Source: Candidatus Binatia bacterium (GTDB lineage Bacteria; Desulfobacterota; Binatia; UBA9968). From it: 64,000 nt of DNA. The notes below the pieces were generated by a model. It had not been told where the DNA came from. It was given only the letters and a program-made list of their open reading frames with translations, and did not search any database. The DNA lies in assembly GCA_036504975.1 (NCBI GenBank), contig DASXUF010000105.1, positions 67,728-131,727 on the forward strand. Reading direction: 5' to 3'. Each line of letters starts with the position of its first letter. Positions within the stretch are counted from its first letter, which is position 1. Of this stretch, positions 1 through 64,000 are shown piece by piece. The position numbers and the translations under genes were made by a program.

Positions 1-1004
1 TCCAGGCGACTTTCGTGAGCCATCAGGCGGAGCGGATTCTGGGCTTTCCGGCGGCTCAGTGGATTGAGGAACCGCATTTCTGGCTCCAGCGCCTGCATCC
101 GCAGGACCGGCGCTGGGTGACCGACTTCTGCAAAAAGGCCACCCGGGAGATGCAGCCCTTTGAATTGGAGTACCGCATGATCGCCGCCGACGAGCGCGCC
201 GTCTGGATCCGAAATATCGTGACCGTCGTGACCGAGAGCCAGCGGCCGGCGAAGCTCCGCGGCGTTTGCTTCGATATCACCGAGCGCCGGCGCATGGAGC
301 GGGAGATCTCGGAAATCAGCGAGCGCGAGCGGCAGAGGATCGGCCAGGACCTGCACGACGAGCTCGGCCAGTTCCTCACCGGAATCGCGTGCATCAGCAC
401 GAGCCTGGCGCAGGAGCTGGACGGCAAGTCGATGCGCGAAGCCGCGACCGCGACGCAGATCGCCGACCTCACCAACCAGGCGATCACCCAGACGCGCACG
501 CTCGCGCGCGGGCTCTACCCCGTGGAGCTGCAGGCCAACGGCTTGCTTTCCGCGCTCCAGGAGCTGGCGGTCAACGCCGAGACTCTGTTCGGCATATCGT
601 GCCAGCTCAAGTGCGATCCCAACGTGTCGGTGGCGAACGACGACGTTTCCATCCACCTGTACCGGATCGCCCAAGAAGCGATCGACAACGCCGTCCGCCA
701 CGGCAAAGCCAAGCACATCTGGCTGAGGCTCTGGGACCAAAACGGAATCGGCATCATGTCCGTAACCGACGACGGCTCCGGCCTTGCGGGAGTCGCGCGG
801 GACCATCAAGGCATGGGACTCCGCATCATGAAGTACCGAGCGGAGATGATCGGCGGAATCCTGCAAATACGCAAAGGGCACCAAAGGGGCACGATCGTGG
901 AATGCTCGTTCCAAAGAAGGGCCGGCGGGGAGGGCAAAGACGATGTCGAGAGCGATCCCATTGCAGTCAACCTCAAGCAAAAAATCCATTCTGTTGGTCG
1001 ATGA
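1..1004 (+). CDS. Sensor histidine kinase, 5'-truncated by window edge (PAS fragment + HisKA_3 H-box DLHDELGQ + HATPase_c)
   Basis: ORF 15..1004 opens with GTG and has no upstream stop to nt 1. NarX/DegS-type H-box and G1/G2 ATPase motifs (GMGLRIM) are readable. Confidence 0.8.
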   Translation, partial: QATFVSHQAERILGFPAAQWIEEPHFWLQRLHPQDRRWVTDFCKKATREMQPFELEYRMIAADERAVWIRNIVTVVTESQRPAKLRGVCFDITERRRMEREISEISERERQRIGQDLHDELGQFLTGIACISTSLAQELDGKSMREAATATQIADLTNQAITQTRTLARGLYPVELQANGLLSALQELAVNAETLFGISCQLKCDPNVSVANDDVSIHLYRIAQEAIDNAVRHGKAKHIWLRLWDQNGIGIMSVTDDGSGLAGVARDHQGMGLRIMKYRAEMIGGILQIRKGHQRGTIVECSFQRRAGGEGKDDVESDPIAVNLKQKIHSVGR

Positions 1005-1644
1005 CCATCCGATCGTGCTCGAGGGGCTGAAGCAGTTGATCGAGCAACAGTCCGACTTGATGGTCTGCGGCGAGCTGGCGGACGGCCGGGCGACTTTGCA
1101 AACCGTGGACAAGTTGCGGCCGGATCTTGCGATCATCGACATCTCTCTCAAGGGCGTCAACGGCCTCGACGTCATCAAGGCGCTGAGAGAGCAATGTCCG
1201 GATCTGCCGGTCCTGGCTTTGTCCATGCATGACGAGACGCTCTACGCCGAGCGCGCGCTCCGCGCCGGGGCCAACGGCTACGTCATGAAGCAAGAAGCGA
1301 CGAAAAACTTGTTGAACGCCGTGCGCCAGCTTCTCGGCGGCGGCATGTATCTCAGCGAGAACGTCACCGCCAAGCTCTTGTCGCGCATGGCCAAGACCAA
1401 GCCCGGAGCGAAGCGCTCCGCTCTCGAGGGGCTGAGCGACCGCGAATTGCAGGTTTTCCATTTGATCGGGCAAGGCGTCGGCACGCGCAAAATCGCGGAG
1501 ACGCTGCGCTTGAGCGTGAAGACGATCGAGTCGCACCGGGAAAATATCAAAAGAAAACTCAAACTCGAAGACGCCGCCGAGCTGGTGCAGTACGCCGTCT
1601 CGTGGCAACAGAACGAAACTCCGCCCCACGCTATAAAGCAATAA
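943..1644 (+). CDS. Response regulator, NarL/FixJ family (REC + LuxR-type HTH)
   Basis: LLVDDHP receiver start and C-terminal LSDRELQVFHLIGQGVGTRKIAETL HTH. ATG at 943 is preceded by GGGAGG and overlaps the kinase stop. Confidence 0.85.
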   Translation: MSRAIPLQSTSSKKSILLVDDHPIVLEGLKQLIEQQSDLMVCGELADGRATLQTVDKLRPDLAIIDISLKGVNGLDVIKALREQCPDLPVLALSMHDETLYAERALRAGANGYVMKQEATKNLLNAVRQLLGGGMYLSENVTAKLLSRMAKTKPGAKRSALEGLSDRELQVFHLIGQGVGTRKIAETLRLSVKTIESHRENIKRKLKLEDAAELVQYAVSWQQNETPPHAIKQ

Positions 1645-1712
1645 ATCATAGTTCCAAGCTTCACGAAAAAACCTTCCCAGGCCGGTCGATCGCTCTCACA
1701 CCAAGAAAAGAA

Positions 1713-1746
1713 GGGCAGGCACAGGGGCCTGCCCCTACCGCATTTT
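1713..1746 (+). terminator. Putative intrinsic terminator after the response-regulator gene
   Basis: GGGCAGGC-acaggg-GCCTGCCC hairpin followed by ctaccgcattttcg (weak T tract). Confidence 0.4.
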
Positions 1747-1786
1747 CGACCATTTGATTTTCTTGAGAGGATCCATCGGGCAAACT

Positions 1787-1805
1787 CCTAGGGGAATCCC
1801 CTAGG
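1787..1805. promoter_or_regulatory. Perfect 19-bp palindrome CCTAGGGGAaTCCCCTAGG, candidate operator upstream of the EBP gene
   Basis: 9-bp perfect arms seen directly; 50 bp upstream of ATG 1857; followed by an A7 tract. Confidence 0.35.
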
Positions 1806-1856
1806 AAAAAAACAGGTTGTCACCCTATCCCGTGCCGATGTTATAAAGCGCGCTAA

Positions 1857-3056
1857 ATGAAAACCGGGAAAGAGAGCTTCGAGCCCTCCGTGGTCGCCGG
1901 CGATCCGGTGATGTTGAAGCTCAGGGAGCTTATCCGGCGGGCGGCGCCGACCGACGCCACGGTCCTGATTACCGGAGAAACCGGCACCGGGAAAGAACTG
2001 GTCGCGCGCACTATTCACGAGCTCAGTCAAAGAGCCGAGAAACCTTTTGTCCCGATCAATTGCGCCGCCATTCCCCACGATCTGCTCGAGAGCGAGCTCT
2101 TCGGCCACGCGCGCGGCGCCTTTACGGGCGCGATCGCCCCGCGGCCGGGACTTTTCCAGTTGGCCAAGGGCGGCACCGTGCTCCTCGATGAAATCGCGGA
2201 GATGCCCCTCGCCTTGCAGGCCAAGCTCCTCCGCGTGCTGCAAGAAAAAGAGTTGCGGCCGCTCGGCGCCGATCATCCGGTGCCGGTGGACGTCAGGATC
2301 ATCGCCAGCACGAACAAAGACCTCGAGGTGGAAGTCGCCAAAGGCGCCTTTCGGCAAGATCTGTTCTACCGCCTCCAGGTCATTCCGATCGTCGTCCCGC
2401 CGCTCCGGGCGCGGCGCTCGGATATCCCGCTGCTCGCGCACCATTTCCTAAGAAAAATCAACGAGCGTTACGGCGTCTCGGTCGAGATTTCGACCGAGGC
2501 GATGGTGCACCTTTGGGAATACGACTGGCCGGGCAACGTGCGACAGTTGCAGAACATGCTGGAACAGATGGTGATCTTGAGCAACAAGGACCGCATCGAC
2601 ATCGAAGACCTGCCTGCGTGCATCGGCGCCGCCATAAAAACAAATCGCCATCCTTCGTGGCCGGTGGATGATCAGACTTTGGAGGACTTGCCCGCAAAAC
2701 TTGCCGACGCCGCGAAAAGGCAGCCCCATACTTCGTGGCCGGTGGACGAGGGAGGTTTGGACTTACAGCAGGCGCTCGACCACCTCGAGTTCCGGCTGAT
2801 CGACGAAGCGCTCAGGCTCGCGAAGGGAAAAAAGAGCGCGGCGGCTCAGCTCTTGAGGGTCAAACGCACCACGCTCGTAGCCAAGCTCAGAAAGCGGAGG
2901 CGGGGCCTTTTTGACGCGCCGCTCTCGCCCAGGCCTGCGCGCAGCATCGCCAAGGAGGCCGCCGTTTACGCGACCGGAAGTCATGAAGGCCCCGACGGCG
3001 TCGAGCTGACCGACCGCGCCGAGCCGGCGACGCGCCTCGGATACCGGCGCGGATAA
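1857..3056 (+). CDS. Sigma-54-dependent transcriptional activator (AAA+ EBP + C-terminal Fis-type HTH), no N-terminal regulatory domain
   Basis: Walker A GETGTGKE, GAFTGA loop motif (sigma-54 contact), C-terminal AAQLLRVKRTTLVAKL HTH. Protein begins directly at the AAA+ core. Confidence 0.85.
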   Translation: MKTGKESFEPSVVAGDPVMLKLRELIRRAAPTDATVLITGETGTGKELVARTIHELSQRAEKPFVPINCAAIPHDLLESELFGHARGAFTGAIAPRPGLFQLAKGGTVLLDEIAEMPLALQAKLLRVLQEKELRPLGADHPVPVDVRIIASTNKDLEVEVAKGAFRQDLFYRLQVIPIVVPPLRARRSDIPLLAHHFLRKINERYGVSVEISTEAMVHLWEYDWPGNVRQLQNMLEQMVILSNKDRIDIEDLPACIGAAIKTNRHPSWPVDDQTLEDLPAKLADAAKRQPHTSWPVDEGGLDLQQALDHLEFRLIDEALRLAKGKKSAAAQLLRVKRTTLVAKLRKRRRGLFDAPLSPRPARSIAKEAAVYATGSHEGPDGVELTDRAEPATRLGYRRG

Positions 3057-3068
3057 GGGAGTGTTCTA

Positions 3069-3542
3069 ATGGAAACTCAGAGCAAAAATATCTCTTCGCC
3101 CACGGTGCTCGTGGTGGACGACAATGAAACCGTATTGGACCTGCTCGACTTGCTCCTCTCCAACCATGGATCGACCGTCTTGCGGGCGCAAAGCGGCAGC
3201 CAATGCCTGGCCATCGTTCAGCGCGAACCCGTGGACCTGGTCATTCTCGACGTGATGATGCCCGGCATGGACGGAATCAAAGTCACCGCGGAGCTCAAGC
3301 GGACCATGCCGTCGCTGCCGATCATTCTCTTGACCGCCAAGGACGACCTGGCGACGCGCGCCGCCGCCATGGAGCTCGGAGTCAATGAATTCGTCACCAA
3401 GCCGATTCATAATCGGGAGCTGCTTTCCCGCGTCCGCACGCAGATTTCCACCCGCCGCTGGGAGATGGACATAGAACGAACGACCGCCAGCGTCGCGCGG
3501 CTGTCCGAGGCCTACGCCGGCAAAGTCGAAAGCAAAGCCTAG
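3069..3542 (+). CDS. Single-domain response regulator (CheY-like receiver)
   Basis: VLVVDDNE, LDVMMPGMDG and TAKDD...KP receiver motifs; 157 aa with no output domain. Confidence 0.8.
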   Translation: METQSKNISSPTVLVVDDNETVLDLLDLLLSNHGSTVLRAQSGSQCLAIVQREPVDLVILDVMMPGMDGIKVTAELKRTMPSLPIILLTAKDDLATRAAAMELGVNEFVTKPIHNRELLSRVRTQISTRRWEMDIERTTASVARLSEAYAGKVESKA

Positions 3543-3583
3543 CCGGGCTTTTTCATCCTTTCACCAGCCGAGGAGTCCGACAC

Positions 3584-4918
3584 ATGGACGTGTTGCAAGA
3601 GCTTTCGCAAAGCCTTTTAAACCTGAACTCCGGCCATTCTCTCCCCGTCGTGCTCCAGCGCATGGTGGCGCAAAAAATCCGCGAGCTCAGCGCGCTGACC
3701 GCGATCAACCGCAGCATCGCTTCTTCCCTCGACAGGGAAACTCTGCTTTCCCGGATCGCCGCCGAAGCAAAAAATCTTCTGGCGCTCGACGGCGTCGTGA
3801 TCCGTCTCGTCGACGGGAACCGGCTCATGCGCGCGGCCCACGCGGGCAGCGGCGAGCGGGCGCGAGCGAGGGTGGATATCGACAAGGACGAAAGCCTCAG
3901 CGCGACGGCGATCCGCGAGGATCGAACGATAGCCATTAAGAACGTTTCCGATGACGTCGCGCTAAGCGCCCAGTATCGAAAACGCTTGAGCGGGCGGGGT
4001 TGCCGGGCCGCCATTTGTCTGCCGTTGCGCGCGGCGGGGCGGCCGGTCGGCGCCATCGTCGGACTATCGGCAAAAGAGCGGGAGTTCCACCCGGACGAAG
4101 TCGATCTCATGACGGCCCTGGCGGACCAAGCGGCGATCGCGCTGGAGAAATCCATTCTCCTCGAAGAGACGAAGGCAAAATCGGACGAGCTCAAAAGAAT
4201 GGGCAAGGAGTTCGAACAGGCGCGCCGCGCCAAGGCGAAATTTATCTCCACGGTCTCGCACGAGCTCAGAACCCCGCTTCAAGTCATCATCGGCTACGCC
4301 GATCTGCTCAAGGACGGCATCGTCGGACAGTCGAAGGAAGAGCAAGGCCGGGTTTTGAGCACCATTCTTCAGAACGCCGAGATTCTCGACCGGTTGATCG
4401 GCAACGTTCTAGCGCTCACGAAGGCCGAAGTCAATAAAACCGTCCTCGATATCTCGACGGTCGAGGTCGCGGAGGTCATGGATCACATTCTTAGCTTCTC
4501 CCGCCGAATCGACCCGGACGGGCGGCTTAAAATTTTATTTGCGACGCCGAGCAATCTTCCGCCGATCTCGACCGACGTCGCCAAACTCGATGCGATTCTC
4601 CAAAACCTCGTCGGCAACGCCTGCAAGTTCACCCTTGAAGGCCGAATCGAAGTGCGGGTCGTCGATCTCCCTGGCCGGAACCGCTTGGAGTTTTCCGTCG
4701 CCGACACCGGCATCGGGATCGAGGAAAGCGAGCGGGAAAAAATATTCGATGAGTTTTACCAGGGCAAGCAGGCGCAAGCGACGAACCGCACCGGAGTCGG
4801 CCTTGGCTTGAGCATCGTGAAAAAATACCTGTCTCTTATGCAGGGAGAGATTCGGGTCGACGGCCGGCTCGGCAAAGGAACTACGTTTACCTTCACCCTG
4901 CCTTATTCTATTCCCTAA
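3584..4918 (+). CDS. GAF-domain sensor histidine kinase (GAF + HisKA + HATPase_c)
   Basis: H-box STVSHELRTPL, N/G boxes (LVGNACKF, DTGIGI, GVGLGLSIV), N-terminal GAF-like region. Confidence 0.8.
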   Translation: MDVLQELSQSLLNLNSGHSLPVVLQRMVAQKIRELSALTAINRSIASSLDRETLLSRIAAEAKNLLALDGVVIRLVDGNRLMRAAHAGSGERARARVDIDKDESLSATAIREDRTIAIKNVSDDVALSAQYRKRLSGRGCRAAICLPLRAAGRPVGAIVGLSAKEREFHPDEVDLMTALADQAAIALEKSILLEETKAKSDELKRMGKEFEQARRAKAKFISTVSHELRTPLQVIIGYADLLKDGIVGQSKEEQGRVLSTILQNAEILDRLIGNVLALTKAEVNKTVLDISTVEVAEVMDHILSFSRRIDPDGRLKILFATPSNLPPISTDVAKLDAILQNLVGNACKFTLEGRIEVRVVDLPGRNRLEFSVADTGIGIEESEREKIFDEFYQGKQAQATNRTGVGLGLSIVKKYLSLMQGEIRVDGRLGKGTTFTFTLPYSIP

Positions 4919-5759
4919 GGCCCTCTCGGTTGGGTCTTCTCGAACCGAGGGTATAGTCGTTTTCCTTCTCGGAGTCGGCTTTCTTTCGCTGCGGCGCGCG
5001 GAGCGGCGCCAGCCGATCGTACAAATCGAGCGCATCAATCACATCGCGCACATCGCGGGTGAGTTGTCTCTTGGAAAGAATCAGCTTAGTCGGGAGGTCG
5101 ATCGAAGAGCCGGATGGCCGCTTGCGGTCCATTCCGTTCTCGTTCTGCTCGCCGGCGAGACCGTCCGGCGTTTGTGTCTGGCGATAGGTCAGAGCGTCTG
5201 CGCCGGCGGGCGACGCTTGAGCGATCGGAGCGAGCGACAATGCCAGGCGCGTGCCGGCCGAGCCGCGCGCCAAAGATGTTGGTGTTGAAGCCGCAGCCAG
5301 CGCGTTGGTTTCCGACGCTTTGGGATCGCCGAATACCGCGGCATAGACGCGTTCTCCTATGTCCTTGCCCGTGAAGGCGCCGATCGCGGCGTTGACGACG
5401 GAAGTCGCCATGCTGATGAAGCCGCCGGCCCGCCCGTAAATCGCTCCGCCGATGATCCGCGCCACCCCACCGATGCCTTCGCCCGTCCACGCCCGATACA
5501 GCGTGGAGATCACCGGGAGATGCTGCAGCGGGTTCAACATGTCGAGGATATCTTTGAAGCTGAAATTCTCTTTGCTCCACCATTTGATAGCGCTCTTCTT
5601 TTCGGGCGGCGGAGCTGCTTTGGCCGTAGATGTTTTTTCACTTTCCTCTATTGGTTCCGCAGGCGGCGGCGCTTCGCGGAGCGCGCGCGTCGGCGCGGGA
5701 GGCGAAACCGGCCTGGTGACCGTTGCTCCTACAACCGGACAGATGCTCATATCCATCAT
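4908..5759 (-). CDS. Hypothetical protein (Pro/Ala-rich N-terminus, Gly-rich core), downstream of a predicted sigma-54 promoter
   Basis: 283-aa ORF starting ATGATG at 5759; no recognisable domain. Confidence 0.45.
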   Translation of the reverse strand: MMDMSICPVVGATVTRPVSPPAPTRALREAPPPAEPIEESEKTSTAKAAPPPEKKSAIKWWSKENFSFKDILDMLNPLQHLPVISTLYRAWTGEGIGGVARIIGGAIYGRAGGFISMATSVVNAAIGAFTGKDIGERVYAAVFGDPKASETNALAAASTPTSLARGSAGTRLALSLAPIAQASPAGADALTYRQTQTPDGLAGEQNENGMDRKRPSGSSIDLPTKLILSKRQLTRDVRDVIDALDLYDRLAPLRAPQRKKADSEKENDYTLGSRRPNREGLRE

Positions 5760-5804
5760 GATCGTCGCTCGCGAATGAAAAAATGGTAAGACCCTGCTCT
5801 ACTA

Positions 5805-5821
5805 AGCAGTTGCTGTGCCAG
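5805..5821 (-). promoter_or_regulatory. Predicted sigma-54 (-24/-12) promoter TGGCACagcaaCTGCT
   Basis: On the minus strand GG and GC are separated by exactly 10 nt; about 45 nt upstream of ATG 5759. Confidence 0.5.
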
Positions 5822-6044
5822 AGAGAAAAGCTCTACGGAATTCGAGTTTTTAGAAATAGTCGCGAGACAGGGATCGCCGTGAAGAGGCAATTCTTGCCTA
5901 TCTGGCAGAAATTACCTCCGGCGTTTTAGCTTGAAGAGACCGGCCTCCTTGACGCTGCCGTACTGCGCGATCAGACAGAGACTCTTCAACTGGCCGATTT
6001 CCATAAGTTAAAAAATACTTGAGCGTTTGTTTGATAGTTCAAGA

Positions 6045-6073
6045 TTGACACGATTTCAAGTTCGCTTTATGGT
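6045..6073 (+). promoter_or_regulatory. Putative sigma-70 promoter TTGACA-N17-TATGGT upstream of the ubiD-like gene
   Basis: Hexamers read directly; about 33 nt upstream of ATG 6106. Confidence 0.45.
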
Positions 6074-6105
6074 GCATGCGTCGTTCACGAATAGGTGACT
6101 TGCCC

Positions 6106-7485
6106 ATGATGGACCTGAGACAATTTCTAAAATTTTTGGCAGCCGAAGGCGAGTTGCAAAAAATAACCGCGCCCATCGATGCCAAGCACGAAATCGGCGC
6201 GGTCTGTAAGATTTTGAACGAGCGGGCGGGCAGCCCGGCGGTGCTCTTCGAGAACGTGAAGGGCTCGACGATCCCCGTCGTCGGGCAGCTCCTCTTCGGC
6301 GACAAGCGGGTCTCCATGGCGCTGGGGCTCTCGCAGGAAAACGTCTTCGACGAGACCGTCAAGCGGGCTACCAATCCAATTGCGCCGCGACTCGTCGGTA
6401 ATGGACCGTGCCAGGAAGTCGTCATGGAAGGAAGCGCCGTCGATCTGACCAAGCTGCCGATCTGCACCAACAATCCCAACGACGGCGGTCCTTATATCAC
6501 CGCGGGCCATGTCATCATCAAAGATCCCGAGTACGGCATGAACCTCGGCATCTACCGGATGATGCTGATGTCGAAGAACGAAGTCAGCCTCAGGCTGACT
6601 CCCGGCCACGACGGCTACGACTTCATGAAGAACGCGGAAAAGCGCGGGCAGAAAAAATTCGAAGTCGCCGTTTGCGTCGGCGTGCCGCCGGCGGTTTACG
6701 TCGCCTCGCAGTTCGAGCCGCGCCTCGGCGTCTATGAGCTGGAAATTGCCGGCGGGCTCGCCGGCGAGCCGGTGGAGGTCGTCAAGTGCCGGACAGTCGA
6801 TCTGGAAGTTCCGGCGCTGGCTGAGATCGTGCTCGAAGGCGAGCTCACGATTCCTCCGAAGACCGGCACCGAAGGACCGTTCGGAGAGTTTTGCGGCTAT
6901 ACGACGCAAGCCGTCCCCAACGAGCGCATCATGACCATCAAGGCGGTCACGCACAGGAAAAATCCCATCTGGCACAACATCTGGCTCGGCAAGCCGCCGC
7001 ACGAGCATCTCTACATCGACGCGCTCACCTACGCGGTCGCCGCTTATCTGGAGCTGAAACCGGCGTATCCCGCGCTCAAGATGGCCTACGCGCCGCCGTG
7101 GGGAGTTTCGATCGTCCTGGTGCTTCAGGTGGAAGGCCGTCTGAAACGGCCCGGCCTTATGAACAACATGCTGGCCGCCTCACTCTACACGCGGAGCGGC
7201 AAGTGGAAGCACGTGATCGTCGTCGATGAGGACGTCAACGTCTACGACCCCAACGAAATTCTCTGGGCGCTTACCACGCGCTTTCAACCGGCGACCGACA
7301 TGTACGTGATTCCGCGAGGCATCACGAGCAGTCTGGAGCCGTCGTCCACACCGGACGGAGTGACTTCGAAAATGATGGCCGACGCGACGATCAAGCCCGG
7401 CTTCCGCGGCCAGGTAGCGGAGCCGACGGATGAAATGAGAGGAGCGGTTCTCAAGCGCTGGAAAGAGTACGGCTTCAGGAGCTGA
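6106..7485 (+). CDS. UbiD-family (prenyl-FMN dependent) decarboxylase
   Basis: Full-length UbiD-like architecture (~460 aa, MMDLRQFL... N-terminus); paralog of 13423..14862. Confidence 0.8.
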   Translation: MMDLRQFLKFLAAEGELQKITAPIDAKHEIGAVCKILNERAGSPAVLFENVKGSTIPVVGQLLFGDKRVSMALGLSQENVFDETVKRATNPIAPRLVGNGPCQEVVMEGSAVDLTKLPICTNNPNDGGPYITAGHVIIKDPEYGMNLGIYRMMLMSKNEVSLRLTPGHDGYDFMKNAEKRGQKKFEVAVCVGVPPAVYVASQFEPRLGVYELEIAGGLAGEPVEVVKCRTVDLEVPALAEIVLEGELTIPPKTGTEGPFGEFCGYTTQAVPNERIMTIKAVTHRKNPIWHNIWLGKPPHEHLYIDALTYAVAAYLELKPAYPALKMAYAPPWGVSIVLVLQVEGRLKRPGLMNNMLAASLYTRSGKWKHVIVVDEDVNVYDPNEILWALTTRFQPATDMYVIPRGITSSLEPSSTPDGVTSKMMADATIKPGFRGQVAEPTDEMRGAVLKRWKEYGFRS

Positions 7486-7598
7486 GTGTAAGTTTGCTTG
7501 CTCTCCTCTTCGGGAACGGTTGAAACCGTCGCCTTGAGGCGAAGTACATTTACGAAGTCTTCGGAGGAGACGAGCCAGATTCCCCCTCGCCCGCTTGC

Positions 7599-7681
7599 GG
7601 GAGAGGGCAGGGGTGAGGGCTCGACGGTCAGCGCCCCCTCACCCTTCACCCTCTCCCCCACAAAAAACGTGGGGGAGAGGG
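7599..7681. repeat. GC-rich nested inverted-repeat element (GGGAGAGGGCAGGGGTGAGGG ... CCCTCACCCTTCACCCTCTCCCCC ... GGGGGAGAGGG)
   Basis: Complementary arms seen directly; related copy at 51838-51882. Confidence 0.6.
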
Positions 7682-7762
7682 AACAGTTTTGGACGGCTTC
7701 GAACCGATGGCTTCGAATCCCTCGCCTTACTAATGGAATTATAAGTTGATTCAGGTTCGCAC

Positions 7763-9001
7763 ATGAAAGTTACCAGCGCAAAGAAAAAAAATAAGCCGGT
7801 CACCCTCGGTGCTATTCCCCGCGTCGGCTCCGGCACGCCGGCCGGCGAATGGCTCAGAAAATACTGGCTGGTCGTCGGCGCGGCGGCGGAGCTTCACGAC
7901 ATTCCCAAAGCGGTCAAAGTTCTCGGCGAAGAGCTGGTGCTGTTTCGCGATCCCAAAGGTCGGATTGGACTGCTCGGTTTGCATTGCCCCCACCGCGGCA
8001 CGTCGCTGGAGTACGGCGACATCGAGGATCGCGGCATACGTTGCGCGTATCACGGATGGCTGTTCGACGTATCCGGACAGTGCCTGGAGCAGCCGGCGGA
8101 GCCGAAGGACAGCGTGTTTTGCCAAAAAGTAAAGCATCTGTCGTATCCAGTCCGAGAGCTTGGCGGTCTCGTCTTCGCCTATCTCGGTCCTCATCCTGAA
8201 AAGCCGCCTCCCCTGCCGCGCTACTCCTGTTTGGTCGACCGTGGCGGTGAGAGGCAGATCGAGCCGGTTCGCTACAACGACTACAACTGGTTCAACTTCT
8301 TCGAAAATTCCGCCGACCCGTGCCACATCTGTATTCTTCACCGCCACACAGGCTACGGCGAGCAATCCTGGGGCGACCAGTTCTTCAGCTACGAGGAAAT
8401 GCCGGACTTCGAATACGTCGAGACCGACTACGGCATGAAGGTGGTCATGACCAAACCGGGACCGAGCCCGGGGACCGAGTTCGTCGATACGATGACGCTC
8501 GCGCTTCCCAGCATCATCCAGGTCGGCGACACCGAGTTTGTCCACGCGCGCGTGGACGCGGTGAAGCTCATGACCGAGGGCTCGCAATGCGAGCACGTGC
8601 TCTTTCTCACGCCCAACGACGACCAGCGCTTCACGATTTTTACCGTGAATTATTACACGGGCTCGGACCCGAACTTTTTCGAAAAGCTCAAACGGATGCG
8701 CGCGACCGAAGTTCCCAAGCAGGAGGTCAAGGAATACGACCGGCGCAAATACATGCCGTTCAAGGGCAACGTCCGGCAGGAAGACATCATGAGCCAATCG
8801 ACCCAGGGTTTTCTCGGCGAGCGCGCGGAGCGCCTGGCGACTTCCGATCGCGGCGTCATCATGTTTCGCAAGATCGTCCGCGGCGCGATCGTCGCGGCTC
8901 TGAAGGGCGACCGGCCGAAGGGCGTCGTTCCCAAGGGACGGGAGAAAGAGATCGTCTACTTCGATTCGTTCACCGGCGTGCGCAAGAGCGCGGCGCGCTG
9001 A
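7763..9001 (+). CDS. Rieske [2Fe-2S] non-heme iron oxygenase, alpha-subunit-like
   Basis: Rieske motif CPHRG...CAYHGW and mononuclear-iron His region (DPCHICILHRH); paralog of 20213..21454. Confidence 0.8.
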   Translation: MKVTSAKKKNKPVTLGAIPRVGSGTPAGEWLRKYWLVVGAAAELHDIPKAVKVLGEELVLFRDPKGRIGLLGLHCPHRGTSLEYGDIEDRGIRCAYHGWLFDVSGQCLEQPAEPKDSVFCQKVKHLSYPVRELGGLVFAYLGPHPEKPPPLPRYSCLVDRGGERQIEPVRYNDYNWFNFFENSADPCHICILHRHTGYGEQSWGDQFFSYEEMPDFEYVETDYGMKVVMTKPGPSPGTEFVDTMTLALPSIIQVGDTEFVHARVDAVKLMTEGSQCEHVLFLTPNDDQRFTIFTVNYYTGSDPNFFEKLKRMRATEVPKQEVKEYDRRKYMPFKGNVRQEDIMSQSTQGFLGERAERLATSDRGVIMFRKIVRGAIVAALKGDRPKGVVPKGREKEIVYFDSFTGVRKSAAR

Positions 9002-9043
9002 GAAACCTCGGCTGACTACGCGAGAGATGGATAGGAGGGCTGC

Positions 9044-9940
9044 ATGATTAAAGGAGTCCTGGTTCCGCTCATCACTCCTTTCGATGAAAAAGAAAGAGTC
9101 GACGAGGGGATGATGCGGAAGCTCGTCGATTTCTACGTCAAAACCGCCGTGCAGGGCCTCTTCGTCCTGGGCTCGTCGGGGCAGGGCCCGGCCATGTCGA
9201 TCCCGGAGCGAAAAAAAGCCGCCGAGGTCGCGCTCGATCAGGCCGCATCAAAACTTCCCGTCATCATCCACGTCGGCACCGCCGACGCGGAGAGCACGGT
9301 CGAGCTGGCGGTTCATGCAGCGGACAAAGGCGCAGCCGCCGTCGGCGTCGTCCCGCCCTACTATTATTCGGACCACACCGAGTACGAGATCATCTCTCAT
9401 TACAAGTCGGTTGCAGCAGCCGTAAAGCTGCCGATTTACATTTACGAGAACCCGAAGTATTCGGGGATTTCCATTCCGCCGGATTTGGCCAAGCGGATGA
9501 AAGACGCGATTCCGACGATTCGCGGCATCAAGGTCGCCTATGGCCAGGGCGCTCTCCTGGAATACGTGCGCCTGTTTCCGCCGGATGTTTCCGTTTTCAC
9601 CGGGAACGCGGATCTCTTCGGCCTCGTCCCGTTCGGCCTCGCCGGCATGATCAATCCGCCGACGAGCTTTCTCCCGGAGCTGTGCGTCAGCTTGTGGCGC
9701 GCGCTCGACGAAAAACAATACGACAAAGCCGTCGAGATCCAGCAGCGCGTGAATACCGCGGCGCGTCTCGTCGGCGTCGCGCTGCGCCGCTACGGCCGGA
9801 GCGCGCTGGGCGAAATCTTCCGCATGCGCGGTTTCGCCGTCAAGCGCTTTCCCAAGTGGGACACAGAGCCGATGCCCAAAGAAGCGCGCGACGGACTGTT
9901 CAAAGAGCTGAAAGAATCCGGGCTGCTGCCGGAAGGGTGA
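9044..9940 (+). CDS. Dihydrodipicolinate synthase/N-acetylneuraminate lyase (DapA) family class I aldolase
   Basis: TPF...G, GSSGQG, YYYSDHT-type DapA-family motifs; 298 aa. Confidence 0.75.
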   Translation: MIKGVLVPLITPFDEKERVDEGMMRKLVDFYVKTAVQGLFVLGSSGQGPAMSIPERKKAAEVALDQAASKLPVIIHVGTADAESTVELAVHAADKGAAAVGVVPPYYYSDHTEYEIISHYKSVAAAVKLPIYIYENPKYSGISIPPDLAKRMKDAIPTIRGIKVAYGQGALLEYVRLFPPDVSVFTGNADLFGLVPFGLAGMINPPTSFLPELCVSLWRALDEKQYDKAVEIQQRVNTAARLVGVALRRYGRSALGEIFRMRGFAVKRFPKWDTEPMPKEARDGLFKELKESGLLPEG

Positions 9941-9967
9941 GAACAGCATGGCATGCCCGCACTTCGA

Positions 9968-10031
9968 CCCTTCGAGGGGGCTCAGGGCAGGCCCCCTCGA
10001 CAGCCTTTAGTCCCGAGCCTGTCGAGGGGTC
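9968..10031. repeat. GC-rich double-hairpin intergenic element (TCGAGGGGGC/GCCCCCTCGA and CCCCTCGACAGCC/AGCCTGTCGAGGGG)
   Basis: Perfect 10-bp stem with 9-nt loop plus a second 13-bp stem, between the dapA-like stop and the comD-like start. Confidence 0.5.
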
Positions 10032-10118
10032 AGTGCGAATGGGCAGGGAGCGCGCCGTTCGTGGTGAGCTTTGTCGAACCATGACGGCGCCTCTGCTCGG
10101 TTAAGGCTGGTTTTGTTT

Positions 10119-10625
10119 ATGGAGCAAAAACTCGCAAAACGGATCGTCAACGGCCTCAGCGAGGCCGGGATCGACTTCGTCACCTACTTGCCGGAAACCC
10201 GGCTGAGCCAGATTCTTCCCCTGATGCGGGAAGATTCCTCTTTTCAGCTCGCACCCGTCGCCAGCGAGGCCGAAGCCGTGACCATCGCGGCTGGCGCCGT
10301 CCTGGGCGGAAAGCAGGCGGCTTGTTACATCGAAAGCACCGGCGTCTATGTATCCTGCTACTCGCTCGTGACCGTCGGCAAGCAGTTGGGCGTGCCGCTG
10401 CTCTTGGTTGTCGGCTTTCTCGGCGGCTTTGCCGACCAGCGGAACAGTTTTCTCTATTCCACGATCGGCGCGCATGCCGTTCCAGTACTCGACGCGCTCG
10501 CGATCCCGCACGAAGTGATCGAAAGCGGCGAGGGCCTCGAAACCAAAATCAAGAACGCCGTGCGCAGCGCGAACGCCCTCAGGTCGCCGGCGGCGCTCGT
10601 CTTCGCGGGAGACTTCACGATATGA
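10119..10625 (+). CDS. Sulfopyruvate/phosphonopyruvate decarboxylase alpha-subunit-like (TPP enzyme N-terminal pyrimidine-binding domain, ComD-like)
   Basis: ~168 aa from ATG 10119; resembles TPP-enzyme Pyr domain; stop overlaps the next start (ATGA). Confidence 0.65.
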   Translation: MEQKLAKRIVNGLSEAGIDFVTYLPETRLSQILPLMREDSSFQLAPVASEAEAVTIAAGAVLGGKQAACYIESTGVYVSCYSLVTVGKQLGVPLLLVVGFLGGFADQRNSFLYSTIGAHAVPVLDALAIPHEVIESGEGLETKIKNAVRSANALRSPAALVFAGDFTI

Positions 10626-11224
10626 TCCGCTACGAATGTCTGGAGCTGATGGCGCCGCTGATGACCGACCATCTGGTCGTAACCTCGCAGAGCGGCCAGC
10701 GGATCGAATGGAGCCACCTCTCGAACCACGAGGGAAATCTTCTTCTCGGCATGATGGGCTGCGCGCTCGGCATCGGCACCGGCCTCGCCCTCGCCCTGCC
10801 ACATCGGAGAGTCGTCGTGCTGGAATCCGACGGCAGCATTCTGCTTTCGCTTTTCAATCTGCCGACGCTCGCGCGCTTGAATCCAGCGAATCTCAGCGTG
10901 TTCGTCTTCGATAACGGCGTCTACAGCGGCAGCCGCATCAGCGAGCCGACGGCGACCGCCGGACGAACCGACCTTGAAAAGGTCGCGAAAGGCGCGGGCA
11001 TCCGGCAGGCGATGACGATTCGCAACATCCGGGCATTTAAGAAGGCCGGCATTGCCGCGCTCAAGGGCAAAGGCCTGCGCTTCATCGTCTGCAAGGTCGA
11101 GGAGAGCCTCGTGCACAGGAAAATTCCGCGCCCGACGATCGACCTGGCGGAAAACAAATATCGCTTTGTCCGGTATCTCGAGCGAACCGAAGGCAAGGCC
11201 ATCCCGTTCGTGGGGCGAGGTTAA
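10622..11224 (+). CDS. Sulfopyruvate/phosphonopyruvate decarboxylase beta-subunit-like (TPP-binding domain, ComE-like)
   Basis: ~200 aa with GDG...N-type TPP-binding region (LESDGSILL...NGVYS); translationally coupled to 10119..10625. Confidence 0.65.
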   Translation: MIRYECLELMAPLMTDHLVVTSQSGQRIEWSHLSNHEGNLLLGMMGCALGIGTGLALALPHRRVVVLESDGSILLSLFNLPTLARLNPANLSVFVFDNGVYSGSRISEPTATAGRTDLEKVAKGAGIRQAMTIRNIRAFKKAGIAALKGKGLRFIVCKVEESLVHRKIPRPTIDLAENKYRFVRYLERTEGKAIPFVGRG

Positions 11225-11251
11225 CTATCGAGGTCGGGATATAAGCGACTG

Positions 11252-11340
11252 CCGTCCGCCCTTCGACAAGCTCGGGACGAACGGCTACATACCAGAAAAT
11301 TGAAAATTTCCGTTCATGCTGAGCCTGTCGAAGCATGAAG
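11252..11340. repeat. Paired-hairpin repeat element, copy 1 (CCGTCCGCCC-ttcgacaagctcg-GGACGAACGG, 22-nt spacer, TTCATGCT-gagcctgtcga-AGCATGAA)
   Basis: Same architecture and conserved loop TGAGCnTGTCGAA / its complement at 18968-19058 and 35153-35242. Confidence 0.6.
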
Positions 11341-11366
11341 TCGTAACCGGTTTGAAGGAGGCCGCG

Positions 11367-12413
11367 ATGTCGTTAAAAAGTTTAAAGGTCAAGGGTTACA
11401 GGGTCGCAGGGGCGTGTATTTTCATTGCACTATTTCACACGGCGTCCACGCTCGCGCAGGAATCCTTTTACAAGGACAAGACCATCCGCTTCGTCGTGGG
11501 TTATTCCGCGGGCGGCTCGTTCGATCTTTACAGCCGGCTGATCGCGCGCCACTTCGGCAAGCACGTGCCGGGGAATCCCACGGTGATCGTCGAGAACATG
11601 ACCGGCGCGGGCGGCATCATCGCGGCGAATTATATCTTCAACCAGGCGAAGTCCGACGGTCTCACCGTCGGCGCGTGGGCCGCGCCGCTGATCCTCCAGC
11701 ACATCATGGGCAACGAGGCAGCGAAGTTCGACGGCCGGAAGTTCGGCTATCTCGGCGTCCCCAGCCCCTACGACACGCTCTGCACTTTTAACGCCCAGAG
11801 CGGCATCAAGACGGCCGAGGATTGGTTTGCCGCCAAACGGCCGATGAAGATCTCTTCGATCGGGCCGGGCACGAGCACCTCCGATGTCCCGAAGCTTCTC
11901 CAGGTGGCCTTGGGATTGCCCATGCAGGTTGTCGAAGGTTACAAGGGCGGCGCCGACGCGCGCGTCGCCGTCGAGGCGGGCGAGGTGGACGGTTACTGCG
12001 GGTCGTGGCAGACGGTCAAGACAGTCTGGCGCGGCGCGTTCGAGTCGGGAAAAATACGGCCCGTCCTCCTCGCGACGCTGAAGCCCCATCCCGACTTGAA
12101 AGACGTTCCGCTGGCGATCAAATACGCCAAGACCGACGAGGCGCGCTTGCTGCTGAGGATCGCCGACAGCGCCCACGGCGCGCAGTTCCCCTACTCGGTT
12201 CCGCCCGGCGTGCCGAAAGATAGATTGCAAATTCTGCAGAAAGCGTTTCTCGACGCGCTCAAAGATCCCGAGCTGTTGGCCGAGGCGAAGAAGGCCGATC
12301 TGGATATCGACCCCATCGATGGACCGGCGACGGCGAAAACCTTTGCCGACCTCTACGAGATCGATCCCGCGACCGCGGCCAAGCTCAAAGCGATCCTCCT
12401 GCCGAAGAAATGA
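11367..12413 (+). CDS. Tripartite tricarboxylate transporter substrate-binding protein (TctC/Bug family), exported
   Basis: TIRFVVGYSAGGSFDLYSRLIARH...VIVENMTGAGG matches the Bug/TctC signature. ATG 11367 is preceded by GAAGGAG; signal-peptide-like N-terminus. Confidence 0.7.
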   Translation: MSLKSLKVKGYRVAGACIFIALFHTASTLAQESFYKDKTIRFVVGYSAGGSFDLYSRLIARHFGKHVPGNPTVIVENMTGAGGIIAANYIFNQAKSDGLTVGAWAAPLILQHIMGNEAAKFDGRKFGYLGVPSPYDTLCTFNAQSGIKTAEDWFAAKRPMKISSIGPGTSTSDVPKLLQVALGLPMQVVEGYKGGADARVAVEAGEVDGYCGSWQTVKTVWRGAFESGKIRPVLLATLKPHPDLKDVPLAIKYAKTDEARLLLRIADSAHGAQFPYSVPPGVPKDRLQILQKAFLDALKDPELLAEAKKADLDIDPIDGPATAKTFADLYEIDPATAAKLKAILLPKK

Positions 12414-12433
12414 TTACGAAGGCAGCAACACGC

Positions 12434-13414
12434 ATGAAAAGAATCTTTATCCTCGCACTACTGGTCGCGGCGGCCACGCTTTTCCGTCCCGGCAATCTCC
12501 TCGCCGCCGAAAGAGTGCGCATCGCTTACAGCTCGATCAGCGGCGCCATGGGACCGCTCTGGGCGGCGCACGACCTCGGTTTATTCAGCCGCCAGGGCTT
12601 GGACGTCCAGCTCCTTTACATAGGCGGCGGGTCGGTCGTCACGCAGGCGCTGATCGGCGGCGACGTGCAGTTCGTGCGCCTGGGCGCGAGCGCCGTGATA
12701 CAGGCCTCGCTCCGCGGCGCGAACTTGAAGATGATCGGCAACACAATCAACAGCCTGGTCTTCTCGCTCATGACGAAGCCGGAAATAAAAACACCCGGCG
12801 ACCTCAAAGGAAAAAAGATCGGCGTGACCCGTCTCGGCGGCTCCACCGATTTCGCTCTCGACCTGGCGCTGAAAAAATGGAATCTCCGCCGGGGACCGGA
12901 CGTCGCCGTGCTGCAGACCGGCGGCATGCCGCAACTTTTGGGCGCGATCACCGCCGGGAGCGTGGATGCCGGCGTGACCTCGCCGCCGACGAATCTCACG
13001 GCCGCGAAGATGGGACTCAAGGAGCTGGTGGACTTCGGCGATCTGCCGATTCAATACCCGAACTCGCCGCTGGCGACCACGCAGGCCTTCCTGGATAAAA
13101 ACCGCGAAGTCGCGCTACGCGTCGTGCGCGCTTATGCCGAGGGCATTCATCGGGTGAAGACGGATAGAGAGGCTGCGTTAAAGATCTTCGCCAAGTACAC
13201 CAAGGTGCAGGACGCGGAAATACTCGCGGAGCTTTATCGCATTTACGGCGTCAAGCACCTGGAAAAAATTCCTTACGTCAAACCCGAGGCGGTCGAGGAA
13301 GTGCTCAGGTCGGAAGTGAAGACGGGCGCGGCGGCGAAAGCGGCGGACTTCATCGACAATAGTCTCGTCGCCGATCTGGAGCGCGAAGGTTTGTTCCGCA
13401 AACTTTATAAATAG
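12434..13414 (+). CDS. NMT1/THI5-like (SsuA/TauA-type) periplasmic substrate-binding protein
   Basis: Signal peptide MKRIFILALLVAAATL; four paralogs in the window. Confidence 0.7.
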   Translation: MKRIFILALLVAAATLFRPGNLLAAERVRIAYSSISGAMGPLWAAHDLGLFSRQGLDVQLLYIGGGSVVTQALIGGDVQFVRLGASAVIQASLRGANLKMIGNTINSLVFSLMTKPEIKTPGDLKGKKIGVTRLGGSTDFALDLALKKWNLRRGPDVAVLQTGGMPQLLGAITAGSVDAGVTSPPTNLTAAKMGLKELVDFGDLPIQYPNSPLATTQAFLDKNREVALRVVRAYAEGIHRVKTDREAALKIFAKYTKVQDAEILAELYRIYGVKHLEKIPYVKPEAVEEVLRSEVKTGAAAKAADFIDNSLVADLEREGLFRKLYK

Positions 13415-13422
13415 GAGATAGC

Positions 13423-14862
13423 ATGAGTTATCGTGATCTCAGAGAATGGCTGAAACAGGTAGACGACTTCGGCGAGCTCCGGACCGTCGAAGGCGCGGAT
13501 TGGGACCTGGAGATCGGCGCGATCACCGAGATGGCGCGGAAAGAATCGAAGACCGCGCCGTGCATCGTGTTCGACTCCGTCAAGGGTTACCCCAAAGGCC
13601 ATCGCCTGGCCGTGGGTCTTTTGAACTCGATCAAGCGCGTCGCGCTGACGACGGACATGGCGCTCGATCTGCCGCCGATGGAATTCGTGCGCACGTGGCG
13701 CCAGCGCATCAAAGAGATGAAGCCGATCGCGCCGAACGTCGTCAAAGACGGCGACTTCATGGAAAACATCTGGGAGGAAAAAGACGTCGACTTGCTCAGC
13801 TTCCCGACGCCGCGCTACAACGTCGGCGACGGGGGTCGCTACATCGGCACGGGGCATCTCACGATCAGCCGCGACCCGGACGAAGGATGGGTCAACCTCG
13901 GGACTTATCGAATAATGATCCACGACGAGAAAAACCTCGGACTCTATATCTCGCCCGGCCGCCACGGGCGCATTCAAATGGAGAAGTACTTCGCCCAGAA
14001 CCGCCCGTTTCCCGTCGCCGTCGCGATCGGCTACGATCCGCTGATTTTCATGGCGTCGGCGTTCGAGGTGCCTTACGGCCTCTCGGAGTACGATTTCGCG
14101 GGCGGGCTGAGAGGAGAGCCGATCGACGTCGTCCGCCTCGAGCGCACCGGCCTCCCGGTGCCGGCGACGGCGGAGCTCGTCATCGAAGGCGAATGTCTGC
14201 CGTCGGACCAAAAGGCGGAAGGGCCGTTGGGAGAATGGACCGGCTATTACGCCAGCTCGGTGCGCGAAGAGCCGGTGCTGCGCGTGAAGCGGGTTTATTT
14301 CCGCGACCATCCGATCATGACCGGCGCGCCGCCGAGCCGGCCGCCGACCGAGGCGACGTTTTACAAAAGCTTCTGGCGCTCGGCGATGATCTGGGACGAG
14401 TTGGAAAAAGCCGGCGTTCCCGATATCGCCGGGGTGTGGTGCCCGCCGGAAGGCAACACGCGGCTTCTCACCGTGGTCGCGATCAAGCAGCGCTATCCCG
14501 GCCACGCGCGCCAGGCCGGCGTGCTCGCGTCGCAGGTGCACGCGGCGGCGTATCTCGGCCGCTTCACGGTCGTCGTCGACGAGGACATCGACCCCTGCGA
14601 CATGAAAGACGTGATCTGGGCGATGACGACGCGCTGCGATCCGATCGAGGACATCGAGATCCTCAGGCGCTGCTGGAGCAGTCCGCTCGACCCGATCCTC
14701 CCCAAAGACAAAAAGAGCAGGAACGCCAGCTCCAATTCGAGGGCGATCATCGACGCGTGCCGGCCGTACGAATGGATCAAGGATTTTCCCCAGTCGGTGA
14801 AAGTTCCCGACGAGCTGGCGAAGCAGGTGCGGGAGAAGTGGGGCAAAAAAATTCTGGATTGA
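13423..14862 (+). CDS. UbiD-family decarboxylase (second copy)
   Basis: 479 aa; RBS AGGAGA; homologous throughout to 6106..7485. Confidence 0.8.
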   Translation: MSYRDLREWLKQVDDFGELRTVEGADWDLEIGAITEMARKESKTAPCIVFDSVKGYPKGHRLAVGLLNSIKRVALTTDMALDLPPMEFVRTWRQRIKEMKPIAPNVVKDGDFMENIWEEKDVDLLSFPTPRYNVGDGGRYIGTGHLTISRDPDEGWVNLGTYRIMIHDEKNLGLYISPGRHGRIQMEKYFAQNRPFPVAVAIGYDPLIFMASAFEVPYGLSEYDFAGGLRGEPIDVVRLERTGLPVPATAELVIEGECLPSDQKAEGPLGEWTGYYASSVREEPVLRVKRVYFRDHPIMTGAPPSRPPTEATFYKSFWRSAMIWDELEKAGVPDIAGVWCPPEGNTRLLTVVAIKQRYPGHARQAGVLASQVHAAAYLGRFTVVVDEDIDPCDMKDVIWAMTTRCDPIEDIEILRRCWSSPLDPILPKDKKSRNASSNSRAIIDACRPYEWIKDFPQSVKVPDELAKQVREKWGKKILD

Positions 14863-14879
14863 CCGTGGGAGGATCGAAA

Positions 14880-15676
14880 ATGCGCCGCGCCATTGTTTCG
14901 CTCGCTTTCCTCGTCGCGCTCAGAGGGCTCGCCGATCCCGCGGCTCTCGCGCAGGAGCAGATCACGGTTTCCTATCCCGGACCCGCGATCTTTTTCCTTC
15001 CCACCGAGGTCGCCCGCCACCAGGGCCTCTTCAAGCGGCAAAACCTCGACGTCAAGCTCATCCTGACGAAGTCCGACGTGGACCGCGCGGCATTGGCCAG
15101 CGCCGAGATCGACTTTACCCTGCGGGGCGGCTCGACCGTTTTGTCCGCGGCGCGCGGCTTGCCGGTGCGGATGCTTTTCGTCGGCACGATCAAGCCCTTT
15201 TGGGCCTTGGTGGTCCGCCCCGAAGTCAACTCGGTCAAGGAGCTCAAAGGCAAGGTCATGGGAGTCGCGGGCTTGGCCGGAGCGCATCACATCACTACGA
15301 AAGCGATCCTCAAGCAAAACGGATTGGACCCGGATAAGGACGCGGTCTACAAGGTGCTCAACGTCGGCGCGCGCATTCCGGCGCTGCTCTCGGGCTCCAT
15401 GGACGCGGGATTGCTCGACTACAATGAAGCGTTCCTGGCCAAAAAGAACGGCTTCAAAATTTTGCTCAAGCGATCTACCAGCTCTCGGTCAACAACTTCA
15501 CCCTGGACGGCACGGTCGAAGAATCCGTATTGAAACCCGTCATCGATCAGCAACTGGCCGAATCGAAGATCAAGGAGGTGCCACTCTCTCAGCTCGCGGA
15601 TTTCTCACTGCTCCATCAGGTGCTCAAAGAGGGGCGCTGGGCGGGATTGCTCAGTCCACGCGCATCCTATCGATAA
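14880..15676 (+). pseudogene. NMT1/SsuA-like substrate-binding protein, degraded (frameshift near 15458-15465 plus internal deletion)
   Basis: N-terminal 193 aa in frame 0 (signal peptide + SBP core), SBP-like C-terminus continues in frame +2 to TAA 15674; ~60 aa shorter than paralogs. Confidence 0.5.
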
Positions 15677-15974
15677 TGTCATTGCCCCCGGTTCCTCAGG
15701 GACAAGCTTTCCAGCCAAGTCCTCGCTCCGCTCGGAATCTCAAATCTCAAATTACAGATCTCACATTGCAATTTAATGGAGGCAACAAGCCCGAGAGTGC
15801 GAGCTTGGAGGGCGAGATCACAGGGACATGCAGCGACACGGCAAGCCCGATGGATGGAGTTAGCATAATTGGGGCGGCCGGCGAGGGCGGCCCTCGAGGC
15901 AGAAAACTATTGATCTCGCCCGGAGGGCTCGCGCTCTCGGGCTGAGCGCAACAACGACGTAAACAGTCTCTTAA

Positions 15975-16949
15975 TTATTTTATGAACCCGCCGTCCTTCA
16001 GCTCGCGCAGGAAGCGCGTGTCGATCAAGTCCTCGGGCTTCAGCTCGCGAATTTTGGGATTTTTCTGGCCGAGATCGTCGAGCACGGTTTTGATCCCCGC
16101 CGTCGTCGGCATCGGATTGCTCAATAAAAAATTCTTGGTCAAGACATTGTGGTACTCTTCGATCTCGCTTTTATCTTTTAGCCCGCTATTTTTCTCGATC
16201 ACGGCGAAGGCCGCCGGCAGGTTGGTCTTGAACTGCCGGATGCCCTCCACGTAGGCCTTCATAAATTCCCGGATCAAATCGGGCCGTTTTTCGATGAGCG
16301 CGGCCGAAACGTAGAGCACTCCCTGCGGATATTCCGCGTCGATCTGCGAGAGATCGGCCAGAACCCTCAATCCCAATTTCTTCGCCCGCGGCGTCTGCGA
16401 CAGCGATAGAATTGAACCGTGAACTTTTCCCGAGGCGATCGCGGCCAGGCGCTCGGGCGAATTGCCCACTTGCAGAATCGTCACGTCTTTCACCGGCTCC
16501 AAGCCCCAGGATTTGAGCGCCAGGCGCGTGATGAAATCCGACCCCGAGCCGAACCGGCTGACCGCGACGGACTTGCCTTTTAGATCTTGCGGCTTGGCGA
16601 TCGACGGCGGCGTCACGAAGCTGTAGACGAATTTGTTGATCAGCGCGGAAATGATTTTAAGCGGGAAGCCCGCGAGATGGGCGCTTACGACCTCGTTCGA
16701 AGAGCCGCGGCCGAACTGAACGTCGCCGGCGACCATCGCCTGCACGACCGTCGAGCCGCCGGGGATGTAGACGATCTCCACGTCGAGACCGTATTTTTTG
16801 AAAAGTCCCAACTGCTTGGCCAGATGATGCACCTCCTCGCCCGAGCCGACGCCGCTGTAACCCAGCACGACCCGCTCGGCGGTGTACGCGGACGCCGCCG
16901 GAAGCAGAACCAGTGCGGCAGCCAAGAAGAAAATATTTCGCGCGCGCAT
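15975..16949 (-). CDS. NMT1/SsuA-like periplasmic substrate-binding protein
   Basis: Signal peptide MRARNIFFLAAALVLLPAASA; paralog of 12434..13414. Confidence 0.7.
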   Translation of the reverse strand: MRARNIFFLAAALVLLPAASAYTAERVVLGYSGVGSGEEVHHLAKQLGLFKKYGLDVEIVYIPGGSTVVQAMVAGDVQFGRGSSNEVVSAHLAGFPLKIISALINKFVYSFVTPPSIAKPQDLKGKSVAVSRFGSGSDFITRLALKSWGLEPVKDVTILQVGNSPERLAAIASGKVHGSILSLSQTPRAKKLGLRVLADLSQIDAEYPQGVLYVSAALIEKRPDLIREFMKAYVEGIRQFKTNLPAAFAVIEKNSGLKDKSEIEEYHNVLTKNFLLSNPMPTTAGIKTVLDDLGQKNPKIRELKPEDLIDTRFLRELKDGGFIK

Positions 16950-16959
16950 AGTGCCTCCT

Positions 16960-18042
16960 CTAGCGCCGGTACTTGGCCGGCGGCATGTTGAGTGGGATGC
17001 CGTCTTTTTTGAGCTCCTCTTCGAACATTCGCCGCACCTTCGGATCTTCGTCTTCGAGCTCGATCAGGTGACCGCCGCCGCCGGTGCTGACAAACAGCCG
17101 GTCGTAGTCCATGACCTGGAACTTTTGCCCGAATGGCTTGAAGGCGAGCATCTTGAGCGGCTCTTTGGCCGTGTTGAAATGCTGGTGAAACCACATGTGC
17201 GGCGGCGAGAACATGCTGAACGGTCCCCAATCGTAGCGTTCCATCTCCGACCCTTCGAGCCACATGAGCGAGTACCCCTTGCCTTCGAGCACCAAGATAT
17301 CCGCGCCGAGGCCGTGGCGGTGCGCCTTTTTATAGGCGCCGACCGGCGAGCGGGTGATGTGCGCCGAAATGATGTTGTCGCAGAACTCCAGCTCGACGTT
17401 GGTCGCGCCCGGGCCTTTCTTCGTCCAGTCGTGAAACTGGAGCTTCTCGATGTCGGCGATGAAGCTCGTGTCCCAGACGCGCCGCTGGGCGAGCGCCGTG
17501 CCCTTGCCGCTGAAGTAATCTTCCTCGCCGTGATAGCGGTCCAAAAACTGGTAGTTGTTGTTAAAAACGAAATCGTAGTTGTGGTATAAATTGAACACCG
17601 ACGGCGCGTTGGTATAGCCGATGTAGCGCACCGCTTCCTTTCCCTGGCCGTTGAAGTGCTGGTGCCAGGCGTTCAGCGGAATCGAGAACATCGAGCGCTC
17701 CTGCCATTCGAAGGTCTGCTTTTTCCCGTTGTCGAGCCACACGCTGGTCGCGCCGCGGCCCTTCAAGACGAAGATCATCTCCTCGAACATCTGCTTTTGC
17801 GGCTTCAAGCTTTCGCCCGGCGGAATCTCGCAGACGTAGGCCGCCGAATTGGGCGGCTCCTTGGGGTGGCCGAGGATGATATAGCAGCCCCGCCCGCCGC
17901 GGCGGCGCCAGGGCGCCAGCACGGTTTTTCTGATATCGTCGACGACGAAATTTCTGATGACGGGAAGCTCTTCCCATTCGAGAAACTGGTCGAAAGGAGT
18001 CGCGCCGTAAGTCTTAGGCGCAAATTCGCTTTGAGATTGCAT
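16960..18042 (-). CDS. Bicupin dioxygenase, gentisate/1-hydroxy-2-naphthoate 1,2-dioxygenase-like
   Basis: Two cupin metal motifs (WHQHFNG and AHRHGLGADILVLEGKG); 360 aa as in GDO-family bicupins. Confidence 0.65.
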   Translation of the reverse strand: MQSQSEFAPKTYGATPFDQFLEWEELPVIRNFVVDDIRKTVLAPWRRRGGRGCYIILGHPKEPPNSAAYVCEIPPGESLKPQKQMFEEMIFVLKGRGATSVWLDNGKKQTFEWQERSMFSIPLNAWHQHFNGQGKEAVRYIGYTNAPSVFNLYHNYDFVFNNNYQFLDRYHGEEDYFSGKGTALAQRRVWDTSFIADIEKLQFHDWTKKGPGATNVELEFCDNIISAHITRSPVGAYKKAHRHGLGADILVLEGKGYSLMWLEGSEMERYDWGPFSMFSPPHMWFHQHFNTAKEPLKMLAFKPFGQKFQVMDYDRLFVSTGGGGHLIELEDEDPKVRRMFEEELKKDGIPLNMPPAKYRR

Positions 18043-18057
18043 CGTTCCTCCCGTTGG

Positions 18058-18954
18058 TTATTGCAAAGTTCCGTTGTTAAACAGATGCCGCGCCCGGAAG
18101 CCGAGCATCGTCTCCGCCTTTTTCGTATCGTAGCCACACCAGTTGGCTTGTCCACGGGCCCTGATGGATTTCACCTTTGGCAGATAGCGCCGGATCAAAT
18201 CTTCCGTCGGCTCATCCATGATGGTCGTCGGCGCGCATACGTTGAATGCCTCGTGCCCCTGGAAGTCCGCCTGCAGCCCCAGGCGGCACGCCGTGGCCGC
18301 ATCACGGACATCGACGTAGCTCCACAGCGCGCCGGCGCCGCGAACGATCGGATTTTTCCGCCGCTCGGCGAGAACGCGCGCGCTCTCGCCGGCGTAAATG
18401 CCGGAAAAACGCAGGCTCGCTATCTGCACCTCCGCTTTGCGACCCAAAGAATCGCACATCGCCTCGCCGACGAGCTTCGACAGTCCGTACGGATCGTGCG
18501 GCCGGCACGGATGATCTTCATCCACGGGCAAGTAGTCCGGAACTGCCTCCATGGGGGGATAAAACAAACCGTACACCGCGAGGCTCGAGCCGGCGACGAT
18601 TTTTTTGGCGCCCGCGGCGATCGCCGCGGTAAGAACGTTGTAGGTCATGGCCGTGTTGTCGTTGAATCGCCGCGCGTCGCCGATGACGTCCGGAGTCTTC
18701 CACGTCCCGCTCGCGGGATCGAAGCCGTTCTCCGTGTAGGGGAATCGCCGCCGCGCCAGGTGAACGACGGCGTCGGCACCGGCAAAAATTTCTTGAAGGG
18801 ATTCAGCATTGCCGAGATCGGCGGCGACGAAGCGGCAGAGATTCTTCGCGGACTGTACAATGTCGGCGGTGAGAACGTCGAACCCGTACTGCAACAATTC
18901 TTGGATCGCGTATTGCCCAAGCCGGCCCGCGCCTCCCGTGACGACGACTTTCAT
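18058..18954 (-). CDS. NAD-dependent epimerase/dehydratase family (SDR extended) protein
   Basis: VVTGGAGRLG Rossmann start; paralog of 21573..22421. Confidence 0.75.
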   Translation of the reverse strand: MKVVVTGGAGRLGQYAIQELLQYGFDVLTADIVQSAKNLCRFVAADLGNAESLQEIFAGADAVVHLARRRFPYTENGFDPASGTWKTPDVIGDARRFNDNTAMTYNVLTAAIAAGAKKIVAGSSLAVYGLFYPPMEAVPDYLPVDEDHPCRPHDPYGLSKLVGEAMCDSLGRKAEVQIASLRFSGIYAGESARVLAERRKNPIVRGAGALWSYVDVRDAATACRLGLQADFQGHEAFNVCAPTTIMDEPTEDLIRRYLPKVKSIRARGQANWCGYDTKKAETMLGFRARHLFNNGTLQ

Positions 18955-18967
18955 TCCTCAAAATGCC

Positions 18968-19058
18968 CCGTTCACCCTTCGACTCGCTCAGGGCGAACGG
19001 GACAAGGGTTAAGATCGTTTATAATTTTCCGTTCATGCTGAGCTTGTCGAAGCATGAG
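18968..19058. repeat. Paired-hairpin repeat element, copy 2 (CCGTTCACCC-ttcgactcgctca-GGGCGAACGG, 28-nt spacer, CCGTTCATGC-tgagcttgtcga-AGCATGAG)
   Basis: Same family as 11252-11340 and 35153-35242. Confidence 0.6.
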
Positions 19059-19063
19059 AAGCT

Positions 19064-20197
19064 CTACGGGCGGAGTTTACCGAAGAAGCCGCTTTGTTCG
19101 ATCTCTTTCAGGAGACCGTTGTCGATGAAATCCGCCGCCTTCGCTTCGCGGGCATCCTTCGATTCGATGCTTTTGAGAATCCTGGCTACTCCTTCAGAGC
19201 GGACGTAAGGAATGGCATCGCCCGTGTGGCGCACGCCGTAAACCTGGTACAGCTCGCTCAGGATTTCCGCGTCCGTGACCCGGGTATATTTGGCCAGCAC
19301 TTTCATGCTGAATTCTTTGTCGGTTCTGAGGCGGTGCAGCCCGTGAATGAATCCCCGCAGGAACTTCACCACCGTTTCTCGGTTCGAGCGGATGTAAGAC
19401 TTGCGGGTCGAGAGCGGCGTGTTGGGAAAAACGATGCCGAGTTGGCCGACGTCGGCCAGCTCATATAAGCCCAACTTTTTCGCGCGGAAGTTGCTCGGCG
19501 AAGACAGGACCGCCGCGTCCAACGCGCCGGAGCTCACTCCCGCCTGGCTCTCCGGCATGCCGCCCGTCTGCAACACGGTCACGTCGCGCCCCCTCTGAAG
19601 TCCCCACCGCTCCAGAGCGAAATCGAGCGCCAGGTCGGTCGATCCGCCGAGCCGCGTCACGCCGACTTTTTTTCCCTTCAAGTCGGGCGGATTTTTAATC
19701 TCCGGCCGGGACATGATCGAGAAAACCATCGCGTTGCCGGTGTTGGCGATCAAAACCAGATCCGCCCCTCTGAGCGAAGCGTTGACGACGGGAACCGACG
19801 GCCCGAAGGCGAACTGAACGTCGCCGCCGAGCATCGATTGTATCAACAGCGAGCCGCCGCCGATGTAGAGGAGCTTTGTTTCGAGCCCTTCGCGGCGGAA
19901 ATAATCCGCGTCTTGCGCCACCCATAGAGGCGCCATCGCGCCGCTGATCGCGCTGTAGGCGACGTGAATCGAGGCGCCGAACGCGTCGCCAGTCGAAGAA
20001 ATGAGCGACAAAACAACGGCGAGAAAAAATCCTTTCCAAAGATACTTGAAATTTCCCCTTGAATTTGGCTTACAGAATCGGAATAAGAATGCCTCGCGCC
20101 AAGACGCAAGGCGCGCCAAGTCCGGAGAAAGATTTCTTTCTTTGCGCTCTTGGCGTCTTGGCGCGATAAATTTTCTTGAAGTCGTTCTGTTCGACAT
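19064..20197 (-). CDS. NMT1/SsuA-like substrate-binding protein (start uncertain; long structured 5' region)
   Basis: Mature part is homologous to 12434..13414; no canonical start codon lies next to the signal peptide; ATG 20197 gives a ~55-aa N-terminal extension. Confidence 0.6.
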   Translation of the reverse strand: MSNRTTSRKFIAPRRQERKERNLSPDLARLASWREAFLFRFCKPNSRGNFKYLWKGFFLAVVLSLISSTGDAFGASIHVAYSAISGAMAPLWVAQDADYFRREGLETKLLYIGGGSLLIQSMLGGDVQFAFGPSVPVVNASLRGADLVLIANTGNAMVFSIMSRPEIKNPPDLKGKKVGVTRLGGSTDLALDFALERWGLQRGRDVTVLQTGGMPESQAGVSSGALDAAVLSSPSNFRAKKLGLYELADVGQLGIVFPNTPLSTRKSYIRSNRETVVKFLRGFIHGLHRLRTDKEFSMKVLAKYTRVTDAEILSELYQVYGVRHTGDAIPYVRSEGVARILKSIESKDAREAKAADFIDNGLLKEIEQSGFFGKLRP

Positions 20198-20212
20198 TTC
20201 AAAAGTAAGTAT

Positions 20213-21454
20213 CTAACATCTTGTGACGGTGCTCGATTTCTTGGAGGCGCCCTTGGCCCGCACGCCGGTGAATGAATCGATCTTGACCACTTCTCCGGCG
20301 CGCTCTTGGGTTAAAACTCCTTTCGGGATGCGGCCGTCCTGGACGGCTCGGATGCCGTCGAGAATCAGTTTTCTCAGTAGAATGACGCCGCGATCCGAGG
20401 TCGCCAGTTGCTCCTTCCGCGCGTCGATAACCGTCTGGGTCGCCTGGCACGCGATGTCCTCGCGCCTGACGCTGCCGCGAAAGGCGGCGTATTTCCGTTC
20501 GTCGTATGCCTTTTTTTCTTCTTTGGGAGTTAATTCGCGCGAGGGCGAGAGCTTCTCGAAAAACTTCGGGTCCGGACCGGTATAATAGTTGACCGTGAAG
20601 AGCGTGAAACGCTCGTCGTCGTTCGGCGTCAAGAACATGAAGTGCACGTTGTGCGAGCCGGTGCCCAGTGATTCCTTTGGTTGTTTGAAATGGGTGAACT
20701 CGGTATCGCCGATCTGCAGAATGCTCGGCAGGGCGAAGCTCTTTTCATCCACGTACTCCGTCTCCGGCGTTGGTCCGGGCTTGCGCGAAATGACTTTCAT
20801 GCCGTAGCCAGTTTCCACGGCGTCGAACGGCGGTATGTCCTTAAAGCTGAAGAACCAGCTTCTCCAGGTGCCGTCATTGGGGTCGCTGCGATGTAAGATG
20901 GAAAAGTGCACAGGATCGGCGCCATTCTCGATAAAGTTGAGCCAGTTGTAGTCGTAGTGGCGCGTGCTTTCCAGCGATCTCCGCCCTTTTTCATCGACCA
21001 GAGGATAATAGCGCGGCAGCGGTGGCGGGTCGTCTTGGTCCGGCCCCAGGTACGCGAAGATAAATCCGCCCTGCTCGCGCACCGGACAAGAAAGATGTTT
21101 CACCTTCCGGTGAAACGTGGCCTCTTTCGGCTCGGCCGGTTGTTCCAAGCATTGACCGGAGACATCAAAAAGCCAGCCGTGATACGGACAGCGGATACCT
21201 GTCTCTTCGATGTCGCCGTATTCGAGCGAGGTTCCGCGATGCGGGCAATGCAAACCCAACAAACCTAACTGCCCCCTGCCATCTCGAAACAACACCAACT
21301 CTTCGCCCAGGATCTTTACCCCCAAGGGAATGTCGCGGAGATCCGCCGTCGTCGCGACCGTCAACCAGTATCGCCGGAACCATTCGCCCGCCGGCGTGCC
21401 GGGACCGACGTGAGCCAGGTCGGAGAGGGTAACTTTGCTTTTTTTCCTTTTCAT
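20213..21454 (-). CDS. Rieske non-heme iron oxygenase alpha-subunit-like (paralog of 7763..9001)
   Basis: CPHRG...CPYHGW Rieske motif; near-colinear similarity to the plus-strand copy. Confidence 0.8.
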   Translation of the reverse strand: MKRKKSKVTLSDLAHVGPGTPAGEWFRRYWLTVATTADLRDIPLGVKILGEELVLFRDGRGQLGLLGLHCPHRGTSLEYGDIEETGIRCPYHGWLFDVSGQCLEQPAEPKEATFHRKVKHLSCPVREQGGFIFAYLGPDQDDPPPLPRYYPLVDEKGRRSLESTRHYDYNWLNFIENGADPVHFSILHRSDPNDGTWRSWFFSFKDIPPFDAVETGYGMKVISRKPGPTPETEYVDEKSFALPSILQIGDTEFTHFKQPKESLGTGSHNVHFMFLTPNDDERFTLFTVNYYTGPDPKFFEKLSPSRELTPKEEKKAYDERKYAAFRGSVRREDIACQATQTVIDARKEQLATSDRGVILLRKLILDGIRAVQDGRIPKGVLTQERAGEVVKIDSFTGVRAKGASKKSSTVTRC

Positions 21455-21572
21455 GCGTCCAACGGGGACCCAGAATATTTGCCCGTGAAGATCATGTCAA
21501 TTTCAAACTATTTAGAGTTCGGTTTAAATTTTCTTGACCGAGAAGAGGGCCGCTCGACGCCGTGGAAACCGG

Positions 21573-22421
21573 TTACGGCAGGTGGTTTTCCCAAACGTGC
21601 TTGGCTTCGAAGCCGAGAAGTTTGCGGGCTCGGGTGGAATCCAGGCCGCTCCAGTTACCCGCGAGCTCCGGCCGGGCTTTTTTCACGCCGGGAAAATAGC
21701 GGCGCAACAGAACGTCCGTCGGCTCTCGCACCGTGCTCGTCGGCGCGGCGGCGATCAGCGCCACATGCCCGCGCAGATCCTTCTCCACCGCCAGCCGGCA
21801 GGCGACGGCACCGTCGCGCGCGTCGATGTAACTCCAGAATCGGCCCAGCTTGACGCTCGGATCCTGCCACTTCTCGGCGAAGGTCTGATAGCTCAAATCG
21901 AAATGGACCCCGGGAAGGCGCAAACTGCAAATGCTGATATCGTGAGCGGCGGCGAAAGAATCGGCAATTTTTTCTCCGACGACTTTCGATAGACCGTAGG
22001 GGTCCTGCGGCTTGCACGGATGCTTTTCGTCGAGCGGCAGATAGTCCGGCAAAAACGGCTTATGCGCGTATAAAAAACCGAACGCCGCCGTGCTCGAGGC
22101 GATCACGACGCGGCGAATCCCCTCTCTCGTCGCCCCGTGGAGCAGATTGTAGACTGCGGTAACGTTGTTGCCGAACGTCTCGCAGTCCGGCGCAATCGCC
22201 GGCGCCTGGTAGGCGCCGAGGTGAACGACGCCGTCCGCGCGTTCGAGAGCCCGGTAGACGTCTTCCGCGTGCGCGAGATCGACGATCCGCGAAGGGCAGA
22301 TTTCCGTCGGGGGAGCGACCCGGTCGAGGCTGAGGACATCGTAATCGTAATCCAGCAGTTCGTGGATCACATGCTGCCCCAACCGCCCGCTCCCGCCCGT
22401 GACGACGATTCTTTGAGCCAT
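21573..22421 (-). CDS. NAD-dependent epimerase/dehydratase family protein (paralog)
   Basis: IVVTGGSGRLGQ start; similar to 18058..18954. Confidence 0.75.
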   Translation of the reverse strand: MAQRIVVTGGSGRLGQHVIHELLDYDYDVLSLDRVAPPTEICPSRIVDLAHAEDVYRALERADGVVHLGAYQAPAIAPDCETFGNNVTAVYNLLHGATREGIRRVVIASSTAAFGFLYAHKPFLPDYLPLDEKHPCKPQDPYGLSKVVGEKIADSFAAAHDISICSLRLPGVHFDLSYQTFAEKWQDPSVKLGRFWSYIDARDGAVACRLAVEKDLRGHVALIAAAPTSTVREPTDVLLRRYFPGVKKARPELAGNWSGLDSTRARKLLGFEAKHVWENHLP

Positions 22422-22469
22422 GATTAAAACTTATGGGCGTCCATTAGGTGCATGAAGTGATCAGGAATT

Positions 22470-22754
22470 TTACTCCTTGAGCGGCAAGATCTGTTCGTCT
22501 GGCTCAAGTTTACGTAATCGCGGGCCCTTTTTCTCTTCTGACCCTAAATCAAACCGTGAGCCAATCGGTTCTTTAGAGGGCCGGAGAGGACGCCAGCCAG
22601 AATTGGTGAGCATGTCAGCCTCCGAACTGAGCCGGTTGATTCGCACGATTCGTTGACCCATCTTCTCATATCTGTAAGGTGTAAGAATTCCGAGCGCAAC
22701 GACTGCAAACAAGATCGCTATAAGCGCCCAGTGAAGCCAATCGAGCCTCTTCAT
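22470..22754 (-). CDS. Hypothetical small membrane protein (first gene of low-GC islet)
   Basis: ATG 22754 (MKRLDWLHWALIAILFAVVALGIL); one TM helix; no known domain. Confidence 0.4.
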   Translation of the reverse strand: MKRLDWLHWALIAILFAVVALGILTPYRYEKMGQRIVRINRLSSEADMLTNSGWRPLRPSKEPIGSRFDLGSEEKKGPRLRKLEPDEQILPLKE

Positions 22755-22983
22755 CTTCTCACCCCAGCGGTAGGAATGGAAATAGTATGGTTTGTTTTTT
22801 CGTCTCGCCCTTCCTGCCTCGAAAACGGATTTTCCCACGCTGGTCGTGCACTAGTCAACAAAGATTTTCCTTGCCTTTTGCCGGGCCACCCTTAAACTGA
22901 GAAAAGAAAAAGGGGTTTACTTGAGCTGATTAACGAACGGCCGGGAGATTCTCTCACGCTCGGCCTGGCGCCTTCCCTTTCAA

Positions 22984-23006
22984 AGAGAGAGAGAGAGAGA
23001 GAGAGA
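22984..23006. repeat. (AG)n dinucleotide microsatellite, ~11.5 units, immediately upstream of ATG 23019
   Basis: agagagagagagagagagagaga read directly; ends 12 nt before the start codon. Confidence 0.9.
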
Positions 23007-23018
23007 CGGTGAGAGAGC

Positions 23019-23864
23019 ATGTCGCAAATACCTAGTAAATCTCCACTTAACTTCCTTCACCCGTCCGCCGCTCTGGATCTAGAGGACATCCTAAAAAAGA
23101 CTGATAATGTGGAACGGATTGCAGAGGCTTTCCGGAAATATTTTCAAGGCAACCTTTTCCGAGCTACCTGCCCAGATGATTCCGGTGATCCAGCGCAAAG
23201 GATGACGGAAGTGCTTTGCCGGGCTGTAGTTGAAAAACTTAGGCGGTATTTCCCCAAAGAAACTTCACGCGATGGGTCAACCCTGATCCGTTGGCACCCA
23301 GAGCAGACTGCGGTGTTTTTAAATCAGGCTCTCGGCTATCTGATTGATGTCTGGATTAATGATTTCGGGAAAAGGCCCGCCGATGATCCTGTTGTAAGAT
23401 GCGAAAGGCTTTTGCCTAGAATAGCCAAATGGCCTCATCTAGACATGCGCGGCAGGCCTCAGCATGGAAATGTCTTTCAACTAATTTACCTAGCAACATA
23501 CGAAGATGTAATGAAATGCCTGACAGAGTATCCCAGAAAATCGAGAGGACGATTTCCTCACGATGATAGAGACCGGCGCCGAAAATTCCTAGCCACTATC
23601 TTTACTGAGCTTCCTCAAGTACCGGGCCGCAAAGGCCGATGCCTTTTCCATCCGCAATCCGGCGAGCTTTTCCTTGAGGCAACAGAACAGGATATAGAAA
23701 TTTGGATTGATCTCTCACGCCATGCCTTGGCCATGGAGATCACCTGCCGAGTAGTTAATAAAACACTAGCGGCAGACTGGCAGGAAGGTGGGCTTAGCCC
23801 CGAATCGCTTCATCGTCTTCTTCCACGTCTTAGAACCCTCTCGCACTTCATTGACGGCGCTTGA
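23019..23864 (+). CDS. Hypothetical protein (no recognisable domain), low-GC islet
   Basis: 281-aa ORF with ATG start; local GC ~48-50% vs ~65% flanks. Confidence 0.5.
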   Translation: MSQIPSKSPLNFLHPSAALDLEDILKKTDNVERIAEAFRKYFQGNLFRATCPDDSGDPAQRMTEVLCRAVVEKLRRYFPKETSRDGSTLIRWHPEQTAVFLNQALGYLIDVWINDFGKRPADDPVVRCERLLPRIAKWPHLDMRGRPQHGNVFQLIYLATYEDVMKCLTEYPRKSRGRFPHDDRDRRRKFLATIFTELPQVPGRKGRCLFHPQSGELFLEATEQDIEIWIDLSRHALAMEITCRVVNKTLAADWQEGGLSPESLHRLLPRLRTLSHFIDGA

Positions 23865-24167
23865 GTCGCTTACAGAAGTAGAACTCACTCGTTATCTCTT
23901 TCGATCTTTGACACGGCTGCATAAACTTGCAGCATGTTTCAGAAAATCAAAGATGCCACAAGTGATAACGTATTGATCGGGAGGGTCCGATGATTACAAG
24001 GTTCCAATTTAAAGGGCCAAGGCGAATCTTGAGCTTTGACTACATGGGGCCACCGTGGACTTTTGTCGTCTTAATTTCGCTGCTAGGAGTTGCTCTCGCT
24101 CTAGTCCTGTCGTTGTTGAAGTTTCTGAAATAACGCGAGGAAGAGCACCGTGATCAGTGGATGTGAC

Positions 24168-24689
24168 TTATTCCCAGGTTCGGAACCTTTGGTGGGCTTG
24201 CTGTGTTTCTCGCAGGACTTTTTCCCATTCTTTTTTGAGCGGCTTCACGCTGAGTTGGGTAATCACGAGTCTGAGGATCTCTTCCAATGAAATGCGCCGC
24301 GTCGGTAAATGCAGCTTGGCAAGAATGCCGCCATGAACGTGCAAGTGCGGGTAATCGTACTGCGGCGTAGATGTCGGATGCCAATGATAGGCGAACAACT
24401 CGCGCCCCTGCTTGTCCTGAACGGCGTAAAGATACGCCACGGTTGAAACCTTCCATGGCCCAAATTGTCCCGGCGCCTCCGTGACCTTGTAATGCATCAG
24501 TACGGTGAGGAGCAGAACGGGATTGGAGCGGAGACTTACAGGATTACCGTTGTTCAGTACCACTGCGTGACGTTGATTGGACGGATCGGAGCCGCTTGTG
24601 ACCAACACGGATTTCGTAATGCAGGAAACAGCCCGGTTTAGCGGCTCAAGGAAATTGCGAACTGCTTGATGGGGAGAATTACCCGCCAA
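24168..24689 (-). CDS. Hypothetical protein, low-GC islet; overlaps upstream small gene by 11 nt
   Basis: 173-aa ORF; no motif recognised. Confidence 0.4.
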   Translation of the reverse strand: MAGNSPHQAVRNFLEPLNRAVSCITKSVLVTSGSDPSNQRHAVVLNNGNPVSLRSNPVLLLTVLMHYKVTEAPGQFGPWKVSTVAYLYAVQDKQGRELFAYHWHPTSTPQYDYPHLHVHGGILAKLHLPTRRISLEEILRLVITQLSVKPLKKEWEKVLRETQQAHQRFRTWE

Positions 24690-24918
24690 AAGGAAGTAGG
24701 AAAGCGACCCTCATGACTTCGGGTCGATCGGGGTTTTTAATTTGCTTCGCCCTCCACTTGCGGGCAAATTCCGGCCCGCTCATGCGAAGATAGCGGCGCG
24801 CCTGCCGGTCGAGAAGTTTTTCACCCTCCTCGCGGCTAAGTACTCTGAACCCGTTTTTGCCGTTCTTCTTCATGGTTTCGAGGTTAGCAAAAGACAAGAC
24901 GGAAGGCAATGCGAGCAA
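24679..24918 (-). CDS. Hypothetical small basic protein (likely start ATG 24873, ~64 aa)
   Basis: MKKNGKNGFRVLSREEGEKLLDRQARRYLRMSGPEFARKW...; co-oriented and overlapping with 24168..24689. Confidence 0.35.
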   Translation of the reverse strand: MLALPSVLSFANLETMKKNGKNGFRVLSREEGEKLLDRQARRYLRMSGPEFARKWRAKQIKNPDRPEVMRVAFLLPFGG

Positions 24919-25012
24919 TGGAACAATAGAGCAGTAGACCGCATTTCCGTATTGTCCATTGTTCCAATGTCCAATACTCCAATGCTCTAAATTTTTTGTG
25001 AAACAAAAAATT

Positions 25013-25086
25013 TGGGCCCACCTGGATTCGAACCAGGGACCGACCGGTTATGAGCCGGTAGCTCTAACCAGCTGAGCTATGGGCCC
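25013..25086 (-). tRNA. tRNA with CAU anticodon (elongator Met or lysidine-type Ile2), 74 nt, CCA not encoded
   Basis: Folds as GGGCCCA/TGGGCCC acceptor, GCTC/GAGC D-stem, ACCGG-CTCATAA-CCGGT anticodon arm, CCTGG-TTCGAAT-CCAGG T-arm. Confidence 0.85.
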
Positions 25087-25226
25087 GCGAGAAAATAACG
25101 ATGAATGTTGAATTGTGAGTTTTGAATTCACCCGAAGAGGCTCTCGCGATTACTTTGAGTTCTTTGTGTTCTTTGCGGTTCTCTTCTTTAACCACAGAGA
25201 ACGCAAAGGTCGGAGAAACCCGCAGC

Positions 25227-27011
<1,785 letters not shown>

Positions 27012-27049
27012 TTTCTCGCGCTTGACCGGGTCTCGGTTCTGGGGCCGGC

Positions 27050-28825
27050 TCACTGGCGTATGAGCTGCCGCTCTCTTCGGTCGACCTCTTGCCATTCGAG
27101 CATCCTTTCTCTTTTAGTCTTCTCGTCCTTCTTCTCTTCCGCGATCCGGATCGCCTGCCTGAGATCCCGCTTCAGACCGGTCAAATGCCGCTTATACAGA
27201 TCGGCGATCAGATCCCCCATCATCTTTTCGGACTCGTCTTCGGCAATGGTTTCCGCCTCCAGGACCAGGCCCGCGATCTTGGATGCGCGTTCGGAGGAAA
27301 ACCTTTCGGCCAGGCCGGCCGCATCGACGCTGTTCCGTTTACGCCACTCGGTGAGCATCTCCTGAAGAATTTCGTTCCATGCGGGGCTCAGCAAGGATTG
27401 CAACTCGGATTCCTTCTCCACGCGCTCGATCATGGCGGGAAAACGAAGCATGAGCGCGATCAGCAGGCGCTCGGTTTTCTCCTTGCCCGCCTCTGGAAGG
27501 GCTCCGGCGGACGGCGGCGCAGCGGCCGGCCGCTTGCCCTCGCCCGCTTGGCGCAGCGCCTCGCGCAAGAGATTCTCCCGAATGCCCAGTCTATCGGCCG
27601 CCGTCGCGGCTAACAGATCGGCCTCGAGTGGATTGCGCACTTTCGCCAGCACCCGACTCATCTCCTGGGCGATTTGGCTCTTTCCCTCCAAACTTGACCC
27701 GTAACGTTCTCTTAACCAGGTAAAATAGAAATCTGCAAGGGGACTAGCCAGGTCAAGGATCTGTTTTTCCAGAGCCTCTTTTCCTTTCGAACGGACAAAG
27801 GTGTCAGGGTCTTCTCCTTTGGGCAAGAAGGCACCGAGCCCTAACAGGCCGCCTTCGATGAAAATCTCAAGGCTCCGGGCCGCGGCCTTTCTTCCCGCCT
27901 CGTCGCCGTCGAAAAGAACAATGATTTTTTTCGTGTAGCGTCCCAGCATGCGCACGTGGTCCGGCGTCAGCGCGGTGCCGAGCGTCGCCACCGCGTCGGC
28001 GACGCCGAACTGCGCCAGGGCGACGACGTCTAAGTATCCTTCCACGACCAGGACGCGGTCCGTCTCGCGAATCCGCTCCCTGGCCTGGTATAGACCGTAC
28101 ACGGTCGACCCCTTGCGAAACAGCGGCGTCTCGGCCGAGTTGAGATACTTGGGCATCCCCTGGCCGAGGACCCGGCCGCCGAAGCCGACGATTTTTCCCG
28201 CGGCGTCGGCGATCGGAAACATGACCCGGCCGAAGAATTTTTCTCCGTAGCGCTCCCCGCCCCGGTCGCTCAAGAGTCCCAGGCGGATCGCGTCCTTCAG
28301 CGAGAGCCCTTCTTTTTTAAGGAAGGCGGCAAGACCCTGACCGGTCTCGGGCGCATAGCCGAGATCGAAGCGGCGCGCCGTTGGCTCATCAACCCCGCGC
28401 GACTTGAGATACTGGAGCGCGCGTCTCCCCTCGCCCTGGCCGAAGAGGAGCCCATGAAAATAGGCCGCCGCTCTTTCGTTCAAACGATAAAGAGATTCTC
28501 TCTGCTCGGCGTCTCTTCTCGCGCCGGGCGCCTGGAGCCGCTCGACGACGATTCCATAGCGCTTGCCGACCCGCTCCACCGCCTCGGGGAAGCTCAGATG
28601 ATCGTACTGCATCAGGAAATGGAAAACGCTCCCTCCCGCGCCGCAGCCGAAGCAGTGAAAGATGCCTTTTTCCTCGTTGACGGTAAAGGAAGGAGTCTTT
28701 TCGGAGTGAAACGGGCAGAGCCCGAGATGATTGCGGCCGGTTTTCTTGAGGGTCAGATAGTCCGAGATCACCTCCACGATGGAAGCGCGATCGCGGATCT
28801 CGATGATCTTTTCTTCCGGGATCAT
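27050..28825 (-). CDS. dnaG: DNA primase DnaG
   Basis: Zinc-ribbon [13 protein letters not shown]...HCFGCG and TOPRIM EGYLDVV...DGDEAG motifs. Confidence 0.9.
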
Positions 28826-28834
28826 GAGGCGCGT

Positions 28835-29359
28835 CTACTCTAAAGCACTCACGCTCGCTCGCGACTCTTTCGGCCCCAGCAGCTTGGTCTTGCTCAATTC
28901 GACGAGTTCCGCGGCCAACTGATTGAACGCGGGAACGAGATACGAATGGCCGATCTTCTCCTTCGCCTTTCCCGAAATCAAGGGCGTCGACGTCAGAAAA
29001 AAAATCGCCAGCGCCATGATCGCGGCGCCCTTTCCCGCTCCCAGAACGACGCCCCCGATCCGGTTGATCCCTTGAAGGAAAAGGAGCGATGCGGAGCGAT
29101 GAAGCAGCCAACCGATCAGATTTAAGCTGAAATAAGTCAAAAAGAAAAGGGCCACAAACGTCAGGGCGCGCAAAAAAATGAAAGAGGATTTCCAGCTCTC
29201 CGCCCACAGCGCGGCGACAGGTTGCTCGTAGCGCACCGCGATCATCAAGCCGGCGAAAAGCCCCAGCAGAGAGAACGCCTCGCGGAACAACCCTTTGAAG
29301 TAACCTCTCAGTGCGAAGAGCGAGAGCAGGACGAGCAGGATCGGATCGACGATATTCAC
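28835..29359 (-). CDS. cvpA: CvpA family (colicin V production) membrane protein
   Basis: MNIVDPILLVLLSLFALRGYFKG... typical CvpA N-terminus; multi-TM; 174 aa. Confidence 0.7.
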   Translation of the reverse strand: MNIVDPILLVLLSLFALRGYFKGLFREAFSLLGLFAGLMIAVRYEQPVAALWAESWKSSFIFLRALTFVALFFLTYFSLNLIGWLLHRSASLLFLQGINRIGGVVLGAGKGAAIMALAIFFLTSTPLISGKAKEKIGHSYLVPAFNQLAAELVELSKTKLLGPKESRASVSALE

Positions 29360-29427
29360 CGGCGGGTTACTTCCAGCAATGGCAACGGTCGCGCGTCATC
29401 CGACTCAGAGCGTCCCGGCGTTGCCTA

Positions 29428-29877
29428 TTACGGCGCGCTCAAGATCTCTTTGGCCAGCTCGCTCACCCGCCTGCCGTCGGAGCGGCCGGTGACTTTAGGC
29501 ATGAGCTGCTTCATCACGCGTCCGAGGTCCTGGAGACCCTTGGCGCCCACCTCTTCGATGGAGCTTCGGATCAGCGCACGGACCTCTTCCTCGCTGAGCG
29601 ACTCGGGAAGAAAGCGGCGCAGGACCGCGAGCTCGGCTTCCTCCTGCCGAAGCAGATCGGTCCGGCCGCCCTTGCGAAAAAACTCGATCGATTCCTGGCG
29701 CTGCTTGCAAAGAGTGGCGACGGTCTTGAGAATCTCATCCGGGCTGAGCTCGCGGCGCTGTTTGATCTCTTCGTTATGAAGGGCCGATAACAAAAGCCTG
29801 AGCGTGGACAGGACGACGCGGTCGCCGCTCTTCATCGCGGCTTTCATCCCGTCTTGAATTTCAGACTTGAGTCCCAC
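29428..29877 (-). CDS. GatB/YqeY domain protein
   Basis: 149 aa; conserved YqeY family layout upstream of rpsU as in many bacteria. Confidence 0.7.
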   Translation of the reverse strand: MGLKSEIQDGMKAAMKSGDRVVLSTLRLLLSALHNEEIKQRRELSPDEILKTVATLCKQRQESIEFFRKGGRTDLLRQEEAELAVLRRFLPESLSEEEVRALIRSSIEEVGAKGLQDLGRVMKQLMPKVTGRSDGRRVSELAKEILSAP

Positions 29878-29905
29878 GCTTTGTGAACAGAGCGCGCGGC
29901 GGCGC

Positions 29906-30103
29906 TTAAAAGTAGTGACTCCGCGCCCGGCGCAAGGCCCTTTTTTTCGCCGCTATCGCTTTCTTCTTGCGCTTGACGCTGGGCTTTTCGTAGTGCTCTC
30001 GCTTGCGCAGCTCGGCCAGGATGCCGGCTTTCTCGCACAGTTTTTTAAAGCGCCGAATGGCGCTCTCGATGGACTCGTTATCTCGAACTCGTATTCCCGT
30101 CAT
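29906..30103 (-). CDS. rpsU: 30S ribosomal protein S21
   Basis: [42 protein letters not shown]...; ATG start is internal to the listed ORF, which opens with GTG. Confidence 0.85.
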
Positions 30104-30483
30104 AGTGTATGGATCACCCCCCACTCGAACCACCGCCGCTTCTCCTCAACTCAGCAATTTTATCCGAATCGCGTTCCAAGTCAAGCAAAAGAGCGTTGGC
30201 TGCGGAGCATTTTTTCCTTGTGGAACCGTCCGCGGCCCGTATGAAACCCCGACACGCTCCGATGAGAAACGAGCCCATACAGCCTTGCATGGAATGAAGG
30301 CTTTTCAACGCTATGACTCGAAGCAGCTATGGATCCGAACTCATGCGCGTAGGGAATGGCGCAGAGCGACCGCGCGGGGGTGCGACGTTGTGCCAAGAAT
30401 TGCCTAAACCAGACCGTATTTGCCAGGAAGATACCCGAAAGTAAGGAGCTTTGAATTGGCGCAGAGGAAAGGACGAAGTCGCC

Positions 30484-31224
30484 TCACCTTCTCTTTTGCC
30501 TGATCTTCCAAAATTTCTCGGGGAAATCCGAGATGATCCCGTCGACGCCGAGGGCGAGGAATTTTTCCATCTCGCGGAGGTCGTTGACCGTCCAGACGAG
30601 AGTCTTGAGGCCGATCCCGGCCGCGCGCTCGAGGACAGGCGGCGTCGCCAGCTCTTTTTGAATGTGCAGCGACTCGGCGCCGATCTCGCGCGCGAGCTGG
30701 AACGGGTTGTCTTTAATCTCATTCGCGTGCAGAACTCCGATCCGCGCGTCGGGCGCCAGCTCGCGCAGGCGCCGGAGCACGCGATTGTCGAGGCAAGAAA
30801 GAACCGAGCGCTCCAGGTAATCGTAGTGGCTCAAGATGAAGAGCAACTGAAGCTCGATTGCCGAAGCGCCCGGTTTCCCGGCTTTGATATCCAGGTTGAG
30901 ATCGACCTTGCCGTCAATAATATCGAGCGCCTCTTCCAGAGTAAGAATGCGCTCGCCTTTGAACGACTTCTTGAACCAACCGCCGACGTCGAGCTTCTTA
31001 AGCTCGGCGAGAGTCTTTCCCCGGACGGTGCCTTTCGCCCGCGCGGTGCGCCGGAGCTTCTCGTCGTGAAAGACGACGATGTGGCCGTCTTTCGAGAGCT
31101 GGCAATCCAGCTCGATCATGTCGGCTTCGGCTTCGAGCGCCTTCTCGATCGCGGCGCGCGTGTTCTCCGGGTAGGAGCCGGAGCTGCCGCGGTGCGCCAC
31201 TCTGATAAACGTCGCCATGCTCAA
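30484..31224 (-). CDS. Glycerophosphodiester phosphodiesterase (GDPD family)
   Basis: VAHRGSSGSYPENT and IELDCQLSKDGHIVVFHD catalytic motifs. Confidence 0.8.
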   Translation of the reverse strand: MSMATFIRVAHRGSSGSYPENTRAAIEKALEAEADMIELDCQLSKDGHIVVFHDEKLRRTARAKGTVRGKTLAELKKLDVGGWFKKSFKGERILTLEEALDIIDGKVDLNLDIKAGKPGASAIELQLLFILSHYDYLERSVLSCLDNRVLRRLRELAPDARIGVLHANEIKDNPFQLAREIGAESLHIQKELATPPVLERAAGIGLKTLVWTVNDLREMEKFLALGVDGIISDFPEKFWKIRQKRR

Positions 31225-31961
31225 TCGGTCTTTCTAAGGTAAATAAAAAATTCCTTGTTGCCCTTCGGCCCGACGAGCGGCGACTCGACGACGCCGATGA
31301 CTTGAAGTTGCAGCGAGACCGCCGCCGCCCGGATTTCTCCGATCACTCTCTCATGTTCCTCGCGCCGGCGCACGACGCCGCCCTTGCCGACTTTCCCTTT
31401 GCCGACCTCGAATTGCGGCTTGATCAAAGCAACGATTTCGCCCCTGGGAGCGAGCAGATTGCGAACGGAGGGGAGAACTAAGCGGAGCGAGACAAAGGAG
31501 GCGTCGATGGTTGCGAGCTCGGCCGGCTCGGCCAGCTCGCCGGGCTCGAGGTGGCGGATATTGGTTTTTTCTCGGACGACGACGCGCGGATCGTTTCTTA
31601 GTTTCCAATCGAGCTGGCCGTAGCCCACGTCCACCGCGTAAACGCGCCGCGCGCCGAAGGCGAGCAGGCAATCGGTAAAGCCGCCGGTCGAAGCGCCCAC
31701 GTCGAGCGCGATCTTATCCTTAACGTCGATCGAGAAATGTCCGAGCGCTCCTTCCAGCTTGACGCCGCCGCGGCTCACGTAGGGCATCGCCTTGCCCCTA
31801 AGCCGGATAAGAGAACCCGCGTCGATCAAGCTGCCGGCCTTGGCGAACGGCCGGTCATCGACCAGCACCTCGCCGGCAAGAATGCGCCTGCGGCCTTCTT
31901 CCCGGCTCGCGACCAGCCCGCGCTCGACCAGGAGTTTATCTAAGCGCTCCCTCTTTCCCAT
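31221..31961 (-). CDS. tlyA: TlyA-family rRNA 2'-O-methyltransferase (hemolysin A-like), S4 + FtsJ-like domains
   Basis: RLDKLLVERGL S4 motif, DVGASTGGFTDCLL SAM motif; ATG 31961 overlaps the dxs stop. Confidence 0.8.
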   Translation of the reverse strand: MGKRERLDKLLVERGLVASREEGRRRILAGEVLVDDRPFAKAGSLIDAGSLIRLRGKAMPYVSRGGVKLEGALGHFSIDVKDKIALDVGASTGGFTDCLLAFGARRVYAVDVGYGQLDWKLRNDPRVVVREKTNIRHLEPGELAEPAELATIDASFVSLRLVLPSVRNLLAPRGEIVALIKPQFEVGKGKVGKGGVVRRREEHERVIGEIRAAAVSLQLQVIGVVESPLVGPKGNKEFFIYLRKTD

Positions 31962-33859
31962 CCCTCCTTTTTTCTCTTCTTCTCTCCCCGAACCATGCGG
32001 AGAGCCGCGTGCGCGATGGCGTCCTTGTCGATGCCGCAGATCTTTCTTAGCTCGTCCTGAGTCCCATGCGGGATAAACTTGTCCGGAACGCCCAAACGCC
32101 GGACGCCGACGCCCGTCATTCCCTCGTCGGCTAAAAGCTCCACGATCGCACTGCCGAAGCCGCCCTGCACGACGTGATCTTCGACGGTGATCGCGCACCG
32201 AACCCGGGCCAGAAGATCGAGGAGCAGCTCGCGATCGAGCGGTTTTACGAAGCGCGCGTTGACTACCGCGGCGTCGATGCCGAGAGGAGCAACGTCCTGA
32301 GCGGCTCTCAGCGCCGGCAGTACAGTATTGCCGACGGCGAGAATGACGATGTCTTTCCCTGGTTTCAGCAGCTCTCCTTTGCCGATCTCCAGCGGGCGGA
32401 TCTCCTTGTCGATTTCCACTCCGGCGCCCTCGCCGCGCGGATAACGAAGCGCGATCGGTCCGTCATGATCGATCGCCGTCTTGAGCATGCTTCTCAGCTC
32501 GTTTTCGTCCTTCGGCGCCATCACCGCCATATTGGGTATCGATCGGAGATAGGCGAAGTCGAAAACGCCGTGATGCGTCGGGCCGTCGGCGCCGACCAGG
32601 CCGCCGCGGTCGAGCGCGAAGACGACGTGCAGGTTTTGCAGGCACACGTCGTGGAGAATTTCGTCGTAGCCGCGCTGGAGGAAAGTGGAATATATCGCCA
32701 CGACCGGAATCCAGCCCTCTGTCGCCAATCCCGCAGCAAAGGTCACCGCGTGCTGCTCCGCGATGCCGACGTCGTAGGAGCGGTCGGGGATTTCGCGCGA
32801 CAGTTTGTCGATGCCGGTGCCGCTCCCCATCGCCGCCGTGATGCCCACGACCTTGGGATTTTCTTTGGCGAGCCGGATGAGCGCGTCGGCGAAAACGTCG
32901 GTGTAGCTTGGAATAGGCCCCTTGGCTTTTTTAGGCTTGCCGGTGAGCACGTGAAAGGGCGTCACGCTGTGATACTTGATCGGGTCCTCTTCCGCCGGCC
33001 CGTATCCTTTCCCTTTTCTCGTGATCACGTGAATGAGGGTCGGGTGGTCGATTTTTTTGACGTTGTGAAATGTCTGAATCATCTCCGCCAGGTTGTAGCC
33101 GTCGATCGGACCGACGTACTGGAAGCCCAGGGCTTCGAAGAGAAAACCCGGCGTGACCAGACCGAGAAACGATTCCTTGAGCTTACGCGCGACCTGATAA
33201 AGATTTTCTCCGACCTTGGGGAGCGTGCGCATGAGGTGACCGAGGTTGTGCTGCAGCCGAACGGCTAGGTCGGTCGTCAGTTGCTTGCTGAGAAAGGAAG
33301 AGAAGGCACCGACGCGCGGGTCGATGAAGATCTCGTTGTCGTTCAGCACCACGATCAAGTCCTTGCCGAGATGCCCCGCCTGGTTCAGCCCTTCGAAGGT
33401 CAAGCCGGCGCTCAAGCCGCCGTCGCTGATGACCGAGACGACTTTATGGCTCGCGCCCGAGAGCGACTTCGCCGCCACCATTCCCAACGCGGCCGAGACC
33501 GACGTGCCCGCGTGTCCGGCGCCGAAGACGTCGTACTCGCTCTCGTCGCGGCTCAAAAATCCGCTGAGGCCGCCGAGCTGCCGGATGGTCGAGAGCTTCT
33601 CGCGCCGGCCGCAAATCAGCTTGTGGGCGTAACCCTGGTGTCCGGTGTCCCAGACGATGCGGTCGCGCGGCGTGTCGAACGCGTAGTGGAGCGCGAGCGT
33701 CAGCTCCACCGCGCCGAGAGTGGAGGCGAGATGGCCTCCGACCTCGGAGACAACCGAAAGAATCTCCTCGCGCACCTCTTCAGCTAGAGCGGGAAGTTCT
33801 TCGATCGCAAGCTTCCGGAGATCTTCGGGAGCATGAATCGTGTCGAGCAGCTTGGACAT
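31940..33859 (-). CDS. dxs: 1-deoxy-D-xylulose-5-phosphate synthase
   Basis: 639 aa; TPP motif GDG...N and transketolase-like domains; N-terminus MSKLLDTIHAPEDLRKL. Confidence 0.9.
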   Translation of the reverse strand: MSKLLDTIHAPEDLRKLAIEELPALAEEVREEILSVVSEVGGHLASTLGAVELTLALHYAFDTPRDRIVWDTGHQGYAHKLICGRREKLSTIRQLGGLSGFLSRDESEYDVFGAGHAGTSVSAALGMVAAKSLSGASHKVVSVISDGGLSAGLTFEGLNQAGHLGKDLIVVLNDNEIFIDPRVGAFSSFLSKQLTTDLAVRLQHNLGHLMRTLPKVGENLYQVARKLKESFLGLVTPGFLFEALGFQYVGPIDGYNLAEMIQTFHNVKKIDHPTLIHVITRKGKGYGPAEEDPIKYHSVTPFHVLTGKPKKAKGPIPSYTDVFADALIRLAKENPKVVGITAAMGSGTGIDKLSREIPDRSYDVGIAEQHAVTFAAGLATEGWIPVVAIYSTFLQRGYDEILHDVCLQNLHVVFALDRGGLVGADGPTHHGVFDFAYLRSIPNMAVMAPKDENELRSMLKTAIDHDGPIALRYPRGEGAGVEIDKEIRPLEIGKGELLKPGKDIVILAVGNTVLPALRAAQDVAPLGIDAAVVNARFVKPLDRELLLDLLARVRCAITVEDHVVQGGFGSAIVELLADEGMTGVGVRRLGVPDKFIPHGTQDELRKICGIDKDAIAHAALRMVRGEKKRKKEGWERGSA

Positions 33860-33870
33860 CTTTAATGAGA

Positions 33871-33959
33871 GTGCTGAGCGATGAGCGCTGAGGATTGAGT
33901 GGTCTTTTTCATTCCGCCCTCAGTCCTCATAGCTCAGTCCTCAGCACTGGTGTTTTTTT
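33871..33959 (-). promoter_or_regulatory. Long imperfect hairpin in the ispA-dxs intergenic region (5' leader of dxs), T9 tract on the opposite strand
   Basis: GTGCTGAGCGATGAGCGCTGAGGATTGAG ... CCCTCAGTCCTCATAGCTCAGTCCTCAGCAC arms seen directly. Confidence 0.35.
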
Positions 33960-34839
33960 ACAACGCTCGTTCCACAATGATGCGCGCGATTCCTCTGAGC
34001 GGGTCAGCATTTTTACCAAATACGTCGATTTCCTTCAAGCATCGGCGCAGCAGCTCGGCGAGCCGGCTCTTGGCCGCGCCGATTCCCGCCACCGCCGGGT
34101 AGGTCGCCTTTTTTTTTCCGTTGCCGTCGACGCCCGCGTGGTCGGCCACGTCCATGATGTCATCCGCGATCTGAAATGCCAAGCCCAAAAACTTCGCGTA
34201 GCGGGTGACCCGGAGGAGGTCTTTCGGCTTCGCCCCCGCGATGATCGCCCCGATCCGGACCGGGGTGAGGATCAACGCCCCGGTCTTCAGTGCGTGAATG
34301 CGCTCGACGGTGGCGAGATCTATCTCTTTGCCCTCGGCTTCGAGATCCACCGCCTGGCCTCCGACCATGCCGCCGACCCCGGCGGCGTGAGCGATCTCAT
34401 GGATCAGCTCCAGGATTAAACCCGGCTCGACCGAGCGAACGACTCGCGGCCTGGTCATCAAGTCAAATGCCTCGGTGAGCAGCGCGTCGCCGGCCAAGAG
34501 AGCGATTCCTTCGCCGAACTTTTTATGACTTGCCGGCGCGCCCCTTCTAAAATCGTCGTCGTCGAGAGCCGGAAGATCGTCGTGGATGATCGAATAGGTG
34601 TGGATCATCTCCAGCGCGCAGGCAAAAGGCAGCAGCGCCTTATGCTCACCGCCGAACATCTCTCCCGCGGCCAACGTCAGAATCGGGCGCAGCCGCTTCC
34701 CGCCGGAGAACAGCCCGTAGCGCATTGCCTGGTGAATCGTTTGGGGATGCTGTTTTGATTCTTTCAGATAGCGGTCCAGGCTGCGGTCGATCAGGGCGCT
34801 CCGCTTTTTTAAATAATCTTGGATGTCGAACGAGGACAC
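33958..34839 (-). CDS. ispA: Polyprenyl (geranyl/farnesyl) diphosphate synthase
   Basis: FARM LEMIHTYSIIHDDLPALDDDDFRRG and SARM FQIADDIMD. GTG 34839 start proposed (MSSFDIQDYL) to avoid a 44-nt overlap with xseB. Confidence 0.8.
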   Translation of the reverse strand: MSSFDIQDYLKKRSALIDRSLDRYLKESKQHPQTIHQAMRYGLFSGGKRLRPILTLAAGEMFGGEHKALLPFACALEMIHTYSIIHDDLPALDDDDFRRGAPASHKKFGEGIALLAGDALLTEAFDLMTRPRVVRSVEPGLILELIHEIAHAAGVGGMVGGQAVDLEAEGKEIDLATVERIHALKTGALILTPVRIGAIIAGAKPKDLLRVTRYAKFLGLAFQIADDIMDVADHAGVDGNGKKKATYPAVAGIGAAKSRLAELLRRCLKEIDVFGKNADPLRGIARIIVERAL

Positions 34840-34843
34840 CGGC

Positions 34844-35113
34844 TCAACGCTCCTCGTCCTCCGGATCTTCGTCCACCGCCTCGTCAAGAGCCTTCAATTG
34901 GAGCTTGCCGTCTTTATCTTTGACCAGGAGCTCGATTTTCTTTTCGACCTCGGTCAATTTCTGGTTGCAGAATTTAACCAGGCCGACGCCCTCTTCGAAG
35001 GCCGCCAGCGAGTCCTCCAGGGAAAGCTCGCCCGACTCCAGGCGCTCCACGACTTTCTCCAGCTCCTCGATCGCCTCTTCGAACTTCTTCTTCTCTTGTT
35101 CCTTCTTCGCCAT
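34844..35113 (-). CDS. xseB: Exodeoxyribonuclease VII small subunit
   Basis: MAKKEQEKKKFEEAIEELEKVVERLESGELSLEDSLAAFEEG... XseB signature; ATG 35113. Confidence 0.8.
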   Translation of the reverse strand: MAKKEQEKKKFEEAIEELEKVVERLESGELSLEDSLAAFEEGVGLVKFCNQKLTEVEKKIELLVKDKDGKLQLKALDEAVDEDPEDEER

Positions 35114-35131
35114 CCGTTTTTCCGATTCTAA

Positions 35132-35261
35132 CAGGTTGCTGAAAAAAGATTTTTCGTGCTTCGACAAGCTCAGCACGAACGGAATTCTTCAACGATTTCA
35201 ATATCTGCACCGTTCGCCCTGAGCGTGTCGAAGGGTGAACGGTGGGTTTTTCAGCAACCTG
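35132..35261. mobile_element. MITE-like paired-hairpin element bounded by 15-bp terminal inverted repeats (CAGGTTGCTGAAAAA / TTTTTCAGCAACCTG)
   Basis: Encloses two hairpin units of the family seen at 11252-11340 and 18968-19058. Confidence 0.5.
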
Positions 35262-35353
35262 CTAATTGTTCTCGTTTCGAATTTCATTCACCTCTGCGGT
35301 GAAATAATTGCCGAGGTGAATTCTCGTATACCGCGAGTCCTCATGCCTATTGC

Positions 35354-36226
35354 CTACTGCCTCTCGCCTTCTTCGAGCGTGAGCAGCTCCATCGGATCGA
35401 TGCGCGCGCCGTTCAGACGCGCGCCCCAGTGGAGATGCGGGCCGGTGACGCGGCCGGTCATGCCGACGAGCCCGATCACCTCGCCTTTGCGGACTTGGGC
35501 ATTTTTCTCGGCGCGAAATTCTGAAAGATGAAAGTACAGGGTGTAAAGTCCGCCGCCGTGATCCAGCACCAGGCTCTTGCCGCTGAAGAAAAAATCGTCT
35601 TCGAGCACGACGCGGCCGCTGTTCGCCGCCACGACTTCGGCGCCCAACGCGGCCCTCAAGTCCACGCCGGTGTGCGGCGCCCGGGCGATGCCGTTGATCA
35701 CCCGGCGGAAGCCGAAATGAGAACTGATTTCTCCCGGCACCGGCGCCGCGAAAGCGCCCTCCCATAGACGGCCGGCGCTATGAATTTTCCAAAGACGTTC
35801 CAATATCGCCTGTTCCTTTTCTATCCGCTTTAACGTCGCGCTATCGAAAGTATCCGAAGCCGGCGGAACGGAAAACGTTTCCCTGGGGAATTCTTTGGCT
35901 CTGACGTAAGCGGTCAACCGCTTCGCCCATTTCTCTTCGCTGCCGGTGCTTATTTCCACGGCGAAGTTCAAAACTTTAGGCCGGTGCTCCAGATCGACGC
36001 CCCAGAAAGCGGAAAAGACCCCTTCCCGCCCGCGAACGAACGGCAAATCGCGATCCGGTAGAATCGCTCTTGCCCCCGCGATATCCCTGCCCCAAGCCTT
36101 GATGTGGAGAATCCCGCCTTGAGAAACCTCCACCGGTTCCAGGCTAAGAACCAACCGGGGCTCGCCGGCAAGAGCGTCGCCGGCGAGGAGCCACAAAAAA
36201 ACGGCCAGGACGGTCGCCGATCTCAT
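35354..36226 (-). CDS. M23 family metallopeptidase (LytM-like), exported
   Basis: HxxxD...HLH motifs (LDHGGGLYTLYFHL, GPHLHWGARL); ATG 36226 overlaps the xseA stop (ATGA). Confidence 0.75.
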   Translation of the reverse strand: MRSATVLAVFLWLLAGDALAGEPRLVLSLEPVEVSQGGILHIKAWGRDIAGARAILPDRDLPFVRGREGVFSAFWGVDLEHRPKVLNFAVEISTGSEEKWAKRLTAYVRAKEFPRETFSVPPASDTFDSATLKRIEKEQAILERLWKIHSAGRLWEGAFAAPVPGEISSHFGFRRVINGIARAPHTGVDLRAALGAEVVAANSGRVVLEDDFFFSGKSLVLDHGGGLYTLYFHLSEFRAEKNAQVRKGEVIGLVGMTGRVTGPHLHWGARLNGARIDPMELLTLEEGERQ

Positions 36227-37476
36227 TCCTTCTCTTCGACCGCGCAGAGCGCTTTGCCGCGGGCGAAAGTTACCCGCAGTCGATCGCCGACGGCGACCGC
36301 GGCGCTGTCTTTCACGATCGAGCCTTCGGGCATTTTGTGCGCGATGCTGTAGCCGCGCTCCAGGACGGCGAGCGGACTCAGGCCGCCGAGCCGCTCCGAG
36401 CCGTGCGCCAGCCGCTGCCGCAAGCGGACGAGCCGGTCTTGAAAGCGGCGCCACAAGTTGAGCGAGAGTTCGTCGAGAAGCATCTGATTCTCACTCAGCC
36501 GGCGCCGCGGATCGCTCAATCGCCGCGCCAAACTTCTGAGCGCGTCGCGCTCGGTTTCGATTTTGCTTTGAATGCAGCGGAGGAAGCGGGCCCCGAGGAC
36601 GAGGACCTGCTCGATCAGATCATCCCTCCGCCCCACCACCATCTCCGCCGCCGCCGTCGGCGTCGGCGCGCGATGATCGGCGACGAAATCGGCGATCGTG
36701 AAGTCCACCTCGTGGCCGACCGCTGAGATGACCGGAACCGGCGCGGCATAAATCGCCCGCGCGACAATTTCTTCGTTGAAGGCCCAGAGATCCTCCAACG
36801 AGCCGCCGCCGCGGCTGACGATCATGACTTCGACGAGCCCGGAGCCGCCAAGCTCCGCGATGCCTTGCGCAATCTCCGCGGCGGCGCCATCGCCCTGTAC
36901 TTTGACCGGCCGGACGACCACCCGCCGCTCGGGAAAGCGGTCGTCGAGAATGCGCAGCATGTCGCTGAGCGCCGCGCCGTGGAGCGAGGTAACGATGCCG
37001 ATCGAGCAGGGTAAAAACGGCAGCGGTCTTTTTCTTTCCGCGGCGAAGAGTCCCTCCGTGCCCAGCCGCTTCTTCAGTTGCTCGAAGGCGAGGTAGAGGG
37101 CGCCCTTGCCCCTCGGCTCCATGATCTCGACGTAGAGCTGCAAGTCGCCGCGCGCGGCGTAGAGGCTCACGCGGCCGAAACAGAGCACCTCCATGCCGTC
37201 TTCGGGTTGAAACGCGAGCTTCACTCCCTGGCGGCGGAACATGACGACGCCGATCTGGCTCTTGTCGTCCTTGAGGGTAAAGTAGAGGTGGCCCGAAGGC
37301 GGGACGCGAAAATTGGAGATCTCGCCCACCACCCACACATCTTCCAGCCCGCGCTCGAGAGTGCCTTTGATGATTTGAGAGAGCTCGCTGACGGTGAGAC
37401 AGGCGCCGAGCTCGTCGGAGAAGAGCGGCAGGTCGCTTTCCCTTTTTCCTTCTCCCATGGAAACACTATAAAACAA
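36223..37476 (-). CDS. xseA: Exodeoxyribonuclease VII large subunit
   Basis: OB-fold N-terminus and catalytic core similarity; likely ATG 37458. Confidence 0.8.
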   Translation of the reverse strand: MFYSVSMGEGKRESDLPLFSDELGACLTVSELSQIIKGTLERGLEDVWVVGEISNFRVPPSGHLYFTLKDDKSQIGVVMFRRQGVKLAFQPEDGMEVLCFGRVSLYAARGDLQLYVEIMEPRGKGALYLAFEQLKKRLGTEGLFAAERKRPLPFLPCSIGIVTSLHGAALSDMLRILDDRFPERRVVVRPVKVQGDGAAAEIAQGIAELGGSGLVEVMIVSRGGGSLEDLWAFNEEIVARAIYAAPVPVISAVGHEVDFTIADFVADHRAPTPTAAAEMVVGRRDDLIEQVLVLGARFLRCIQSKIETERDALRSLARRLSDPRRRLSENQMLLDELSLNLWRRFQDRLVRLRQRLAHGSERLGGLSPLAVLERGYSIAHKMPEGSIVKDSAAVAVGDRLRVTFARGKALCAVEEKE

Positions 37477-37498
37477 TTAGCCCTCCGGGGGGAGGGCT
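37467..37498 (-). terminator. Putative intrinsic terminator downstream of ctpA (CCCTCCGG/GGGGAGGG hairpin + U-rich run on the minus strand)
   Basis: Hairpin 37481-37496, then cuaauuguuuuauag on the transcribed strand. Confidence 0.4.
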
Positions 37499-37555
37499 AA
37501 TGCATTGTGGCTTATCGTTTAGCGGTATGTCGGCGGCTGTTCGTAGCGACGGCCA

Positions 37556-38944
37556 TCAGCCCTTTTGCAGCACCAGTTGTTTGAAGACGTCCCAGCCTTT
37601 CAACAGTTCCAGGGCGCGCCGCAGTTGGACGTCGTTTTCCGCGGTCTCACTCGGCGACGGCGGCTGCACCACTTTCTCGCTTTCCTTGTCCTTCTCGTTC
37701 GTCTTCAGCTGCTCTTTTTGGTTTTGCTCCTTCTCCTTCTGCTCTTGCAGGCGCTGCTGGTTTTGCAGGTGGCCCGGGAGATTCTCTTCCCTCAGGCTGG
37801 GGCGGCTCTTTTCCTCGACCTTTGTCTCTATCGGCGCGCTCGGGTTGTCGATGATGATATCGGGCGCGATGCCCGTCGCCTGAATCGAGCGGCCTTTGGG
37901 CGTGAAGTAACGCGCCGTCGTCAGGCGGAGCGCCGAGTTGTCGTCGAGAGGAAGAATCGTCTGGACGGAACCTTTGCCGAAAGTCTTGGTCCCCAAAATA
38001 ATGGCCCGCTTGTGATCCTGCAGCGCGCCGGCCACGATCTCCGAGGCGCTGGCGCTGCCGCCGTTCACCAGAACGACGATCGGAAAATTACTCCAGGTGC
38101 CGTCCTTGTGGGCGAAATATTTCTGCCTCTGAGATTCCAGCCGCCCTTCGGTGTAAACGATCATTCCGGAATCCAAAAACATGTCGGAAACCCTGACGGC
38201 CTGAGTGAGGAGCCCGCCCGGGTTGTTGCGCATGTCGAGCACCAGCCCTTTGAGACCGCCTTTTTCCTGACTGAGCTTTTCGAGGGAACGTTGCAGGTCG
38301 CGGTCGGTGCGCTCCTGGAACTGGGCCAGCCGGACATAGCCGTAGCCCTCTTCGAGCACGCGGCTGCGGACGCTCTGCACCCGGATGGTGTCGCGCACGA
38401 GGTTGAAGTTCAGCAATTCGGCAACGCCCTCGCGCTTGACCGAAATGGTGATTTTAGAGCCTTTGGTGCCGCGCATTCGCTTGACCGCCTCGACCAGGGT
38501 CATATCTTTGGTGAACTCGTCTTCGATCTTGATGATCTGGTCGCCGGCCTTGACCCCCGCCTTGGATGCGGGTGTGTCTTCGATCGGCGAGACCACGGTG
38601 AGAACACCGTTCCGGACCGTAATCTCGATTCCCAGGCCGCCGAACCTTCCCGCCGTGTCCATCTGGAGATCCTTGTAAAGGTCGGGCGTCAGGTAAGCGC
38701 TGTGCGGATCGAGCGAGTTCAGCATTCCGTTGATCGCGCCGTTGACGAGGTCCTTGGAGTTGACGTCGTCGACGTAGTTCTTTTTGACGATGGACAGGAT
38801 GCTGGTGAATGTCTCGAGGCTCTCGTATTCCTCGCGCGGGATGGCCGAAACGTTCGTTACGACCTGCCCGCTGAAAACGAAAACCAGGCCGAGGCAAAAC
38901 AGGGCCAAAAGAAACGAAGACCGATGTTTTCTAACCAACTTCAT
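37556..38944 (-). CDS. ctpA: Carboxy-terminal processing protease (S41, PDZ-containing), low-complexity Q/E/K-rich C-terminal tail
   Basis: PDZ GGLGIEI...AGVKAGDQI and S41 catalytic region; strong RBS AGGAGAG before ATG 38944. Confidence 0.8.
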   Translation of the reverse strand: MKLVRKHRSSFLLALFCLGLVFVFSGQVVTNVSAIPREEYESLETFTSILSIVKKNYVDDVNSKDLVNGAINGMLNSLDPHSAYLTPDLYKDLQMDTAGRFGGLGIEITVRNGVLTVVSPIEDTPASKAGVKAGDQIIKIEDEFTKDMTLVEAVKRMRGTKGSKITISVKREGVAELLNFNLVRDTIRVQSVRSRVLEEGYGYVRLAQFQERTDRDLQRSLEKLSQEKGGLKGLVLDMRNNPGGLLTQAVRVSDMFLDSGMIVYTEGRLESQRQKYFAHKDGTWSNFPIVVLVNGGSASASEIVAGALQDHKRAIILGTKTFGKGSVQTILPLDDNSALRLTTARYFTPKGRSIQATGIAPDIIIDNPSAPIETKVEEKSRPSLREENLPGHLQNQQRLQEQKEKEQNQKEQLKTNEKDKESEKVVQPPSPSETAENDVQLRRALELLKGWDVFKQLVLQKG

Positions 38945-39126
38945 GGGGCTCTCCTGAGAAAAAGATTGCAACAGAGGCTTAATGTATATCAAAGAAGAAA
39001 AAATTGCCAATCATTTTCGGGTCCGTTTGCCGGCAAAGTAACGGGTGCCAGGTAGTAGGGGGGTAATGGAACAACGGAGTTATGGACTAAGAATCCAGTA
39101 CTCCAATACTCCAGTACTCCAAACCT

Positions 39127-40314
39127 TCACTTTTTAAACCACGGCGCCGGGTCCACGGGCCGTCCATCCTTGCGGATCTCGAAGTAAAGCCGCGCTCCGG
39201 CGAGCGAATCGCTGTCGCCGACCAGGGCTATGGGCTCGCCTTTGCGGACCGGGTCGCCGGATTTTTTGAACAGCTCCGCCAGGTGCGCGTAGATCGTGTA
39301 GTAGCGCTGGCCGTGATCGACGATCATCATCCTGCCATAGCCCGAAAAGCGGTCGGCGAAGACGACTTTACCCGCCTCGACGGCCCTGACCTCTTCGCCG
39401 ACCGGCGCATCGATGTCGATGCCTTTGCGAAACAGCTCGGCGGAAAACTCCGGGTGCTGGGTCTTGCCGAACGCTCCCGAGACCGCGCCGCGCACCGGGT
39501 ATTCCAGCTTGCCCCGCATCGCTTCAAAACCGGAGCCCGCGGGAGCTTCCTTTGGAAGGGAGGCGGACCGCCGGCTGATTTCGTCCATCATTTTCTGCAG
39601 CCTGTGAGCCGCCTGCTCCAGCTCCTTCAGCGCGCGCTGGCGCGTCTCCTTTTCGCGGCGCAGGCTCGCGAGCATCTCCTGCTTCTTTTGCCGGTCGAGC
39701 CGGATGCCCTCCTTGATGTCCGTCAGCGATTTTCTTTGCCGGGCGACCTCTTCTTTTTTTTGCTCCAGCTCTTTTCGCAGGATCTGCTGGCGCCCGGACT
39801 CGTCGCTCAACCGATCGACCAGCGCGCGATCGTAGTCGAGAGTTATCTTGAGATAGTGTCTCCGCTGCATCAGCTCGGCCAACGAGCCCGCGCCGTCCAG
39901 CAGGACAAACGGGCTTCCAGTCCGCTGCCACTTATAAAGCGCCCGCGACCGCTGCCGCAACAGATCTCGGCGCACGTCGATCGAAGAATTGAGCCGCCGC
40001 GCCTCCGCTTCCTTTTTCTTGATGTCCGCTTGAACCGACTCGAGAGCGGCGTTGACTCTTTTCAGCTCCTTATTTTTCTTGTCCAGCTCACCGTCGATCT
40101 TCGCCAGGATCTCCAGGACCGAGCCCTCTTTCTTCTTCACCTGGGTGATTCCCTGCCGCTCCTTCTCCATCTTCTTCTTGATTCCTTCCAGCTCCCGCTC
40201 GGCCTCCGCGGCGAGGGCAGGCGCGCCCGGAAGAAAAATTGGACTCATTGCAAAATGAAAACTGCAAAGTGTAAAAGTCAAAAAGAGCAGATGTTTCTTT
40301 CTTTCAATTTGCAT
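39127..40314 (-). CDS. envC: Murein hydrolase activator EnvC-like (coiled coil + LytM/M23 domain)
   Basis: Long coiled coil (KKEAEARRLNSS...), C-terminal M23 fold (DHGQRYYTIYAHL); adjacent to ftsEX. Confidence 0.7.
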   Translation of the reverse strand: MQIERKKHLLFLTFTLCSFHFAMSPIFLPGAPALAAEAERELEGIKKKMEKERQGITQVKKKEGSVLEILAKIDGELDKKNKELKRVNAALESVQADIKKKEAEARRLNSSIDVRRDLLRQRSRALYKWQRTGSPFVLLDGAGSLAELMQRRHYLKITLDYDRALVDRLSDESGRQQILRKELEQKKEEVARQRKSLTDIKEGIRLDRQKKQEMLASLRREKETRQRALKELEQAAHRLQKMMDEISRRSASLPKEAPAGSGFEAMRGKLEYPVRGAVSGAFGKTQHPEFSAELFRKGIDIDAPVGEEVRAVEAGKVVFADRFSGYGRMMIVDHGQRYYTIYAHLAELFKKSGDPVRKGEPIALVGDSDSLAGARLYFEIRKDGRPVDPAPWFKK

Positions 40315-40368
40315 TTTGAAATTTGAATTCTGCATTTTGCATTGGCGCGCCCCCGGGCGCGCAGCTCG

Positions 40369-41268
40369 TCATCTCGGCAGAAACCGGCTGATAGAAAAAA
40401 AACCGGCGAACGCGCCCATGACCCAACCCAGACAAAACAGCAGCGCCATGCTTTCCGGCGCGAGGAAGCGAAGCCCGTCGCGCGCCGTAAAGACGGCTAG
40501 AGTCTGAGGAAGCTCGGCCTGCAACAAAAGAAACGCCAGCCAGAGCGCGACGAGCGACAGCGCGGCGCCGAAGAGCCCCTGAAGCATCCCCTCGATCACA
40601 AACGGCATCTTGACGACTCCGGCCGGCGCGCCCACGAGCTGCATGATCTCGATCTCCTCCCGGCGCGCCACGATGGCGAGCTTGACGGTGTTGACGACGA
40701 TCAAGAGCGTCGCGAGAAAAAGAAATCCGCCGAGGATCCACTTCGCCCATTCGATTCCGATCATGAGCGCAGTGAAGTTTTCTGTCCATTCCTGCGGGTA
40801 TTCCACTTCGTCGATCGCCTTTTCCGCGCGCAGCCGCTCGACCGCGCCGGCTACAGAATCGTGATCGCGATGGCCCGGCTTGAGAGCGATCTCCAGCGAC
40901 GCCGGCAGCGTATCGGCGGACAATCCTTCGAGCACTCCGGATTGCGAGCCGAGCGATTTCTTGAAGCTCTCCCACGCCTCGCGCTGCGAGATAAAGCGGA
41001 CGCTTTCGATTTCCGGATAGGCGCGGACGCGCTGGACGAGAGACTCGGCTTCGGACGCGGCGAGGCGATTGCCCAGGTAAGCAAAGATATGAATCCGGCT
41101 CCCCCACCCCCGGAACAGGCCCTGAAGATTTTCCTGAGCGAGGAGAAAGCCGCCAAAAATGAAAAGCGTCATCGCCATGGTGCCGGAGGTGAGGAGATGG
41201 GTCGAGAGCACCTCCTGAAAGCTCCTAAACACCCGGCGAAACACGAACAAGACCTGAGATATTTTCAT
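40369..41268 (-). CDS. ftsX: Cell division permease-like protein FtsX
   Basis: Four-TM FtsX topology; coupled to ftsE by ATGA. Confidence 0.8.
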   Translation of the reverse strand: MKISQVLFVFRRVFRSFQEVLSTHLLTSGTMAMTLFIFGGFLLAQENLQGLFRGWGSRIHIFAYLGNRLAASEAESLVQRVRAYPEIESVRFISQREAWESFKKSLGSQSGVLEGLSADTLPASLEIALKPGHRDHDSVAGAVERLRAEKAIDEVEYPQEWTENFTALMIGIEWAKWILGGFLFLATLLIVVNTVKLAIVARREEIEIMQLVGAPAGVVKMPFVIEGMLQGLFGAALSLVALWLAFLLLQAELPQTLAVFTARDGLRFLAPESMALLFCLGWVMGAFAGFFSISRFLPR

Positions 41269-41948
41269 CGCCAGGCCTCCGCCGCGAGCTTCGGCTCGCC
41301 GAGCAAACGGCCATGTTGGAGCATGACCACCCGGTGACGGAATCGCTTGAAAATCTCCGCGTCGTGAGTCGCGATCACGACCGTGGCGCCTTGCTGGTGG
41401 ATTCGATTAAAAAGCCGCATCGTTTCCTCCGCGACTTCGGAGTCGAGATTCCCGGTGGGCTCGTCGGCCAGAACCAGAAGCGGATCGTTGACCAACGCCC
41501 GGGCAATGGCGACTCTCTGTTGCTCGCCGCCGGACAGCATCGCCGGCCTGGCGTCGTGTTTGTCCTTGAGTCCCAGCTCGCGCAGCAGGTTGAAGGCCTT
41601 CTTGCGGCTTTCACGCGCCGGGGTTCCGACCACCTCCGCGGCCAGAGCGACGTTGTCCAAGACCGTCATTGTGGACAACAGCCGGAATTCCTGAAAGACG
41701 AGACCGATCTCCTGGCGCAGCCGGGCGACGCCGCCCGCGTTCAGACGGCCAACGTTCCGGCCGTTGATGACGATTTGTCCGTCGGTGGCTTCTTCCCCGC
41801 GAAAGAGGAGCTTCAGCAGCGTCGTCTTGCCGGCGCCGCTGGGGCCGTTGATAAATACGAACTCACCTTTTGTAATCTCCAGGTCGATATCGACGAGCGC
41901 GGGATAATTGGGCGGGTAGATCTTCGAGACGCGAAACAGACGGATCAT
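41265..41948 (-). CDS. ftsE: Cell division ATP-binding protein FtsE
   Basis: Walker [12 protein letters not shown] signature LSGGEQQR, Walker B LVLADE. Confidence 0.85.
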
Positions 41949-41991
41949 TCAATCTGCCAGCGCGGCCCGGGGGAAATAGGGCAAAAATGCC

Positions 41992-42019
41992 TTGACACCC
42001 CCCTGAGCGACTGTTAGAT
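41992..42019 (+). promoter_or_regulatory. Possible sigma-70 promoter (TTGACA-N16-TTAGAT) for the radical SAM gene
   Basis: -35 perfect, -10 weak. Confidence 0.3.
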
Positions 42020-42059
42020 TCGTTGAAAACAATGGGATAAGTGTTGCTTATCTTAGGTT

Positions 42060-44336
42060 ATGTCCATCCAACTTACAAGCGTCCGGCAGAATCCTCAGCC
42101 AAAAATGAATCCCGCCCAAGATCGCGTCATCGATAAGCTCAGGATCGTTCTGATCAAGCCCTCCAAGTACGACGACGACGGCTACGTCATTCGCTTCTGG
42201 CGCGGGGTTCTCCCCAGCAATACCCTCAACGTTCTCCACGGGTTGACCGAAGACGTGAAGCAGCGCCGGGCTCTCGGTGACATCGACCTCGAAGTCGTGA
42301 CGTTCGACGAGACGGCGGAAAAATTGCCGGTCAAAAAAATCATTCGCTGGAGCCGCCGCACCGGCACCAAGCTGCTCGTCTGCCTCGTCGGCGTCCAGAC
42401 CAACCAGTTTCCGCGCGCCTTCGACCTGGCCAAGCGGTTCCGCGCGCACGGCATCGACGTCATGATGGGCGGCTTTCATACCAGCGGGACCGTCTCGATG
42501 CTGGGCGATCAGGAGCCCGATATTCAGGAGCTTTTCCGCGAGGGTATCACCGCAATTTCCGGCGAGGTGGAAGGAAAATGGGAGGGTATCCTCGCCGATT
42601 GCCTCGCCGGCCAACTGAAGCCCCTCTACCATTACGCCGGGGACCTGCAAAACCTCGTGGACATCGGCGACGCGCCGCTGCCGGTGACGAGTCCGAAGAC
42701 GATGAAGCACTTCGCCCAGCCGGCCTTCGGCACGGCGGACACCTCGAGAGGCTGTCCCTTCGCCTGCTCGTTCTGCACGATCATCAACGTCCAGGGGCGC
42801 AAGATGCGCGAGCGCAGCCCGGAGAGCATCGCCGCGATGGCGCGGAGAAATTATCACGAGCACGGTGTGACTTTTTACTTCTTTACCGACGACAACTTCG
42901 CGCGCAAGAAACTCTGGCGCGAAACCTTTGAGGCGATCATCAAGCTCCGGGAAGAAGGTATCAAGATCTCCTTCATGATGCAGGTGGACCTCGCCAAGAA
43001 GCCCAAGGACTTCGTTGCGCTCGCCGCCAAGGCGGGCTGCTCGCAGGTCTTTATCGGCATGGAGAGCGTCAATCCGGAGAATCTCAAGGCCGAAGGCAAG
43101 GCGCAAAACAAAGTCGAAGAGTACCAGGGCATCATCAAGGAATGGCACGACGCCGGCATCGTGGTTCATACCGGCTACATCATCGGCCTTCCCTGGGACA
43201 CGAAGGAAGGCGTGAAGCGCGACGCCGAGTATTTGATGAACGTGATCCAGCCGGATCAGGCTTCATTCTTCATGCTGACGCCGCTGCCGGGCTCGCAAGA
43301 CCACAAAGAGATGAAGCAGCGCGGCGAGTGGATGGACCCGGATTTCAACAAACGCGACTCCTTTCACGCCACCATTCATCATCCGCACATGAACGCGGAG
43401 GAATGGACGCGGGCCTACGAGGACGCCTGGAAAGCGTTCTACAGCAAGGAGAACATGATTCGCGTTCTCTCCCGCTGGAGCCACAAGCCCAGGGCCTACT
43501 GGAACCTCATGTCGGTCTTCTTCTGGTACAAGAACGCGGCGTTGATCGAAAAGGAGCACCCGATGATCGCGGGCTTTTTCCGGCTAAAAGACCGGACCGC
43601 GCGCCGTCCCGGATTTGCCGTCGATCCTCTGCCGGTCCACATGTGGAAGCGCTCCAAAGAAATCGCCCGTCTTTTCATCTCGTGGGCCAAGTTTTTCAAA
43701 GAGATGGAAGAAGTCTGGCTCCAGACGCGGAAAAAAAGCGACCGGGAAGAGCGCTGGCTGGAAGAGATTCAGAGGATTCAGGGCGAGATCTGGCAGTCGC
43801 TCAAGATCGCCGAATGGCAACAAACCTACAACAATGCCAAGGCGGCGCTGCCCGCCAAGGCCAAAGCCCTGCTCGACCCGTTTGAAGAATTGTCCTCGAA
43901 GGTCCTGGTCAGCCGTGACGACTTGAATTCATTCCTGCGGAAGTGGGCGAGGCTACCGAAGCGCCTGCAAAAATTGCGCAACCGTGTTGGGTACGACGGC
44001 GAAGCCGCGCGCCGGCTGGAAGAAATGTCGCGCATCCACAATACCGCGTGGGCGGGAAGAAAAATTCAGGAATGGCAGGAGGCTTACACGCGCCTGCGAA
44101 AAGTTCTCCCGTCCAAATTCAGCCTGCCGCAAATGAAGTTCGATGCCTTTACCAACCGCGCCTTTTATTCCCGCCAGGACCTGCAGAAGTTTTGGGCCGC
44201 GAACGTGGACCATCTGAAAGGCATGCGGCTCTGGAAGGTCCGCCCGTGGAAGCTGGTAAAATATCTCGCCAAAGATTTTTTCATTAGCACGTCCTTCGCC
44301 TCATCCTTCAAGTCCGCCACCCGGTCGCAATACTAA
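42060..44336 (+). CDS. B12-binding domain-containing radical SAM protein (class B), with ~250-aa C-terminal extension containing an internal repeat
   Basis: N-terminal cobalamin-binding region, CPFACSFC radical SAM cluster motif, repeated IAEWQQTY.../IQEWQEAY... segments. Confidence 0.7.
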   Translation: MSIQLTSVRQNPQPKMNPAQDRVIDKLRIVLIKPSKYDDDGYVIRFWRGVLPSNTLNVLHGLTEDVKQRRALGDIDLEVVTFDETAEKLPVKKIIRWSRRTGTKLLVCLVGVQTNQFPRAFDLAKRFRAHGIDVMMGGFHTSGTVSMLGDQEPDIQELFREGITAISGEVEGKWEGILADCLAGQLKPLYHYAGDLQNLVDIGDAPLPVTSPKTMKHFAQPAFGTADTSRGCPFACSFCTIINVQGRKMRERSPESIAAMARRNYHEHGVTFYFFTDDNFARKKLWRETFEAIIKLREEGIKISFMMQVDLAKKPKDFVALAAKAGCSQVFIGMESVNPENLKAEGKAQNKVEEYQGIIKEWHDAGIVVHTGYIIGLPWDTKEGVKRDAEYLMNVIQPDQASFFMLTPLPGSQDHKEMKQRGEWMDPDFNKRDSFHATIHHPHMNAEEWTRAYEDAWKAFYSKENMIRVLSRWSHKPRAYWNLMSVFFWYKNAALIEKEHPMIAGFFRLKDRTARRPGFAVDPLPVHMWKRSKEIARLFISWAKFFKEMEEVWLQTRKKSDREERWLEEIQRIQGEIWQSLKIAEWQQTYNNAKAALPAKAKALLDPFEELSSKVLVSRDDLNSFLRKWARLPKRLQKLRNRVGYDGEAARRLEEMSRIHNTAWAGRKIQEWQEAYTRLRKVLPSKFSLPQMKFDAFTNRAFYSRQDLQKFWAANVDHLKGMRLWKVRPWKLVKYLAKDFFISTSFASSFKSATRSQY

Positions 44337-44420
44337 TTTCCTCCGTTTTAATTTCCTTCTCTCTTAGAGATTTATTCAGCCGTGACTGTAGGGTTGGGCT
44401 GTGATAATATGTGCTAGGAG

Positions 44421-44681
44421 TTGATGGAAGGTTGTATGGCCCGACCAGATTTACTGAAAAAATTAAAGGAACTGACGCCGGCCGAACGGCTCAGCGTTGC
44501 GGAGGCTGCTTTGCGTCTCGTTCGGGAAGATCTTCGGAAAACAACTCGCCCGGCAAAAGAAAAGAACCTCGCTAAGGCGGCAAAGGCTCTACTACCGGAC
44601 TATAAGTCTAAGGGCGAGCTCACTGTCTTTACTGCGCTTGATGGCGAGGATTTTTGTGAAAAGGAAGTGAAATCTGGCTAA
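44421..44681 (+). CDS. Putative antitoxin / addiction-module component (helical, no known fold assignable)
   Basis: 86-aa ORF with RBS AGGAG; ends 6 nt before the MazF-like reading frame opens. Confidence 0.4.
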   Translation: MMEGCMARPDLLKKLKELTPAERLSVAEAALRLVREDLRKTTRPAKEKNLAKAAKALLPDYKSKGELTVFTALDGEDFCEKEVKSG

Positions 44682-44686
44682 TCAAT

Positions 44687-45001
44687 TTGGACCCGACGAT
44701 TGGCGCCGAGATCAAGAAAACCCGCCCGGCAGTCATCGTCAGCGATGACGCGATTGGAATCCTGCCGCTCAAAGTAATTGTCCCGATTACCGAATGGAAA
44801 GAACGCTATGCCGTGGCGCCTTGGATAGTCCGATTAGATCCCGACGGACAAAATGGGCTACAGAAGCCTTCTGCCGCCGACACATTTCAAGTCCGCTCGT
44901 TAGCCCAGGAAAGATTTGTGCGACGACTTGGAAAGCTCCCGGACCGTGTAATGGATTCAATCGCAAAAGCTCTCGCTGTAGTATTAAGCTTTGATATTTA
45001 A
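44687..45001 (+). CDS. MazF/PemK-family endoribonuclease toxin-like, apparently 5'-truncated
   Basis: ...INLDPTIGAEIKKTRPAVIVSDDAIG...VIVPIT matches MazF strands 1-3. Homology (KGSEIWLINLDPT) extends upstream of TTG 44687 to an in-frame stop at 44657 with no canonical start. Confidence 0.55.
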   Translation: MDPTIGAEIKKTRPAVIVSDDAIGILPLKVIVPITEWKERYAVAPWIVRLDPDGQNGLQKPSAADTFQVRSLAQERFVRRLGKLPDRVMDSIAKALAVVLSFDI

Positions 45002-45191
45002 ACGCATGCGCCTCGTGCAAAGTCCGACCGTGGAAGCTGTTAGATTCGAACACCGGCTTACCGAAGAAGTAGATAAAGTTAGCCATGAAATCACTAAGTT
45101 TAAAGCCGACCTCATTCGCTGGATGTTCATCTTCTGGGTCGGTCAGATCGGCGTAATCACCGGAATCCTGTTCGCGTTCTTCAAACGATAA
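44991..45191 (+). CDS. Small hypothetical protein with C-terminal TM helix
   Basis: 66 aa (or 61 aa from ATG 45006); ...WMFIFWVGQIGVITGILFAFFKR. Confidence 0.35.
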   Translation: MIFKRMRLVQSPTVEAVRFEHRLTEEVDKVSHEITKFKADLIRWMFIFWVGQIGVITGILFAFFKR

Positions 45192-45264
45192 GTCTTTCAG
45201 TCTTCTCCCTCAGCGCCTCCGCGGTGAGATACGAATTCCTTTTCACCACTGAGACACCGCGCGG
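45190..45264 (+). repeat. Structured repeat R1 (AAGTCTTTCAGTCTTCTCCCTCAGCGCCTCCGCGGTGAGATA...TTCACCACTGAGACACC)
   Basis: ~70-nt unit ~80% identical to R4 at 48131-48198; core CCCTCAGCGCCTC(C/T)G(C/T)GGTGA also at 45625-45652 and 45669-45695. Confidence 0.6.
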
Positions 45265-45610
45265 CTACGCCGCAACCAAAGTAGAAACAGACATTTCACC
45301 ACGAAGGTCTTAGCACACGAAATTTCTTCCCCTTGGCGTCCTTTGCGCCTTTGCGCGAGATAACGCATTTCGGTCCTTCTCTGTTATCGCGCCAAGATGC
45401 CAAGCTCGTAAAGTTTTACTTTCAGGCATAGTATTACGAAAGTCAAAAGTTATAAAGTTTACGAATCCTTCGTGGCCTTCGTGCGCTTCGTGGTGAGATC
45501 GTATTTTCTTGTCGATCCGGCAACTGAGGATTGGTGCGCAAGAAAATTTGCGCAAACCGCGAAAACTCTCAGGCATAGTATTACAAAGTCCGCAGGAGGG
45601 TTTGTTTTAT

Positions 45611-45700
45611 TCCTGATCTCCGCGCCCTCAGCGCCTCCGCGGTGAAAATTCCTTGATTTTACTCTGTGCCCTCAGCGCCTCTGTGGTGAGATATCTTAAG
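45611..45700 (+). repeat. Tandem core repeats R2/R3 (CCCTCAGCGCCTCCGCGGTGAAAATTCC / CCCTCAGCGCCTCTGTGGTGAGATATC) followed by palindrome GGGTTAACCC
   Basis: Read directly. Confidence 0.6.
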
Positions 45701-46448
45701 GGTTAACCCAAACTCCGTTGTAAATACGCTCGACCTCCGGAATCGTCCGCGCCGCCTGCTCCGCCCTGAATCTTTCATCCGCTGTTTTTACATGGCCGTT
45801 GAGATAGGCCGTGTCGCCGATAAAAGCCACGCTCACCCCCATAACGTTCCACCTGCCGAAGGCTTCATGGATGTCTGCCTCGACCTTTCTCCACCGGGCC
45901 TCGACTTCTTCATACGATTCGGCCGGTTTTTCCCGGGGAAGAAACATGGCGTCGTCCCTTTTCACGTACACCACCGACTTGAGTTTGTTTGAGCGAACGA
46001 TCAGCCAATCGCCCTCCGAGCCGACGACGTTGAGCCTGGCTCCCGACCCAACCTCGTCCACGACGGAAGCCGAATTATTCGGCCGTGACCGCACCGAAGT
46101 TCGCCGGATGGTCTGATAGATTCCCGGTTCCGCAGGCCGCCGTACAAACGGCCTCTCGGAAACCTTTGCCTGTCGCTGAGCGCGTGATGAAGTTTGAGGT
46201 TTGCTTGGAGAAATCTTCGCGCTAGGTTTTGCGGGCTTCTCTTGATCTTCGCTGATCTCAGGAAGGTCGGATGAAGATTCCGGCGGCGGCGTTGTTGGCT
46301 CCTGAGTCTGCGGGCGCGGCTCCTCCTGCCGCGAAGCCACATCGGGCGCCTCCGTCGATCCGGGATAGAAAACCCATTTCCCGACGAAGAAGACAAAAAG
46401 TGCTGCGACGATCACGGCGGCCGTCGCCATCAGCGCCTGACGAGTCAT
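45696..46448 (-). CDS. Membrane-anchored protein with Pro-rich linker, SH3b-like and C-terminal BON domain
   Basis: N-terminal TM AAVIVAALFVFFVG, ...GSGARLNVVGSEGDWLIV (SH3-like), BON-like VSVAFIGDTAYLNGHV... Confidence 0.55.
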   Translation of the reverse strand: MTRQALMATAAVIVAALFVFFVGKWVFYPGSTEAPDVASRQEEPRPQTQEPTTPPPESSSDLPEISEDQEKPAKPSAKISPSKPQTSSRAQRQAKVSERPFVRRPAEPGIYQTIRRTSVRSRPNNSASVVDEVGSGARLNVVGSEGDWLIVRSNKLKSVVYVKRDDAMFLPREKPAESYEEVEARWRKVEADIHEAFGRWNVMGVSVAFIGDTAYLNGHVKTADERFRAEQAARTIPEVERIYNGVWVNP

Positions 46449-46452
46449 AGTT

Positions 46453-47027
46453 CTAGCTACGCGACTCCAGTTTACCAGACTTTAACTGCTTCATCGCCGC
46501 TTCAAGCACCTCCTCACTAATCCACCGCTTCTTCCCAAGCTGGATGATGCGGCTCTCCGCTGACCCGAGATCGAGAAGCTCCCGCCGATGAGCTTCCAAC
46601 ACCAACTCGAGACTTCGGAGACAAGTGATGCCTTTTACCCGGGCGACTTCCCACGCCCGCTCGTCATCTATCAGCACCACGTCTGCATCAAGTTCTTCCG
46701 CAAGGGCTAATGCTTGAGACTCCCCTGCTCCGAGCCGCTCCGCCAGGTAAAGTTTCAATTTCGCGTCTTCCTTGACAGCGATTCACGTTGGCGGGGTTCT
46801 ACCCAGTGGGCCAAGGAGCGAAGTTTTTTAAGAACGGATTCTCTCTGGATCTTTGGAATCTGTAGTTTAGGCCGCCTAACCACCCGCTCGTATTCGTCAA
46901 ATATCTCAGGCGAAAGAAAGAGAGCGACTCGTTTATTAAACGCGAGTTCGAGAAGCAAGGCGGGGATGCCTCTATCTGAGATGAGGCCGGAAACCACCAC
47001 ATTGGTGTCATAGACCGCCTTGAGCAT
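46453..47027 (-). pseudogene. PIN-domain (PIN_3/VapC-like) toxin gene interrupted by a frameshift near 46757-46785
   Basis: N-half MLKAVYDTNVVVSGLIS...VEP (frame A) continues as ...KEDAKLKLYLAERLGAGESQALALAEELDADVVLIDDE (frame B); the fused sequence fits the PIN_3 pattern with 4 acidic positions. Confidence 0.55.
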
Positions 47028-47033
47028 GCAAGA

Positions 47034-47342
47034 TCAGGAGGCTAGCTTCTCTCTCCGTTCCTCCCGCGCCGCTCGTATCTCCGCGTTGATTTCGTCCAGA
47101 CTGAGCTTCGCGACACCGGTTCGACGCGCCTCTTTGCGAATTTTTCTGAGCGCGACCGGTTCTTTTATCTTGAGAACGCTGCGCACGAAATCCTCATACC
47201 CGAGGATGACAGCAGCGGCCTCTCCTTTGCGGGAGACCACAAACCGCTCTTTATTTCCTCTTACCCTTTTTAGAATCTCCCCGAATTCCTTCCGCGCGAC
47301 TAAAGCGGGTATTGTTTTCACTTTTAAGACACCTCGTGCCAT
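47034..47342 (-). CDS. Phd/YefM-type antitoxin
   Basis: KTIPALVARKEFGEILKRVRGNKERFVVSRKGEAAAVILGYEDF; RBS AAAGGAG 8 nt before ATG; immediately upstream of the PIN gene. Confidence 0.65.
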   Translation of the reverse strand: MARGVLKVKTIPALVARKEFGEILKRVRGNKERFVVSRKGEAAAVILGYEDFVRSVLKIKEPVALRKIRKEARRTGVAKLSLDEINAEIRAAREERREKLAS

Positions 47343-47378
47343 TATCGTCTCCTTTTCAGTTTACACTTCTCAATACGA

Positions 47379-47597
47379 AATATATCAAGCTTGCCGCACT
47401 CTTACAAAGCCGGCGCAAGAGAAACCAATGCCTTCACCGAGGCTCGGAGATGACGTCCAGCAGCGCGGGGAGCTTTGTCCCTTTCCCCTTAGGGTGGACA
47501 CCGAAGCCCTGCGCAACCTTGGGAAAATCTACCACCGGGTCCGCTCACGTGCATGCCGATGCCGGCGTTCTCGACCGGCCGCTTGCGGATGGCCAGC
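47379..47597 (+). pseudogene. Degenerate duplicate of the 3' end (~65 C-terminal codons + 30 nt downstream) of TPP-enzyme gene 49994..51772, with an internal ~55-nt deletion
   Basis: 31-nt identical block AATATATCAAGCTTGCCGCACTCTTACAAAG at 47379-47409 and 49940-49970, then ~75%-identical colinear sequence to ~47597 / ~50216. Confidence 0.7.
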
Positions 47598-47758
47598 CTT
47601 TTAACGGAGGCCGGGTGTTGCCGACGAATAAGTTGCATGATTTTTTAAAGTTCTGGAAGTGAAAAAGCGGTAACGAAACGCCTTCGGCCGATTTAATACG
47701 ACGGAGACGAGGATAAGCTGGTGCCCGGTGATGAAGGGGATACGGGTTGCTTCGGGCA

Positions 47759-48013
47759 TTATACGATAACCGTATAGCCTTCAGGAGCAACCGGTCCGGC
47801 AAAGAAAACGTAGGTCATCTTTTGAGGATTTCGCTCGCCAAAGCCACGGTTTACTTCCACCAGGTCCCGGCGGTTGTGGCTATGATCCAACACACGGCCA
47901 AAAAGAGGGCCTCTAACCTTGTCAACTTCTGTGACCTCAACGAGAACCCACTCGTTGGGATATCGCTGCTCGATTTCTGCGATGGAAAGCGCTTCCCCAA
48001 ATTTAGATTTCAT
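47759..48013 (-). CDS. Small hypothetical protein (84 aa)
   Basis: ATG start; no assignable domain. Confidence 0.4.
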   Translation of the reverse strand: MKSKFGEALSIAEIEQRYPNEWVLVEVTEVDKVRGPLFGRVLDHSHNRRDLVEVNRGFGERNPQKMTYVFFAGPVAPEGYTVIV

Positions 48014-48130
48014 GGCTTCAAAAATTATACCACGATATCTTCAAAGGCAAGGCGGCTCTGGGAAGACCTTTTTGCCTCTCAAGGCCCAGAGGCGTGATCA
48101 CCTGAATCCTCTTTGTATTCTCCAAGCGCT

Positions 48131-48198
48131 AAGTCTTTTAATCTTCCCTCTCAGCGCCTCGGCAGTGAGATATCCGATTTCACCGCAGAGACACGGAG
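48131..48198 (+). repeat. Structured repeat R4 (AAGTCTTTTAATCTTCCCTCTCAGCGCCTCGGCAGTGAGATA...TTCACCGCAGAGACACGG)
   Basis: Colinear with R1, with paired substitutions in the predicted stems. Confidence 0.6.
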
Positions 48199-48209
48199 TT
48201 TGCAGAGAG

Positions 48210-49043
48210 TTAGTGGAGACGCGCGGCGTTTTTTCTGAGGTTCTCGACCTGCCTGAGTATCTCGTCCGCGTCGGCTGCCTCGGGGGCGAGTCTGAGATAC
48301 GTCTCAAAGTCATCGATCGCTTGGGAAAAGTGTTCGAGCTTAAGATAGAGCAAGCCGCGGTCGCGGATCTCTTGGGGCGAAGTCGGATCGATGATCACCA
48401 GACGCTCGGCCGTGGAGAGGGCTTTGGGGAAATCTTCCCGGCGCAGATAGATCGCCTTCAAGTTGTTCAGCATCCGCTGGATAATGTCTCTAGTCGATAC
48501 CGGCGCGAGAAAATCAGGGTGGAAGGCGACCTTGCCGCCGTAGAGACGGTCGAGCATTCCTTGCAGCTCATCGGCCGTGCGAACTTCGCCGTTGTCGAAA
48601 GGGTCAATTACAATCTCGCCTTCGTCGCCGACGTACTTGACCAGAAAATGACCCGGGAAACCGATACCGTGCAGTTTTAGCTCGACCCTTCTGGCTACCT
48701 CCATATATAGGACGGAGAGCGTGATCGGTATGCCTTTCCGGCGCTCGATGACGTCGTTCAAAAAGCTATTTCTGGGATCGTAATAATCGTCCCGGTTGCC
48801 GCGATAGCCTTCTTGGGTAAAGAGGACCTGATTGAGGCAGGCGATCAGACGATAGGGGCTGTTTTCTCCAGCCGAGCGGTCGCGAGCCACAGCCGCAAGC
48901 TGATCCATCCGCGAGAGATACGTCTCGATCCGCAGGTCCGGATAGGTTTCCTGAGCGATGGCCAGAGCCGCGCGCCCGAGGTCGATCTTGTCGTCCGGAA
49001 GCGCAACGGCCGCGCGAAAATTCCTGTGGCGATCGTCCGCCAT
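48210..49043 (-). CDS. SirB1/YchA-like transglutaminase-like + TPR protein
   Basis: GIPITLSVLYMEVARRVELKLHGIGFPGHFLVKY resembles SirB1-family core; 277 aa. Confidence 0.6.
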   Translation of the reverse strand: MADDRHRNFRAAVALPDDKIDLGRAALAIAQETYPDLRIETYLSRMDQLAAVARDRSAGENSPYRLIACLNQVLFTQEGYRGNRDDYYDPRNSFLNDVIERRKGIPITLSVLYMEVARRVELKLHGIGFPGHFLVKYVGDEGEIVIDPFDNGEVRTADELQGMLDRLYGGKVAFHPDFLAPVSTRDIIQRMLNNLKAIYLRREDFPKALSTAERLVIIDPTSPQEIRDRGLLYLKLEHFSQAIDDFETYLRLAPEAADADEILRQVENLRKNAARLH

Positions 49044-49094
49044 TCAAATTTCCTCTCATTTAGCCGATCATTAACTAAAATTTTTCCGTTTACG

Positions 49095-49340
49095 TCATTT
49101 GGGATGAGATCGAATGTTGAGCAAGTAATAAATATCGCCCTCAATTCGAAAATAAAAACGCCAATCGCCGTTTACCCGAGCCTGCCAGATGTCTTGGGCC
49201 TCATCGTATTTCTTAGCACGAAGTGAGGGGTGGCGCATGTTTTGGAGCAAAAGAGCCGCTTGTTTTTGAAAGAGCTTTTGAATATGCGGTGGGGCTTTGG
49301 CATAACTCCGTAAGAACTGCGGAGCGTAGTCGAGACGCAT
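49095..49340 (-). CDS. ParE/RelE-family toxin (type II TA)
   Basis: 81 aa; ...WQARVNGDWRFYFRIEGDIYYLLNIRSHPK matches the RelE/ParE C-terminal fold motif; ATGA overlap with the upstream antitoxin. Confidence 0.7.
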   Translation of the reverse strand: MRLDYAPQFLRSYAKAPPHIQKLFQKQAALLLQNMRHPSLRAKKYDEAQDIWQARVNGDWRFYFRIEGDIYYLLNIRSHPK

Positions 49341-49609
49341 TAGGCGGATTTCTTTTTGAGTTTCCTGACCTCTCGATGTAACGATCGAACCAAGGACTTA
49401 GCGGAGTTAAAGGGGCCGTAGGTTTTCCCCTCCTTGACCTCCTTGACGGCCTGGGCCAGCTCTCGATCAAGCATAGCCTTTGGCGCAAGAGTAATTTTTT
49501 TTCCCTCTACTGTCGCCTCTAGCAGATCTCCCACAGCCACCTCCGCCTTCTTCCGTATTTCAGCGGGCAGGGTTACTTGGTATTTCTCTTTGACTTTTAC
49601 CAACGCCAC
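49340..49609 (-). CDS. AbrB/MazE/SpoVT-type (swapped-hairpin) antitoxin
   Basis: MALVKVKEKYQVTLPAEIRKKAEVAVGDLLEATVEGKKITLAP. Confidence 0.7.
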   Translation of the reverse strand: MALVKVKEKYQVTLPAEIRKKAEVAVGDLLEATVEGKKITLAPKAMLDRELAQAVKEVKEGKTYGPFNSAKSLVRSLHREVRKLKKKSA

Positions 49610-49702
49610 CGTGATTCCTCCATAATTACAAAGGAAGAAGTTTGCTTGACTTAGTATATGGTTAATCCAAGGCTTGTCAAATGGCTTACAACGGGCCCTC
49701 GG

Positions 49703-49876
49703 TCACTGATCTGCTGCAAGGCGCTGCAGAGTGGCAAGGCTGATCCGTTCCCCACGAGACAGCGTCTCAGAGATCTTTCTGCCCTCGCGTACGACAGCGT
49801 AAATGATGATGCCGTGAATAATGGCCGCGCCAACCAGAAAAAGGGTGTTAACCCAGACGAGTGTCAGCATTTCCAT
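49703..49876 (-). CDS. Small membrane protein (57 aa, one TM)
   Basis: RBS GGAAGGAG then ATG; MEMLTLVWVNTLFLVGAAIIHGIIIYAVV... Confidence 0.4.
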   Translation of the reverse strand: MEMLTLVWVNTLFLVGAAIIHGIIIYAVVREGRKISETLSRGERISLATLQRLAADQ

Positions 49877-49993
49877 ATTAGCTCCTTCCCCATTCACTCA
49901 CCCCTACTTCCAGCCGGCTAGGTGGCTTGGTCAGTGAAAAATATATCAAGCTTGCCGCACTCTTACAAAGTCAGCGCAAAACAAATCAATTTC

Positions 49994-51772
49994 TCAGCGC
50001 GGCTCGGCGATCACGTCAACCAGCGCCGGGAGTTTTTTCTCCTTGACAAATTTCAGGGCGCGCTCGATCGCCGGGCGAACGTCGGCCGGGTTCGCGATCG
50101 GCCCCTCGGCGTGGACGCCGAAGCCCTCGGCGATTTTTGCGAAATCCACCGCCGGATCGTCGACGTGCGTGCCGATGCCGGCGTTTTCGACCGGCCGCTT
50201 GCGGAACTTGGCGACCTCGATACCGTGCTCTTCCGAATTGTAGAAGGACTGGTTGTTGTGCATGACGATGAGCAGTGGAATTTTGTGCTTGGCCGCCGTC
50301 CAGAGCGAGCTCGAAGTCATCAACAGGTCGCCGTCCGCTTGGATGTCAATCGATAGTTTGCCGCTGTCTTTCAGTGCCAAGGCCGCGCCGATCGCAGCGC
50401 CCGAGCCGTAGCCCACGCCCGCCCCACCGCTGGCGCCGAGATATTGATTGGGCTTGGTGAAGTCCCACAGGCGCCGCGCCCAACCGTTGGACGTGCCGTT
50501 CACCAAAACCCAGTCCTCTTTCTTGATCGCTTCGCCGAGCTCGAGCGCCAGCCACGCCGTCGAAACCTGCTTCAACGAGCTTTTGGCTTCGGCGTCGGCG
50601 CGCCACTTGGCGCGGCGCGTTTTATGCTTTTCTCCCAGCTCTTTTTGCCTGGCTTCGATGCGCCCTTTGTTTTTGCCGTCGCTGCCGAGAAGCTCGCGGC
50701 AGAGGCGCGTCAATTCCGGCACGGCCACCGAGGTGTCGGCGCACATCGGGAGATCCAGCGCCTGCAGCGCGTGATAGTCGCCGGCCCAGGAGTGCACGAG
50801 CATGTCGTTCATCGAGATGCTTACGAGCTTGACGCCGGGCGAAGTGACGTACTCGCACGCCCGGGTTTGTTTGCTGACCGTCGTCAGCGAGCCGTAAAGA
50901 TCCGCCACGTCGAGCGCCAGGATCACATCGGCGTTTTTCAACAACTCCCGCGCGCCGTCGGTCGCGTCCAAGGGATGGGTCGTGGGGAAGTTAAAACGCG
51001 CGCCCTTGTCGACGACCGGAATCGCCAGAAGCTCCGCCAGAGCGACCAGGGCGGGAACCGTCTTCGGGTTGCGGCCGAGCGTGTCGGCGATGATGAGCGG
51101 CGCTTGCGCGTTCACCAGCAACTCGGCCGCTTTGCGTAGCGCTTCCGGATTCGCCTGCATCGGCGCCAGCGGCGCATAGCGCCTGACGTCGGGGATCTCG
51201 AGCTGAGACGTGAGCGCGTCTTCCTGGATGTCGGCATCGTAGTTGATATAGACCGGCGCCATCGGCTCCGTGGTGGCGAGGCGGTAGCCGCGGATGAAAG
51301 AATCCGGCACGTCGGCCAGGGAATACGGCTGGTCGTCCCATTTCACGTAGTCCCGCACCTGGTTGCCCTGCACGAGAGCGGTATGGATCCAATCGATCCG
51401 CGGCCGCCGCCGCTTGGTGTTCATCGGGCCAGTGCCGCCGAGAACCATCACGGGAACCCGGTCGATGTAGGCGTTGAAAATCGCCATGCTCGCGTGCTGC
51501 AGGCCGACCATGTCGTGCGCGATGGCGATCATCGGCTTGCCCTTGGCCTTGGCGTAGCCGTGAGCGACCGCCACCGAAATCTCCTCGTGATTGCAGAAGA
51601 TCACTTCGGGCATGTAGTTGCCGCCGTAGTTGACGATCGAATCGTGAATGCCGCGAAACGTCGCGCCCGGGTTGAAGGCCGCGTACTCGATATCGAAGGC
51701 CTTCATCAAATCGACGATCACGTCGGAGCCGTACTCCGCTCTCTTCTTTTCCACCGGTGCCGCTCTAGCCAC
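49994..51772 (-). CDS. Thiamine-diphosphate-dependent enzyme, acetolactate synthase large-subunit / sulfoacetaldehyde acetyltransferase-like
   Basis: 592 aa with Pyr, central and PP domains (GDG...N TPP motif region ...GSGAAIGAALA...); its 3' end is duplicated at 47379-47597. Confidence 0.75.
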   Translation of the reverse strand: MARAAPVEKKRAEYGSDVIVDLMKAFDIEYAAFNPGATFRGIHDSIVNYGGNYMPEVIFCNHEEISVAVAHGYAKAKGKPMIAIAHDMVGLQHASMAIFNAYIDRVPVMVLGGTGPMNTKRRRPRIDWIHTALVQGNQVRDYVKWDDQPYSLADVPDSFIRGYRLATTEPMAPVYINYDADIQEDALTSQLEIPDVRRYAPLAPMQANPEALRKAAELLVNAQAPLIIADTLGRNPKTVPALVALAELLAIPVVDKGARFNFPTTHPLDATDGARELLKNADVILALDVADLYGSLTTVSKQTRACEYVTSPGVKLVSISMNDMLVHSWAGDYHALQALDLPMCADTSVAVPELTRLCRELLGSDGKNKGRIEARQKELGEKHKTRRAKWRADAEAKSSLKQVSTAWLALELGEAIKKEDWVLVNGTSNGWARRLWDFTKPNQYLGASGGAGVGYGSGAAIGAALALKDSGKLSIDIQADGDLLMTSSSLWTAAKHKIPLLIVMHNNQSFYNSEEHGIEVAKFRKRPVENAGIGTHVDDPAVDFAKIAEGFGVHAEGPIANPADVRPAIERALKFVKEKKLPALVDVIAEPR

Positions 51773-51837
51773 TGTTGAAATCCCCTTTCTGAATCGCAGT
51801 TATTTCTGGAAAGTTCTTTCTCGTCCGACCGTCTTTT

Positions 51838-51882
51838 CCCTCACCCTTCCCTCTCCCGGAGGGAGGTTAGAGTGAGGGTAGG
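51838..51882. repeat. GC-rich hairpin element CCCTCACCCTTCCCTCTCCCGGAGGGAGGTTAGAGTGAGGGTAGG (same family as 7599-7681)
   Basis: Shares the CCCTCACCCTTC(A)CCCTCTCCC core. Confidence 0.55.
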
Positions 51883-51920
51883 ACGCGTGAGTAGAAGAGT
51901 TGAACCGTACTGACGCTTTT

Positions 51921-52817
51921 TTAATCTCGTTTCTGCAACAACCCCCGCTGGTAAAACAATTCCAGCGTCTCCAGCAGATCGCCTTCCCTGCCGCCGGTAT
52001 CCGAGGGCCGGCCGCAATCCAGCGCGGCGATCTGCTCGAGGATTTTTGCCGTCGCGGGGGCGATCACGGCTTCCAATCCGTGATATCGGAAAGTCTGGCG
52101 CAGCTCGCGCATCTCCTCGGCGCGCCGGCCCGCGTGAATCGGCAACGCGGCGATGCTCCCGCCGACCTTGCCGACCAGGCCGGGAAAACTCTCTTCGTAG
52201 CGGCGCATGATTTCCTGCAATAGATCAAACTTCCTGGCGCCGAGCAACAGCTCCGTGAGAAGTCCCTGCAGGCCTTTCGTCAGCCCGGCGTAGACGATCT
52301 TAAAGGCTGAGGCTTGGCCGATTTTTGCGCCGAGCACTTCTATTTTCAGGCCGCACTCCCCGAGTCCGCGCAGCTCTTCGGCCCCGGGGCCGGAGACGTA
52401 GACCGAGGCGCGCGCCAGCTTGGTCGCCGAGCCGATGATGCAGCCGTCGACAAAGGCCGTCTGCGCCGGCGCGAGCGCCTCTGCGACGGCGGCGGCCGTC
52501 ATCGGAGAGATCGCGTTGGCGTCGAGATAGAGACAATCCTTCCTTCCGACCTTTGCCAGCGCCTTGCCGACCTGCGCGGCGATCTTCCGCGCCGCGGAGG
52601 GAACGACGATGGAAACAATGAGATCGGCATCCGAGACCAGCCGCCGAAGCGGCACCGACTCGACGCCGGCGTTCTCCGCCCGTTTTTGCGTGATCTCGCT
52701 CCGGCCTCGAGACGAAGTCAGCACCTCGAGTCCATGTTCCTTCAAAAGCTTGGCCCAGTGATAGCCCATCTCGCCGATGCTCAGGATGCCGATTTTTTGA
52801 AACGCCGCCACCTTCAT
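51921..52817 (-). CDS. NAD(P)-binding oxidoreductase (HIBADH/6PGDH-like Rossmann + DUF1932-like C-terminus)
   Basis: GILSIGEMGYHWAKLL dinucleotide-binding start. Confidence 0.5.
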   Translation of the reverse strand: MKVAAFQKIGILSIGEMGYHWAKLLKEHGLEVLTSSRGRSEITQKRAENAGVESVPLRRLVSDADLIVSIVVPSAARKIAAQVGKALAKVGRKDCLYLDANAISPMTAAAVAEALAPAQTAFVDGCIIGSATKLARASVYVSGPGAEELRGLGECGLKIEVLGAKIGQASAFKIVYAGLTKGLQGLLTELLLGARKFDLLQEIMRRYEESFPGLVGKVGGSIAALPIHAGRRAEEMRELRQTFRYHGLEAVIAPATAKILEQIAALDCGRPSDTGGREGDLLETLELFYQRGLLQKRD

Positions 52818-53941
52818 TCTCCTTTTTTCGGGCCGTTGATAACGTCGATCATCTGCCTGAGGCGCCCGAAGTTGCGTCGGTTAAACGGCACCAGGAGACG
52901 ATTGAGCGCCAAAGTAGCCGGCGGCTCATCCGCTTCTTCGGGCAGTGGGCCGGCCGCGCGAATCTCGCCGCCGGTCAGGATGTCGCGGAAATCACGATTC
53001 AACTTCGCGAGAAGCGAGGGCGTGGGAGAATGAATCAAACGTATCACCGTATCTCGCTTCACGTAGCGGAGCGACTGGTAATTCGAGTAAAAATGCTGGA
53101 TCTCCTTCACCGCTGCCTCCACGTCTTCGACGATCTTGAAAAGAGACAGGTCCTCCTCGCAAATGTAGCCGGCGTCCAGCATGCGCCGGCCGACGAAGTC
53201 TTCCCATTCTCTCCAGTAACCCCGGCCCGGCAGATCGATCATGAGAATCGGCATAATCTGACTTTTCCCCGTCTGCGCCAAGGTCAGCACCTCCGCCGCC
53301 TCGTCGTGCGTGCCGAATCCTCCGGGAAAAAAAACGAAGGCATCCGCTTCTTTAACAAAGACGAGCTTGCGGGTAAAGAAAAAATGAAAGGCGATGAGCT
53401 TGGGATCGCCGCTGATAAACCGGTTGGTCTCCTGCTCGAACGGCAGGTGGATATTGACGCCGAAGCTCTGCTCCCTGCCCGCGCCTTCATTGCCGGCTTG
53501 CATGATGCCGCCGCCGCTCCCCGTAATCACCATGAAGCCTTCTTCGGCCAGCCGGCGCGCCAAGGCTGCCGCCATCTGATAATGCGGGTCTTCTTCCGTA
53601 ACGCGCGCCGAGCCGAAAATGCTCACCTTGCGCACCGAGCGGTGCGGCGCGAAAAGCTTGAAAGCCAGGCGCAGCTCCTTGAGGGTCCGGTTGAAAACCT
53701 TGAGATCGCCGCGGCTGGCGGGACTCTGATCGAGTCTCAGGATCGTTTGCAGCATCTCGGCTACGAGCTCCTCGTTCGGGGAGCCCTCGCTTTGTCGAAG
53801 CCACTCCAGGACCTTGGGCTCGAGCGCGGCTAAGTTCACCCGCTCCCGCCTTCTAGATCGCGGCTTAACTTTTTTTCCGGAATCGTTCTCGACCTTGCTG
53901 CTCATCGTGAAACCATACAGGATCGACGGACCTGAGATCAA
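52814..53941 (-). CDS. LOG-family protein with N- and C-terminal extensions (PpnN-like nucleotide 5'-monophosphate nucleosidase)
   Basis: LOG motifs VSIFGSAR..., PGGFGTHDE. Confidence 0.65.
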   Translation of the reverse strand: MISGPSILYGFTMSSKVENDSGKKVKPRSRRRERVNLAALEPKVLEWLRQSEGSPNEELVAEMLQTILRLDQSPASRGDLKVFNRTLKELRLAFKLFAPHRSVRKVSIFGSARVTEEDPHYQMAAALARRLAEEGFMVITGSGGGIMQAGNEGAGREQSFGVNIHLPFEQETNRFISGDPKLIAFHFFFTRKLVFVKEADAFVFFPGGFGTHDEAAEVLTLAQTGKSQIMPILMIDLPGRGYWREWEDFVGRRMLDAGYICEEDLSLFKIVEDVEAAVKEIQHFYSNYQSLRYVKRDTVIRLIHSPTPSLLAKLNRDFRDILTGGEIRAAGPLPEEADEPPATLALNRLLVPFNRRNFGRLRQMIDVINGPKKGE

Positions 53942-55054
53942 TCAGCCTTTCAGCGCCAGGACGACCGGCGACTGGGCGCCGATATCTAAAGCTTGAATAT
54001 CCGTAAAGCCGGCGCGCGACAACCATTGCCGATACTCGGAAAAGGTAAAGGTATCTCCCTCGTCGGTCCCGAGCAGAGCGTTCAAGGCCAGCAACAACGG
54101 CATCAGCTCGGTTTTTCTCTCTTCATCGGCAATGTAGTCCATGATCAGGAGCCTGCCGTTTTCCTTCAAAGCCCGGAAACATTTGTCGATAAGCCGCCGG
54201 CTCCATTCCGCTCCTTCGGAATGGCAAATGTGACCGAGCAGCGCCAGATCGTATGCTTCCGTTCCGAAGTCGGTTCTTCTGATGTCGCCGGGGATGAATG
54301 AATACCGGTTCTGGACGCCAAAGTCGCACGCGAACTTCTTCGCAACCTCCAAGACGGGCGGAAAATCTACGGCCGTAACTTCCACCTGTTCGGATTGAAG
54401 CGCGAACGGAAGCGACCACACGGCCGAGCCCGCAGCCACGTCCAGTAATTTGATTTTTTGCCCCTCCAAAGGAAACGTTTTCTCGCAAAGCGCGGCCAGC
54501 TTCCAGGCCGAGTCTTTATGAACGTGGAACAACGCCTCTACGATGTCGAGATTCAGCCGCTCCCGTTCTGGTTCCGGGAGAAGCGGCAGCGCCGGCGCAC
54601 CGGCCTCGACCGCGCCCGGCAATTTGAGCCACAGCTTCAACAGCTGATCCGAGCAAATGAACAGCGAGCCCAGATAATTCTTGCCGGAGGAGAGGAAGTA
54701 GACGCGGGAAAGATCCGTCAGGCCGTACCGGCCGTTTTGTTTTTCTACCAGGCCCATGCCAGCCATACAGTTGAGCAGCATCCTGACTCCTCTTGGCGAG
54801 CACCCGATGGCCGACGCCAAATCATCCGCGTTCCTAGCAGCGTCGCCAACCGCCTCGAAAACGCCCAGCTTCAACGCCGTGAATAGCACCGCCTGCGGCG
54901 CAAAATAAAAACCCAGCTCATCCAGAGTCCCTCTCGCCAACGTATCGGCAATCGCGATCATGGCTTTTCTCCTTTCAGGAGCGAGCACAGGGGGCGAGTT
55001 GCTGCGGCCGATCACGTTGAGATAAGTTGTCTCTGCCGCTGTATCACCGCCCAC
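53942..55054 (-). CDS. Class I SAM-dependent O-methyltransferase (dimerisation domain + OMT domain)
   Basis: LLDVAAGSAVWS (motif I), LLIMDYI region; ~370 aa plant/bacterial OMT architecture. Confidence 0.65.
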   Translation of the reverse strand: MGGDTAAETTYLNVIGRSNSPPVLAPERRKAMIAIADTLARGTLDELGFYFAPQAVLFTALKLGVFEAVGDAARNADDLASAIGCSPRGVRMLLNCMAGMGLVEKQNGRYGLTDLSRVYFLSSGKNYLGSLFICSDQLLKLWLKLPGAVEAGAPALPLLPEPERERLNLDIVEALFHVHKDSAWKLAALCEKTFPLEGQKIKLLDVAAGSAVWSLPFALQSEQVEVTAVDFPPVLEVAKKFACDFGVQNRYSFIPGDIRRTDFGTEAYDLALLGHICHSEGAEWSRRLIDKCFRALKENGRLLIMDYIADEERKTELMPLLLALNALLGTDEGDTFTFSEYRQWLSRAGFTDIQALDIGAQSPVVLALKG

Positions 55055-55079
55055 CCTAACGCGGAATGGAGGAAACCAG

Positions 55080-55709
55080 ATGAAATACTACGACATATCT
55101 CTCAACTTGTCAGCGGATACCGTCCGCTGGATCACCTCTATACCTTTCGAGCTGCATGAGCGCCGCCGCATTGCCCGGGGAGACTCCAGCAATTCGTCGG
55201 CGGTGACCATGAGCCTCCACTCCGGCACGCACATGGATGCGCCGTTTCATTTCGCCCCGGACGGAGCCACGATCGACAATTTGCCGTTGGATTTGTTCAT
55301 CGGTCCGGCCCTGGTGCATGAGGTTGAAACCGAGCGATACATCAAAGCCGAACACGTCAAAGCTATTGAGCTTGATGGAATTACCCGCGTCCTCTTCAAG
55401 ACATGCAATTCCGAACTTTTAAAGCGCGGCAGCTACGATCCCGATTTCGTCGCCTTTTCCGTTAAGGCGGCCGAAGCCTTGGTGGCAAAGGGAGCGAAGC
55501 TGGTGGGACTGGATTTCCTTTCAGTCGCGCACGCCGGAGACGAGCAAGTCATGGTGCACAGGGCATTTCTCGATCGCGGCGTGGCACTATTGGAAGGGAT
55601 CGACTTGTCCGCGGTTAGTCCCGGTCGCTACGAGCTGATTTGCTTTCCGATCAAAGTCCGCGGCGCCGACGGCGCGCCATGCCGGGCCGTACTACGGGAA
55701 GTCTCGTAA
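55080..55709 (+). CDS. Cyclase-family protein (kynurenine formamidase-like)
   Basis: HSGTHMDAPFHF metal-binding motif. Confidence 0.7.
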   Translation: MKYYDISLNLSADTVRWITSIPFELHERRRIARGDSSNSSAVTMSLHSGTHMDAPFHFAPDGATIDNLPLDLFIGPALVHEVETERYIKAEHVKAIELDGITRVLFKTCNSELLKRGSYDPDFVAFSVKAAEALVAKGAKLVGLDFLSVAHAGDEQVMVHRAFLDRGVALLEGIDLSAVSPGRYELICFPIKVRGADGAPCRAVLREVS

Positions 55710-55830
55710 TAAGAAGACCCGATATGACGATCGCCTACAGCGATTCCGGCTCACTTTTGTATCGGTTCCGACTCCACGGTATAATGCGACCATTGTCGCT
55801 AACAGGAGCATTCCTTAACGACCGATATTC

Positions 55831-57681
55831 ATGAACAAACCCGATACAGCTATGCCTTTCATTGCTCGAGTTCATGAGACAAGTCCTTTCCCCGCGCAAT
55901 TATCCATCCATGATGTACTTGAGGCCTGGGCCGAGCGAACCCCCGGTGTGATCGCTATCGCCGCTCCCGGCCGTGCTCCTCTCACTTATGGCCGTTTACG
56001 TGTTCACATCGACGATGTGGTTCAGACGCTTAAGACGATGGGTATACGCCGCGATGACCGGATTGCCATCGTGCTTCCCAACGGCCCTGAAATGGCCGTC
56101 GCCTTTCTCTCAGTCGCCGCATACGCAACTGCGGCGCCGCTAAATCCTGCCTTAAGAGAAAAGGAATTTGACTTTTATCTTTCCGATCTCGGGGCCAAGG
56201 CGTTGATGGTTCATTCGGAAATGGACACTCCGGCTCGATCCATAGCCGAGGCGCGCGGCATTCCCGTCTTTGAGCTCTCTCCGGTGCCGACCTCAGAGGC
56301 GGGAATCTTTACGCTCAGCGGCCAAGAGAACTCGACTCCAGAGGGCGCCGATTGGCCGGCGCCCGAACACGTAGCGTTGGTGCTGCACACTTCAGGGACG
56401 ACTTCCCGCCCCAAGATGGTCCCGTTGACGCAGAAAAACCTGTGCGCTTCGGCTTATCACATTGCGTCCACGCTGAATCTGAGATCCGAAGATCGTTGTC
56501 TTAACGTCATGCCGCTTTTTCATATTCATGGGATTGTGGGAGCCGTTTTTTCGTCTCTGATGGCCGGGTCGAGCGTGGTGTGCGCCCCAGGCTTCGACCT
56601 GGAGAAGTTTTTCGCATGGCTGGAAGAGTCTCGGCCAACCTGGTACACGGCCGTGCCCGCCATTCATCAAGCGATCCTATCGCGAGCCGAAGATCACCTG
56701 GCAACGGTTCGGCGGAGCAACTTACGGTTTATTCGCTCGTCGTCGGCTGCGCTTCCGGTAAAGTTGATGAAAGAATTGGAAGCGCGATTCGGAGTACCCG
56801 TCATCGAAGCCTACGGAATGACCGAAGCGGCTCATCAAATTGCGAGCAATCCGCTGCCGCCGGGCAAGTGCAAGCCCGGCTCCGTAGGCGTGGCGGCCGG
56901 TCCGGAAGTCGCAGTCATGCACGAAGCAGGAGGATTGCTCGCACCGGGAGAGCGCGGTGAAATCGTTTTGCGCGGCCCCAACGTCACTCACGGGTACGAC
57001 GATAGCGGCGGCGCCACCGCCGAGGCGTTCACCAACGGCTGGTTTCGAACCGGGGATCAGGGATACATGGACGAAGAGGGCTATCTTTTTATCACGGGCC
57101 GCCTCAAAGAAATGATCAACAAGGGGGGGAAAAAGATTTCCCCGAAAGAAGTCGACGATGTTTTGCTGAACCATCCCGGAATCGTCCGGGCGGCGGTGTT
57201 CGCCGTGCCGCATCCGACTCTGGGGGAAGATGTCGCCGCAGCGGTGGTCGTGCGAGATAAGACGCAGACCACGGAAGCCGCAATCCGGGAATATCTTTCC
57301 GGTCGTTTGGCCGAATTCAAAATCCCCAGCCGGGTTTTGATACTTGATGACATACCCGAAAGCGGGCCGGGTAAAATACGGCGAATCGGGTTGGCCGAGG
57401 CACTCATGCCGCAGCCTGCCGGCCAGTTCGTTGCGCCCAAGGACGATCTGGAGGCGGCGGTGGCGAAAATCTATGCGGTCGTGCTCGGCGCTGAAGCGGT
57501 CGGCGCCAGCGACAATTTTTTTGCGTTGGGCGGCGATTCCCTGAGGGCGACCCAGGTTCTGTCGCGCATTCGAGCGACTTTCGGCGTAAACTTGTCGATC
57601 GCGACGATTTTCCGGAAAGCGACGGTTGAGGATTTGGCGCACGAGATCCGTCGGGCGATGGATGCAACGGAGCAAAAATAA
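55831..57681 (+). CDS. Stand-alone adenylation-carrier didomain (acyl-activating enzyme + C-terminal PCP), A domain resembling oxalate-CoA ligase (AAE3/Pcs60-type)
   Basis: HTSGTTSRPKMVPLTQKNL, GYGMTEA, GWFRTGD, GRLKEMINKGGKKISPKEVD; carrier motif FFALGGDSLRATQ. Confidence 0.75.
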   Translation: MNKPDTAMPFIARVHETSPFPAQLSIHDVLEAWAERTPGVIAIAAPGRAPLTYGRLRVHIDDVVQTLKTMGIRRDDRIAIVLPNGPEMAVAFLSVAAYATAAPLNPALREKEFDFYLSDLGAKALMVHSEMDTPARSIAEARGIPVFELSPVPTSEAGIFTLSGQENSTPEGADWPAPEHVALVLHTSGTTSRPKMVPLTQKNLCASAYHIASTLNLRSEDRCLNVMPLFHIHGIVGAVFSSLMAGSSVVCAPGFDLEKFFAWLEESRPTWYTAVPAIHQAILSRAEDHLATVRRSNLRFIRSSSAALPVKLMKELEARFGVPVIEAYGMTEAAHQIASNPLPPGKCKPGSVGVAAGPEVAVMHEAGGLLAPGERGEIVLRGPNVTHGYDDSGGATAEAFTNGWFRTGDQGYMDEEGYLFITGRLKEMINKGGKKISPKEVDDVLLNHPGIVRAAVFAVPHPTLGEDVAAAVVVRDKTQTTEAAIREYLSGRLAEFKIPSRVLILDDIPESGPGKIRRIGLAEALMPQPAGQFVAPKDDLEAAVAKIYAVVLGAEAVGASDNFFALGGDSLRATQVLSRIRATFGVNLSIATIFRKATVEDLAHEIRRAMDATEQK

Positions 57682-57696
57682 CCGGAGCGTCGGACC

Positions 57697-59351
57697 GTGA
57701 TGAAGACAAAACCGAGCACTGACGCGCGTGACGGGCACGCACTGGTCGCTGAAACATTAAAAGCGCTGGGCGTCACTCATGTCTATTGTGTCTCAGGCAC
57801 CCCAATCCGCGAAACCTTCGCCAAGTGCGCGCAACTGGGCGTCCGTCCAATCGGCGTGCATCATCAGCAAGCGGGCGTCATGATGGCCACCGCCCAGAAT
57901 TACGCGACCGGCCGATTGACGGCCGTGGCGATAGTTTCGGCCGGCCCTGCCGTGACCAACGCAGCGACCGGCATTCTGGTTGCTAAGGACAATTGTTGGC
58001 CGGTGGTGGTGCTGGGCGGGCGGCGGCCGTTGAGCATGCAGGGTATGGGTTCCTTCCAGGAGTTGGACGGCGCGGCGTTATACCAATCCATAACGAAGTG
58101 GTCCGCGCTCGTGGAAACCACATCGAGCATCCCGGCCTATCTCGACCGCGCGTTCAAGTTGGCGATGTCCGGGCGGCCCGGACCCGTCTATCTCGATCTG
58201 CCGGAAGACATGTTGACGGGATTTGCCCGCGTCACCGATCCTTTTTTTCCCGACCCGCCTCAACCTCCACCGCCGAATACCGATTCGACCCAGCGAGCGG
58301 CCGACATCCTGCTGCAAGCGAACCGCCCGGCAATCATTATCGGTAAAGGTGTTCGCTGGTCCCGGCCCGGCGAGGAGGTGCGGCGGTTAGTCGACGAGTT
58401 TGGCATTCCATTTATCACTTCACCGATGGGCCGAGGCTACCTGCCCGACGACCACCCGCTTTGCTGTAACGACGCGCATCGTCTTATAGTCTCAAAGGCA
58501 GATGCCATCCTCCTGATCGGAGCAAGGCTCGACTGGACGTTTCGCTTCGGCAGCGAATTCGCTCGTGACGCCAAACTCATTCAGATCGATATTCACAAGT
58601 CGGAAATCGGCGTCAACCGTGCCCCGACAGTGGGGATCGAGGGCGATGCCCAAGCAGTTCTTCGGCAGCTATTGGCCGCTATGACGGCGAAGAGTCATGC
58701 GGGCGCCAACGGCGCCTTGGCTTCATGGCATGGAATGCTGGGCGAAGAGCGGACGAGGAAAAGGGGCAAGCTGGATTCACTGATGACAGCGATTCCGTCC
58801 CGATGTCGCCCTACCGGATGTTGAAAGAGATTCGCGACTTTCTTCCGCGCGATGCGATTTCGATACTCGACGGCAATGTGTTTATGGCGGCGGGGCAACA
58901 GGTGCTGCCGTCTTATTTGCCGGCTTCCCGTTTTACTGCGGGGAATAACGGGTGCCTGGGAGTGGGTATACCCTTCGGCGTCGGCGCGAAGCTCGCCTGT
59001 CCAAATCGTCTCGTTGTCTCAATTTGCGGCGACACGGCGTTCGCATTTAATGCCATGGAAATGGAAACTGCGGTGAGACACAGGATTCCATTGGTCGTCG
59101 TTGTGGTCAACAATGACGGTAATACCGGAGCACTTATGGAACAGTCCTATTCCCCCTGCAGTGAGGAGCGCGTAACGATGTACCAACCCGGCATCCATTA
59201 CGAAGCCGTCATGAGCGCTTTCGGCGGCCATGCCGAATTCGTGGCTCGTCCCGCCGAGCTCCGACCGGCGCTGGAGCGCGCGGTAGCATCCGGCAGAGCG
59301 GCTTGCATCAACGTGCAGGTCGATCCTCACGAGCGCTACCCGCAGGAATAG
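57697..59351 (+). pseudogene. Oxalyl-CoA decarboxylase / 2-hydroxyacyl-CoA lyase-like TPP enzyme, reading frame broken near 58760-58800 (possibly a sequencing error)
   Basis: ORF 57697..58824 carries Pyr + middle domains (SGRPGPVYLDLP). ORF 58725..59351 carries the PP domain (GDTAFAFNAMEMETA...NNDGN) in another frame. Confidence 0.6.
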
Positions 59352-59419
59352 GTTATCTTGGCTTGTGGAAACGGGAAAGGCTTGAATCGCGATCAAAAGA
59401 GCGTATTGGTCGATTGGAC

Positions 59420-62400
59420 ATGGAAAATCAGTTCATACCTCGCATAGTCAACCGCGACTCGGTTCCCTTGTCGTTTGCCCAGCAGCGGCTCTGGTTTTTG
59501 GACCAACTGGAACCTGACAACCCGCTTTATAACGTCCCAACGGCCCTGCGGTTAAGCGGCAAACTGAGTGTAGAACTCCTGCGAAGATCGCTTGACGCTA
59601 TCGTAGCGCGACATGAAGCGCTGCGGACAACCTTTGTTCCGCTGGACGGAATCCCCGTACAGGTGATCGGCGCATACCGGCCCGTGGAACTTACGGTGAT
59701 CGACCTTGCCCAGGGGTCGCCTTCCGAACGCGAGGCGAAGCTGCGGCTTGCGCTCAAGGAAGAATCGCGCCGGCCTTTTAAGTTGTCCGCGGATTTGATG
59801 TTGCGCGCGACCTTGGCCCGGTTGGACGACGATGATCACGTATTGCTCCTGGTGATGCACCATATTGCGTCCGACGGCTGGTCTCGCGAGATTCTCTTTC
59901 ATGAGCTCGCCGTCCTGTACAGGGCCTTCGCGGAAGGCAAACCGGAACCCCTGCCCGAGCGGCCCATCCAGTATGCGGACTTTGCAGTCTGGCAGCGCGA
60001 GCGGCTGCAGGGCAAAATTCTAGAGGACCAACTCTCTTACTGGAAGCAACGGCTCGCGGGCCTGACAGTCCTCGATCTTCCCATCGACCATCCGCGCCCG
60101 GCGGTTCAGAGCTTCCGCGGCGCGCGTCAATCGTTTGCGCTGCCCAAAGCCCTCTGTGACGAGCTTAAAGCGTTCAGTCGCCGCCAAGGATTGACGCTGT
60201 TCATGACGCTGCTGTCGGCCTTTCAAGTCCTGCTGCATCGCTACACGGGACAGGATGATATTGTCATCGGCTCGCCGATCGCGGGTCGCACCCGCGCTGA
60301 GATCGAAGAGCTGATCGGGCTGTTTATCAATACGCTGGTTTTGAGAGGCGACTTGTCGGGCGATCCCAAATTCACGGAGCTGCTGGCTCGCGTGCGCCAA
60401 GCGGCCCTAGAGGCTTACGAACACCAAGAGCTGCCGTTTGAGAAATTAGTAGAGGAGTTGCGTCCCGAGAGAGATCCGAGCCGCTCTCCGCTGTTTCAAG
60501 TGATGTTCGTCTTGCAGAATATGCCAAGGACAGCCCTGGAGCTGGCAGGCGTTACAGTGACTCCTCTAGAGGTAGACAGCGGGACCGCTAAATTTGATTT
60601 GACGCTGTCGATGGCGGAGCAAGCCGGCCTACTCAGAGCGACGTTGGAGTACAGCGCCGATCTATTTGAAGAGGCTACCATCGAGCGGATGGCCGGGCAC
60701 TTTCAAACCTTGCTCGAAGGGATCGTGAGGAATCCGGATCAGCGCCTCTCCGAGTTGCGGATACTGACCGAAGCGGAGCGGCATCGAATACTCATAGAGT
60801 GGAACGATACGAAGAGAGATTATCCGACGGACAAGTGCATTCACGAACTCTTCGAGGAGCAGGTGGAGCGGACTCCCGACGCGGTGGCGGTGGTCTTTCC
60901 TTCGACGGGCTCAGGACAGAGCGAGGACCGACAACTCACTTACGGGGAATTGAATCGCCGGGCCAATCAGTTGGCGCACTATCTTAAGAAGCGCGGCGTG
61001 GGTCCGGAAGCGCTGGTCGGTCTTTGCGTCGAGCGCTCTTTGGAGATGGTGGTGGGACTGCTGGGAATTCTCAAGGCCGGCGGGGCGTATCTGCCGCTGG
61101 ATACGAGCTCTCCCAACAAGCGTCTCGCGTTCATTTTGCAGGATGCTCACATAGCGGTGTTGTTGACTCAGCGGCGACTGGCCGAAGGGCTTTCCGACGA
61201 GGTGAGGCATACGATCTGCCTCGATACGGATTGGCAGGCCGTCGCCCGGGAGAGCGATGCGAACCCGGTCAGTTCCACAAAAGGAGAAAATCTCGCCTAC
61301 GTGATCTATACCTCAGGCTCCACGGGAACACCCAAGGGAGTCCTGGTTGAGCATCGACAGATTCTCAACTATGTCAAAGGCATCTCGGATCGCTTGCACC
61401 TGGAGCCCGGCGCCGGCTTCGCTATGGTTCAACCGCTTTCCGTGGACTCGAGCCAGACGGTTATTTTCCCCGCATTAATTTCAGGTGGCTGTCTCCATGT
61501 GATATCCGAAGACAGAGCTGCTGACCCGCGGGCACTCGGCGACTATTTTCGCCGCTTTCCCATCGATCTGCTTAAGATCGCTCCGTCCCATCTGGCTGCC
61601 CTGCACATCTCGTCCCCTCCCGAGCGACTCTTGCCGCGTCGTTGGCTGGTGCTCGGCGGGGAAGCTTCTCGGCGGGATTGGGTAGAGAATTTGCGACCGC
61701 TGACCCGCTGCTCCACGTTCAACCACTACGGCCCGACGGAAGCGACAGTAGGCGCGCTCACGTTCGCGATAGGAAGGGAGCAAAGTGACCACGCTTCTTC
61801 AACGGTTCCGATAGGACGCCCTCTCCCTAATATTCACGTCTATATATTGGACCCCCACGGGCAACCATTGCCGGTCGGGATTCCCGGCGAGTTGCACATC
61901 GGCGGTAGTGGTGTGACCCGAGGTTATCTCAACAGGCCTGAGCTGACGACGGAGAAATTTATCCCCAACCCTTTCAGCGACGAGCCGGGCGCGCGCCTCT
62001 ATAAGAGCGGAGACGTGGCGCGTTATCTCCCTGACGGGAACATCGAGTTCCTCGGTCGCGCCGACCACCAGGTTAAGATCCGTGGCTTCCGCGTCGAGCT
62101 GGGGGAGATCGAGGCGGTGCTCGGCCAGCATCCGGACGTGCGGGATGTGACGGTTTTGGCTCGGGAAGATATCCCCGGCCGGCAGCGCCTGGTAGCCTAT
62201 ATCGTCGCCAACAAGGAGCGCGCGCCCACAACCGGCGGCAGGCAGCGCTATAGGCTGCCGAATCATATGGCTGTGGCGCAGTTAAATAAGTACGAGACCG
62301 ACTATATCTACGAAGAAATATTCGAGCGCCAGGCGTACCTCAAGCATGGGATTGCGATTCGTGAAGGGGATTGCGTCTTCGATGTGGGGGCAAATATCGG

Positions 62401-64000
62401 CCTGTTTACCATCTTCGTGCGGCAAATGTGTAAAACCGCCAGGGTATACGCCTTTGAGCCGAATCCTTTTGCCTTTGAGATATTGAGCCTGAACGCTTCG
62501 CTCTATGCTCCCGGCGCGAAATTGTTCGATTGCGGCTTATCTAACGAAACCAAGACAGCTTCTTTTACTTTTTTCCCCGGCTTTTCCCTGTTCTCCGGCT
62601 TCTATGCCGACGCGCAGATTGAAAAGGAAGTCGTAAAGACATTCATGCTGAATCAGCAGAAAGCCGGCAAGGCTCATATGGCCGAGCTCTTAGAGCAGGC
62701 CGACGGCATACTCGACGAGCGGTTTTCGCCTACCACCCTGCCCGTTCGGTCGAGAACTCTTTCGGCCGTGATGGAGGAGGAGGGCGTTGAATGCATAGAT
62801 CTCTTGAAGATCAACGCGGAAAAGAGCGAACTCGATGTTCTCAACGGGATCAACGACGTTGACTGGAAAAAGATCAAACAGATCGTCCTGGAGGTCGATG
62901 TTCAGGAAAATCTGCGCGCTATTCTCTCGTTGCTGGAGCGGCAGGGCTATGACTTCATCGTGAAGCAGGATGCGCTGCTTGAGAATACTCAACTCCGCTA
63001 CGTTTATGCGATCCGCCCGTCAGAGGGTAGGCGGCTGGAAAGGAATGCGGAGCGGGCGGAGATTGAGCCGATCCCGATGCTGAGCGATTCTTCGCTTTCT
63101 CCCGACGAGGTGAGGCGCTTTTTAAGAGAGAGGCTGCCCGAACATATGGTGCCCTCCGCGTTGGTCTTTCTCCAGGCTCTCCCGCTGACTCCTCACGGCA
63201 AGGTGGACCGCCGCGCGCTGCCGGCGCCTGAGCAGACGAGACCCGAGCTGGAAAGCTCATACATCACGCCTCGCACGGAGGTCGAGAATGTTCTAGCCGC
63301 GGTTTGGATGAAAGTTCTCAAGCTCGGTCAGGTCGGCATCCATGACAACTTCTTTGATTTAGGGGGGCACTCCCTACTGGCCACCCAAGTCATCTCGCGC
63401 CTGCGTGAGGCTTTCCACGTGGAGACGCCGATGCGCGCGCTTTTTGAATCGCCTACGGTGGCCGGCCTGGCTAAGTACATTGAATCGGTTCGCCAGGAGG
63501 CAACCGGCGCAAGAGCCTTACGTATATTGCCCGAACGAGTTATTCGAGACTATCCGCTATCTTTTTCTCAGGAGCGGTTTTGGTTTCTCAGTCAACTGGA
63601 GCCCAACAACTTAGCTTACAAGGTCACGTTTGGCTTTCACCTCACCGGGCCGTTGAATACCAAGGCTCTAGAGCAATCACTCACGGAGATTGTGCGAAGG
63701 CACGAAACCCTGCGCACGACGTTTCACCTGAGAAACGGCGAACCAGTCCAAGTGATTTCTGAACGATGGTCCTTTCCGTTAACGATTATAGATTTGAGGC
63801 AGCAAACTCCGGTCGATTCAGAAGCAGAAGTCCAACGACTCTTTGAAAACGAGCGTCGACGTTTTTTTGATCTGTCCGTCGACTTGTTGTTGCGAGCTAC
63901 TTTACTGCAACTGGGTGCAGATGAGCATGTTCTGGTTTTAAGCAGTCATCACGTCGCCTGGGATCACTGGTGTATCGAATTATTTTTGTGTGAACTCTCC
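59420..64000 (+). CDS. Non-ribosomal peptide synthetase, 3'-partial: starter C domain - A domain with embedded FkbM-family methyltransferase - PCP - C domain (continues beyond window)
   Basis: Open frame from ATG 59420 to window end. C motifs (HHIASDGW; SHHVAWDHW), A2-A10 (LKAGGAYLPLD, YTSGSTGTPKG, NHYGPTE, GELHIGGSGVTRGYL, KIRGFRVELGEIE, LPLTPHGKVDR), T (DLGGHSLLA). FkbM signature DVGANIGLF...AFEPNP between A8 and A10. Confidence 0.85.
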   Translation, partial: MENQFIPRIVNRDSVPLSFAQQRLWFLDQLEPDNPLYNVPTALRLSGKLSVELLRRSLDAIVARHEALRTTFVPLDGIPVQVIGAYRPVELTVIDLAQGSPSEREAKLRLALKEESRRPFKLSADLMLRATLARLDDDDHVLLLVMHHIASDGWSREILFHELAVLYRAFAEGKPEPLPERPIQYADFAVWQRERLQGKILEDQLSYWKQRLAGLTVLDLPIDHPRPAVQSFRGARQSFALPKALCDELKAFSRRQGLTLFMTLLSAFQVLLHRYTGQDDIVIGSPIAGRTRAEIEELIGLFINTLVLRGDLSGDPKFTELLARVRQAALEAYEHQELPFEKLVEELRPERDPSRSPLFQVMFVLQNMPRTALELAGVTVTPLEVDSGTAKFDLTLSMAEQAGLLRATLEYSADLFEEATIERMAGHFQTLLEGIVRNPDQRLSELRILTEAERHRILIEWNDTKRDYPTDKCIHELFEEQVERTPDAVAVVFPSTGSGQSEDRQLTYGELNRRANQLAHYLKKRGVGPEALVGLCVERSLEMVVGLLGILKAGGAYLPLDTSSPNKRLAFILQDAHIAVLLTQRRLAEGLSDEVRHTICLDTDWQAVARESDANPVSSTKGENLAYVIYTSGSTGTPKGVLVEHRQILNYVKGISDRLHLEPGAGFAMVQPLSVDSSQTVIFPALISGGCLHVISEDRAADPRALGDYFRRFPIDLLKIAPSHLAALHISSPPERLLPRRWLVLGGEASRRDWVENLRPLTRCSTFNHYGPTEATVGALTFAIGREQSDHASSTVPIGRPLPNIHVYILDPHGQPLPVGIPGELHIGGSGVTRGYLNRPELTTEKFIPNPFSDEPGARLYKSGDVARYLPDGNIEFLGRADHQVKIRGFRVELGEIEAVLGQHPDVRDVTVLAREDIPGRQRLVAYIVANKERAPTTGGRQRYRLPNHMAVAQLNKYETDYIYEEIFERQAYLKHGIAIREGDCVFDVGANIGLFTIFVRQMCKTARVYAFEPNPFAFEILSLNASLYAPGAKLFDCGLSNETKTASFTFFPGFSLFSGFYADAQIEKEVVKTFMLNQQKAGKAHMAELLEQADGILDERFSPTTLPVRSRTLSAVMEEEGVECIDLLKINAEKSELDVLNGINDVDWKKIKQIVLEVDVQENLRAILSLLERQGYDFIVKQDALLENTQLRYVYAIRPSEGRRLERNAERAEIEPIPMLSDSSLSPDEVRRFLRERLPEHMVPSALVFLQALPLTPHGKVDRRALPAPEQTRPELESSYITPRTEVENVLAAVWMKVLKLGQVGIHDNFFDLGGHSLLATQVISRLREAFHVETPMRALFESPTVAGLAKYIESVRQEATGARALRILPERVIRDYPLSFSQERFWFLSQLEPNNLAYKVTFGFHLTGPLNTKALEQSLTEIVRRHETLRTTFHLRNGEPVQVISERWSFPLTIIDLRQQTPVDSEAEVQRLFENERRRFFDLSVDLLLRATLLQLGADEHVLVLSSHHVAWDHWCIELFLCELS

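Follow-up and report, generated by a model that had tools for sequence, protein, structure and literature searches.

A low-GC islet beside a tRNA(CAU) gene in a Binatia genome: a probable island remnant and its two-gene cassette, a candidate toxin-antitoxin or defence module

Between a tRNA(CAU) gene and an epimerase gene of a Binatia genome lies a stretch of 2.6 kb (positions 22422-25012 of the window, by which we mean the whole 64,000-nucleotide stretch of DNA analysed here) that is very probably the remnant of a horizontally exchanged island. Decayed islands beside tRNA genes are not unusual in themselves, but at the core of this one is a cassette of two genes, here called D and C, which is described in no database. 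The cassette is enriched beside tRNA genes and in defence islands, and this context makes a novel defence or accessory role of the pair plausible. On balance, we favour the view that the islet is a remnant of mobile DNA, composite in make-up and lacking an integrase, at the tRNA(CAU) that follows dnaG-rpoD, and that D-C would have been kept within it as a module resembling toxin-antitoxin or defence systems. Should D-C prove to be such a system, a new family would be added to those already recognised, and the islet would offer a concrete case of an addiction module that outlasted the element by which it was delivered. A copy of the cassette in a mycobacterial prophage makes this idea testable in a tractable host.

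Composition and boundaries of the islet

The GC content of 22422-25012 is 0.4956, while the mean of the whole window is 0.584, with a standard deviation (SD) of 0.026 among stretches of equal size; this stretch is the minimum among them, about 3.4 SD below the mean. The drop in GC reported in the first-pass annotation therefore stands, but the flanks, which had been put at about 65%, have a GC content of only 0.58-0.64, or roughly 0.60. Codon usage is not uniform either: GC at third codon positions (GC3) is 0.44-0.63 in the islet genes and 0.71-0.86 in the genes for epimerase, RpoD, DnaG and a Rieske protein, so that the islet is atypical in codon usage and foreign to the backbone in composition. 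The backbone is represented on the right by the NAD-dependent epimerase gene (21573-22421, minus strand; Pfam Epimerase, E = 7e-26; GC3 0.76) and on the left by rpoD (25227-27095, minus strand), which belongs to the arrangement dnaG-rpoD-tRNA.

Five open reading frames (ORFs) occupy the islet, namely A, B, C, D and orf47, and with dN/dS values of 0.04-0.34 all five are under purifying selection. The four ORFs listed earlier are all real and, as had been stated, none has a family match; their number has to be raised by the conserved orf47. Searches of Pfam, NCBIfam, PADLOC and PHROGs with the five ORFs returned no family (in PADLOC-DB v2, none up to E = 1), an Rfam scan of the islet found nothing besides the tRNA, and a scan for promoters and terminators stayed at background level. 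No integrase is encoded among the five ORFs, in agreement with the initial observation, and the gaps between genes do not exceed about 180 nt.

The tRNA(CAU) gene (25013-25086, minus strand; predicted by ARAGORN, Rfam tRNA 70.6 bits) belongs to the backbone, and its 3' end at 25013 forms the left boundary of the islet, exactly where it had been placed at first sight. CCA is not encoded, and the gene probably specifies tRNA-Ile2 rather than tRNA-Met. In 13 of 40 distant genomes rpoD is likewise followed by a tRNA(CAU) gene within about 20-350 nt. From the tRNA end extends the leader of the D-C cassette (24874-25012, minus strand; upstream of D), which contains an A/T hairpin with arms at 24989-24999 and 25003-25013, four direct repeats of ATTGGA type (about 24955-24985) and, upstream of D, a 15-nt inverted repeat (24916-24930 and 24955-24969) that is a candidate operator; the z-score of its fold is -2.4. 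The 85-100 nt or so of the leader nearest to the tRNA are kept in loci L085 and L087, and in L109 and L111 a leader of the same type stands directly after tRNA-Lys(CUU), ahead of D-C. As the leader starts at the tRNA end and travels with D-C to another tRNA, the 3' end of the tRNA is a genuine boundary.

Direct repeats of the tRNA end were not found in the window within 3 mismatches over 22 nt, and a search with 13 nt gave results at chance level, which leaves the candidate repeat formerly noted near 22880 unsupported. Similarly, the islet has no terminal inverted repeats, and the ATTGGA cluster has no second copy at the other end. With neither an integrase nor a tRNA-end repeat nor terminal inverted repeats in the islet, site-specific integration is a process that we infer.

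The locus in related genomes and the modules of the islet

Close relatives were reached through the 90% cluster of the epimerase; a scan of GTDB genomes with rpoD gave identities of 61% at most. The order rpoD-tRNA-islet-epimerase recurs in four assemblies from different samples, L081-L084, which are identical to the window (L082, L084) or nearly so (L083, 99.4%; L081, about 99%). In other relatives the content of the site differs, even among those with rpoD 92-96% identical. In L087 the order is rpoD-tRNA-leader-epimerase, the leader at the left end being all that is present, and homology to this empty type resumes at 22427 according to blastn breakpoints. L085 and L086 carry D and an ORF6N gene at the site and are devoid of C, while L091 carries D-C together with unrelated genes. 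In L092-94, finally, this islet recurs next to another left flank, with LysR and NMT1 genes and no tRNA, which suggests that the islet may today be moved by homologous recombination and not by site-specific integration.

Synonymous divergence points in the same direction. Compared with L092, dS is 0.16-0.37 in the islet, 0.80 in the epimerase gene and 0.94 in the Rieske gene; compared with L091, it is 0.38 for D and 0.63 for C, as opposed to 0.93 for rpoD and 1.45 for dnaG; and compared with L085, it is 0.024 for D and 0.14-0.25 for the flanks. Divergence of the islet that is two to three times below that of the flanking genes argues for its horizontal exchange. Together with codon usage, the variable content among relatives and the contexts in which homologues are found (integrase-bearing islands, islands at tRNA-Cys and tRNA-Phe, a prophage and plasmids), these values support the initial suggestion of a remnant genomic islet at the tRNA.

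Two other accounts of the region have to be set against this evidence. As part of a metagenome-assembled genome, the window might be thought to contain chimeric junctions produced by assembly or binning, but this is refuted by the same arrangement, about 99-100% identical, in the independent assemblies L081-L084 from other samples. Alternatively, the islet genes could be native ones passed on vertically, and low expression together with short, membrane-rich or disordered proteins would explain why they are poor in GC. The purifying selection on all ORFs would fit this account, as would L091: at an rpoD identity of only about 80% it still has D-C beside this tRNA, and the cassette there looks like a long-standing resident rather than a recent arrival. 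We nevertheless disfavour it as highly improbable, because presence, absence and alternative cargo vary among relatives with rpoD 92-96% identical, because the dS of the islet is so far below that of its flanks, because L092 joins the islet to another left flank, and because a prophage and plasmids from another phylum carry homologues.

The exchanged islet is a mosaic of modules and not a single unit, as is apparent from the genes that accompany D-C. B (23019-23864, plus strand) encodes an all-helical protein of 281 aa from a rare family, with 3 matches among 5.8 billion in a word search and 40 representatives among 1.84 billion with HMMER. Its GC3 is 0.44 and its dN/dS 0.23; the AF2 model (pLDDT 85) matched nothing in the PDB, tblastn against phage and plasmid records gave no match, and the members of its alignment produced only scattered, inconsistent weak matches to Pfam. 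Hardly any residue of B is invariant, which makes a role as an enzyme, for instance an integrase, unlikely. In L102 and L105 a gene for an excisionase-like HTH_17 protein of 68 aa lies directly downstream of B; in L105 it is followed by replication genes (B-HTH_17-RepO-DnaB; Phage_rep_O, DnaB), and in L102, beside tRNA-Cys, by HTH_3, NYN and PIN genes further on. Thirteen nucleotides upstream of the ATG of B, in the intergenic region from which A and B diverge, a (GA)11 microsatellite occupies 22985-23006; it shows a 2-nt length variant in L081 and L083 and is missing in L092.

A (22470-22754, minus strand), the last gene before the epimerase, encodes a protein of 94 aa with an N-terminal transmembrane helix, or of 122 aa with a start at the GTG at 22838; it shares 75.5% aa identity with its counterpart in L092 (dN/dS 0.34), and its matches to known families were weak and below threshold. 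The small orf47 (23990-24133, plus strand), convergent with C, encodes a predicted single-pass membrane peptide of 47 aa that is called as a gene in L093 and L094 and is 91.5% identical at the aa level to that of L092 (dN/dS 0.31). It accompanies D-C in several relatives: homology at the DNA level extends over it in L091 and L110, whereas in L109 and L111 it does not.

The D-C pair

D (24679-24873, minus strand) encodes 64 aa and is the upstream partner of C (24168-24689, minus strand), which encodes 173 aa from a TTG start and overlaps D by 11 nt. D ends in an invariant C-terminal tail, PDRPE..R.A.LLP, and the family alignment of C displays an invariant cluster of histidines, YHWHP...PHLH...HLPT. 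The smaller protein is the better conserved, with 59-100% identity among the 48 clusters of D homologues and 27-87% in the C family; dN/dS is 0.04-0.19 for D and 0.16-0.17 for C. D is a putative antitoxin or regulator and C a putative effector or toxin.

Known families gave no lead to either protein. C and D had no match among PDB sequences, Pfam scans of every member of their alignments yielded just scattered and inconsistent weak matches, and Foldseek found no match in the PDB or BFVD for the AF2 model of C (pLDDT 91.8, pTM 0.87), in which the HxH motifs lie on predicted beta strands. DUF4160 (PF13711), suggested by the PHxHV motif, was rejected for C, as none of the 26 members of the C family matched it at E values up to 10. 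An HIT or HUH reading of the histidine motifs was likewise abandoned, the third histidine of HLHVH not being conserved and no such fold being matched. The same applies to a transposon of HUH/IS200-IS605 or other type, for Foldseek gave C no transposase or Rep fold and the ATTGGA repeats are unpaired. A literature search for the YHWHP motif in this context found no paper that mentions it.

The pairing of D and C is obligate. Of 80 metagenome loci, 74 have D ahead of C, and five of the six others have less than 80 nt of upstream sequence, too short for a test; no testable locus showed C without D, while D occurs without C in L085 and L086. The overlap of 11 nt is found in 34 of the metagenome loci, in L091, L092, L096, L097 and L100, and in the prophage pair gp30/gp31 (on a Dermacoccus plasmid it is 14 nt), and the two genes are probably translationally coupled. 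The pair is common to Binatia and Actinobacteria and frequent in soil metagenomes (373 matches in one scan), and homologues also reside on actinobacterial plasmids and among the early genes of the Mycobacterium abscessus prophage prophiGD44-1, where gp31 corresponds to C. Scans of IMG/VR viral contigs with the leader, C and D returned no match. Most toxin-antitoxin systems of M. abscessus prophages occupy a matching position, according to a published survey (PMC8092301); the passages retrieved from the paper on the M. abscessus mobilome name prophiGD44-1 without discussing gp30/gp31.

The surroundings of D-C are rich in genes of mobile elements and of defence. For example, one island that contains the pair also carries a tyrosine integrase, HTH_17, a primase-like gene, Mrr_cat and DUF5677, and at a tRNA-Cys its neighbours are ParE/Phd and PemK. 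Other neighbouring domains are kinase-AAA_16, helicase-PLD, NERD-kinase and an Eco57I/DUF7008 methylase, and a set of 98 neighbours includes BrxA, Prim-Pol, IS110 and four matches to Phage_integrase. In 335 kb of D-C loci 20 tRNAs were counted, and in eight loci (L109, L111, L118, L122, L123, L134, L164, L180) the pair lies no more than 225 nt from a tRNA gene for Lys, Phe, Ser, Arg or Met. As L122 equals L123 in D-C and L118 is 98.7% identical, these correspond to about six independent cases. L111 represents a second islet without integrase, situated between tRNA-Lys and tRNA-Leu-tig-clpP-clpX.

Proposed explanation and comparison with known systems

In the explanation that we prefer, one or several integrative elements would have entered the genome at the tRNA end and later been eroded by deletions and recombination, leaving four modules: the self-contained cassette of leader (hairpin and ATTGGA repeats), D and C; orf47, a small convergent gene for a membrane peptide and a frequent companion of D-C; B, which elsewhere heads a regulatory and replication module of mobile elements; and A, with its small membrane-anchored product. 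A stepwise decay of this kind would fit the relatives, where L085 and L086 have kept D without C and L087 the leader only. D-C may have persisted because it works as an addiction or defence module similar to toxin-antitoxin systems. C would then be a metal-dependent effector by virtue of its invariant histidines, kept inactive by D, whose invariant tail would bind C, while the N-terminal part of D may bind the inverted repeat of the leader and so provide autoregulation. We give a toxin-antitoxin or defence role of D-C somewhat less than an even chance, and we regard it as possible, with slightly more reserve, that the pair is the founding member of a new family of toxin-antitoxin or anti-phage defence systems whose fold is also new.

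Two further readings of the cassette compete with this one. D-C might be an ordinary accessory system carried as mobile cargo, in which C is a metal-dependent enzyme acting on a small molecule or RNA and D its regulatory or chaperone subunit. A histidine cluster as in metalloenzymes, the stronger conservation of D, the long residence at the rpoD-tRNA locus implied by L091 and the lack of likeness to any known toxin or defence family would all suit such a role. The strict pairing of two small genes with a short overlap is, however, typical of toxin-antitoxin and defence cargo, the pair is repeatedly placed among ParE/Phd, PemK, restriction-type, BREX and integrase genes, and D survives without C but C, where testable, never without D; we therefore consider an accessory enzyme unlikely. 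Less likely by far is that leader, D and C form an autonomous cassette able to insert into the 3' flanks of tRNA genes independently of an integrase. C would then be a nuclease or recombinase of new fold built on the histidine cluster, and D a partner that binds DNA and recognises the end of the cassette by its hairpin and ATTGGA repeats. This would account for the same leader beginning exactly at the end of a tRNA(CAU) in the window and of a tRNA-Lys(CUU) in L109 and L111, for D-C as the first gene beside a tRNA in the eight metagenome loci, for integrase-less islets within core regions (the window and L111), and for the HxH motifs of C on beta strands. Against it, no second end is recognisable, since the repeats have no inverted counterpart and the cassette is not flanked by direct repeats; the orientation of D-C to the tRNA varies, with the tRNA downstream of C in L134 and L180; other D-C subfamilies have unrelated leaders; and most copies lie inside larger islands with integrases of their own. 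Moreover, Foldseek assigns C no HUH, transposase or recombinase fold, and C has no conserved helix Tyr or Ser that could serve as nucleophile.

Among known systems, the islet as a whole most readily invites comparison with tRNA-linked islands and decayed integrative elements, which it resembles in its atypical GC content and codon usage, its start at a tRNA 3' end, its variable content among relatives and the presence of homologues on prophage, plasmids and integrase islands. It differs from them in being only 2.6 kb long, in being a mosaic of separately distributed modules, and in having neither integrase nor att direct repeats nor a recognisable second end. The B family recalls the early or regulatory modules of mobile elements in L102 and L105, where it heads HTH_17 (with replication genes in L105), whereas B of the window stands alone, without HTH_17 or replication genes.

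D-C shares with type II toxin-antitoxin systems such as Phd/Doc and ParD/ParE the architecture of two small genes that share one orientation and overlap slightly, their strict co-occurrence, the location on mobile elements among toxin-antitoxin and defence genes, and an orphan small gene where the large one has been lost. By contrast, it has no sequence or fold likeness to known toxin or antitoxin families, and in most type II pairs the pattern of conservation is the reverse of that in D-C, where the small protein is the more conserved. Finally, although D-C matches no PADLOC model and is absent from IMG/VR contigs, it is similar to two-gene anti-phage and abortive-infection systems in its neighbours (Mrr_cat; BREX, with BrxA and a PglX-like methylase; helicase-PLD; and kinase-AAA_16/NERD) and in its site among the early genes of a Mycobacterium abscessus prophage.

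Composition, genes and boundaries of the islet

The first-pass annotation had described a low-GC islet, and the stretch 22422-25012 (GC 0.4956) is indeed the minimum among same-size stretches in the window (mean 0.584; SD of equal-size windows 0.026), with flanks, formerly put at about 65%, measuring 0.58-0.64. Codon composition, a check proposed at the same time, gave islet GC3 values of 0.44-0.63 (A 0.55, B 0.44, orf47 0.54, C 0.60, D 0.63) against 0.71-0.86 in the neighbours (epimerase 0.76, rpoD 0.86, dnaG 0.73, Rieske 0.71). Five ORFs were found instead of the four reported: A (22470-22754, minus strand; 94 aa, or 122 aa from a GTG at 22838, with an N-terminal transmembrane helix), B (23019-23864, plus; 281 aa), the additional orf47 (23990-24133, plus; 47 aa, a membrane peptide), C (24168-24689, minus; 173 aa, TTG start) and D (24679-24873, minus; 64 aa), which overlaps C by 11 nt. 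As anticipated, none has a recognisable domain: no match was obtained in Pfam, NCBIfam, PADLOC or PHROGs. B and the epimerase correspond exactly to NCBI HEY3304640.1 and HEY3304639.1, and both are encoded also on a 163.7-kb JGI contig. A (GA)11 microsatellite (22985-23006) lies in the divergent A/B promoter region, 13 nt upstream of the B start codon; it has 2 extra nt at its edge in the close relatives L081 and L083 and is absent in the L092 lineage.

The tRNA(CAU) gene (25013-25086, minus strand, 3' end at 25013; ARAGORN and Rfam) belongs to the backbone. Of 40 distant genomes (among L001-L062), 13 also have such a gene ~20-350 nt past the end of rpoD, with members of Acidobacteriota, Nitrospirota, Desulfobacterota, Bdellovibrionota and Rokubacteria among them. 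It has C4:G69 and C5:G68 pairs and no encoded CCA, and probably represents tRNA-Ile2, not tRNA-Met; E. coli ileX (tRNA-Ile2) also adjoins rpoD. The rpoD-tRNA spacer (25126-25224) is 98 nt long, whereas L081, although 99% identical, has one of only 17 nt; a perfect hairpin (ctttgcggttctct / agagaacgcaaag) lies in the additional sequence.

Between the tRNA and D lies a leader (24874-25012), whose ~86 nt next to the tRNA comprise an A/T hairpin (24989-25013) and four ATTGGA-type repeats (~24955-24985), with the sequence ATGCGGTC. This repeat cluster is single in the window, and no inverted partner was found there. That the ~86 nt are backbone, being common to the relatives L087 and L085, is ruled out by the same sequence ahead of D-C in L109 and L111, where it begins right after tRNA-Lys(CUU). 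The leader thus belongs to the cassette, and therefore the islet starts at the tRNA 3' end, exactly where the first reading had placed its limit; L087 is accordingly a deletion derivative retaining the left end of the cassette and not a naive site. A direct repeat of the tRNA end was searched for in the window and not found, the weak candidate near 22880 being due to chance. The right edge immediately precedes the start of the epimerase gene (22427/22428).

Three further features of the window were recorded. An insertion of ~180 nt at 20033-20253, low in GC and missing from L081, contains an inverted repeat (cgccaagacgc...gcgtcttggcg) and may represent a small MITE-like element; its TAG stop splits a Rieske-NMT1 gene, a single 735-aa ORF in L081, L083 and L092, into ORFs of 413 and 377 aa. 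ARAGORN also called, probably falsely, a 91-nt tRNA-Lys(CTT) at 617-707, within GC-rich coding-like sequence. GC is reduced a second time, though less strongly, at ~44000-50000 (0.51-0.55), where numerous small ORFs are accompanied by a BON/SH3 protein and a transglutaminase-like/TPR protein.

Variation and exchange among relatives

No close genome was found among GTDB representatives (top rpoD match 61%), and members of the epimerase 90% cluster served as relatives. Comparison of the tRNA locus, likewise proposed in the first-pass annotation, revealed differing contents. L087 (rpoD nucleotide identity 92%) has only ~165 nt ahead of the epimerase, its homology spanning window positions 25128-24927 and picking up again at 22427. 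L085 and L086 (96%) possess D (98% nucleotide identity) and a convergent ORF6N gene, and lack C, orf47, B and A. L091 (80%) carries D-C-orf47 followed by four unrelated genes, without the epimerase. L092-L094 have D-C-orf47-B-A-epimerase at 84-87% identity, with a left flank of LysR/NMT1/DHDPS/cupin genes and neither rpoD nor tRNA at the locus. The ORF6N gene (KilA-N-type, phage antirepressor-like) replaces C-orf47-B-A at 9417-10000 of L085 and 443-1015 of L086; in L085 a ~67-nt deletion re-fused D to an upstream ATG. DNA homology of leader and D-C stops at ~24105-24153 in L109/L111, homology including orf47 stops at ~23972-23980 in L091/L110, and B and A are common only to the window and L092-L094; these staggered extents indicate that the islet is modular.

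Pairwise Nei-Gojobori estimates between window and L092 gave dS (dN/dS) of 0.32 (0.04) for D, 0.37 (0.17) for C, 0.16 (0.31) for orf47, 0.27 (0.23) for B and 0.37 (0.34) for A, marking each of the five ORFs as a real gene; the flanking epimerase and Rieske genes gave 0.80 (0.19) and 0.94 (0.11). Against L091, dS was 0.38 for D and 0.63 for C, and 0.93 for rpoD and 1.45 for dnaG; against L085, it was 0.024 for D and 0.14-0.25 for the flanks. Its surroundings have diverged 2-3 times more than the islet, which was therefore swapped between lineages after their split. Foreign in composition, polymorphic and modular, the gene set beginning at the tRNA 3' end was exchanged recently, and its members belong to the pool of mobile genes in these bacteria; the original description of a remnant genomic islet at a tRNA was essentially right.

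The D-C cassette and its companions

D-C is an undescribed, widespread and strictly paired module, possibly with a new fold judging from modelling. C (33 homologue clusters, 27-87% identity) has the invariant motif YHWHP...PHLH...HLPT and invariant Y86, Y88 and W155; D (48 clusters, 59-100%) ends in an invariant PDRPE..R.A.LLP tail. A metagenome scan yielded 373 C-encoding stretches; among the best 80, D lies directly upstream of C on the same strand in 74, five of the six others have <80 nt of upstream sequence, and 34 show the 11-nt overlap. The TTG start of C is frequently missed by gene callers. With tblastn, D-C was found as gp30/gp31 of the Mycobacterium abscessus prophage prophiGD44-1 (11-nt overlap, amid early genes), on a mobilizable Dermacoccus plasmid (14-nt overlap) and on Pseudonocardia plasmids, always annotated as hypothetical; it was not found in IMG/VR. 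According to a survey of the M. abscessus mobilome, the toxin-antitoxin systems described there for the prophages sit mostly among early lytic genes (PMC8092301); its retrieved passages contain no discussion of gp30/gp31.

The cassette occurs in mobile and defence settings. One island has a 458-aa tyrosine integrase, HTH_17, a primase-like gene, Mrr_cat and DUF5677; others have ParE/Phd and PemK neighbours next to tRNA-Cys, or Phd and PemK downstream of tRNA-Phe. Large neighbours carry Pkinase-AAA_16, AAA_11/12 helicase-PLD, NERD-kinase and Eco57I/DUF7008 methylase domains. Phage_integrase (n=4) is the most frequent family in a set of 98 neighbouring ORFs, in which BrxA, Prim-Pol, a DNA methylase and IS110 were found as well. 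Genes for tRNA are dense at these loci (20 in 335 kb), and D-C lies <=225 nt from one in L109 and L111 (Lys), L118, L122 and L123 (Phe), L134 (Ser), L164 (Arg) and L180 (Met-CAU); since D-C is identical in L122 and L123, and 98.7% identical in L118, these eight loci amount to about six independent cases. L111 (tRNA-Lys, D-C, a 263-aa ORF, a SEC-C protein, a 108-aa ORF, tRNA-Leu-tig-clpP-clpX) is a second integrase-less islet. Downstream of the pair in L096 (9001-10654), ORFs of 163 and 268 aa, the latter starting with FILGAGAS, a putative SIR2-like motif, may be another defence gene pair.

B is very rare, with 3 matches in 5.8 billion proteins by word-based search and 40 representatives among 1.84 billion by HMMER. 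Its family has almost no invariant residues, its predicted all-helical model (pLDDT 85) has no PDB match, and no match was found among phage or plasmid records. In both informative contexts a 68-aa HTH_17 gene directly follows B; Phage_rep_O and DnaB come next in L105, and L102 has the homologue in a tRNA-Cys island with HTH_3, NYN and PIN genes. These contexts identify B as mobile-element cargo, with a probably regulatory or structural, not enzymatic, role. A and orf47 are predicted small membrane proteins. The same Fer4, acetyltransferase, CarD and IspD core genes adjoin the L102 island and the D-C island of L097; this tRNA-Cys site, occupied by D-C/ParE-Phd/PemK in L097 and by B homologue/HTH_17/NYN/PIN in L102, appears to be a common integration hotspot in these bacteria.

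Origin and possible function

The islet is probably the leftover of one or more integrative elements that lost their integrase, excisionase, replication genes and far att site. D-C may have persisted through toxin-antitoxin or defence-like behaviour, which would explain why it is so often the last gene set left at the tRNA, and why D occurs alone in a relative and C alone in no testable locus. C could be a metal-dependent effector working via its His cluster, neutralised by the invariant tail of D, and the inverted repeat in the leader may be where D represses the operon. D-C can reasonably be put forward as a candidate new family of toxin-antitoxin or defence systems. Against this reading count the stronger conservation of D than of C, the lack of similarity of D-C to known toxins and its long residence at the window locus.

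A non-toxic accessory enzyme pair is the likeliest alternative, though we consider it unlikely. That D-C is a self-mobile cassette of tRNA flanks seems quite improbable, and a native origin of the islet genes still more so. Although the window comes from a Candidatus Binatia metagenome-assembled genome, its arrangement recurs in independent assemblies (L082 and L084, 100% identical; L083, 99.4%; L081, ~99%), so the islet is not a chimera, and an artefact has practically no probability. For the toxin-antitoxin or defence candidate, the mycobacterial prophage copy makes the family testable. The islet itself belongs to a well-known kind of feature; what is added is the D-C cassette.

Follow-up and report, generated by a model that had tools for sequence, protein, structure and literature searches.

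In the stretch of Binatia DNA analyzed here (64,000 nucleotides, hereafter the window), an intact gene for a TPP-dependent enzyme is accompanied by a degenerate duplicate of its own 3' end, and a set of small genes lies between the two. How did the second gene end arise, and what does it record of the turnover of the genes around it?

The repeat pair and the segment between its copies

The duplicate covers positions 47378-47590 (left copy) and matches positions 49939-50205 (right copy), the repeat unit being composed of the terminal 212 nt of the TPP gene, a 23-nt spacer and a 31-mer (Table 1). A blastn comparison across the whole 64-kb window returned two collinear matches, one between 47378-47483 and 49939-50044 (83%, 107 nt, E 3e-25) and another between 47485-47589 and 50102-50205 (80%, 105 nt, E 7e-21), and no further match to the repeat was better than E ~1. 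An earlier note on this DNA had described a ~75%-identical, internally deleted copy of the TPP 3' end. This description agrees with the identity of 75% over all 234 aligned columns and the 57-nt gap, and the similarity persisted under proper alignment; its disappearance there was the outcome that the note had named as fatal to its reading. The minus-strand translation of the left copy, RKRPVENAGIGMHVS / DPVVDFPKVAQGFGVHPKG..KLPALLDVISEPR*, is that of the TPP C-terminus, relative to which 57 nt (19 codons) are deleted and the frame is shifted by +1. On its 5' side the left copy ends at TPP position -212, which is ~47590 in the window and not 47597 as first proposed; homology upstream of 47597 is not significant (score 19 versus a shuffle mean of 22). 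The sequence common to both copies downstream of the stop codon is longer than the 30 nt originally described, amounting to ~55 nt (the spacer plus the 31-mer).

Table 1. Features of the TPP locus and of the adjoining interval, with positions in the window.
Feature	Position	Strand	Description
TPP-dependent enzyme gene, intact, core gene	49994..51772	-	Pfam TPP_enzyme_N/M/C; 592 aa from GTG start
Right (functional) repeat copy	49939..50205	-	TPP 50205..49994, spacer 49971-49993, 31-mer 49940-49970
31-mer, right copy	49940..49970	-	putative -35 TTGTAA 49968-49963, TG-extended -10 TATATT 49945-49940; precedes m64
m64 ORF, 57 aa (64 aa from GTG at 49897)	49703..49876	-	no family match; AAGGAG ribosome-binding site
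Promoter-like site of AbrB/MazE-RelE/ParE pair, strong	49680-49653	-	promoter scan 11/12
AbrB/MazE-type antitoxin	49340-49609	-	Pfam MazE_antitoxin
RelE/ParE-like toxin	49095-49340	-	weak RelE_StbE match, E 9e-4, below cutoff
SirB1-like gene	48210..49043	-	Pfam Transglut_core2 + TPR_9
p84 ORF, 84 aa	47759..48013	-	no known family; last gene of the segment
Left copy, coding part (TPP C-terminus pseudogene fragment)	47434..47590	-	TPP -212 to last codon
Left-copy lesions		-	57-nt deletion ~47485/47486; +1 frameshift near 47545
Left-copy relic stop codon	47431-47433	-	
Left-copy decayed spacer	47410-47430	-	
31-mer, left copy	47379..47409	-	putative -35 47407-47402, -10 47384-47379; predicted native site upstream of phd
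phd antitoxin, intact	47034-47342	-	Pfam PhdYeFM_antitox
pin', PIN cut at residue 81 of ~139	46755-47027	-	Pfam PIN_3
DUF3368 PIN-like toxin gene remnant, 3' two-thirds	46453..46784	-	88% to L006 14468-14788
Displaced radical-SAM 3'-end fragment (-120..-78)	45000..45042	+	far side of PemK/MazF-like pair
PemK/MazF-like TA pair	44421-45001		
Radical-SAM gene, conserved core gene	42060..44336	+	convergent with TPP; other edge of variable interval

The TPP ORF itself is intact, with a Pfam match from end to end, and the direct repeats that bound the segment are built from its 3' end. Orthologs with 76-100% identity were found in more than 80 Binatia contigs, and the gene is the anchor of the recombination events considered below. 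An exact-protein look-up with the 592-aa translation gave no match, since public annotations begin the gene at a start that gives 586 aa. A second assembly (L001) has an identical structure, with 1 mismatch in 14,977 nt; the two are nearly identical and may derive from one population. All sequences compared are metagenome assemblies.

Substitutions specific to the left copy were distributed uniformly over the three codon positions in a three-way test (10/10/15, chi-square P 0.49), and those of the two functional sequences combined, the right copy and the uninterrupted allele of strain L095, were biased to the third position (2/0/9, P 0.002). These patterns support neutral decay of the left copy and purifying selection on the right copy and L095. 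The decay postulated in the earlier note is thus borne out by the uniform pattern, the frameshift and the 57-nt deletion. The raw differences between left and right (9/4/18) were considered as a sign of a foreign functional allele, an explanation that was rejected because the three-way test places the excess in the functional lineages. In a nearest-donor search the left fragment was about equidistant (80-86%) from all sampled alleles. Its neutral divergence of ~17-20% is above the third-position divergence between the right copy and L095, suggesting that the event is old, or else that recombination has since replaced the functional copy.

The segment at 47591-49938, flanked by two versions of the TPP 3' junction, corresponds to the 2.3 kb that the copies had been said to bracket. 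Its first gene, m64, has a hydrophobic N-terminal stretch on sequence inspection and is present in two more copies in the related strain L002 (94-96% aa). The last gene, p84, has a homolog in L007 (95%) that is embedded in a broken SirB1 gene, and ~165 nt of unassigned DNA (47591-47758) lie between p84 and the TPP fragment. The comparisons yielded no donor allele that shares the precise junction on the p84 side, and there are no inverted repeats at the segment ends.

Related strains and the putative promoter

A comparison with genomes that lack the segment had been suggested as a check on its insertion at, or recombination into, the TPP 3' end. Such an uninterrupted allele is carried by three related strains (L095, L096 and L097), in which a single intact TPP gene is followed by the spacer, the 31-mer and phd, without the 47591-49938 segment. 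Compared with the window, the 31-mer of this allele has 1 mismatch and the stop-to-ATG spacing is 90 versus 88 nt. The right repeat copy is 90.5% identical to L095, and the match is continuous through to 49938. Because these strains carry the uninterrupted allele, we consider the left copy to be a relic of the TPP-spacer-31-mer-phd junction. None of the loci found has the two copies side by side without an insert, a configuration that would have spoken against an insertion.

The order TPP-(11-20 nt)-SirB1-radical SAM is present in more than 50 Binatia loci, and inserts are confined to a sublineage with at least 93% TPP identity. The SirB1-like gene is the ancestral immediate neighbour of TPP, so that the incoming DNA would be the chromosome of a sister strain rather than a mobile or foreign element.

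Between the same flanking genes, the cargo differs in L002 and L005-L008. Displaced TPP 3' ends also occur in L002 (copies c2 and c3), L007 (c2) and L096 (a fragment), and displaced radical-SAM 3' ends in L006, L007 and L008 (122-202 nt) as well as in the window, the old neighbour being retained each time. The 5' limits of the TPP fragments are at -212, -108 (twice, at the same junction), ~-127/-82 and -246, and those of the radical-SAM fragments at -122/-120, -177 and -202; this variation argues against a fixed att site. The SNF2/TPP(-108) junction is identical in L002 and L007, while the downstream contexts differ. Several events of this sort have taken place in the lineage, that of the window among them, and the fragment at 45000..45042 is the same phenomenon at the opposite edge of the islet.

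The 31-mer, AATATATCAAGCTTGCCGCACTCTTACAAAG, occurs exactly twice in the window and yielded 0 matches in 100 shuffles even with 3 mismatches. Both copies read TTGTAA-N17-TATATT with a TG extension (9/12 consensus), and thus display the near-consensus hexamers, 16-18 nt apart with TG present, of a sigma-70-type extended -10 promoter. The phd homologs of L089-L093, in unrelated contexts, are preceded by the same -35, N17 and TG-extended -10, and this architecture upstream of phd is kept in L089-L093 and L095-L097 with varying spacer bases. Since the same architecture precedes phd homologs elsewhere, the 31-mer is the predicted native promoter of the phd-pin module. As a putative promoter it now also precedes m64, a small membrane-protein ORF, and the 31-mer/m64 junction is common to the window and copy c3 of L002. 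No changes have occurred in its 31 nt, compared with ~20% per site nearby (0.8^31 = 0.001). The consensus match, the conserved architecture and this constraint support predicted promoter activity, a function that the earlier note had also suspected. The 17-nt spacer inside the 31-mer is perfectly identical, which exceeds the need of promoter function alone (P ~0.02) and hints at gene conversion or an operator. A candidate operator palindrome, GCAAGCTTGC, was rejected since it is not conserved in L002 or L089. Searches with the 31-mer, allowing for the L002 variant, gave 0 matches in species-representative genomes and 0 in viral contigs.

Downstream of phd, homology to phd-pin modules stops at 46786. 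The adjacent DUF3368 remnant has a counterpart of 165 aa in L006 with a UPF0175 antitoxin ahead of it, and is itself without the 5' third and without the UPF0175 partner. The join between pin' and this remnant at ~46785 is a deletion junction by which both toxins were inactivated. Five TA-type modules lie between TPP and radical SAM in the window, among them the MazE/RelE-like and Phd/PIN modules, the DUF3368 remnant and the PemK pair, and the toxins are truncated in two. The interval has the character of a type II TA islet, in that several modules lie between core genes and the content varies among close strains. Erosion of such islets is recognized from truncated toxins and orphan antitoxins, and here it is evident from the PIN gene, cut at 81/139, and the DUF3368 remnant.

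Origin of the left copy

We conclude, with a probability of about 70%, that the left copy was once the 3' end of the TPP gene and was displaced from it by recombination anchored in this core gene, within an eroding TA islet. We infer the direction and order of events, as well as the recombination pathway, as follows. The ancestor would have had TPP followed by a 23-nt spacer, the 31-mer and phd-pin, as in L095-L097. A block from a sister strain, comprising a TPP 3' end, spacer, 31-mer, m64, abrB/mazE-relE, the SirB1-like gene and p84, would then have recombined in. One crossover would have been homologous, within the conserved TPP gene. The second would have been an illegitimate join at TPP -212; a circularised fragment entering by one crossover would have given an equivalent result. 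No mosaic breakpoint was seen at -212 of the window's TPP gene. The intact 3' end of TPP would have been supplied by the incoming DNA, and the old end, now redundant, would decay neutrally while staying joined to its former neighbour phd-pin. The 31-mer would be under selection in both copies because it would drive phd from the left copy and m64 from the right copy. According to the earlier note, the insertion duplicated its target. A second copy does exist, but the incoming DNA more likely carried its own TPP 3' end and 31-mer. The mirror image of these events may also account for the pattern: an L095-like donor would have supplied an 815-nt patch, reaching from TPP -212 as far as pin codon 81, that entered downstream of p84.

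Gene ends of this kind are also produced by site-specific integration, in which integrase-less elements (CIME-like or trans-mobilised satellites) with an att site in the TPP 3' end would supply a surrogate 3' end and newer elements would push older ones outward. Elements of the ICESt type target fda, rpsI and rpmG with a surrogate 3' end. The e14 case, with its 163-bp icd', shows the same architecture, in which an intact gene has acquired a new 3' end and is followed by cargo and then by a pseudo-3' end (PMC6379469). Integrase-less CIMEs (1.2-13 kb) and microCIMEs (130-220 bp) accumulate in tandem in gene 3' ends (PMC7563491), and tycheposon arrays with partial tRNAs are documented (bioRxiv 10.1101/2020.12.28.424599). 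The SNF2 junction shared by L002 and L007 despite their differing downstream contexts is consistent with such a process, as is a 41/43-identity block at the repeat boundary. However, this 43-nt block is conserved in all orthologs anyway, the fragment boundaries differ among events at both genes so that there is no common att core, and the insert of the window carries the ancestral chromosomal neighbour SirB1.

The search for mobility genes also bears on this explanation. No site-specific recombinase was present among the called genes of the inserts (window, L001, L002 and L005-L008), and no integrase, transposase or recombinase was identified in the 64-kb window by a motif scan of ORFs of at least 120 aa together with Pfam. 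Two matches from the motif scan, one inside DXP synthase and the other in a candidate reading frame overlapping a GDPD phosphodiesterase, fall in a region where Pfam identified housekeeping genes only. In the relatives, flanks of up to 10 kb contained no integrase. The only tRNAs of the window are at 617-707 and 25013-25086, none of them near the locus, and an Rfam search of 44000-52000 gave no match at E <= 1. Of the features of integrative elements, the flanking 3'-end repeats are present, but neither a recombinase nor a fixed att core was found. The marks of a transposon (a 2-15 bp, initially identical target duplication, terminal inverted repeats and a transposase) are absent, and the repeat is ~270 nt. 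Taken together, we regard site-specific integration as unlikely.

An in-situ tandem duplication that began at TPP -212 and took in the downstream genes, after which the two copies lost or replaced different genes and the redundant TPP fragment decayed, is compatible with the neutral decay of the left copy. Two tandem units also predict interleaved repeats, and a second direct-repeat pair (48091-48194 versus 45150-45257, 78%) is indeed interleaved with the TPP pair. This pair was set aside as proof of tandem alleles, since it holds a 21-nt core that is present 4 times in the interval and may be a dispersed element. Moreover, such a duplication requires at least three extra precise replacements or deletions, including the loss of a second SirB1, and phd-pin must have been swapped for m64-abrB-relE exactly after the -10 box. 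It also does not account for the recurrence of the pattern in sister strains whose cargo is unrelated (for example an SNF2 helicase), and is in our opinion quite improbable.

Chance similarity, or a chimera joining two strain variants, which the metagenomic origin of all sequences and the possibly shared population of L001 and the window would allow, can practically be dismissed in view of the E values of 1e-25 and 1e-21, the 0/100 shuffles for the 31-mer, the nature of the left copy as a decayed pseudogene rather than a co-occurring functional allele, and the analogous structures assembled independently from different samples in L002, L007, L096, L006 and L008.

With displacement by recombination as the preferred reading, the locus represents a dated, layered record of the growth and erosion of a TA/defence islet in an uncultivated phylum, in which each acquisition strands the previous gene end together with its old neighbour. 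It also provides a case where the predicted promoter of a module is reused for an unrelated gene. For annotation, short pseudo-3' ends beside core genes serve as markers of past insertions. A tentative and rather doubtful extension is that the displaced 3' ends are portable right-hand homology arms for RecA-mediated, integrase-free cassette transfer in this Binatia lineage. A cassette between the body of a core gene and a spare 3' end could enter any strain having the gene, in any downstream context, and the signature would be the SNF2/TPP(-108) junction before two contexts (L002 and L007) and the recurrence at both core genes. If true, such arms would be a systematic recombinase-free route for TA and defence cassettes; as a vehicle, and not a footprint, the duplicated ends would explain the spread of small islets without integrases or transposases.

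Comparison with known systems

Insertion of e14 or phage 21 into the 3' end of E. coli icd leaves the gene intact and a pseudo-icd' behind, 163 bp long for e14 (PMC6379469). The likeness is that a metabolic gene is entered within its last ~160-210 nt and receives a diverged 3' end from the incoming DNA, so that it stays intact, and that the original end survives beyond the insert as a pseudogene fragment. The locus described here differs in lacking genes for an integrase, an excisionase or phage functions, in a boundary that varies between events (-82 to -246), and in an insert that contains the target gene's own ancestral chromosomal neighbour. CIMEs, microCIMEs and tycheposons likewise consist of integrase-less cargo bounded by partial target 3' ends, with newcomers displacing older elements outward (PMC7563491; bioRxiv 10.1101/2020.12.28.424599), but they rely on a fixed att core and on a matching tyrosine recombinase that an adjacent or newly arriving element supplies, neither of which was found here.

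In an E. coli experiment, circular molecules that integrated by a single crossover left 109-950 bp of the homologous locus duplicated at the two flanks of the insert, and in homology-facilitated illegitimate recombination (HFIR) the other end is joined at microhomologies of 3-10 bp (PMC3240628). These Campbell-type and HFIR events share the one-sided homologous anchor in a resident gene, and the 43-277 nt observed here fit the size range. They are laboratory events, and HFIR usually deletes recipient DNA, whereas our events are deduced from natural variation.

The passages on TA islets in PMC13617665 describe islets that lack mobile-element genes, spread through recombination at the core genes beside them and later erode; duplicated core-gene ends are not mentioned in these passages as a footprint of acquisition. 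With its five TA-type modules in the interval from TPP to radical SAM, the window comes close to such chromosomal TA islets and core hotspots. The displaced 3'-end scar is real; as a by-product of gene turnover at a TA hotspot it is fairly commonplace, an event of a known kind and of modest interest.

A decayed and probably displaced copy of the TPP 3' end

Analysis by blastn against the whole window gave two collinear matches between the 3' end of the thiamine-pyrophosphate-dependent enzyme (TPP) gene and a second, leftward copy, 47378-47483 versus 49939-50044 (83% identity, E 3e-25) and 47485-47589 versus 50102-50205 (80%, E 7e-21), between which the left copy lacks 57 nt. None of the remaining matches across the 64 kb was better than E about 1. 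Direct reading, a repeat finder and a MAFFT alignment agreed with this result; the similarity described in the earlier note persists under proper alignment. The left copy is, as proposed there, an internally deleted duplicate of the TPP C-terminus, although the part shared beyond the TPP stop amounts to 55 nt (a 23-nt spacer plus the 31-mer) rather than 30 nt. The 31-mer identical between the copies was found exactly twice in the window, with 0 occurrences expected. The minus-strand translation of the left copy reproduces the TPP C-terminus with a 19-codon deletion, a +1 frameshift and the same ...SEPR* ending. The left copy extends 5' as far as TPP position -212, counted back from the 3' end of the gene, and homology upstream of this limit was no better than for shuffled sequence. 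A second assembly, L001, displayed the same two-copy structure, with a single mismatch across 14,977 nt.

Substitutions were assigned to lineages by a three-way comparison with L095, a relative's contig, as the third sequence. Over codon positions 1/2/3, there were 10/10/15 substitutions specific to the left copy, 1/0/5 to the right copy and 1/0/4 to L095. The left-copy changes are compatible with a uniform spread (chi-square P 0.49), whereas those of the right copy and L095 combined (2/0/9) are not (P 0.002). Thus, the left fragment has gathered about 17-20% neutral change, plus the frameshift and the deletion, which bears out its suspected decay. The raw left-versus-right counts (9/4/18) had raised the possibility of a foreign functional allele, which was rejected when the three-way test traced the third-position excess to the functional lineages. 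All sampled alleles lie at a similar distance from the left fragment (80-86%), and no mosaic breakpoint was seen at -212 in the TPP gene of the window.

The G+C content from about 44000 to 50000 is about 50%, as compared to 60-65% in the flanks. There is no tRNA near the locus and no match to Rfam families at the locus. A motif scan combined with Pfam found no recombinase in the window; the recombinase-motif hits fall where Pfam gave DXP synthase and GDPD phosphodiesterase, and other large ORFs encode RpoD, DnaG and similar proteins. The window was assigned to Candidatus Binatia by the TPP protein.

Features of the variable interval, in minus-strand reading order
Feature	Position	Strand	Remarks
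TPP enzyme	49994-51772	-	first; followed by the 31-mer
GCAAGCTTGC	49950-49959, 47389-47398		perfect 10-bp palindrome in the 31-mer spacer; conservation absent in L002 and L089
m64		-	after right 31-mer; 57-aa ORF; hydrophobic N-terminal stretch by reading of the sequence
Promoter-like site	49653-49680	-	before abrB/mazE-relE; near-consensus TTGACA-16-TATACT, 11/12
MazE/AbrB antitoxin, RelE/ParE-like toxin		-	after m64
SirB1-like protein, p84		-	after this pair, in this order
Second direct repeat	48091-48194, 45150-45257		78% identical over about 108 nt; one copy downstream of SirB1, the other between BON and PemK pair
21-nt core TCTCACnGCnGAGGCGCTGAG	45209-45229, 45627-45647, 45671-45691, 48150-48170	-	contained in the second repeat; four copies in all
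TPP fragment, 31-mer, Phd antitoxin, PIN (90 aa)		-	after p84, in this order
pin'	46755-47027		truncated PIN toxin gene
DUF3368 remnant	46453-46784	-	after PIN; 3' two-thirds of PIN-like toxin gene
BON-domain protein, PemK/MazF-like pair		-	after DUF3368 remnant, in this order
ACTTTGTAATACTATGCCTGA	about 45585, about 45435	-	non-coding stretch between BON and PemK pair
Radical-SAM fragment (-120..-78)	45000-45042		84% identical to 44217-44258
Radical-SAM enzyme		+	beyond PemK/MazF-like pair; convergent

A deletion junction lies at about 46785, where the PIN gene is cut at residue 81 of about 139 and fused to the DUF3368 remnant. Both toxins are probably dead, with phd being an orphan antitoxin. 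The core TCTCACnGCnGAGGCGCTGAG has four copies in the window against 0.03 expected, all on one strand and within the variable interval, and exact matches among the fetched loci were confined to L001; the repeat may represent either a motif marking cassette boundaries or a small dispersed element.

Gene order and the uninterrupted allele in relatives

Contigs of close TPP orthologs and 80 further metagenome loci, part of at least 571 TPP-relative loci, were mapped with the proteins of the window. More than 50 loci displayed the order TPP, 11-20 nt, SirB1-like gene, 30-50 nt and radical SAM on the opposite strand. Extra DNA between TPP and radical SAM was observed only in the sublineage whose TPP identity is 93% or higher (window/L001, L002 and L005-L008), and its content varies between strains, including toxin-antitoxin (TA) pairs, HEPN/MNT-type genes and a 930-aa SNF2 helicase. 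Thus, based on the gene-order survey we conclude that the two core genes enclose a strain-variable toxin-antitoxin and defence islet, and that the SirB1-like gene between the repeat copies is the ancestral TPP neighbour, not foreign cargo. In relatives (L005 1-6102 and the P0005 contigs), the TPP operon is preceded, at a distance of a few kb, by an NRPS-type cluster that includes condensation, AMP-binding and PP-binding domains and a second TPP enzyme.

Three contigs, L095-L097, each from a different sample, were reached through P0126, the closest Phd homolog, and all of them contain an intact TPP gene, stop codon, spacer, 31-mer (1 mismatch) and phd. Their TPP proteins are 94.8% identical to that of the window over 504 residues, and the stop-to-ATG distance is 90 nt versus 88 nt in the left copy. 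Window positions 51509..49938 align unbroken with L095 1-1573, and 47484..47065 with L095 1466-1884. Genomes without the segment 47591-49938 do exist, then, with one repeat unit each; no genome with both copies and without the insert was found among the loci compared. The proposal that the segment was inserted at, or recombined into, the TPP 3' end was essentially right in view of this uninterrupted allele, but the insert is sister-strain chromosomal DNA and mobile-element machinery was not involved.

The 31-mer as a predicted promoter

On the minus strand, the 31-mer has the form TTGTAA-N17-TATATT, in which a TG precedes the -10 hexamer by one base. Close Phd homologs (82-94% identity) occur in unrelated contexts in contigs L089-L093, where CTTTGTAAGcGTGtcGCtAcCcTGATATAT stands equally far from phd. 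This sequence agrees with the 31-mer in its -35, spacing and TG-extended -10, and differences are confined to spacer bases. Because this architecture is kept upstream of phd in unrelated contexts, the predicted promoter appears to travel with phd and to be native to the phd-pin module, in line with the promoter function suggested earlier. The 31-mer before m64 would then be a secondary placement, a putative captured TA promoter. The abrB/mazE-relE pair probably has its own predicted promoter, which would leave the right-hand 31-mer serving mainly m64.

The left lineage has 0 changes in the 31-mer versus 12 at adjacent non-coding sites, and at 20% per site, 31 nt would stay unchanged with a probability of 0.001. 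For the 17 spacer bases alone, P is about 0.02; the two copies may therefore have undergone gene conversion, or the sequence may act as an operator.

Recurrence, mechanism and history

Recurrence was searched for by unbiased self-comparison of each close relative and by targeted alignments. In L002, the order is TPP, a 67-aa gene, m64, a TPP fragment (about -127/-82), the SNF2 helicase and a second TPP fragment (-108), followed by the 31-mer, another m64 copy, a DUF4258 pair and SirB1. L007 carries TPP, SNF2, a TPP fragment (-108) and then the sequence that directly follows TPP in L006. L096 carries TPP, the 31-mer, phd-pin, a TPP fragment (-246, with an internal deletion) and then L006-type downstream sequence. 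Radical-SAM 3'-end duplicates of 122, 161 and 202 nt (89-92% identical) surround different TA cassettes in L006, L007 and L008, where the fragment adjoins the old neighbour SirB1. In the window, the PemK/MazF-like pair (44421-45001) separates the radical-SAM fragment from the radical-SAM gene, and L006 has the equivalent junction at radical SAM -122, with a homologous antitoxin. In all recurrent cases, the gene body runs into an intact 3' end and the displaced older 3' end is still joined to the former downstream sequence of the gene. Since they keep their former neighbours, the displaced fragments are a stratigraphy of arrivals.

Several details of the fragments were also observed. The 930-aa stand-alone SNF2/ResIII/Helicase_C protein at the TPP 3' end (L002 9026-11818, L007 11799-14591) has an identical distal junction (...atcc followed directly by CCGATTGAAAA) in different downstream contexts, and its TGA stop falls inside the TPP fragment. 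The 57-nt deletion of the left copy (about 47485/47486) starts at TPP -108/-109, after GAGGGG and before CCGAT, which is the nucleotide of the SNF2-fragment junction in L002 (11811) and L007 (14584); this may be a coincidence, given the number of breakpoints compared. The fragments L002 11811-11918, L007 14584-14687 and L096 1207-1345 share the variant TGAAAA for TGCGAA (PIEKP(S/A)E instead of PIANPA(D/E)), seen in none of the intact alleles examined, which suggests descent from one older allele despite differing flanks. In L007 (16021-17051), the SirB1-like gene is broken: a piece of it directly adjoins a p84 homolog (95% identical), and about 560 nt later comes a 44-nt TPP fragment (-90..-48), behind which SirB1 resumes; by this arrangement, L007 shares the linkage of p84 to a TPP fragment with the window.

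The 5' limits of the displaced fragments differ (TPP -212, -108, about -127/-82 and -246; radical SAM -122/-120, -177 and -202), the inserts contain no recombinase genes, and that of the window carries ordinary chromosomal DNA (SirB1), which argues against a single att site with a dedicated integrative element. Recombination anchored in a conserved gene fits the fragment limits and the insert content, and we give it a probability of roughly 70%. It would proceed either through circularisation of a fragment followed by a single crossover, or through a homologous crossover at one end and an illegitimate join at the distal one.

We infer a history that agrees with all junctions. From the order TPP-SirB1-radical SAM, cassette accretion would have produced an L006-like state, and the arrival of phd-pin at the end of TPP would have given an arrangement like that of L096. 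The junction at about 46785 would then have arisen through deletion of the DNA between pin codon 81 and mid-DUF3368, a loss that would also have removed SirB1 and inactivated both toxins. Finally, a sister-strain block of TPP 3' end, spacer, 31-mer, m64, abrB-relE, SirB1 and p84 would have entered, restoring SirB1 and displacing the resident TPP 3' end. Such a donor-type arrangement existed, since copy c3 of L002 displays the order TPP end, 31-mer, m64, ..., SirB1. In a mirror scenario, an 815-nt relic block may instead be the imported piece, but its position 2.3 kb from its homolog would then be a coincidence.

Site-specific accretion, which shares its architecture with e14/icd, CIMEs and tycheposons and would account for the identical SNF2 junction at -108 in two contexts, is unlikely, as the fragments have no fixed core in common and a recombinase was found neither in the inserts nor in the window. 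Somewhat less probable still is an in-situ tandem duplication: the second direct repeat is interleaved with the first as such an event might leave it, but holds the core present four times in the interval, and several extra precise events would be required. Chance similarity or an assembly artefact is highly improbable considering the match statistics, the fact that the left copy is a pseudogene, and the analogous structures in independent assemblies.

A more novel, testable and still doubtful possibility is that spare gene 3' ends act as homology arms making integrase-free cassettes portable. The repeat itself is real and is another example of an already known kind of scar. In E. coli experiments, recombination by the single-crossover route led to duplications of 109-950 bp at the homologous locus (PMC3240628), and TA islets in Photorhabdus have been proposed to spread via recombination at flanking core genes and then erode (PMC13617665).

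What the first reader, a model, noticed from the sequence alone, without database searches (positions are those of the whole stretch)
55831..64000. NRPS locus with an unusual priming set: AAE3-like A-PCP didomain + oxalyl-CoA-decarboxylase/HACL-like TPP enzyme ahead of a starter-C NRPS
Seen: ORF 55831..57681 is an adenylating enzyme whose motif region (HTSGTTSRPKMVPLTQKNL) resembles oxalate-CoA ligases (plant AAE3 / yeast Pcs60) rather than fatty-acyl or amino-acid A domains, and it ends in a carrier-protein motif (GGDSLRAT). The next gene is a TPP enzyme that, unlike the ALS-like paralog at 49994..51772, resembles oxalyl-CoA decarboxylase / 2-hydroxyacyl-CoA lyase (SGRPGPVYLDLP; PP domain GDTAFAFNAMEMETA). 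The NRPS then opens with a condensation (starter) domain. Established: Oxc/HACL enzymes make or break a C1 (formyl) unit on acyl thioesters, and starter C domains N-acylate the first amino acid. Inference: this trio could build an unusual short, possibly 2-hydroxy- or oxalyl/formyl-derived, N-acyl cap on a carrier protein. A cyclase-family gene and an O-methyltransferase lie immediately upstream.
Basis: partly seen in the sequence, partly recalled or inferred. Interest (0 to 1): 0.78.

Follow-up and report, generated by a model that had tools for sequence, protein, structure and literature searches.

The report
Oxalate-type loader plus thiamine enzyme priming NRPS
A peptide-making gene cluster starts with a conserved three-part set (an oxalate-type activating enzyme fused to a carrier protein, an unusual thiamine-dependent enzyme that lacks the family's catalytic glutamate, and a condensation domain) that probably makes a one-carbon or short hydroxy-acid cap on the peptide by undescribed chemistry, although in this genome the thiamine enzyme gene carries a one-base frameshift.

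Summary
ORF 55831-57681 is an adenylation-carrier didomain. Its nearest solved relatives are plant and yeast oxalate-CoA ligases, and it keeps their oxalate-specific Ser and His. The next gene belongs to the 2-hydroxyacyl-CoA lyase / oxalyl-CoA decarboxylase (HACL/OXC) family, not the acetolactate synthases. An NRPS starting with a condensation domain follows.

- The thiamine (ThDP) enzyme gene is split by a 1-nt deletion at 58785/58786. Relatives are intact.
- The whole clade has Gln in place of the cofactor-activating Glu, has lost a CoA-binding Arg, and has lost the C-terminal lid.
- The first C domain is an ordinary elongation type, not a lipo-starter type.

The trio is strongly co-conserved. 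47 of 49 Gln-type loci have the A-PCP upstream, and 30 of 34 have a C domain downstream. Glu-type relatives score 0 of 5 and 0 of 3. Some bacteria fuse A-PCP-ThDP into one protein. Algae fuse AAE3 to OXC without a carrier.

Most likely mechanism (inferred): oxalate is loaded on the PCP, decarboxylated there to a formyl unit or a carboligated 2-hydroxyacyl unit, and transferred to a variable first amino acid. I found no description of this in the searchable literature. Named members are Candidatus Binatia MAGs. The chemistry is untested.

The parts
55831..57681 (+). AAE3-like adenylation domain fused to a peptidyl carrier protein. The A domain spans about nt 55918-57375 and the PCP about nt 57460-57645, with the carrier Ser in GGDSL at 57538-57540. 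It has no C-terminal docking tail.
   Evidence: Pfam finds AMP-binding, AMP-binding_C and PP-binding. The best PDB hits are oxalate-CoA ligases at 405/389/338 bits. The oxalate pocket reads HIHSSGMHK against AtAAE3 HVHCSAMHK, with Ser289 and His319 kept. Pocket residues are taken from PMC8905533.
57697..58785 (+). ThDP enzyme, 5' part up to the frameshift (PYR and middle/ADP domains). Gln replaces the cofactor-activating Glu (HHQQ at nt 57859-57870; the Gln codon is 57865-57867). It has the HACL-type GSFQE motif.
   Evidence: Pfam finds TPP_enzyme_N and TPP_enzyme_M. The best NCBIfam hit is oxalyl-CoA decarboxylase, below its cutoff.
58785..58786 (+). Site of the 1-nt deletion (CTGATG-ACAGCG here, CTGATGAACAGCG in relatives) that splits the ThDP gene into two frames.
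   Evidence: DNA alignment with L001, L002 and L007. Protein alignment. Inserting one A restores a 551-aa ORF. dN/dS is 0.26-0.27 downstream of the site and 0.24-0.27 upstream.
58786..59351 (+). ThDP enzyme, 3' part (PP domain) in the +1 frame. The ThDP-Mg motif GDTAF...NNDG lies at nt 59028-59120. The C-terminus is short and conserved (VDPHERYPQE, then stop), in place of the CoA-covering lid.
   Evidence: Pfam finds TPP_enzyme_C. Tail length is a median of 8 aa against 18 aa in Glu-type relatives.
59420..64000 (+). NRPS, truncated by the window end. It comprises C (nt 59453-60790, HHIASDG at 59858), an A domain (60851-62218, Asp-like code DSTKVGHVG) interrupted by an FkbM-type methyltransferase (62381-62956), a PCP (63290-63481) and a second C domain (from about 63551).
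   Evidence: Translation and Pfam. The first C matches elongation C domains best (Txo2 408 bits, TycC6 313), while starter C domains score 62-76 bits.
55080..55709 (+). Cyclase / arylformamidase-like gene. It is a neighbour shared only with the closest relatives.
   Evidence: Pfam Cyclase. NCBIfam arylformamidase at 160 bits, below the cutoff of 223. Found only in L001, L002 and L007.
49994..55054 (-). Divergent block of four genes: O-methyltransferase (53942-55054), LOG/SLOG-family protein (52814-53941), NAD-binding dehydrogenase (51921-52817) and a second ThDP enzyme (49994-51772). These are lineage-specific accessory genes of this cluster.
   Evidence: Pfam and NCBIfam. The same block is present in L002. 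It is absent from the other cassette loci. The second ThDP enzyme keeps the canonical Glu.

Best explanation
This is a conserved NRPS priming cassette. It is a carrier-protein version of the oxalate catabolic pair, oxalyl-CoA synthetase plus oxalyl-CoA decarboxylase.

Step 1 (inferred from pocket conservation): the AAE3-like A domain adenylates oxalate, or a similarly small polar acid, and thioesterifies it to its own PCP.

Step 2 (inferred from family membership, gene fusions and loss of CoA-binding elements): the HACL/OXC-family ThDP enzyme acts on the PCP-tethered oxalyl thioester. It adds ThDP to the thioester carbonyl and decarboxylates, giving the hydroxymethyl-thioester carbanion/enamine.

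[quoted passage not shown] I favour formyl at about 0.4 of the total, against about 0.25 for 2-hydroxyacyl.

Step 4 (inferred from gene order and the minimal colinear cluster): the elongation-type C domain that opens the NRPS transfers this short acyl group to the amino group of the first amino acid. That residue is Asp-like here, probably methylated by the embedded FkbM-type methyltransferase.

In this particular genome the ThDP gene has a 1-nt frameshift. The step may therefore be lost, carried out by a split two-chain enzyme, or the frameshift may be a sequencing error.
For: Shown by the sequence and searches:
- A domain. Its nearest solved relatives are oxalate-CoA ligases. 41 of 43 cassette A-PCPs keep Ser289 and His319, which PMC8905533 describes as specific to oxalyl-CoA synthetases.
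- ThDP protein. Its nearest relatives are HACL/S and OXC, well above ALS.
- Co-occurrence in non-redundant loci. 47 of 49 Gln-type ThDP genes have the A-PCP directly upstream, and 30 of 34 have a C domain within 2 kb downstream, usually 29-344 nt. Glu-type relatives score 0 of 5 and 0 of 3.
- Fusion evidence. P0279, P0280, P0300 and P0388 are single A-PCP-ThDP proteins. Algal P0370 (Chlorokybus) and P0385 (Closterium) fuse an AAE3 with the identical oxalate pocket to a Glu-type OXC/HACL enzyme and have no PCP. The oxalate ligase and this ThDP family are therefore an established functional couple, and the carrier and Gln features go together.
- Loss of CoA contacts. The clade has Gln where HACL/S has the acyl-CoA-binding Arg400. 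It also lacks the C-terminal covering peptide whose residues contact acyl-CoA (PMC11271303). The ADP-site arginines and the ThDP-Mg motif are kept.
- Minimal cluster. L073 reads [A-PCP-ThDP][C-A-PCP-C][A-PCP-TE] and has no other starter.
- Generic cap. The first-module specificity codes differ between loci: Asp, Gly, Ser, Ile/Val, Ala and Asn types.

Precedents:
- An engineered OXS + OXC + thioesterase cascade turns oxalate plus aldehydes into 2-hydroxy acids (PMC7154664).
- Formyl-ACP is used by an assembly line in lactacystin biosynthesis (PMC11730586).
Against: - No biochemical data exist for any member.
- The ThDP clade has Gln at the position of the cofactor-activating Glu in every A-PCP-linked member. 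My own knowledge is that Glu-to-Gln mutants of other ThDP enzymes are strongly impaired.
- It carries HACL-type Phe-Gln-Glu, not OXC Tyr120-Glu121. It also lacks OXC Tyr483 and Ser553, which protonate the carbanion in OXC. Human HACL decarboxylates oxalyl-CoA at under 1 per minute. The algal AAE3-fused enzymes also carry FQE, which softens this objection.
- In about half of the loci with upstream sequence, the gene before the cassette is another NRPS subunit ending in a PCP plus a docking tail. The cassette is therefore not always obviously first in the assembly order.
- The first C domain is not a distinct clade.
- In this window the ThDP gene is frameshifted.
Confidence: 0.55

Rival explanations
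1. Decarboxylative carboligation. The ThDP enzyme decarboxylates oxalyl-S-PCP but does not release formyl. The carbanion attacks a free aldehyde or ketone, giving a 2-hydroxyacyl-S-PCP (glycolyl, lactyl or larger), which becomes the N-cap. This is a natural counterpart of the engineered OXS/OXC cascade.
For: - The closest solved relatives are HACL/S synthases.
- The substrate-carbonyl Gln (RuHACL Q113) is conserved as GSFQE.
- The OXC residues that protonate the carbanion (Tyr483, Ser553) are absent. Removing the Tyr in MeOXC shifted the enzyme about 400-fold toward carboligation (PMC7154664).
- The only other natural ThDP family without the canonical Glu is glyoxylate carboligase, a decarboxylating carboligase (PMC3534367).
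Against: - No aldehyde-forming enzyme is co-conserved with the cassette.
- The minimal L073 cluster has nothing obvious to supply an acceptor.
- The divergent subclade replaces the Gln with Met, in GYFMA.
Confidence: 0.25
2. The Gln-type ThDP protein is catalytically weak or inactive. It acts as a carrier-binding adaptor or gatekeeper, and the cap that reaches the peptide is oxalyl itself.
For: - The cofactor-activating Glu is missing in all members.
- Clusters without the ThDP gene exist in which the same type of A-PCP feeds a C domain directly. An example is the Gemmatimonadota genome CP070758 (L068). There the A-PCP carries a docking tail that the cassette A-PCPs lack.
Against: - The ThDP-Mg motif (GDx...NN[DE]G), the ADP-site arginines and the active-site FQE are conserved across the clade.
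- Several residues around the aminopyrimidine pocket co-vary with the Gln (N67, S80, A84). That looks like remodelling rather than decay.
- dN/dS is about 0.25.
- Glyoxylate carboligase is active without the Glu.
Confidence: 0.1
3. The A domain loads a different small acid (a 2-hydroxy acid, glyoxylate or malonate), and the ThDP enzyme works in the lyase direction or on another substrate.
For: - NCBIfam scores stay below every curated cutoff. The best are the FadD7 family at 436 against a cutoff of 650, and malonyl-CoA synthase at 296.
- Position 313 of the pocket is Gly instead of Ala, and position 288 varies among Ser, Cys and Ala.
- HACL enzymes naturally cleave 2-hydroxyacyl thioesters.
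Against: - The two oxalate-specific contacts are kept in 41 of 43 members.
- Algal fusions of a genuine AAE3 pocket with this ThDP family point to oxalate as the shared substrate.
- Loading a 2-hydroxy acid only to cleave it to formyl would be wasteful.
Confidence: 0.1
4. C-C coupling of two carrier-bound units. The oxalyl-derived carbanion attacks the thioester of an aminoacyl- or peptidyl-S-PCP delivered by the upstream subunit. This would give a 2-oxoacyl thioester and, after condensation, an alpha-ketoamide in the chain.
For: - In 13 of about 25 loci with upstream sequence, the gene just before the cassette is an NRPS subunit ending in a PCP plus a docking tail.
- A family of stand-alone ~670-aa A-PCP-dock proteins without C domains recurs in these clusters.
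- The downstream C domain is of the type that normally takes aminoacyl or peptidyl donors.
Against: - I know of no precedent for a thioester acceptor in ThDP carboligation.
- Clusters in which the cassette is clearly first, or fused, work without such a partner.
- The docking tails are a general feature of all subunits in these clusters.
Confidence: 0.05

Closest known systems
Oxalate catabolic pair: oxalyl-CoA synthetase (plant AAE3, yeast Pcs60) plus oxalyl-CoA decarboxylase (OXC)
   Same: - The A domain is 40-47% identical to AtAAE3 and keeps the oxalate pocket.
- The partner enzyme belongs to the same ThDP family.
- Green algae fuse the two activities.
- The proposed chemistry is the same two steps: activation to a thioester, then ThDP-dependent decarboxylation.
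   Different: - The thioester carrier is a fused PCP, not CoA.
- The ThDP enzyme has Gln for the catalytic Glu, lacks OXC Tyr120/Glu121, Tyr483 and Ser553, lacks the C-terminal lid and has lost Arg400.
- The output feeds an NRPS condensation domain rather than formate/CO2 metabolism.
[quoted passage not shown]
   Same: These are the closest solved structures (345-354 bits). The Phe-Gln-Glu active-site motif, the Gly-x-Pro loop, the ADP-site arginines and the ThDP motif are shared.
   Different: Sequence identity is only 36-40%. The catalytic Glu50 is replaced by Gln, the acyl-CoA-binding Arg400 is replaced by Gln or Glu, and the covering peptide (R545/K546/Q548/W552) is absent. The genomic context is an NRPS.
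Glyoxylate carboligase
   Same: According to PMC3534367, it is the only ThDP decarboxylase-superfamily family that naturally lacks the canonical Glu (it has Val at standard position 51). It decarboxylates a two-carbon acid and uses the resulting C1 carbanion for carboligation.
   Different: It has Val rather than Gln, acts on a free acid rather than a thioester, and is a distant relative (178 bits).
Formylation-domain NRPS initiation (linear gramicidin LgrA) and the formyl-ACP of lactacystin (LctF / LctA-AT1)
   Same: The possible outcome is the same: a formyl unit enters an assembly line at the start (for lactacystin; LgrA from my own knowledge).
   Different: In those systems the formyl group comes from N10-formyl-tetrahydrofolate through a formyltransferase. 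Here it would come from oxalate by adenylation and ThDP-dependent decarboxylation.
Engineered oxalate-to-2-hydroxy-acid cascade (OXS + OXC Y497A + thioesterase; Burgener et al. 2020)
   Same: The logic is the same as in the carboligation rival: oxalate is activated to a thioester and decarboxylated, and the carbanion is trapped by an aldehyde. The engineered shift toward carboligation was obtained by removing residues that this natural clade lacks.
   Different: The cascade is CoA-based, man-made, and uses the canonical Glu.

Membership tests
Oxalyl-CoA synthetase (AAE3/Pcs60) family | ANL-superfamily adenylating enzyme most similar to characterised oxalate-CoA ligases | tested here: met
   Scores are 405/389/338 bits to 5ie0/6qjz/8aff. 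The next family, FadD13, scores 232.
Oxalyl-CoA synthetase (AAE3/Pcs60) family | Oxalate-contacting Ser289 and His319 (AtAAE3 numbering), plus the catalytic Lys500 | tested here: met
   The window pocket reads HIHSSGMHK. Ser289 is present in all 43 cassette and related A-PCPs, and His319 in 41 of 43. The residue list comes from PMC8905533.
Oxalyl-CoA synthetase (AAE3/Pcs60) family | Free-standing enzyme that transfers the acyl group to coenzyme A | tested here: not met
   A C-terminal PP-binding domain with GGDSL is fused to it. The thiol acceptor is presumably its own phosphopantetheine arm.
Oxalyl-CoA synthetase (AAE3/Pcs60) family | Oxalate is the preferred substrate | not testable with these tools
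   This needs an adenylation or loading assay.
Oxalyl-CoA decarboxylase (OXC) | Score above the curated family cutoff | tested here: not met
   Against NF006721 the two fragments score 225 + 113 bits, with a cutoff of 557. Against TIGR03254 they score 204 + 108, with a cutoff of 739.
Oxalyl-CoA decarboxylase (OXC) | Tyr120-Glu121, Tyr483 and Ser553 (O. formigenes numbering), which bind the oxalyl group and protonate the carbanion | tested here: not met
   The clade has Phe-Gln at positions 120-121 and Thr/Cys/Ser at 483. The chain ends at about position 554.
Oxalyl-CoA decarboxylase (OXC) | Cofactor-activating Glu56 | tested here: not met
   It is Gln in the window (HHQQ) and in all A-PCP-linked members.
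[quoted passage not shown] | Substrate-carbonyl Gln (RuHACL Q113) in a Phe-Gln-Glu motif | tested here: met
   GSFQE is conserved in the main clade. A divergent subclade has GYFMA.
[quoted passage not shown] | Canonical catalytic Glu (E50/E54) hydrogen-bonded to N1' of ThDP | tested here: not met
   Gln is invariant at this position. The role of the Glu is described in PMC11271303.
[quoted passage not shown] | Acyl-CoA-binding Arg260 and Arg400, and a C-terminal covering peptide that contacts acyl-CoA | tested here: not met
   The Arg260 equivalent is mostly kept (it is His in the window). The Arg400 equivalent is Gln or Glu. The covering peptide is missing.
[quoted passage not shown] | ThDP-Mg binding motif and ADP-site arginines | tested here: met
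   GDTAF...NNDG is present, and the R160/R282 equivalents are conserved.
Acetolactate synthase | Closest similarity to ALS/AHAS large subunits | tested here: not met
   The best ALS structure scores 193 bits, against 354 for HACL. TIGR00118 scores 192 + 76 against a cutoff of 538.
Lipo-initiation starter condensation (Cs) domain | Closer to characterised starter C domains than to elongation C domains | tested here: not met
   Txo2/Txo1 score 408/402 bits and TycC6 313 bits. RzmA Cs scores 76 and CDA-C1 62. The first C domains do not form a separate clade from internal C domains (55% against 51% mean identity). A formal NaPDoS-type classification was not run.
NRPS initiation module (loading A-PCP that donates to the first C domain) | An A-PCP without a C domain, encoded next to a subunit that begins with a C domain with an intact HHxxxDG motif | tested here: met
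   (HHIASDG). The colinear minimal cluster L073 supports it.

The most novel reading that the evidence does not exclude
A previously undescribed way to start a nonribosomal peptide. An HACL/OXC-family ThDP enzyme has switched from CoA thioesters to a carrier-protein-tethered oxalyl thioester. It works without the canonical cofactor-activating glutamate, which would make it the second natural exception after glyoxylate carboligase. It turns oxalate into a formyl or 2-hydroxyacyl cap. If the carbanion is trapped by carbonyl acceptors, this would be nature's own version of the synthetic one-carbon-extension cascades now being engineered.
Probability: 0.5. Interest if true: 0.82.

Novelty: new variant of a known kind. 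Interest (0 to 1): 0.72.

Why it matters
If the mechanism holds, three fields gain something.

- NRPS biochemistry gains a new priming route. Oxalate would serve as the source of a C1 or short hydroxyacyl cap, processed while attached to a carrier protein. It would also give a compact, portable three-part cassette for engineering peptide N-termini.
- ThDP enzymology gains a large natural clade with Gln at the 'invariant' Glu position. In the best 150 of 1.84 billion representatives, 44 clusters at 50% identity are of this type. Residues around the cofactor co-vary with the Gln. This gives a direct test of how cofactor activation and carbanion fate are tuned.
- One-carbon biocatalysis (HACL/OXC engineering) gains natural enzymes that already lack the protonation machinery engineers remove.

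The cassette also marks many uncharacterised gene clusters in uncultured soil bacteria (Candidatus Binatia) whose products are unknown.

Tried and rejected
1. Literature. Nine full-text searches found no description of this cassette. They combined oxalyl-CoA decarboxylase, HACL, ThDP, oxalyl, NRPS, carrier protein and starter unit. A 2024 review of decarboxylation in natural-product biosynthesis lists no carrier-tethered oxalyl decarboxylation. The library lacks most subscription-journal papers, so absence is not proof.

2. The genome-contig scan with a single protein was too strict and returned only 2 loci. Because of this I could not establish whether any cultured organism carries the cassette.

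3. Search for further co-conserved accessory genes. All-against-all clustering of ORFs from 58 loci gave only NRPS, A-domain and ThDP families and their shadow frames. The window's cyclase, O-methyltransferase, LOG-like protein, dehydrogenase and second ThDP enzyme occur only in its closest relatives. I therefore rejected the idea that the arylformamidase-like gene is a conserved partner, for example a deformylase.

4. The idea that the first C domains form a dedicated subtype was rejected.

5. The idea that the second ThDP enzyme makes the aldehyde acceptor was considered and dropped. The gene is not conserved with the cassette, and decarboxylating a 2-oxo acid only to re-add one carbon would be pointless.

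6. Exceptions I examined. L050 is a ThDP fragment next to UbiD, luciferase-like and glyoxalase genes, with no A-PCP. L048 has an A-PCP and a Gln-type ThDP gene, followed by a 520-aa protein with no Pfam match instead of a C domain. L065 holds only a ThDP fragment.

7. Structure prediction was not run. The tool returns confidence and secondary structure only, which cannot place the cofactor or the carrier arm.

Full report
**What is in the window**

The 3' end of the window holds a tightly packed plus-strand operon.
- A 616-aa protein at 55831-57681.
- A ThDP-enzyme gene that starts 16 nt later at 57697.
- An NRPS gene that starts at ATG 59420, 69 nt after the ThDP stop, and runs off the window.

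Pfam assigns these domains:
- The 616-aa protein has AMP-binding, AMP-binding_C and PP-binding.
- The ThDP gene has TPP_enzyme_N and TPP_enzyme_M in one ORF, and TPP_enzyme_C in a second, overlapping ORF in another frame.
- The NRPS reads Condensation (aa 12-457), AMP-binding interrupted by an FkbM-type methyltransferase (aa 988-1179), PP-binding (aa 1291-1354), and a second Condensation domain.

Upstream lie a cyclase/arylformamidase-like gene and, on the other strand, an O-methyltransferase, a LOG-family protein, a dehydrogenase and a second ThDP enzyme. The rest of the window is ordinary chromosome, with rpoD, dnaG, dxs, ispA, xseA and ftsEX.

**The ThDP gene is interrupted**

Alignment with three relatives shows that the window, and a 100%-identical Logan contig from run SRR11743100 (L001), read CTGATG-ACAGCG. 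L002 and L007 read CTGATGAACAGCG. One base is missing between 58785 and 58786.

Putting it back gives a 551-aa ORF that is 92% identical to the intact 550-aa L002 protein. dN/dS against L002 and L007 is the same downstream of the break (0.26-0.27) as upstream (0.24-0.27). There is no sign of decay. The frameshift is therefore very recent, an error shared by both assemblies, or tolerated as a split PYR+R / PP enzyme.

**Family assignments**

The A domain's best solved relatives are oxalate-CoA ligases: AtAAE3 at 405 bits, Lathyrus OCS at 389 and Pcs60 at 338. These are far above FadD13 (232) and malonyl-CoA synthetase (210).

The AtAAE3 oxalate pocket is Val215-His216, Cys288-Ser289, Ala313-Met314, His319 and Lys500. 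[quoted passage not shown] The window protein reads H-I-H-S-S-G-M-H-K at positions 214, 215, 216, 288, 289, 313, 314, 319 and 500. Across 43 related A-PCPs, Ser289 is always present and His319 is present in 41.

The ThDP protein is closest to HACL/S (354 and 345 bits) and then OXC (255). ALS scores 193. NCBIfam ranks oxalyl-CoA decarboxylase first for the N-terminal part, but every model is below its cutoff.

**Co-conservation**

The closest relatives show the same A-PCP / ThDP / C-domain order with intact ThDP genes. They are L002 (87% identical A-PCP), L003 and L004 (65%).

A metagenome scan with a clade alignment gave 61 further loci. After removing duplicates:
- 54 loci carry the Gln-type ThDP gene.
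- 47 of the 49 with at least 300 nt upstream have an AAE3-like A-PCP directly upstream on the same strand.
- 30 of the 34 with at least 500 nt downstream have a C domain within 2 kb, typically starting 29-344 nt after the stop.
- The five related loci whose ThDP protein keeps the canonical Glu have neither.

The window's other neighbours (cyclase, O-methyltransferase, LOG-like protein, dehydrogenase, second ThDP enzyme) occur only in L001, L002 and L007. They are not part of the conserved unit.

**An atypical ThDP enzyme**

I aligned the clade with O. formigenes and E. coli OXC, RuHACL and TbHACS. Every A-PCP-linked member has Gln where all four references have the cofactor-activating Glu. The motif is R-[HN]-Q-Q against R-[HN]-E-Q, and the window reads HHQQ at nt 57859.

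That Glu is treated as a hallmark of the ThDP decarboxylase superfamily, with glyoxylate carboligase (Val) as the known exception (PMC3534367). In HACL/S its hydrogen bond to N1' is called critical for cofactor activation (PMC11271303).

Other features of the clade:
- It has the HACL-type Phe-Gln-Glu instead of OXC Tyr120-Glu121.
- It has no Tyr483, and it ends about where OXC Ser553 lies.
- It therefore lacks the C-terminal covering peptide, whose residues (R545, K546, Q548 and W552 in ApbHACL/S) contact acyl-CoA.
- It has Gln or Glu at the acyl-CoA-binding Arg400 position.
- The ThDP-Mg motif and the ADP-site arginines are retained.

A profile search of 1.84 billion representatives shows that this is a clade property. 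Among the best 150 hits, 44 are Gln-type and 92 are Glu-type. The Gln co-varies with Asn67, Ser80, Ala84 and Gln400, and with a short tail (median 8 against 18 residues after the conserved Asp-Pro). Several of these positions flank the aminopyrimidine pocket. This looks like a remodelled active site, not a dead one.

**Fusion proteins**

Four Gln-type representatives (P0279, P0280, P0300, P0388) are single polypeptides with the order A - PCP - ThDP enzyme. L006, a Gammaproteobacteria MAG, carries one too.

Two Glu-type representatives come from the streptophyte algae Chlorokybus and Closterium. Each is an AAE3 with the exact plant oxalate pocket fused directly to the ThDP enzyme, with no carrier domain.

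This gives two conclusions. First, the oxalate ligase and this ThDP family form a recurrent functional pair. Second, 'carrier domain present' goes together with 'Gln, no lid, no Arg400', and 'CoA-dependent' goes together with 'Glu, lid, Arg'. This is the strongest evidence here that the bacterial enzyme acts on the PCP-tethered acyl group.

**Role in the assembly line**

- The cluster around one fusion (L073) reads [A-PCP-ThDP][C-A-PCP-C][A-PCP-TE] and has no other loading module. This fits a cap plus two amino acids.
- The first-module specificity codes differ between loci. They are Asp-like DSTKVGHVG in the window and L007, with Gly, Ser, Ile/Val, Ala and Asn types elsewhere. The cassette therefore supplies a generic N-terminal unit.
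- The first C domain is an ordinary elongation type. It scores 408/402 bits to teixobactin Txo2/Txo1 and 313 to TycC6, against 62-76 bits to starter C domains. It is not separable from internal C domains.
- One complication remains. In about half of the loci with upstream sequence, the preceding gene is an NRPS subunit ending in a PCP plus a docking tail of the form ..ELExLS[ED]EEA... Most cassette A-PCPs lack this tail. The ThDP-less A-PCP of Gemmatimonadota CP070758, which feeds a C domain directly, has it.

**Mechanism**

The best-supported reading is: oxalate is loaded on the PCP, ThDP-dependent decarboxylation takes place on the carrier, and the product is transferred by the C domain.

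Whether the carbanion is protonated (formyl cap) or trapped by a carbonyl compound (2-hydroxyacyl cap) cannot be decided from sequence.
- For carboligation: the loss of the OXC protonation residues and of the Glu, by analogy with the MeOXC Y497A result and with glyoxylate carboligase.
- For formyl: no conserved aldehyde source exists, and the minimal cluster is very simple.
- Human HACL barely decarboxylates oxalyl-CoA. However, the algal AAE3-fused enzymes also carry Phe-Gln-Glu, so that motif does not exclude oxalyl chemistry.

Less likely readings are an inactive adaptor with an oxalyl cap, a different acid substrate, or carrier-to-carrier C-C coupling.

**Novelty and limits**

Nine literature searches and a 2024 review found no description of the cassette or of a carrier-tethered oxalyl decarboxylation. 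The library omits most subscription papers.

All named members of the main clade are Candidatus Binatia MAGs. One is a Casimicrobiaceae MAG and one a Gammaproteobacteria MAG. The high identity within the clade therefore partly reflects a narrow taxonomic range.

No experiment supports any step. In this window the central gene is frameshifted.

Noticed in passing
window 58785-58786: A 1-nt deletion splits the ThDP gene into two frames. The same break is in the Logan contig L001 (SRR11743100). Relatives L002 and L007 are intact, and dN/dS is unchanged downstream of the break.
   Followed up: yes
window 62381-62956 (inside the A domain at 60851-63250): The first NRPS adenylation domain has an Asp-like code (DSTKVGHVG). 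It is interrupted by an FkbM-family methyltransferase inserted before the A10 motif (PHGKVDRRAL at nt 63191). This suggests a methylated Asp as residue 1.
   Followed up: partly
window 63551-64000: The second condensation domain has an unusual N-terminal motif (YPLSFSQERFWF...AYKV) and reads HHVAWDH in place of HHxxxDG. A similar internal domain occurs in L018. It may be a specialised C subtype.
   Followed up: no
L002 10824-18320 compared with window 59420-64000: The closest relative has a 90% identical first C domain. Its first A domain, however, has a Gly-type code (DILQIGGVY) and no methyltransferase. L007 matches the window. This points to a recent A-domain swap between near-identical clusters.
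   Followed up: partly
L068 8001-17302 (Gemmatimonadota genome CP070758); L070 (Anaerolineae); L071 (Stigonema): The AAE3-like A-PCP family is very large. All 8000 scored candidates matched, and the 120 listed are 55-100% identical (mostly about 60%). It also occurs without the ThDP gene: as A-PCP-dock feeding C-A-T / C-A-T-TE, as stand-alone A-PCP-TE next to a PPTase, and as stand-alone A-PCP-C. These may make N-oxalyl products, and none appears to be characterised.
   Followed up: partly
P0370 (Chlorokybus atmophyticus) and P0385 (Closterium sp.): Streptophyte algae encode single proteins that fuse an AAE3-type oxalate-CoA ligase to an OXC/HACL-type ThDP enzyme, with no carrier domain. This is a fused oxalate catabolic pathway.
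   Followed up: partly
L009 4530-6530, L044, L015, L021, L024, L028, L037, L065, L007 8156-10108: These clusters contain a recurrent family of stand-alone ~670-aa A-PCP proteins. They have a conserved N-terminal motif (HPSGxFVEF), an atypical A4 region and a C-terminal docking tail. There are often two per cluster, and none has a C domain. Their role is unclear.
   Followed up: no
C-termini of many NRPS subunits in L004-L068 (for example L009 6410-6530): A conserved C-terminal tail (..[LM]xE[LVI]ExLS[ED]EEAxxLL..) follows the last PCP of most subunits. It is presumably a docking element. Most ThDP-linked A-PCPs lack it, including the one in this window.
   Followed up: partly
L047, L048, L049, L054, L063: A divergent Gln-type ThDP subclade (45-48% identity) replaces the active-site GSFQE with GYFMA. 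It thereby loses the substrate-carbonyl Gln as well. In L048 a 520-aa protein with no Pfam match follows, instead of a C domain.
   Followed up: partly
window 49994-53941 (minus strand): A second ThDP enzyme keeps the canonical Glu and is only distantly like benzoylformate decarboxylase. It sits with a DUF1932 dehydrogenase and a LOG/SLOG-family protein. The block is syntenic in L002 and its function is unknown.
   Followed up: partly
window 42060-44336: A 758-aa radical SAM protein lies between the ftsEX-type genes and the cluster. It was not examined further.
   Followed up: no
L050 1-6128: A ThDP-enzyme fragment 59-64% identical to the clade lies next to UbiD-family, luciferase-like monooxygenase and glyoxalase genes, with no A-PCP. 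It is the one clear exception to the adjacency rule.
   Followed up: partly
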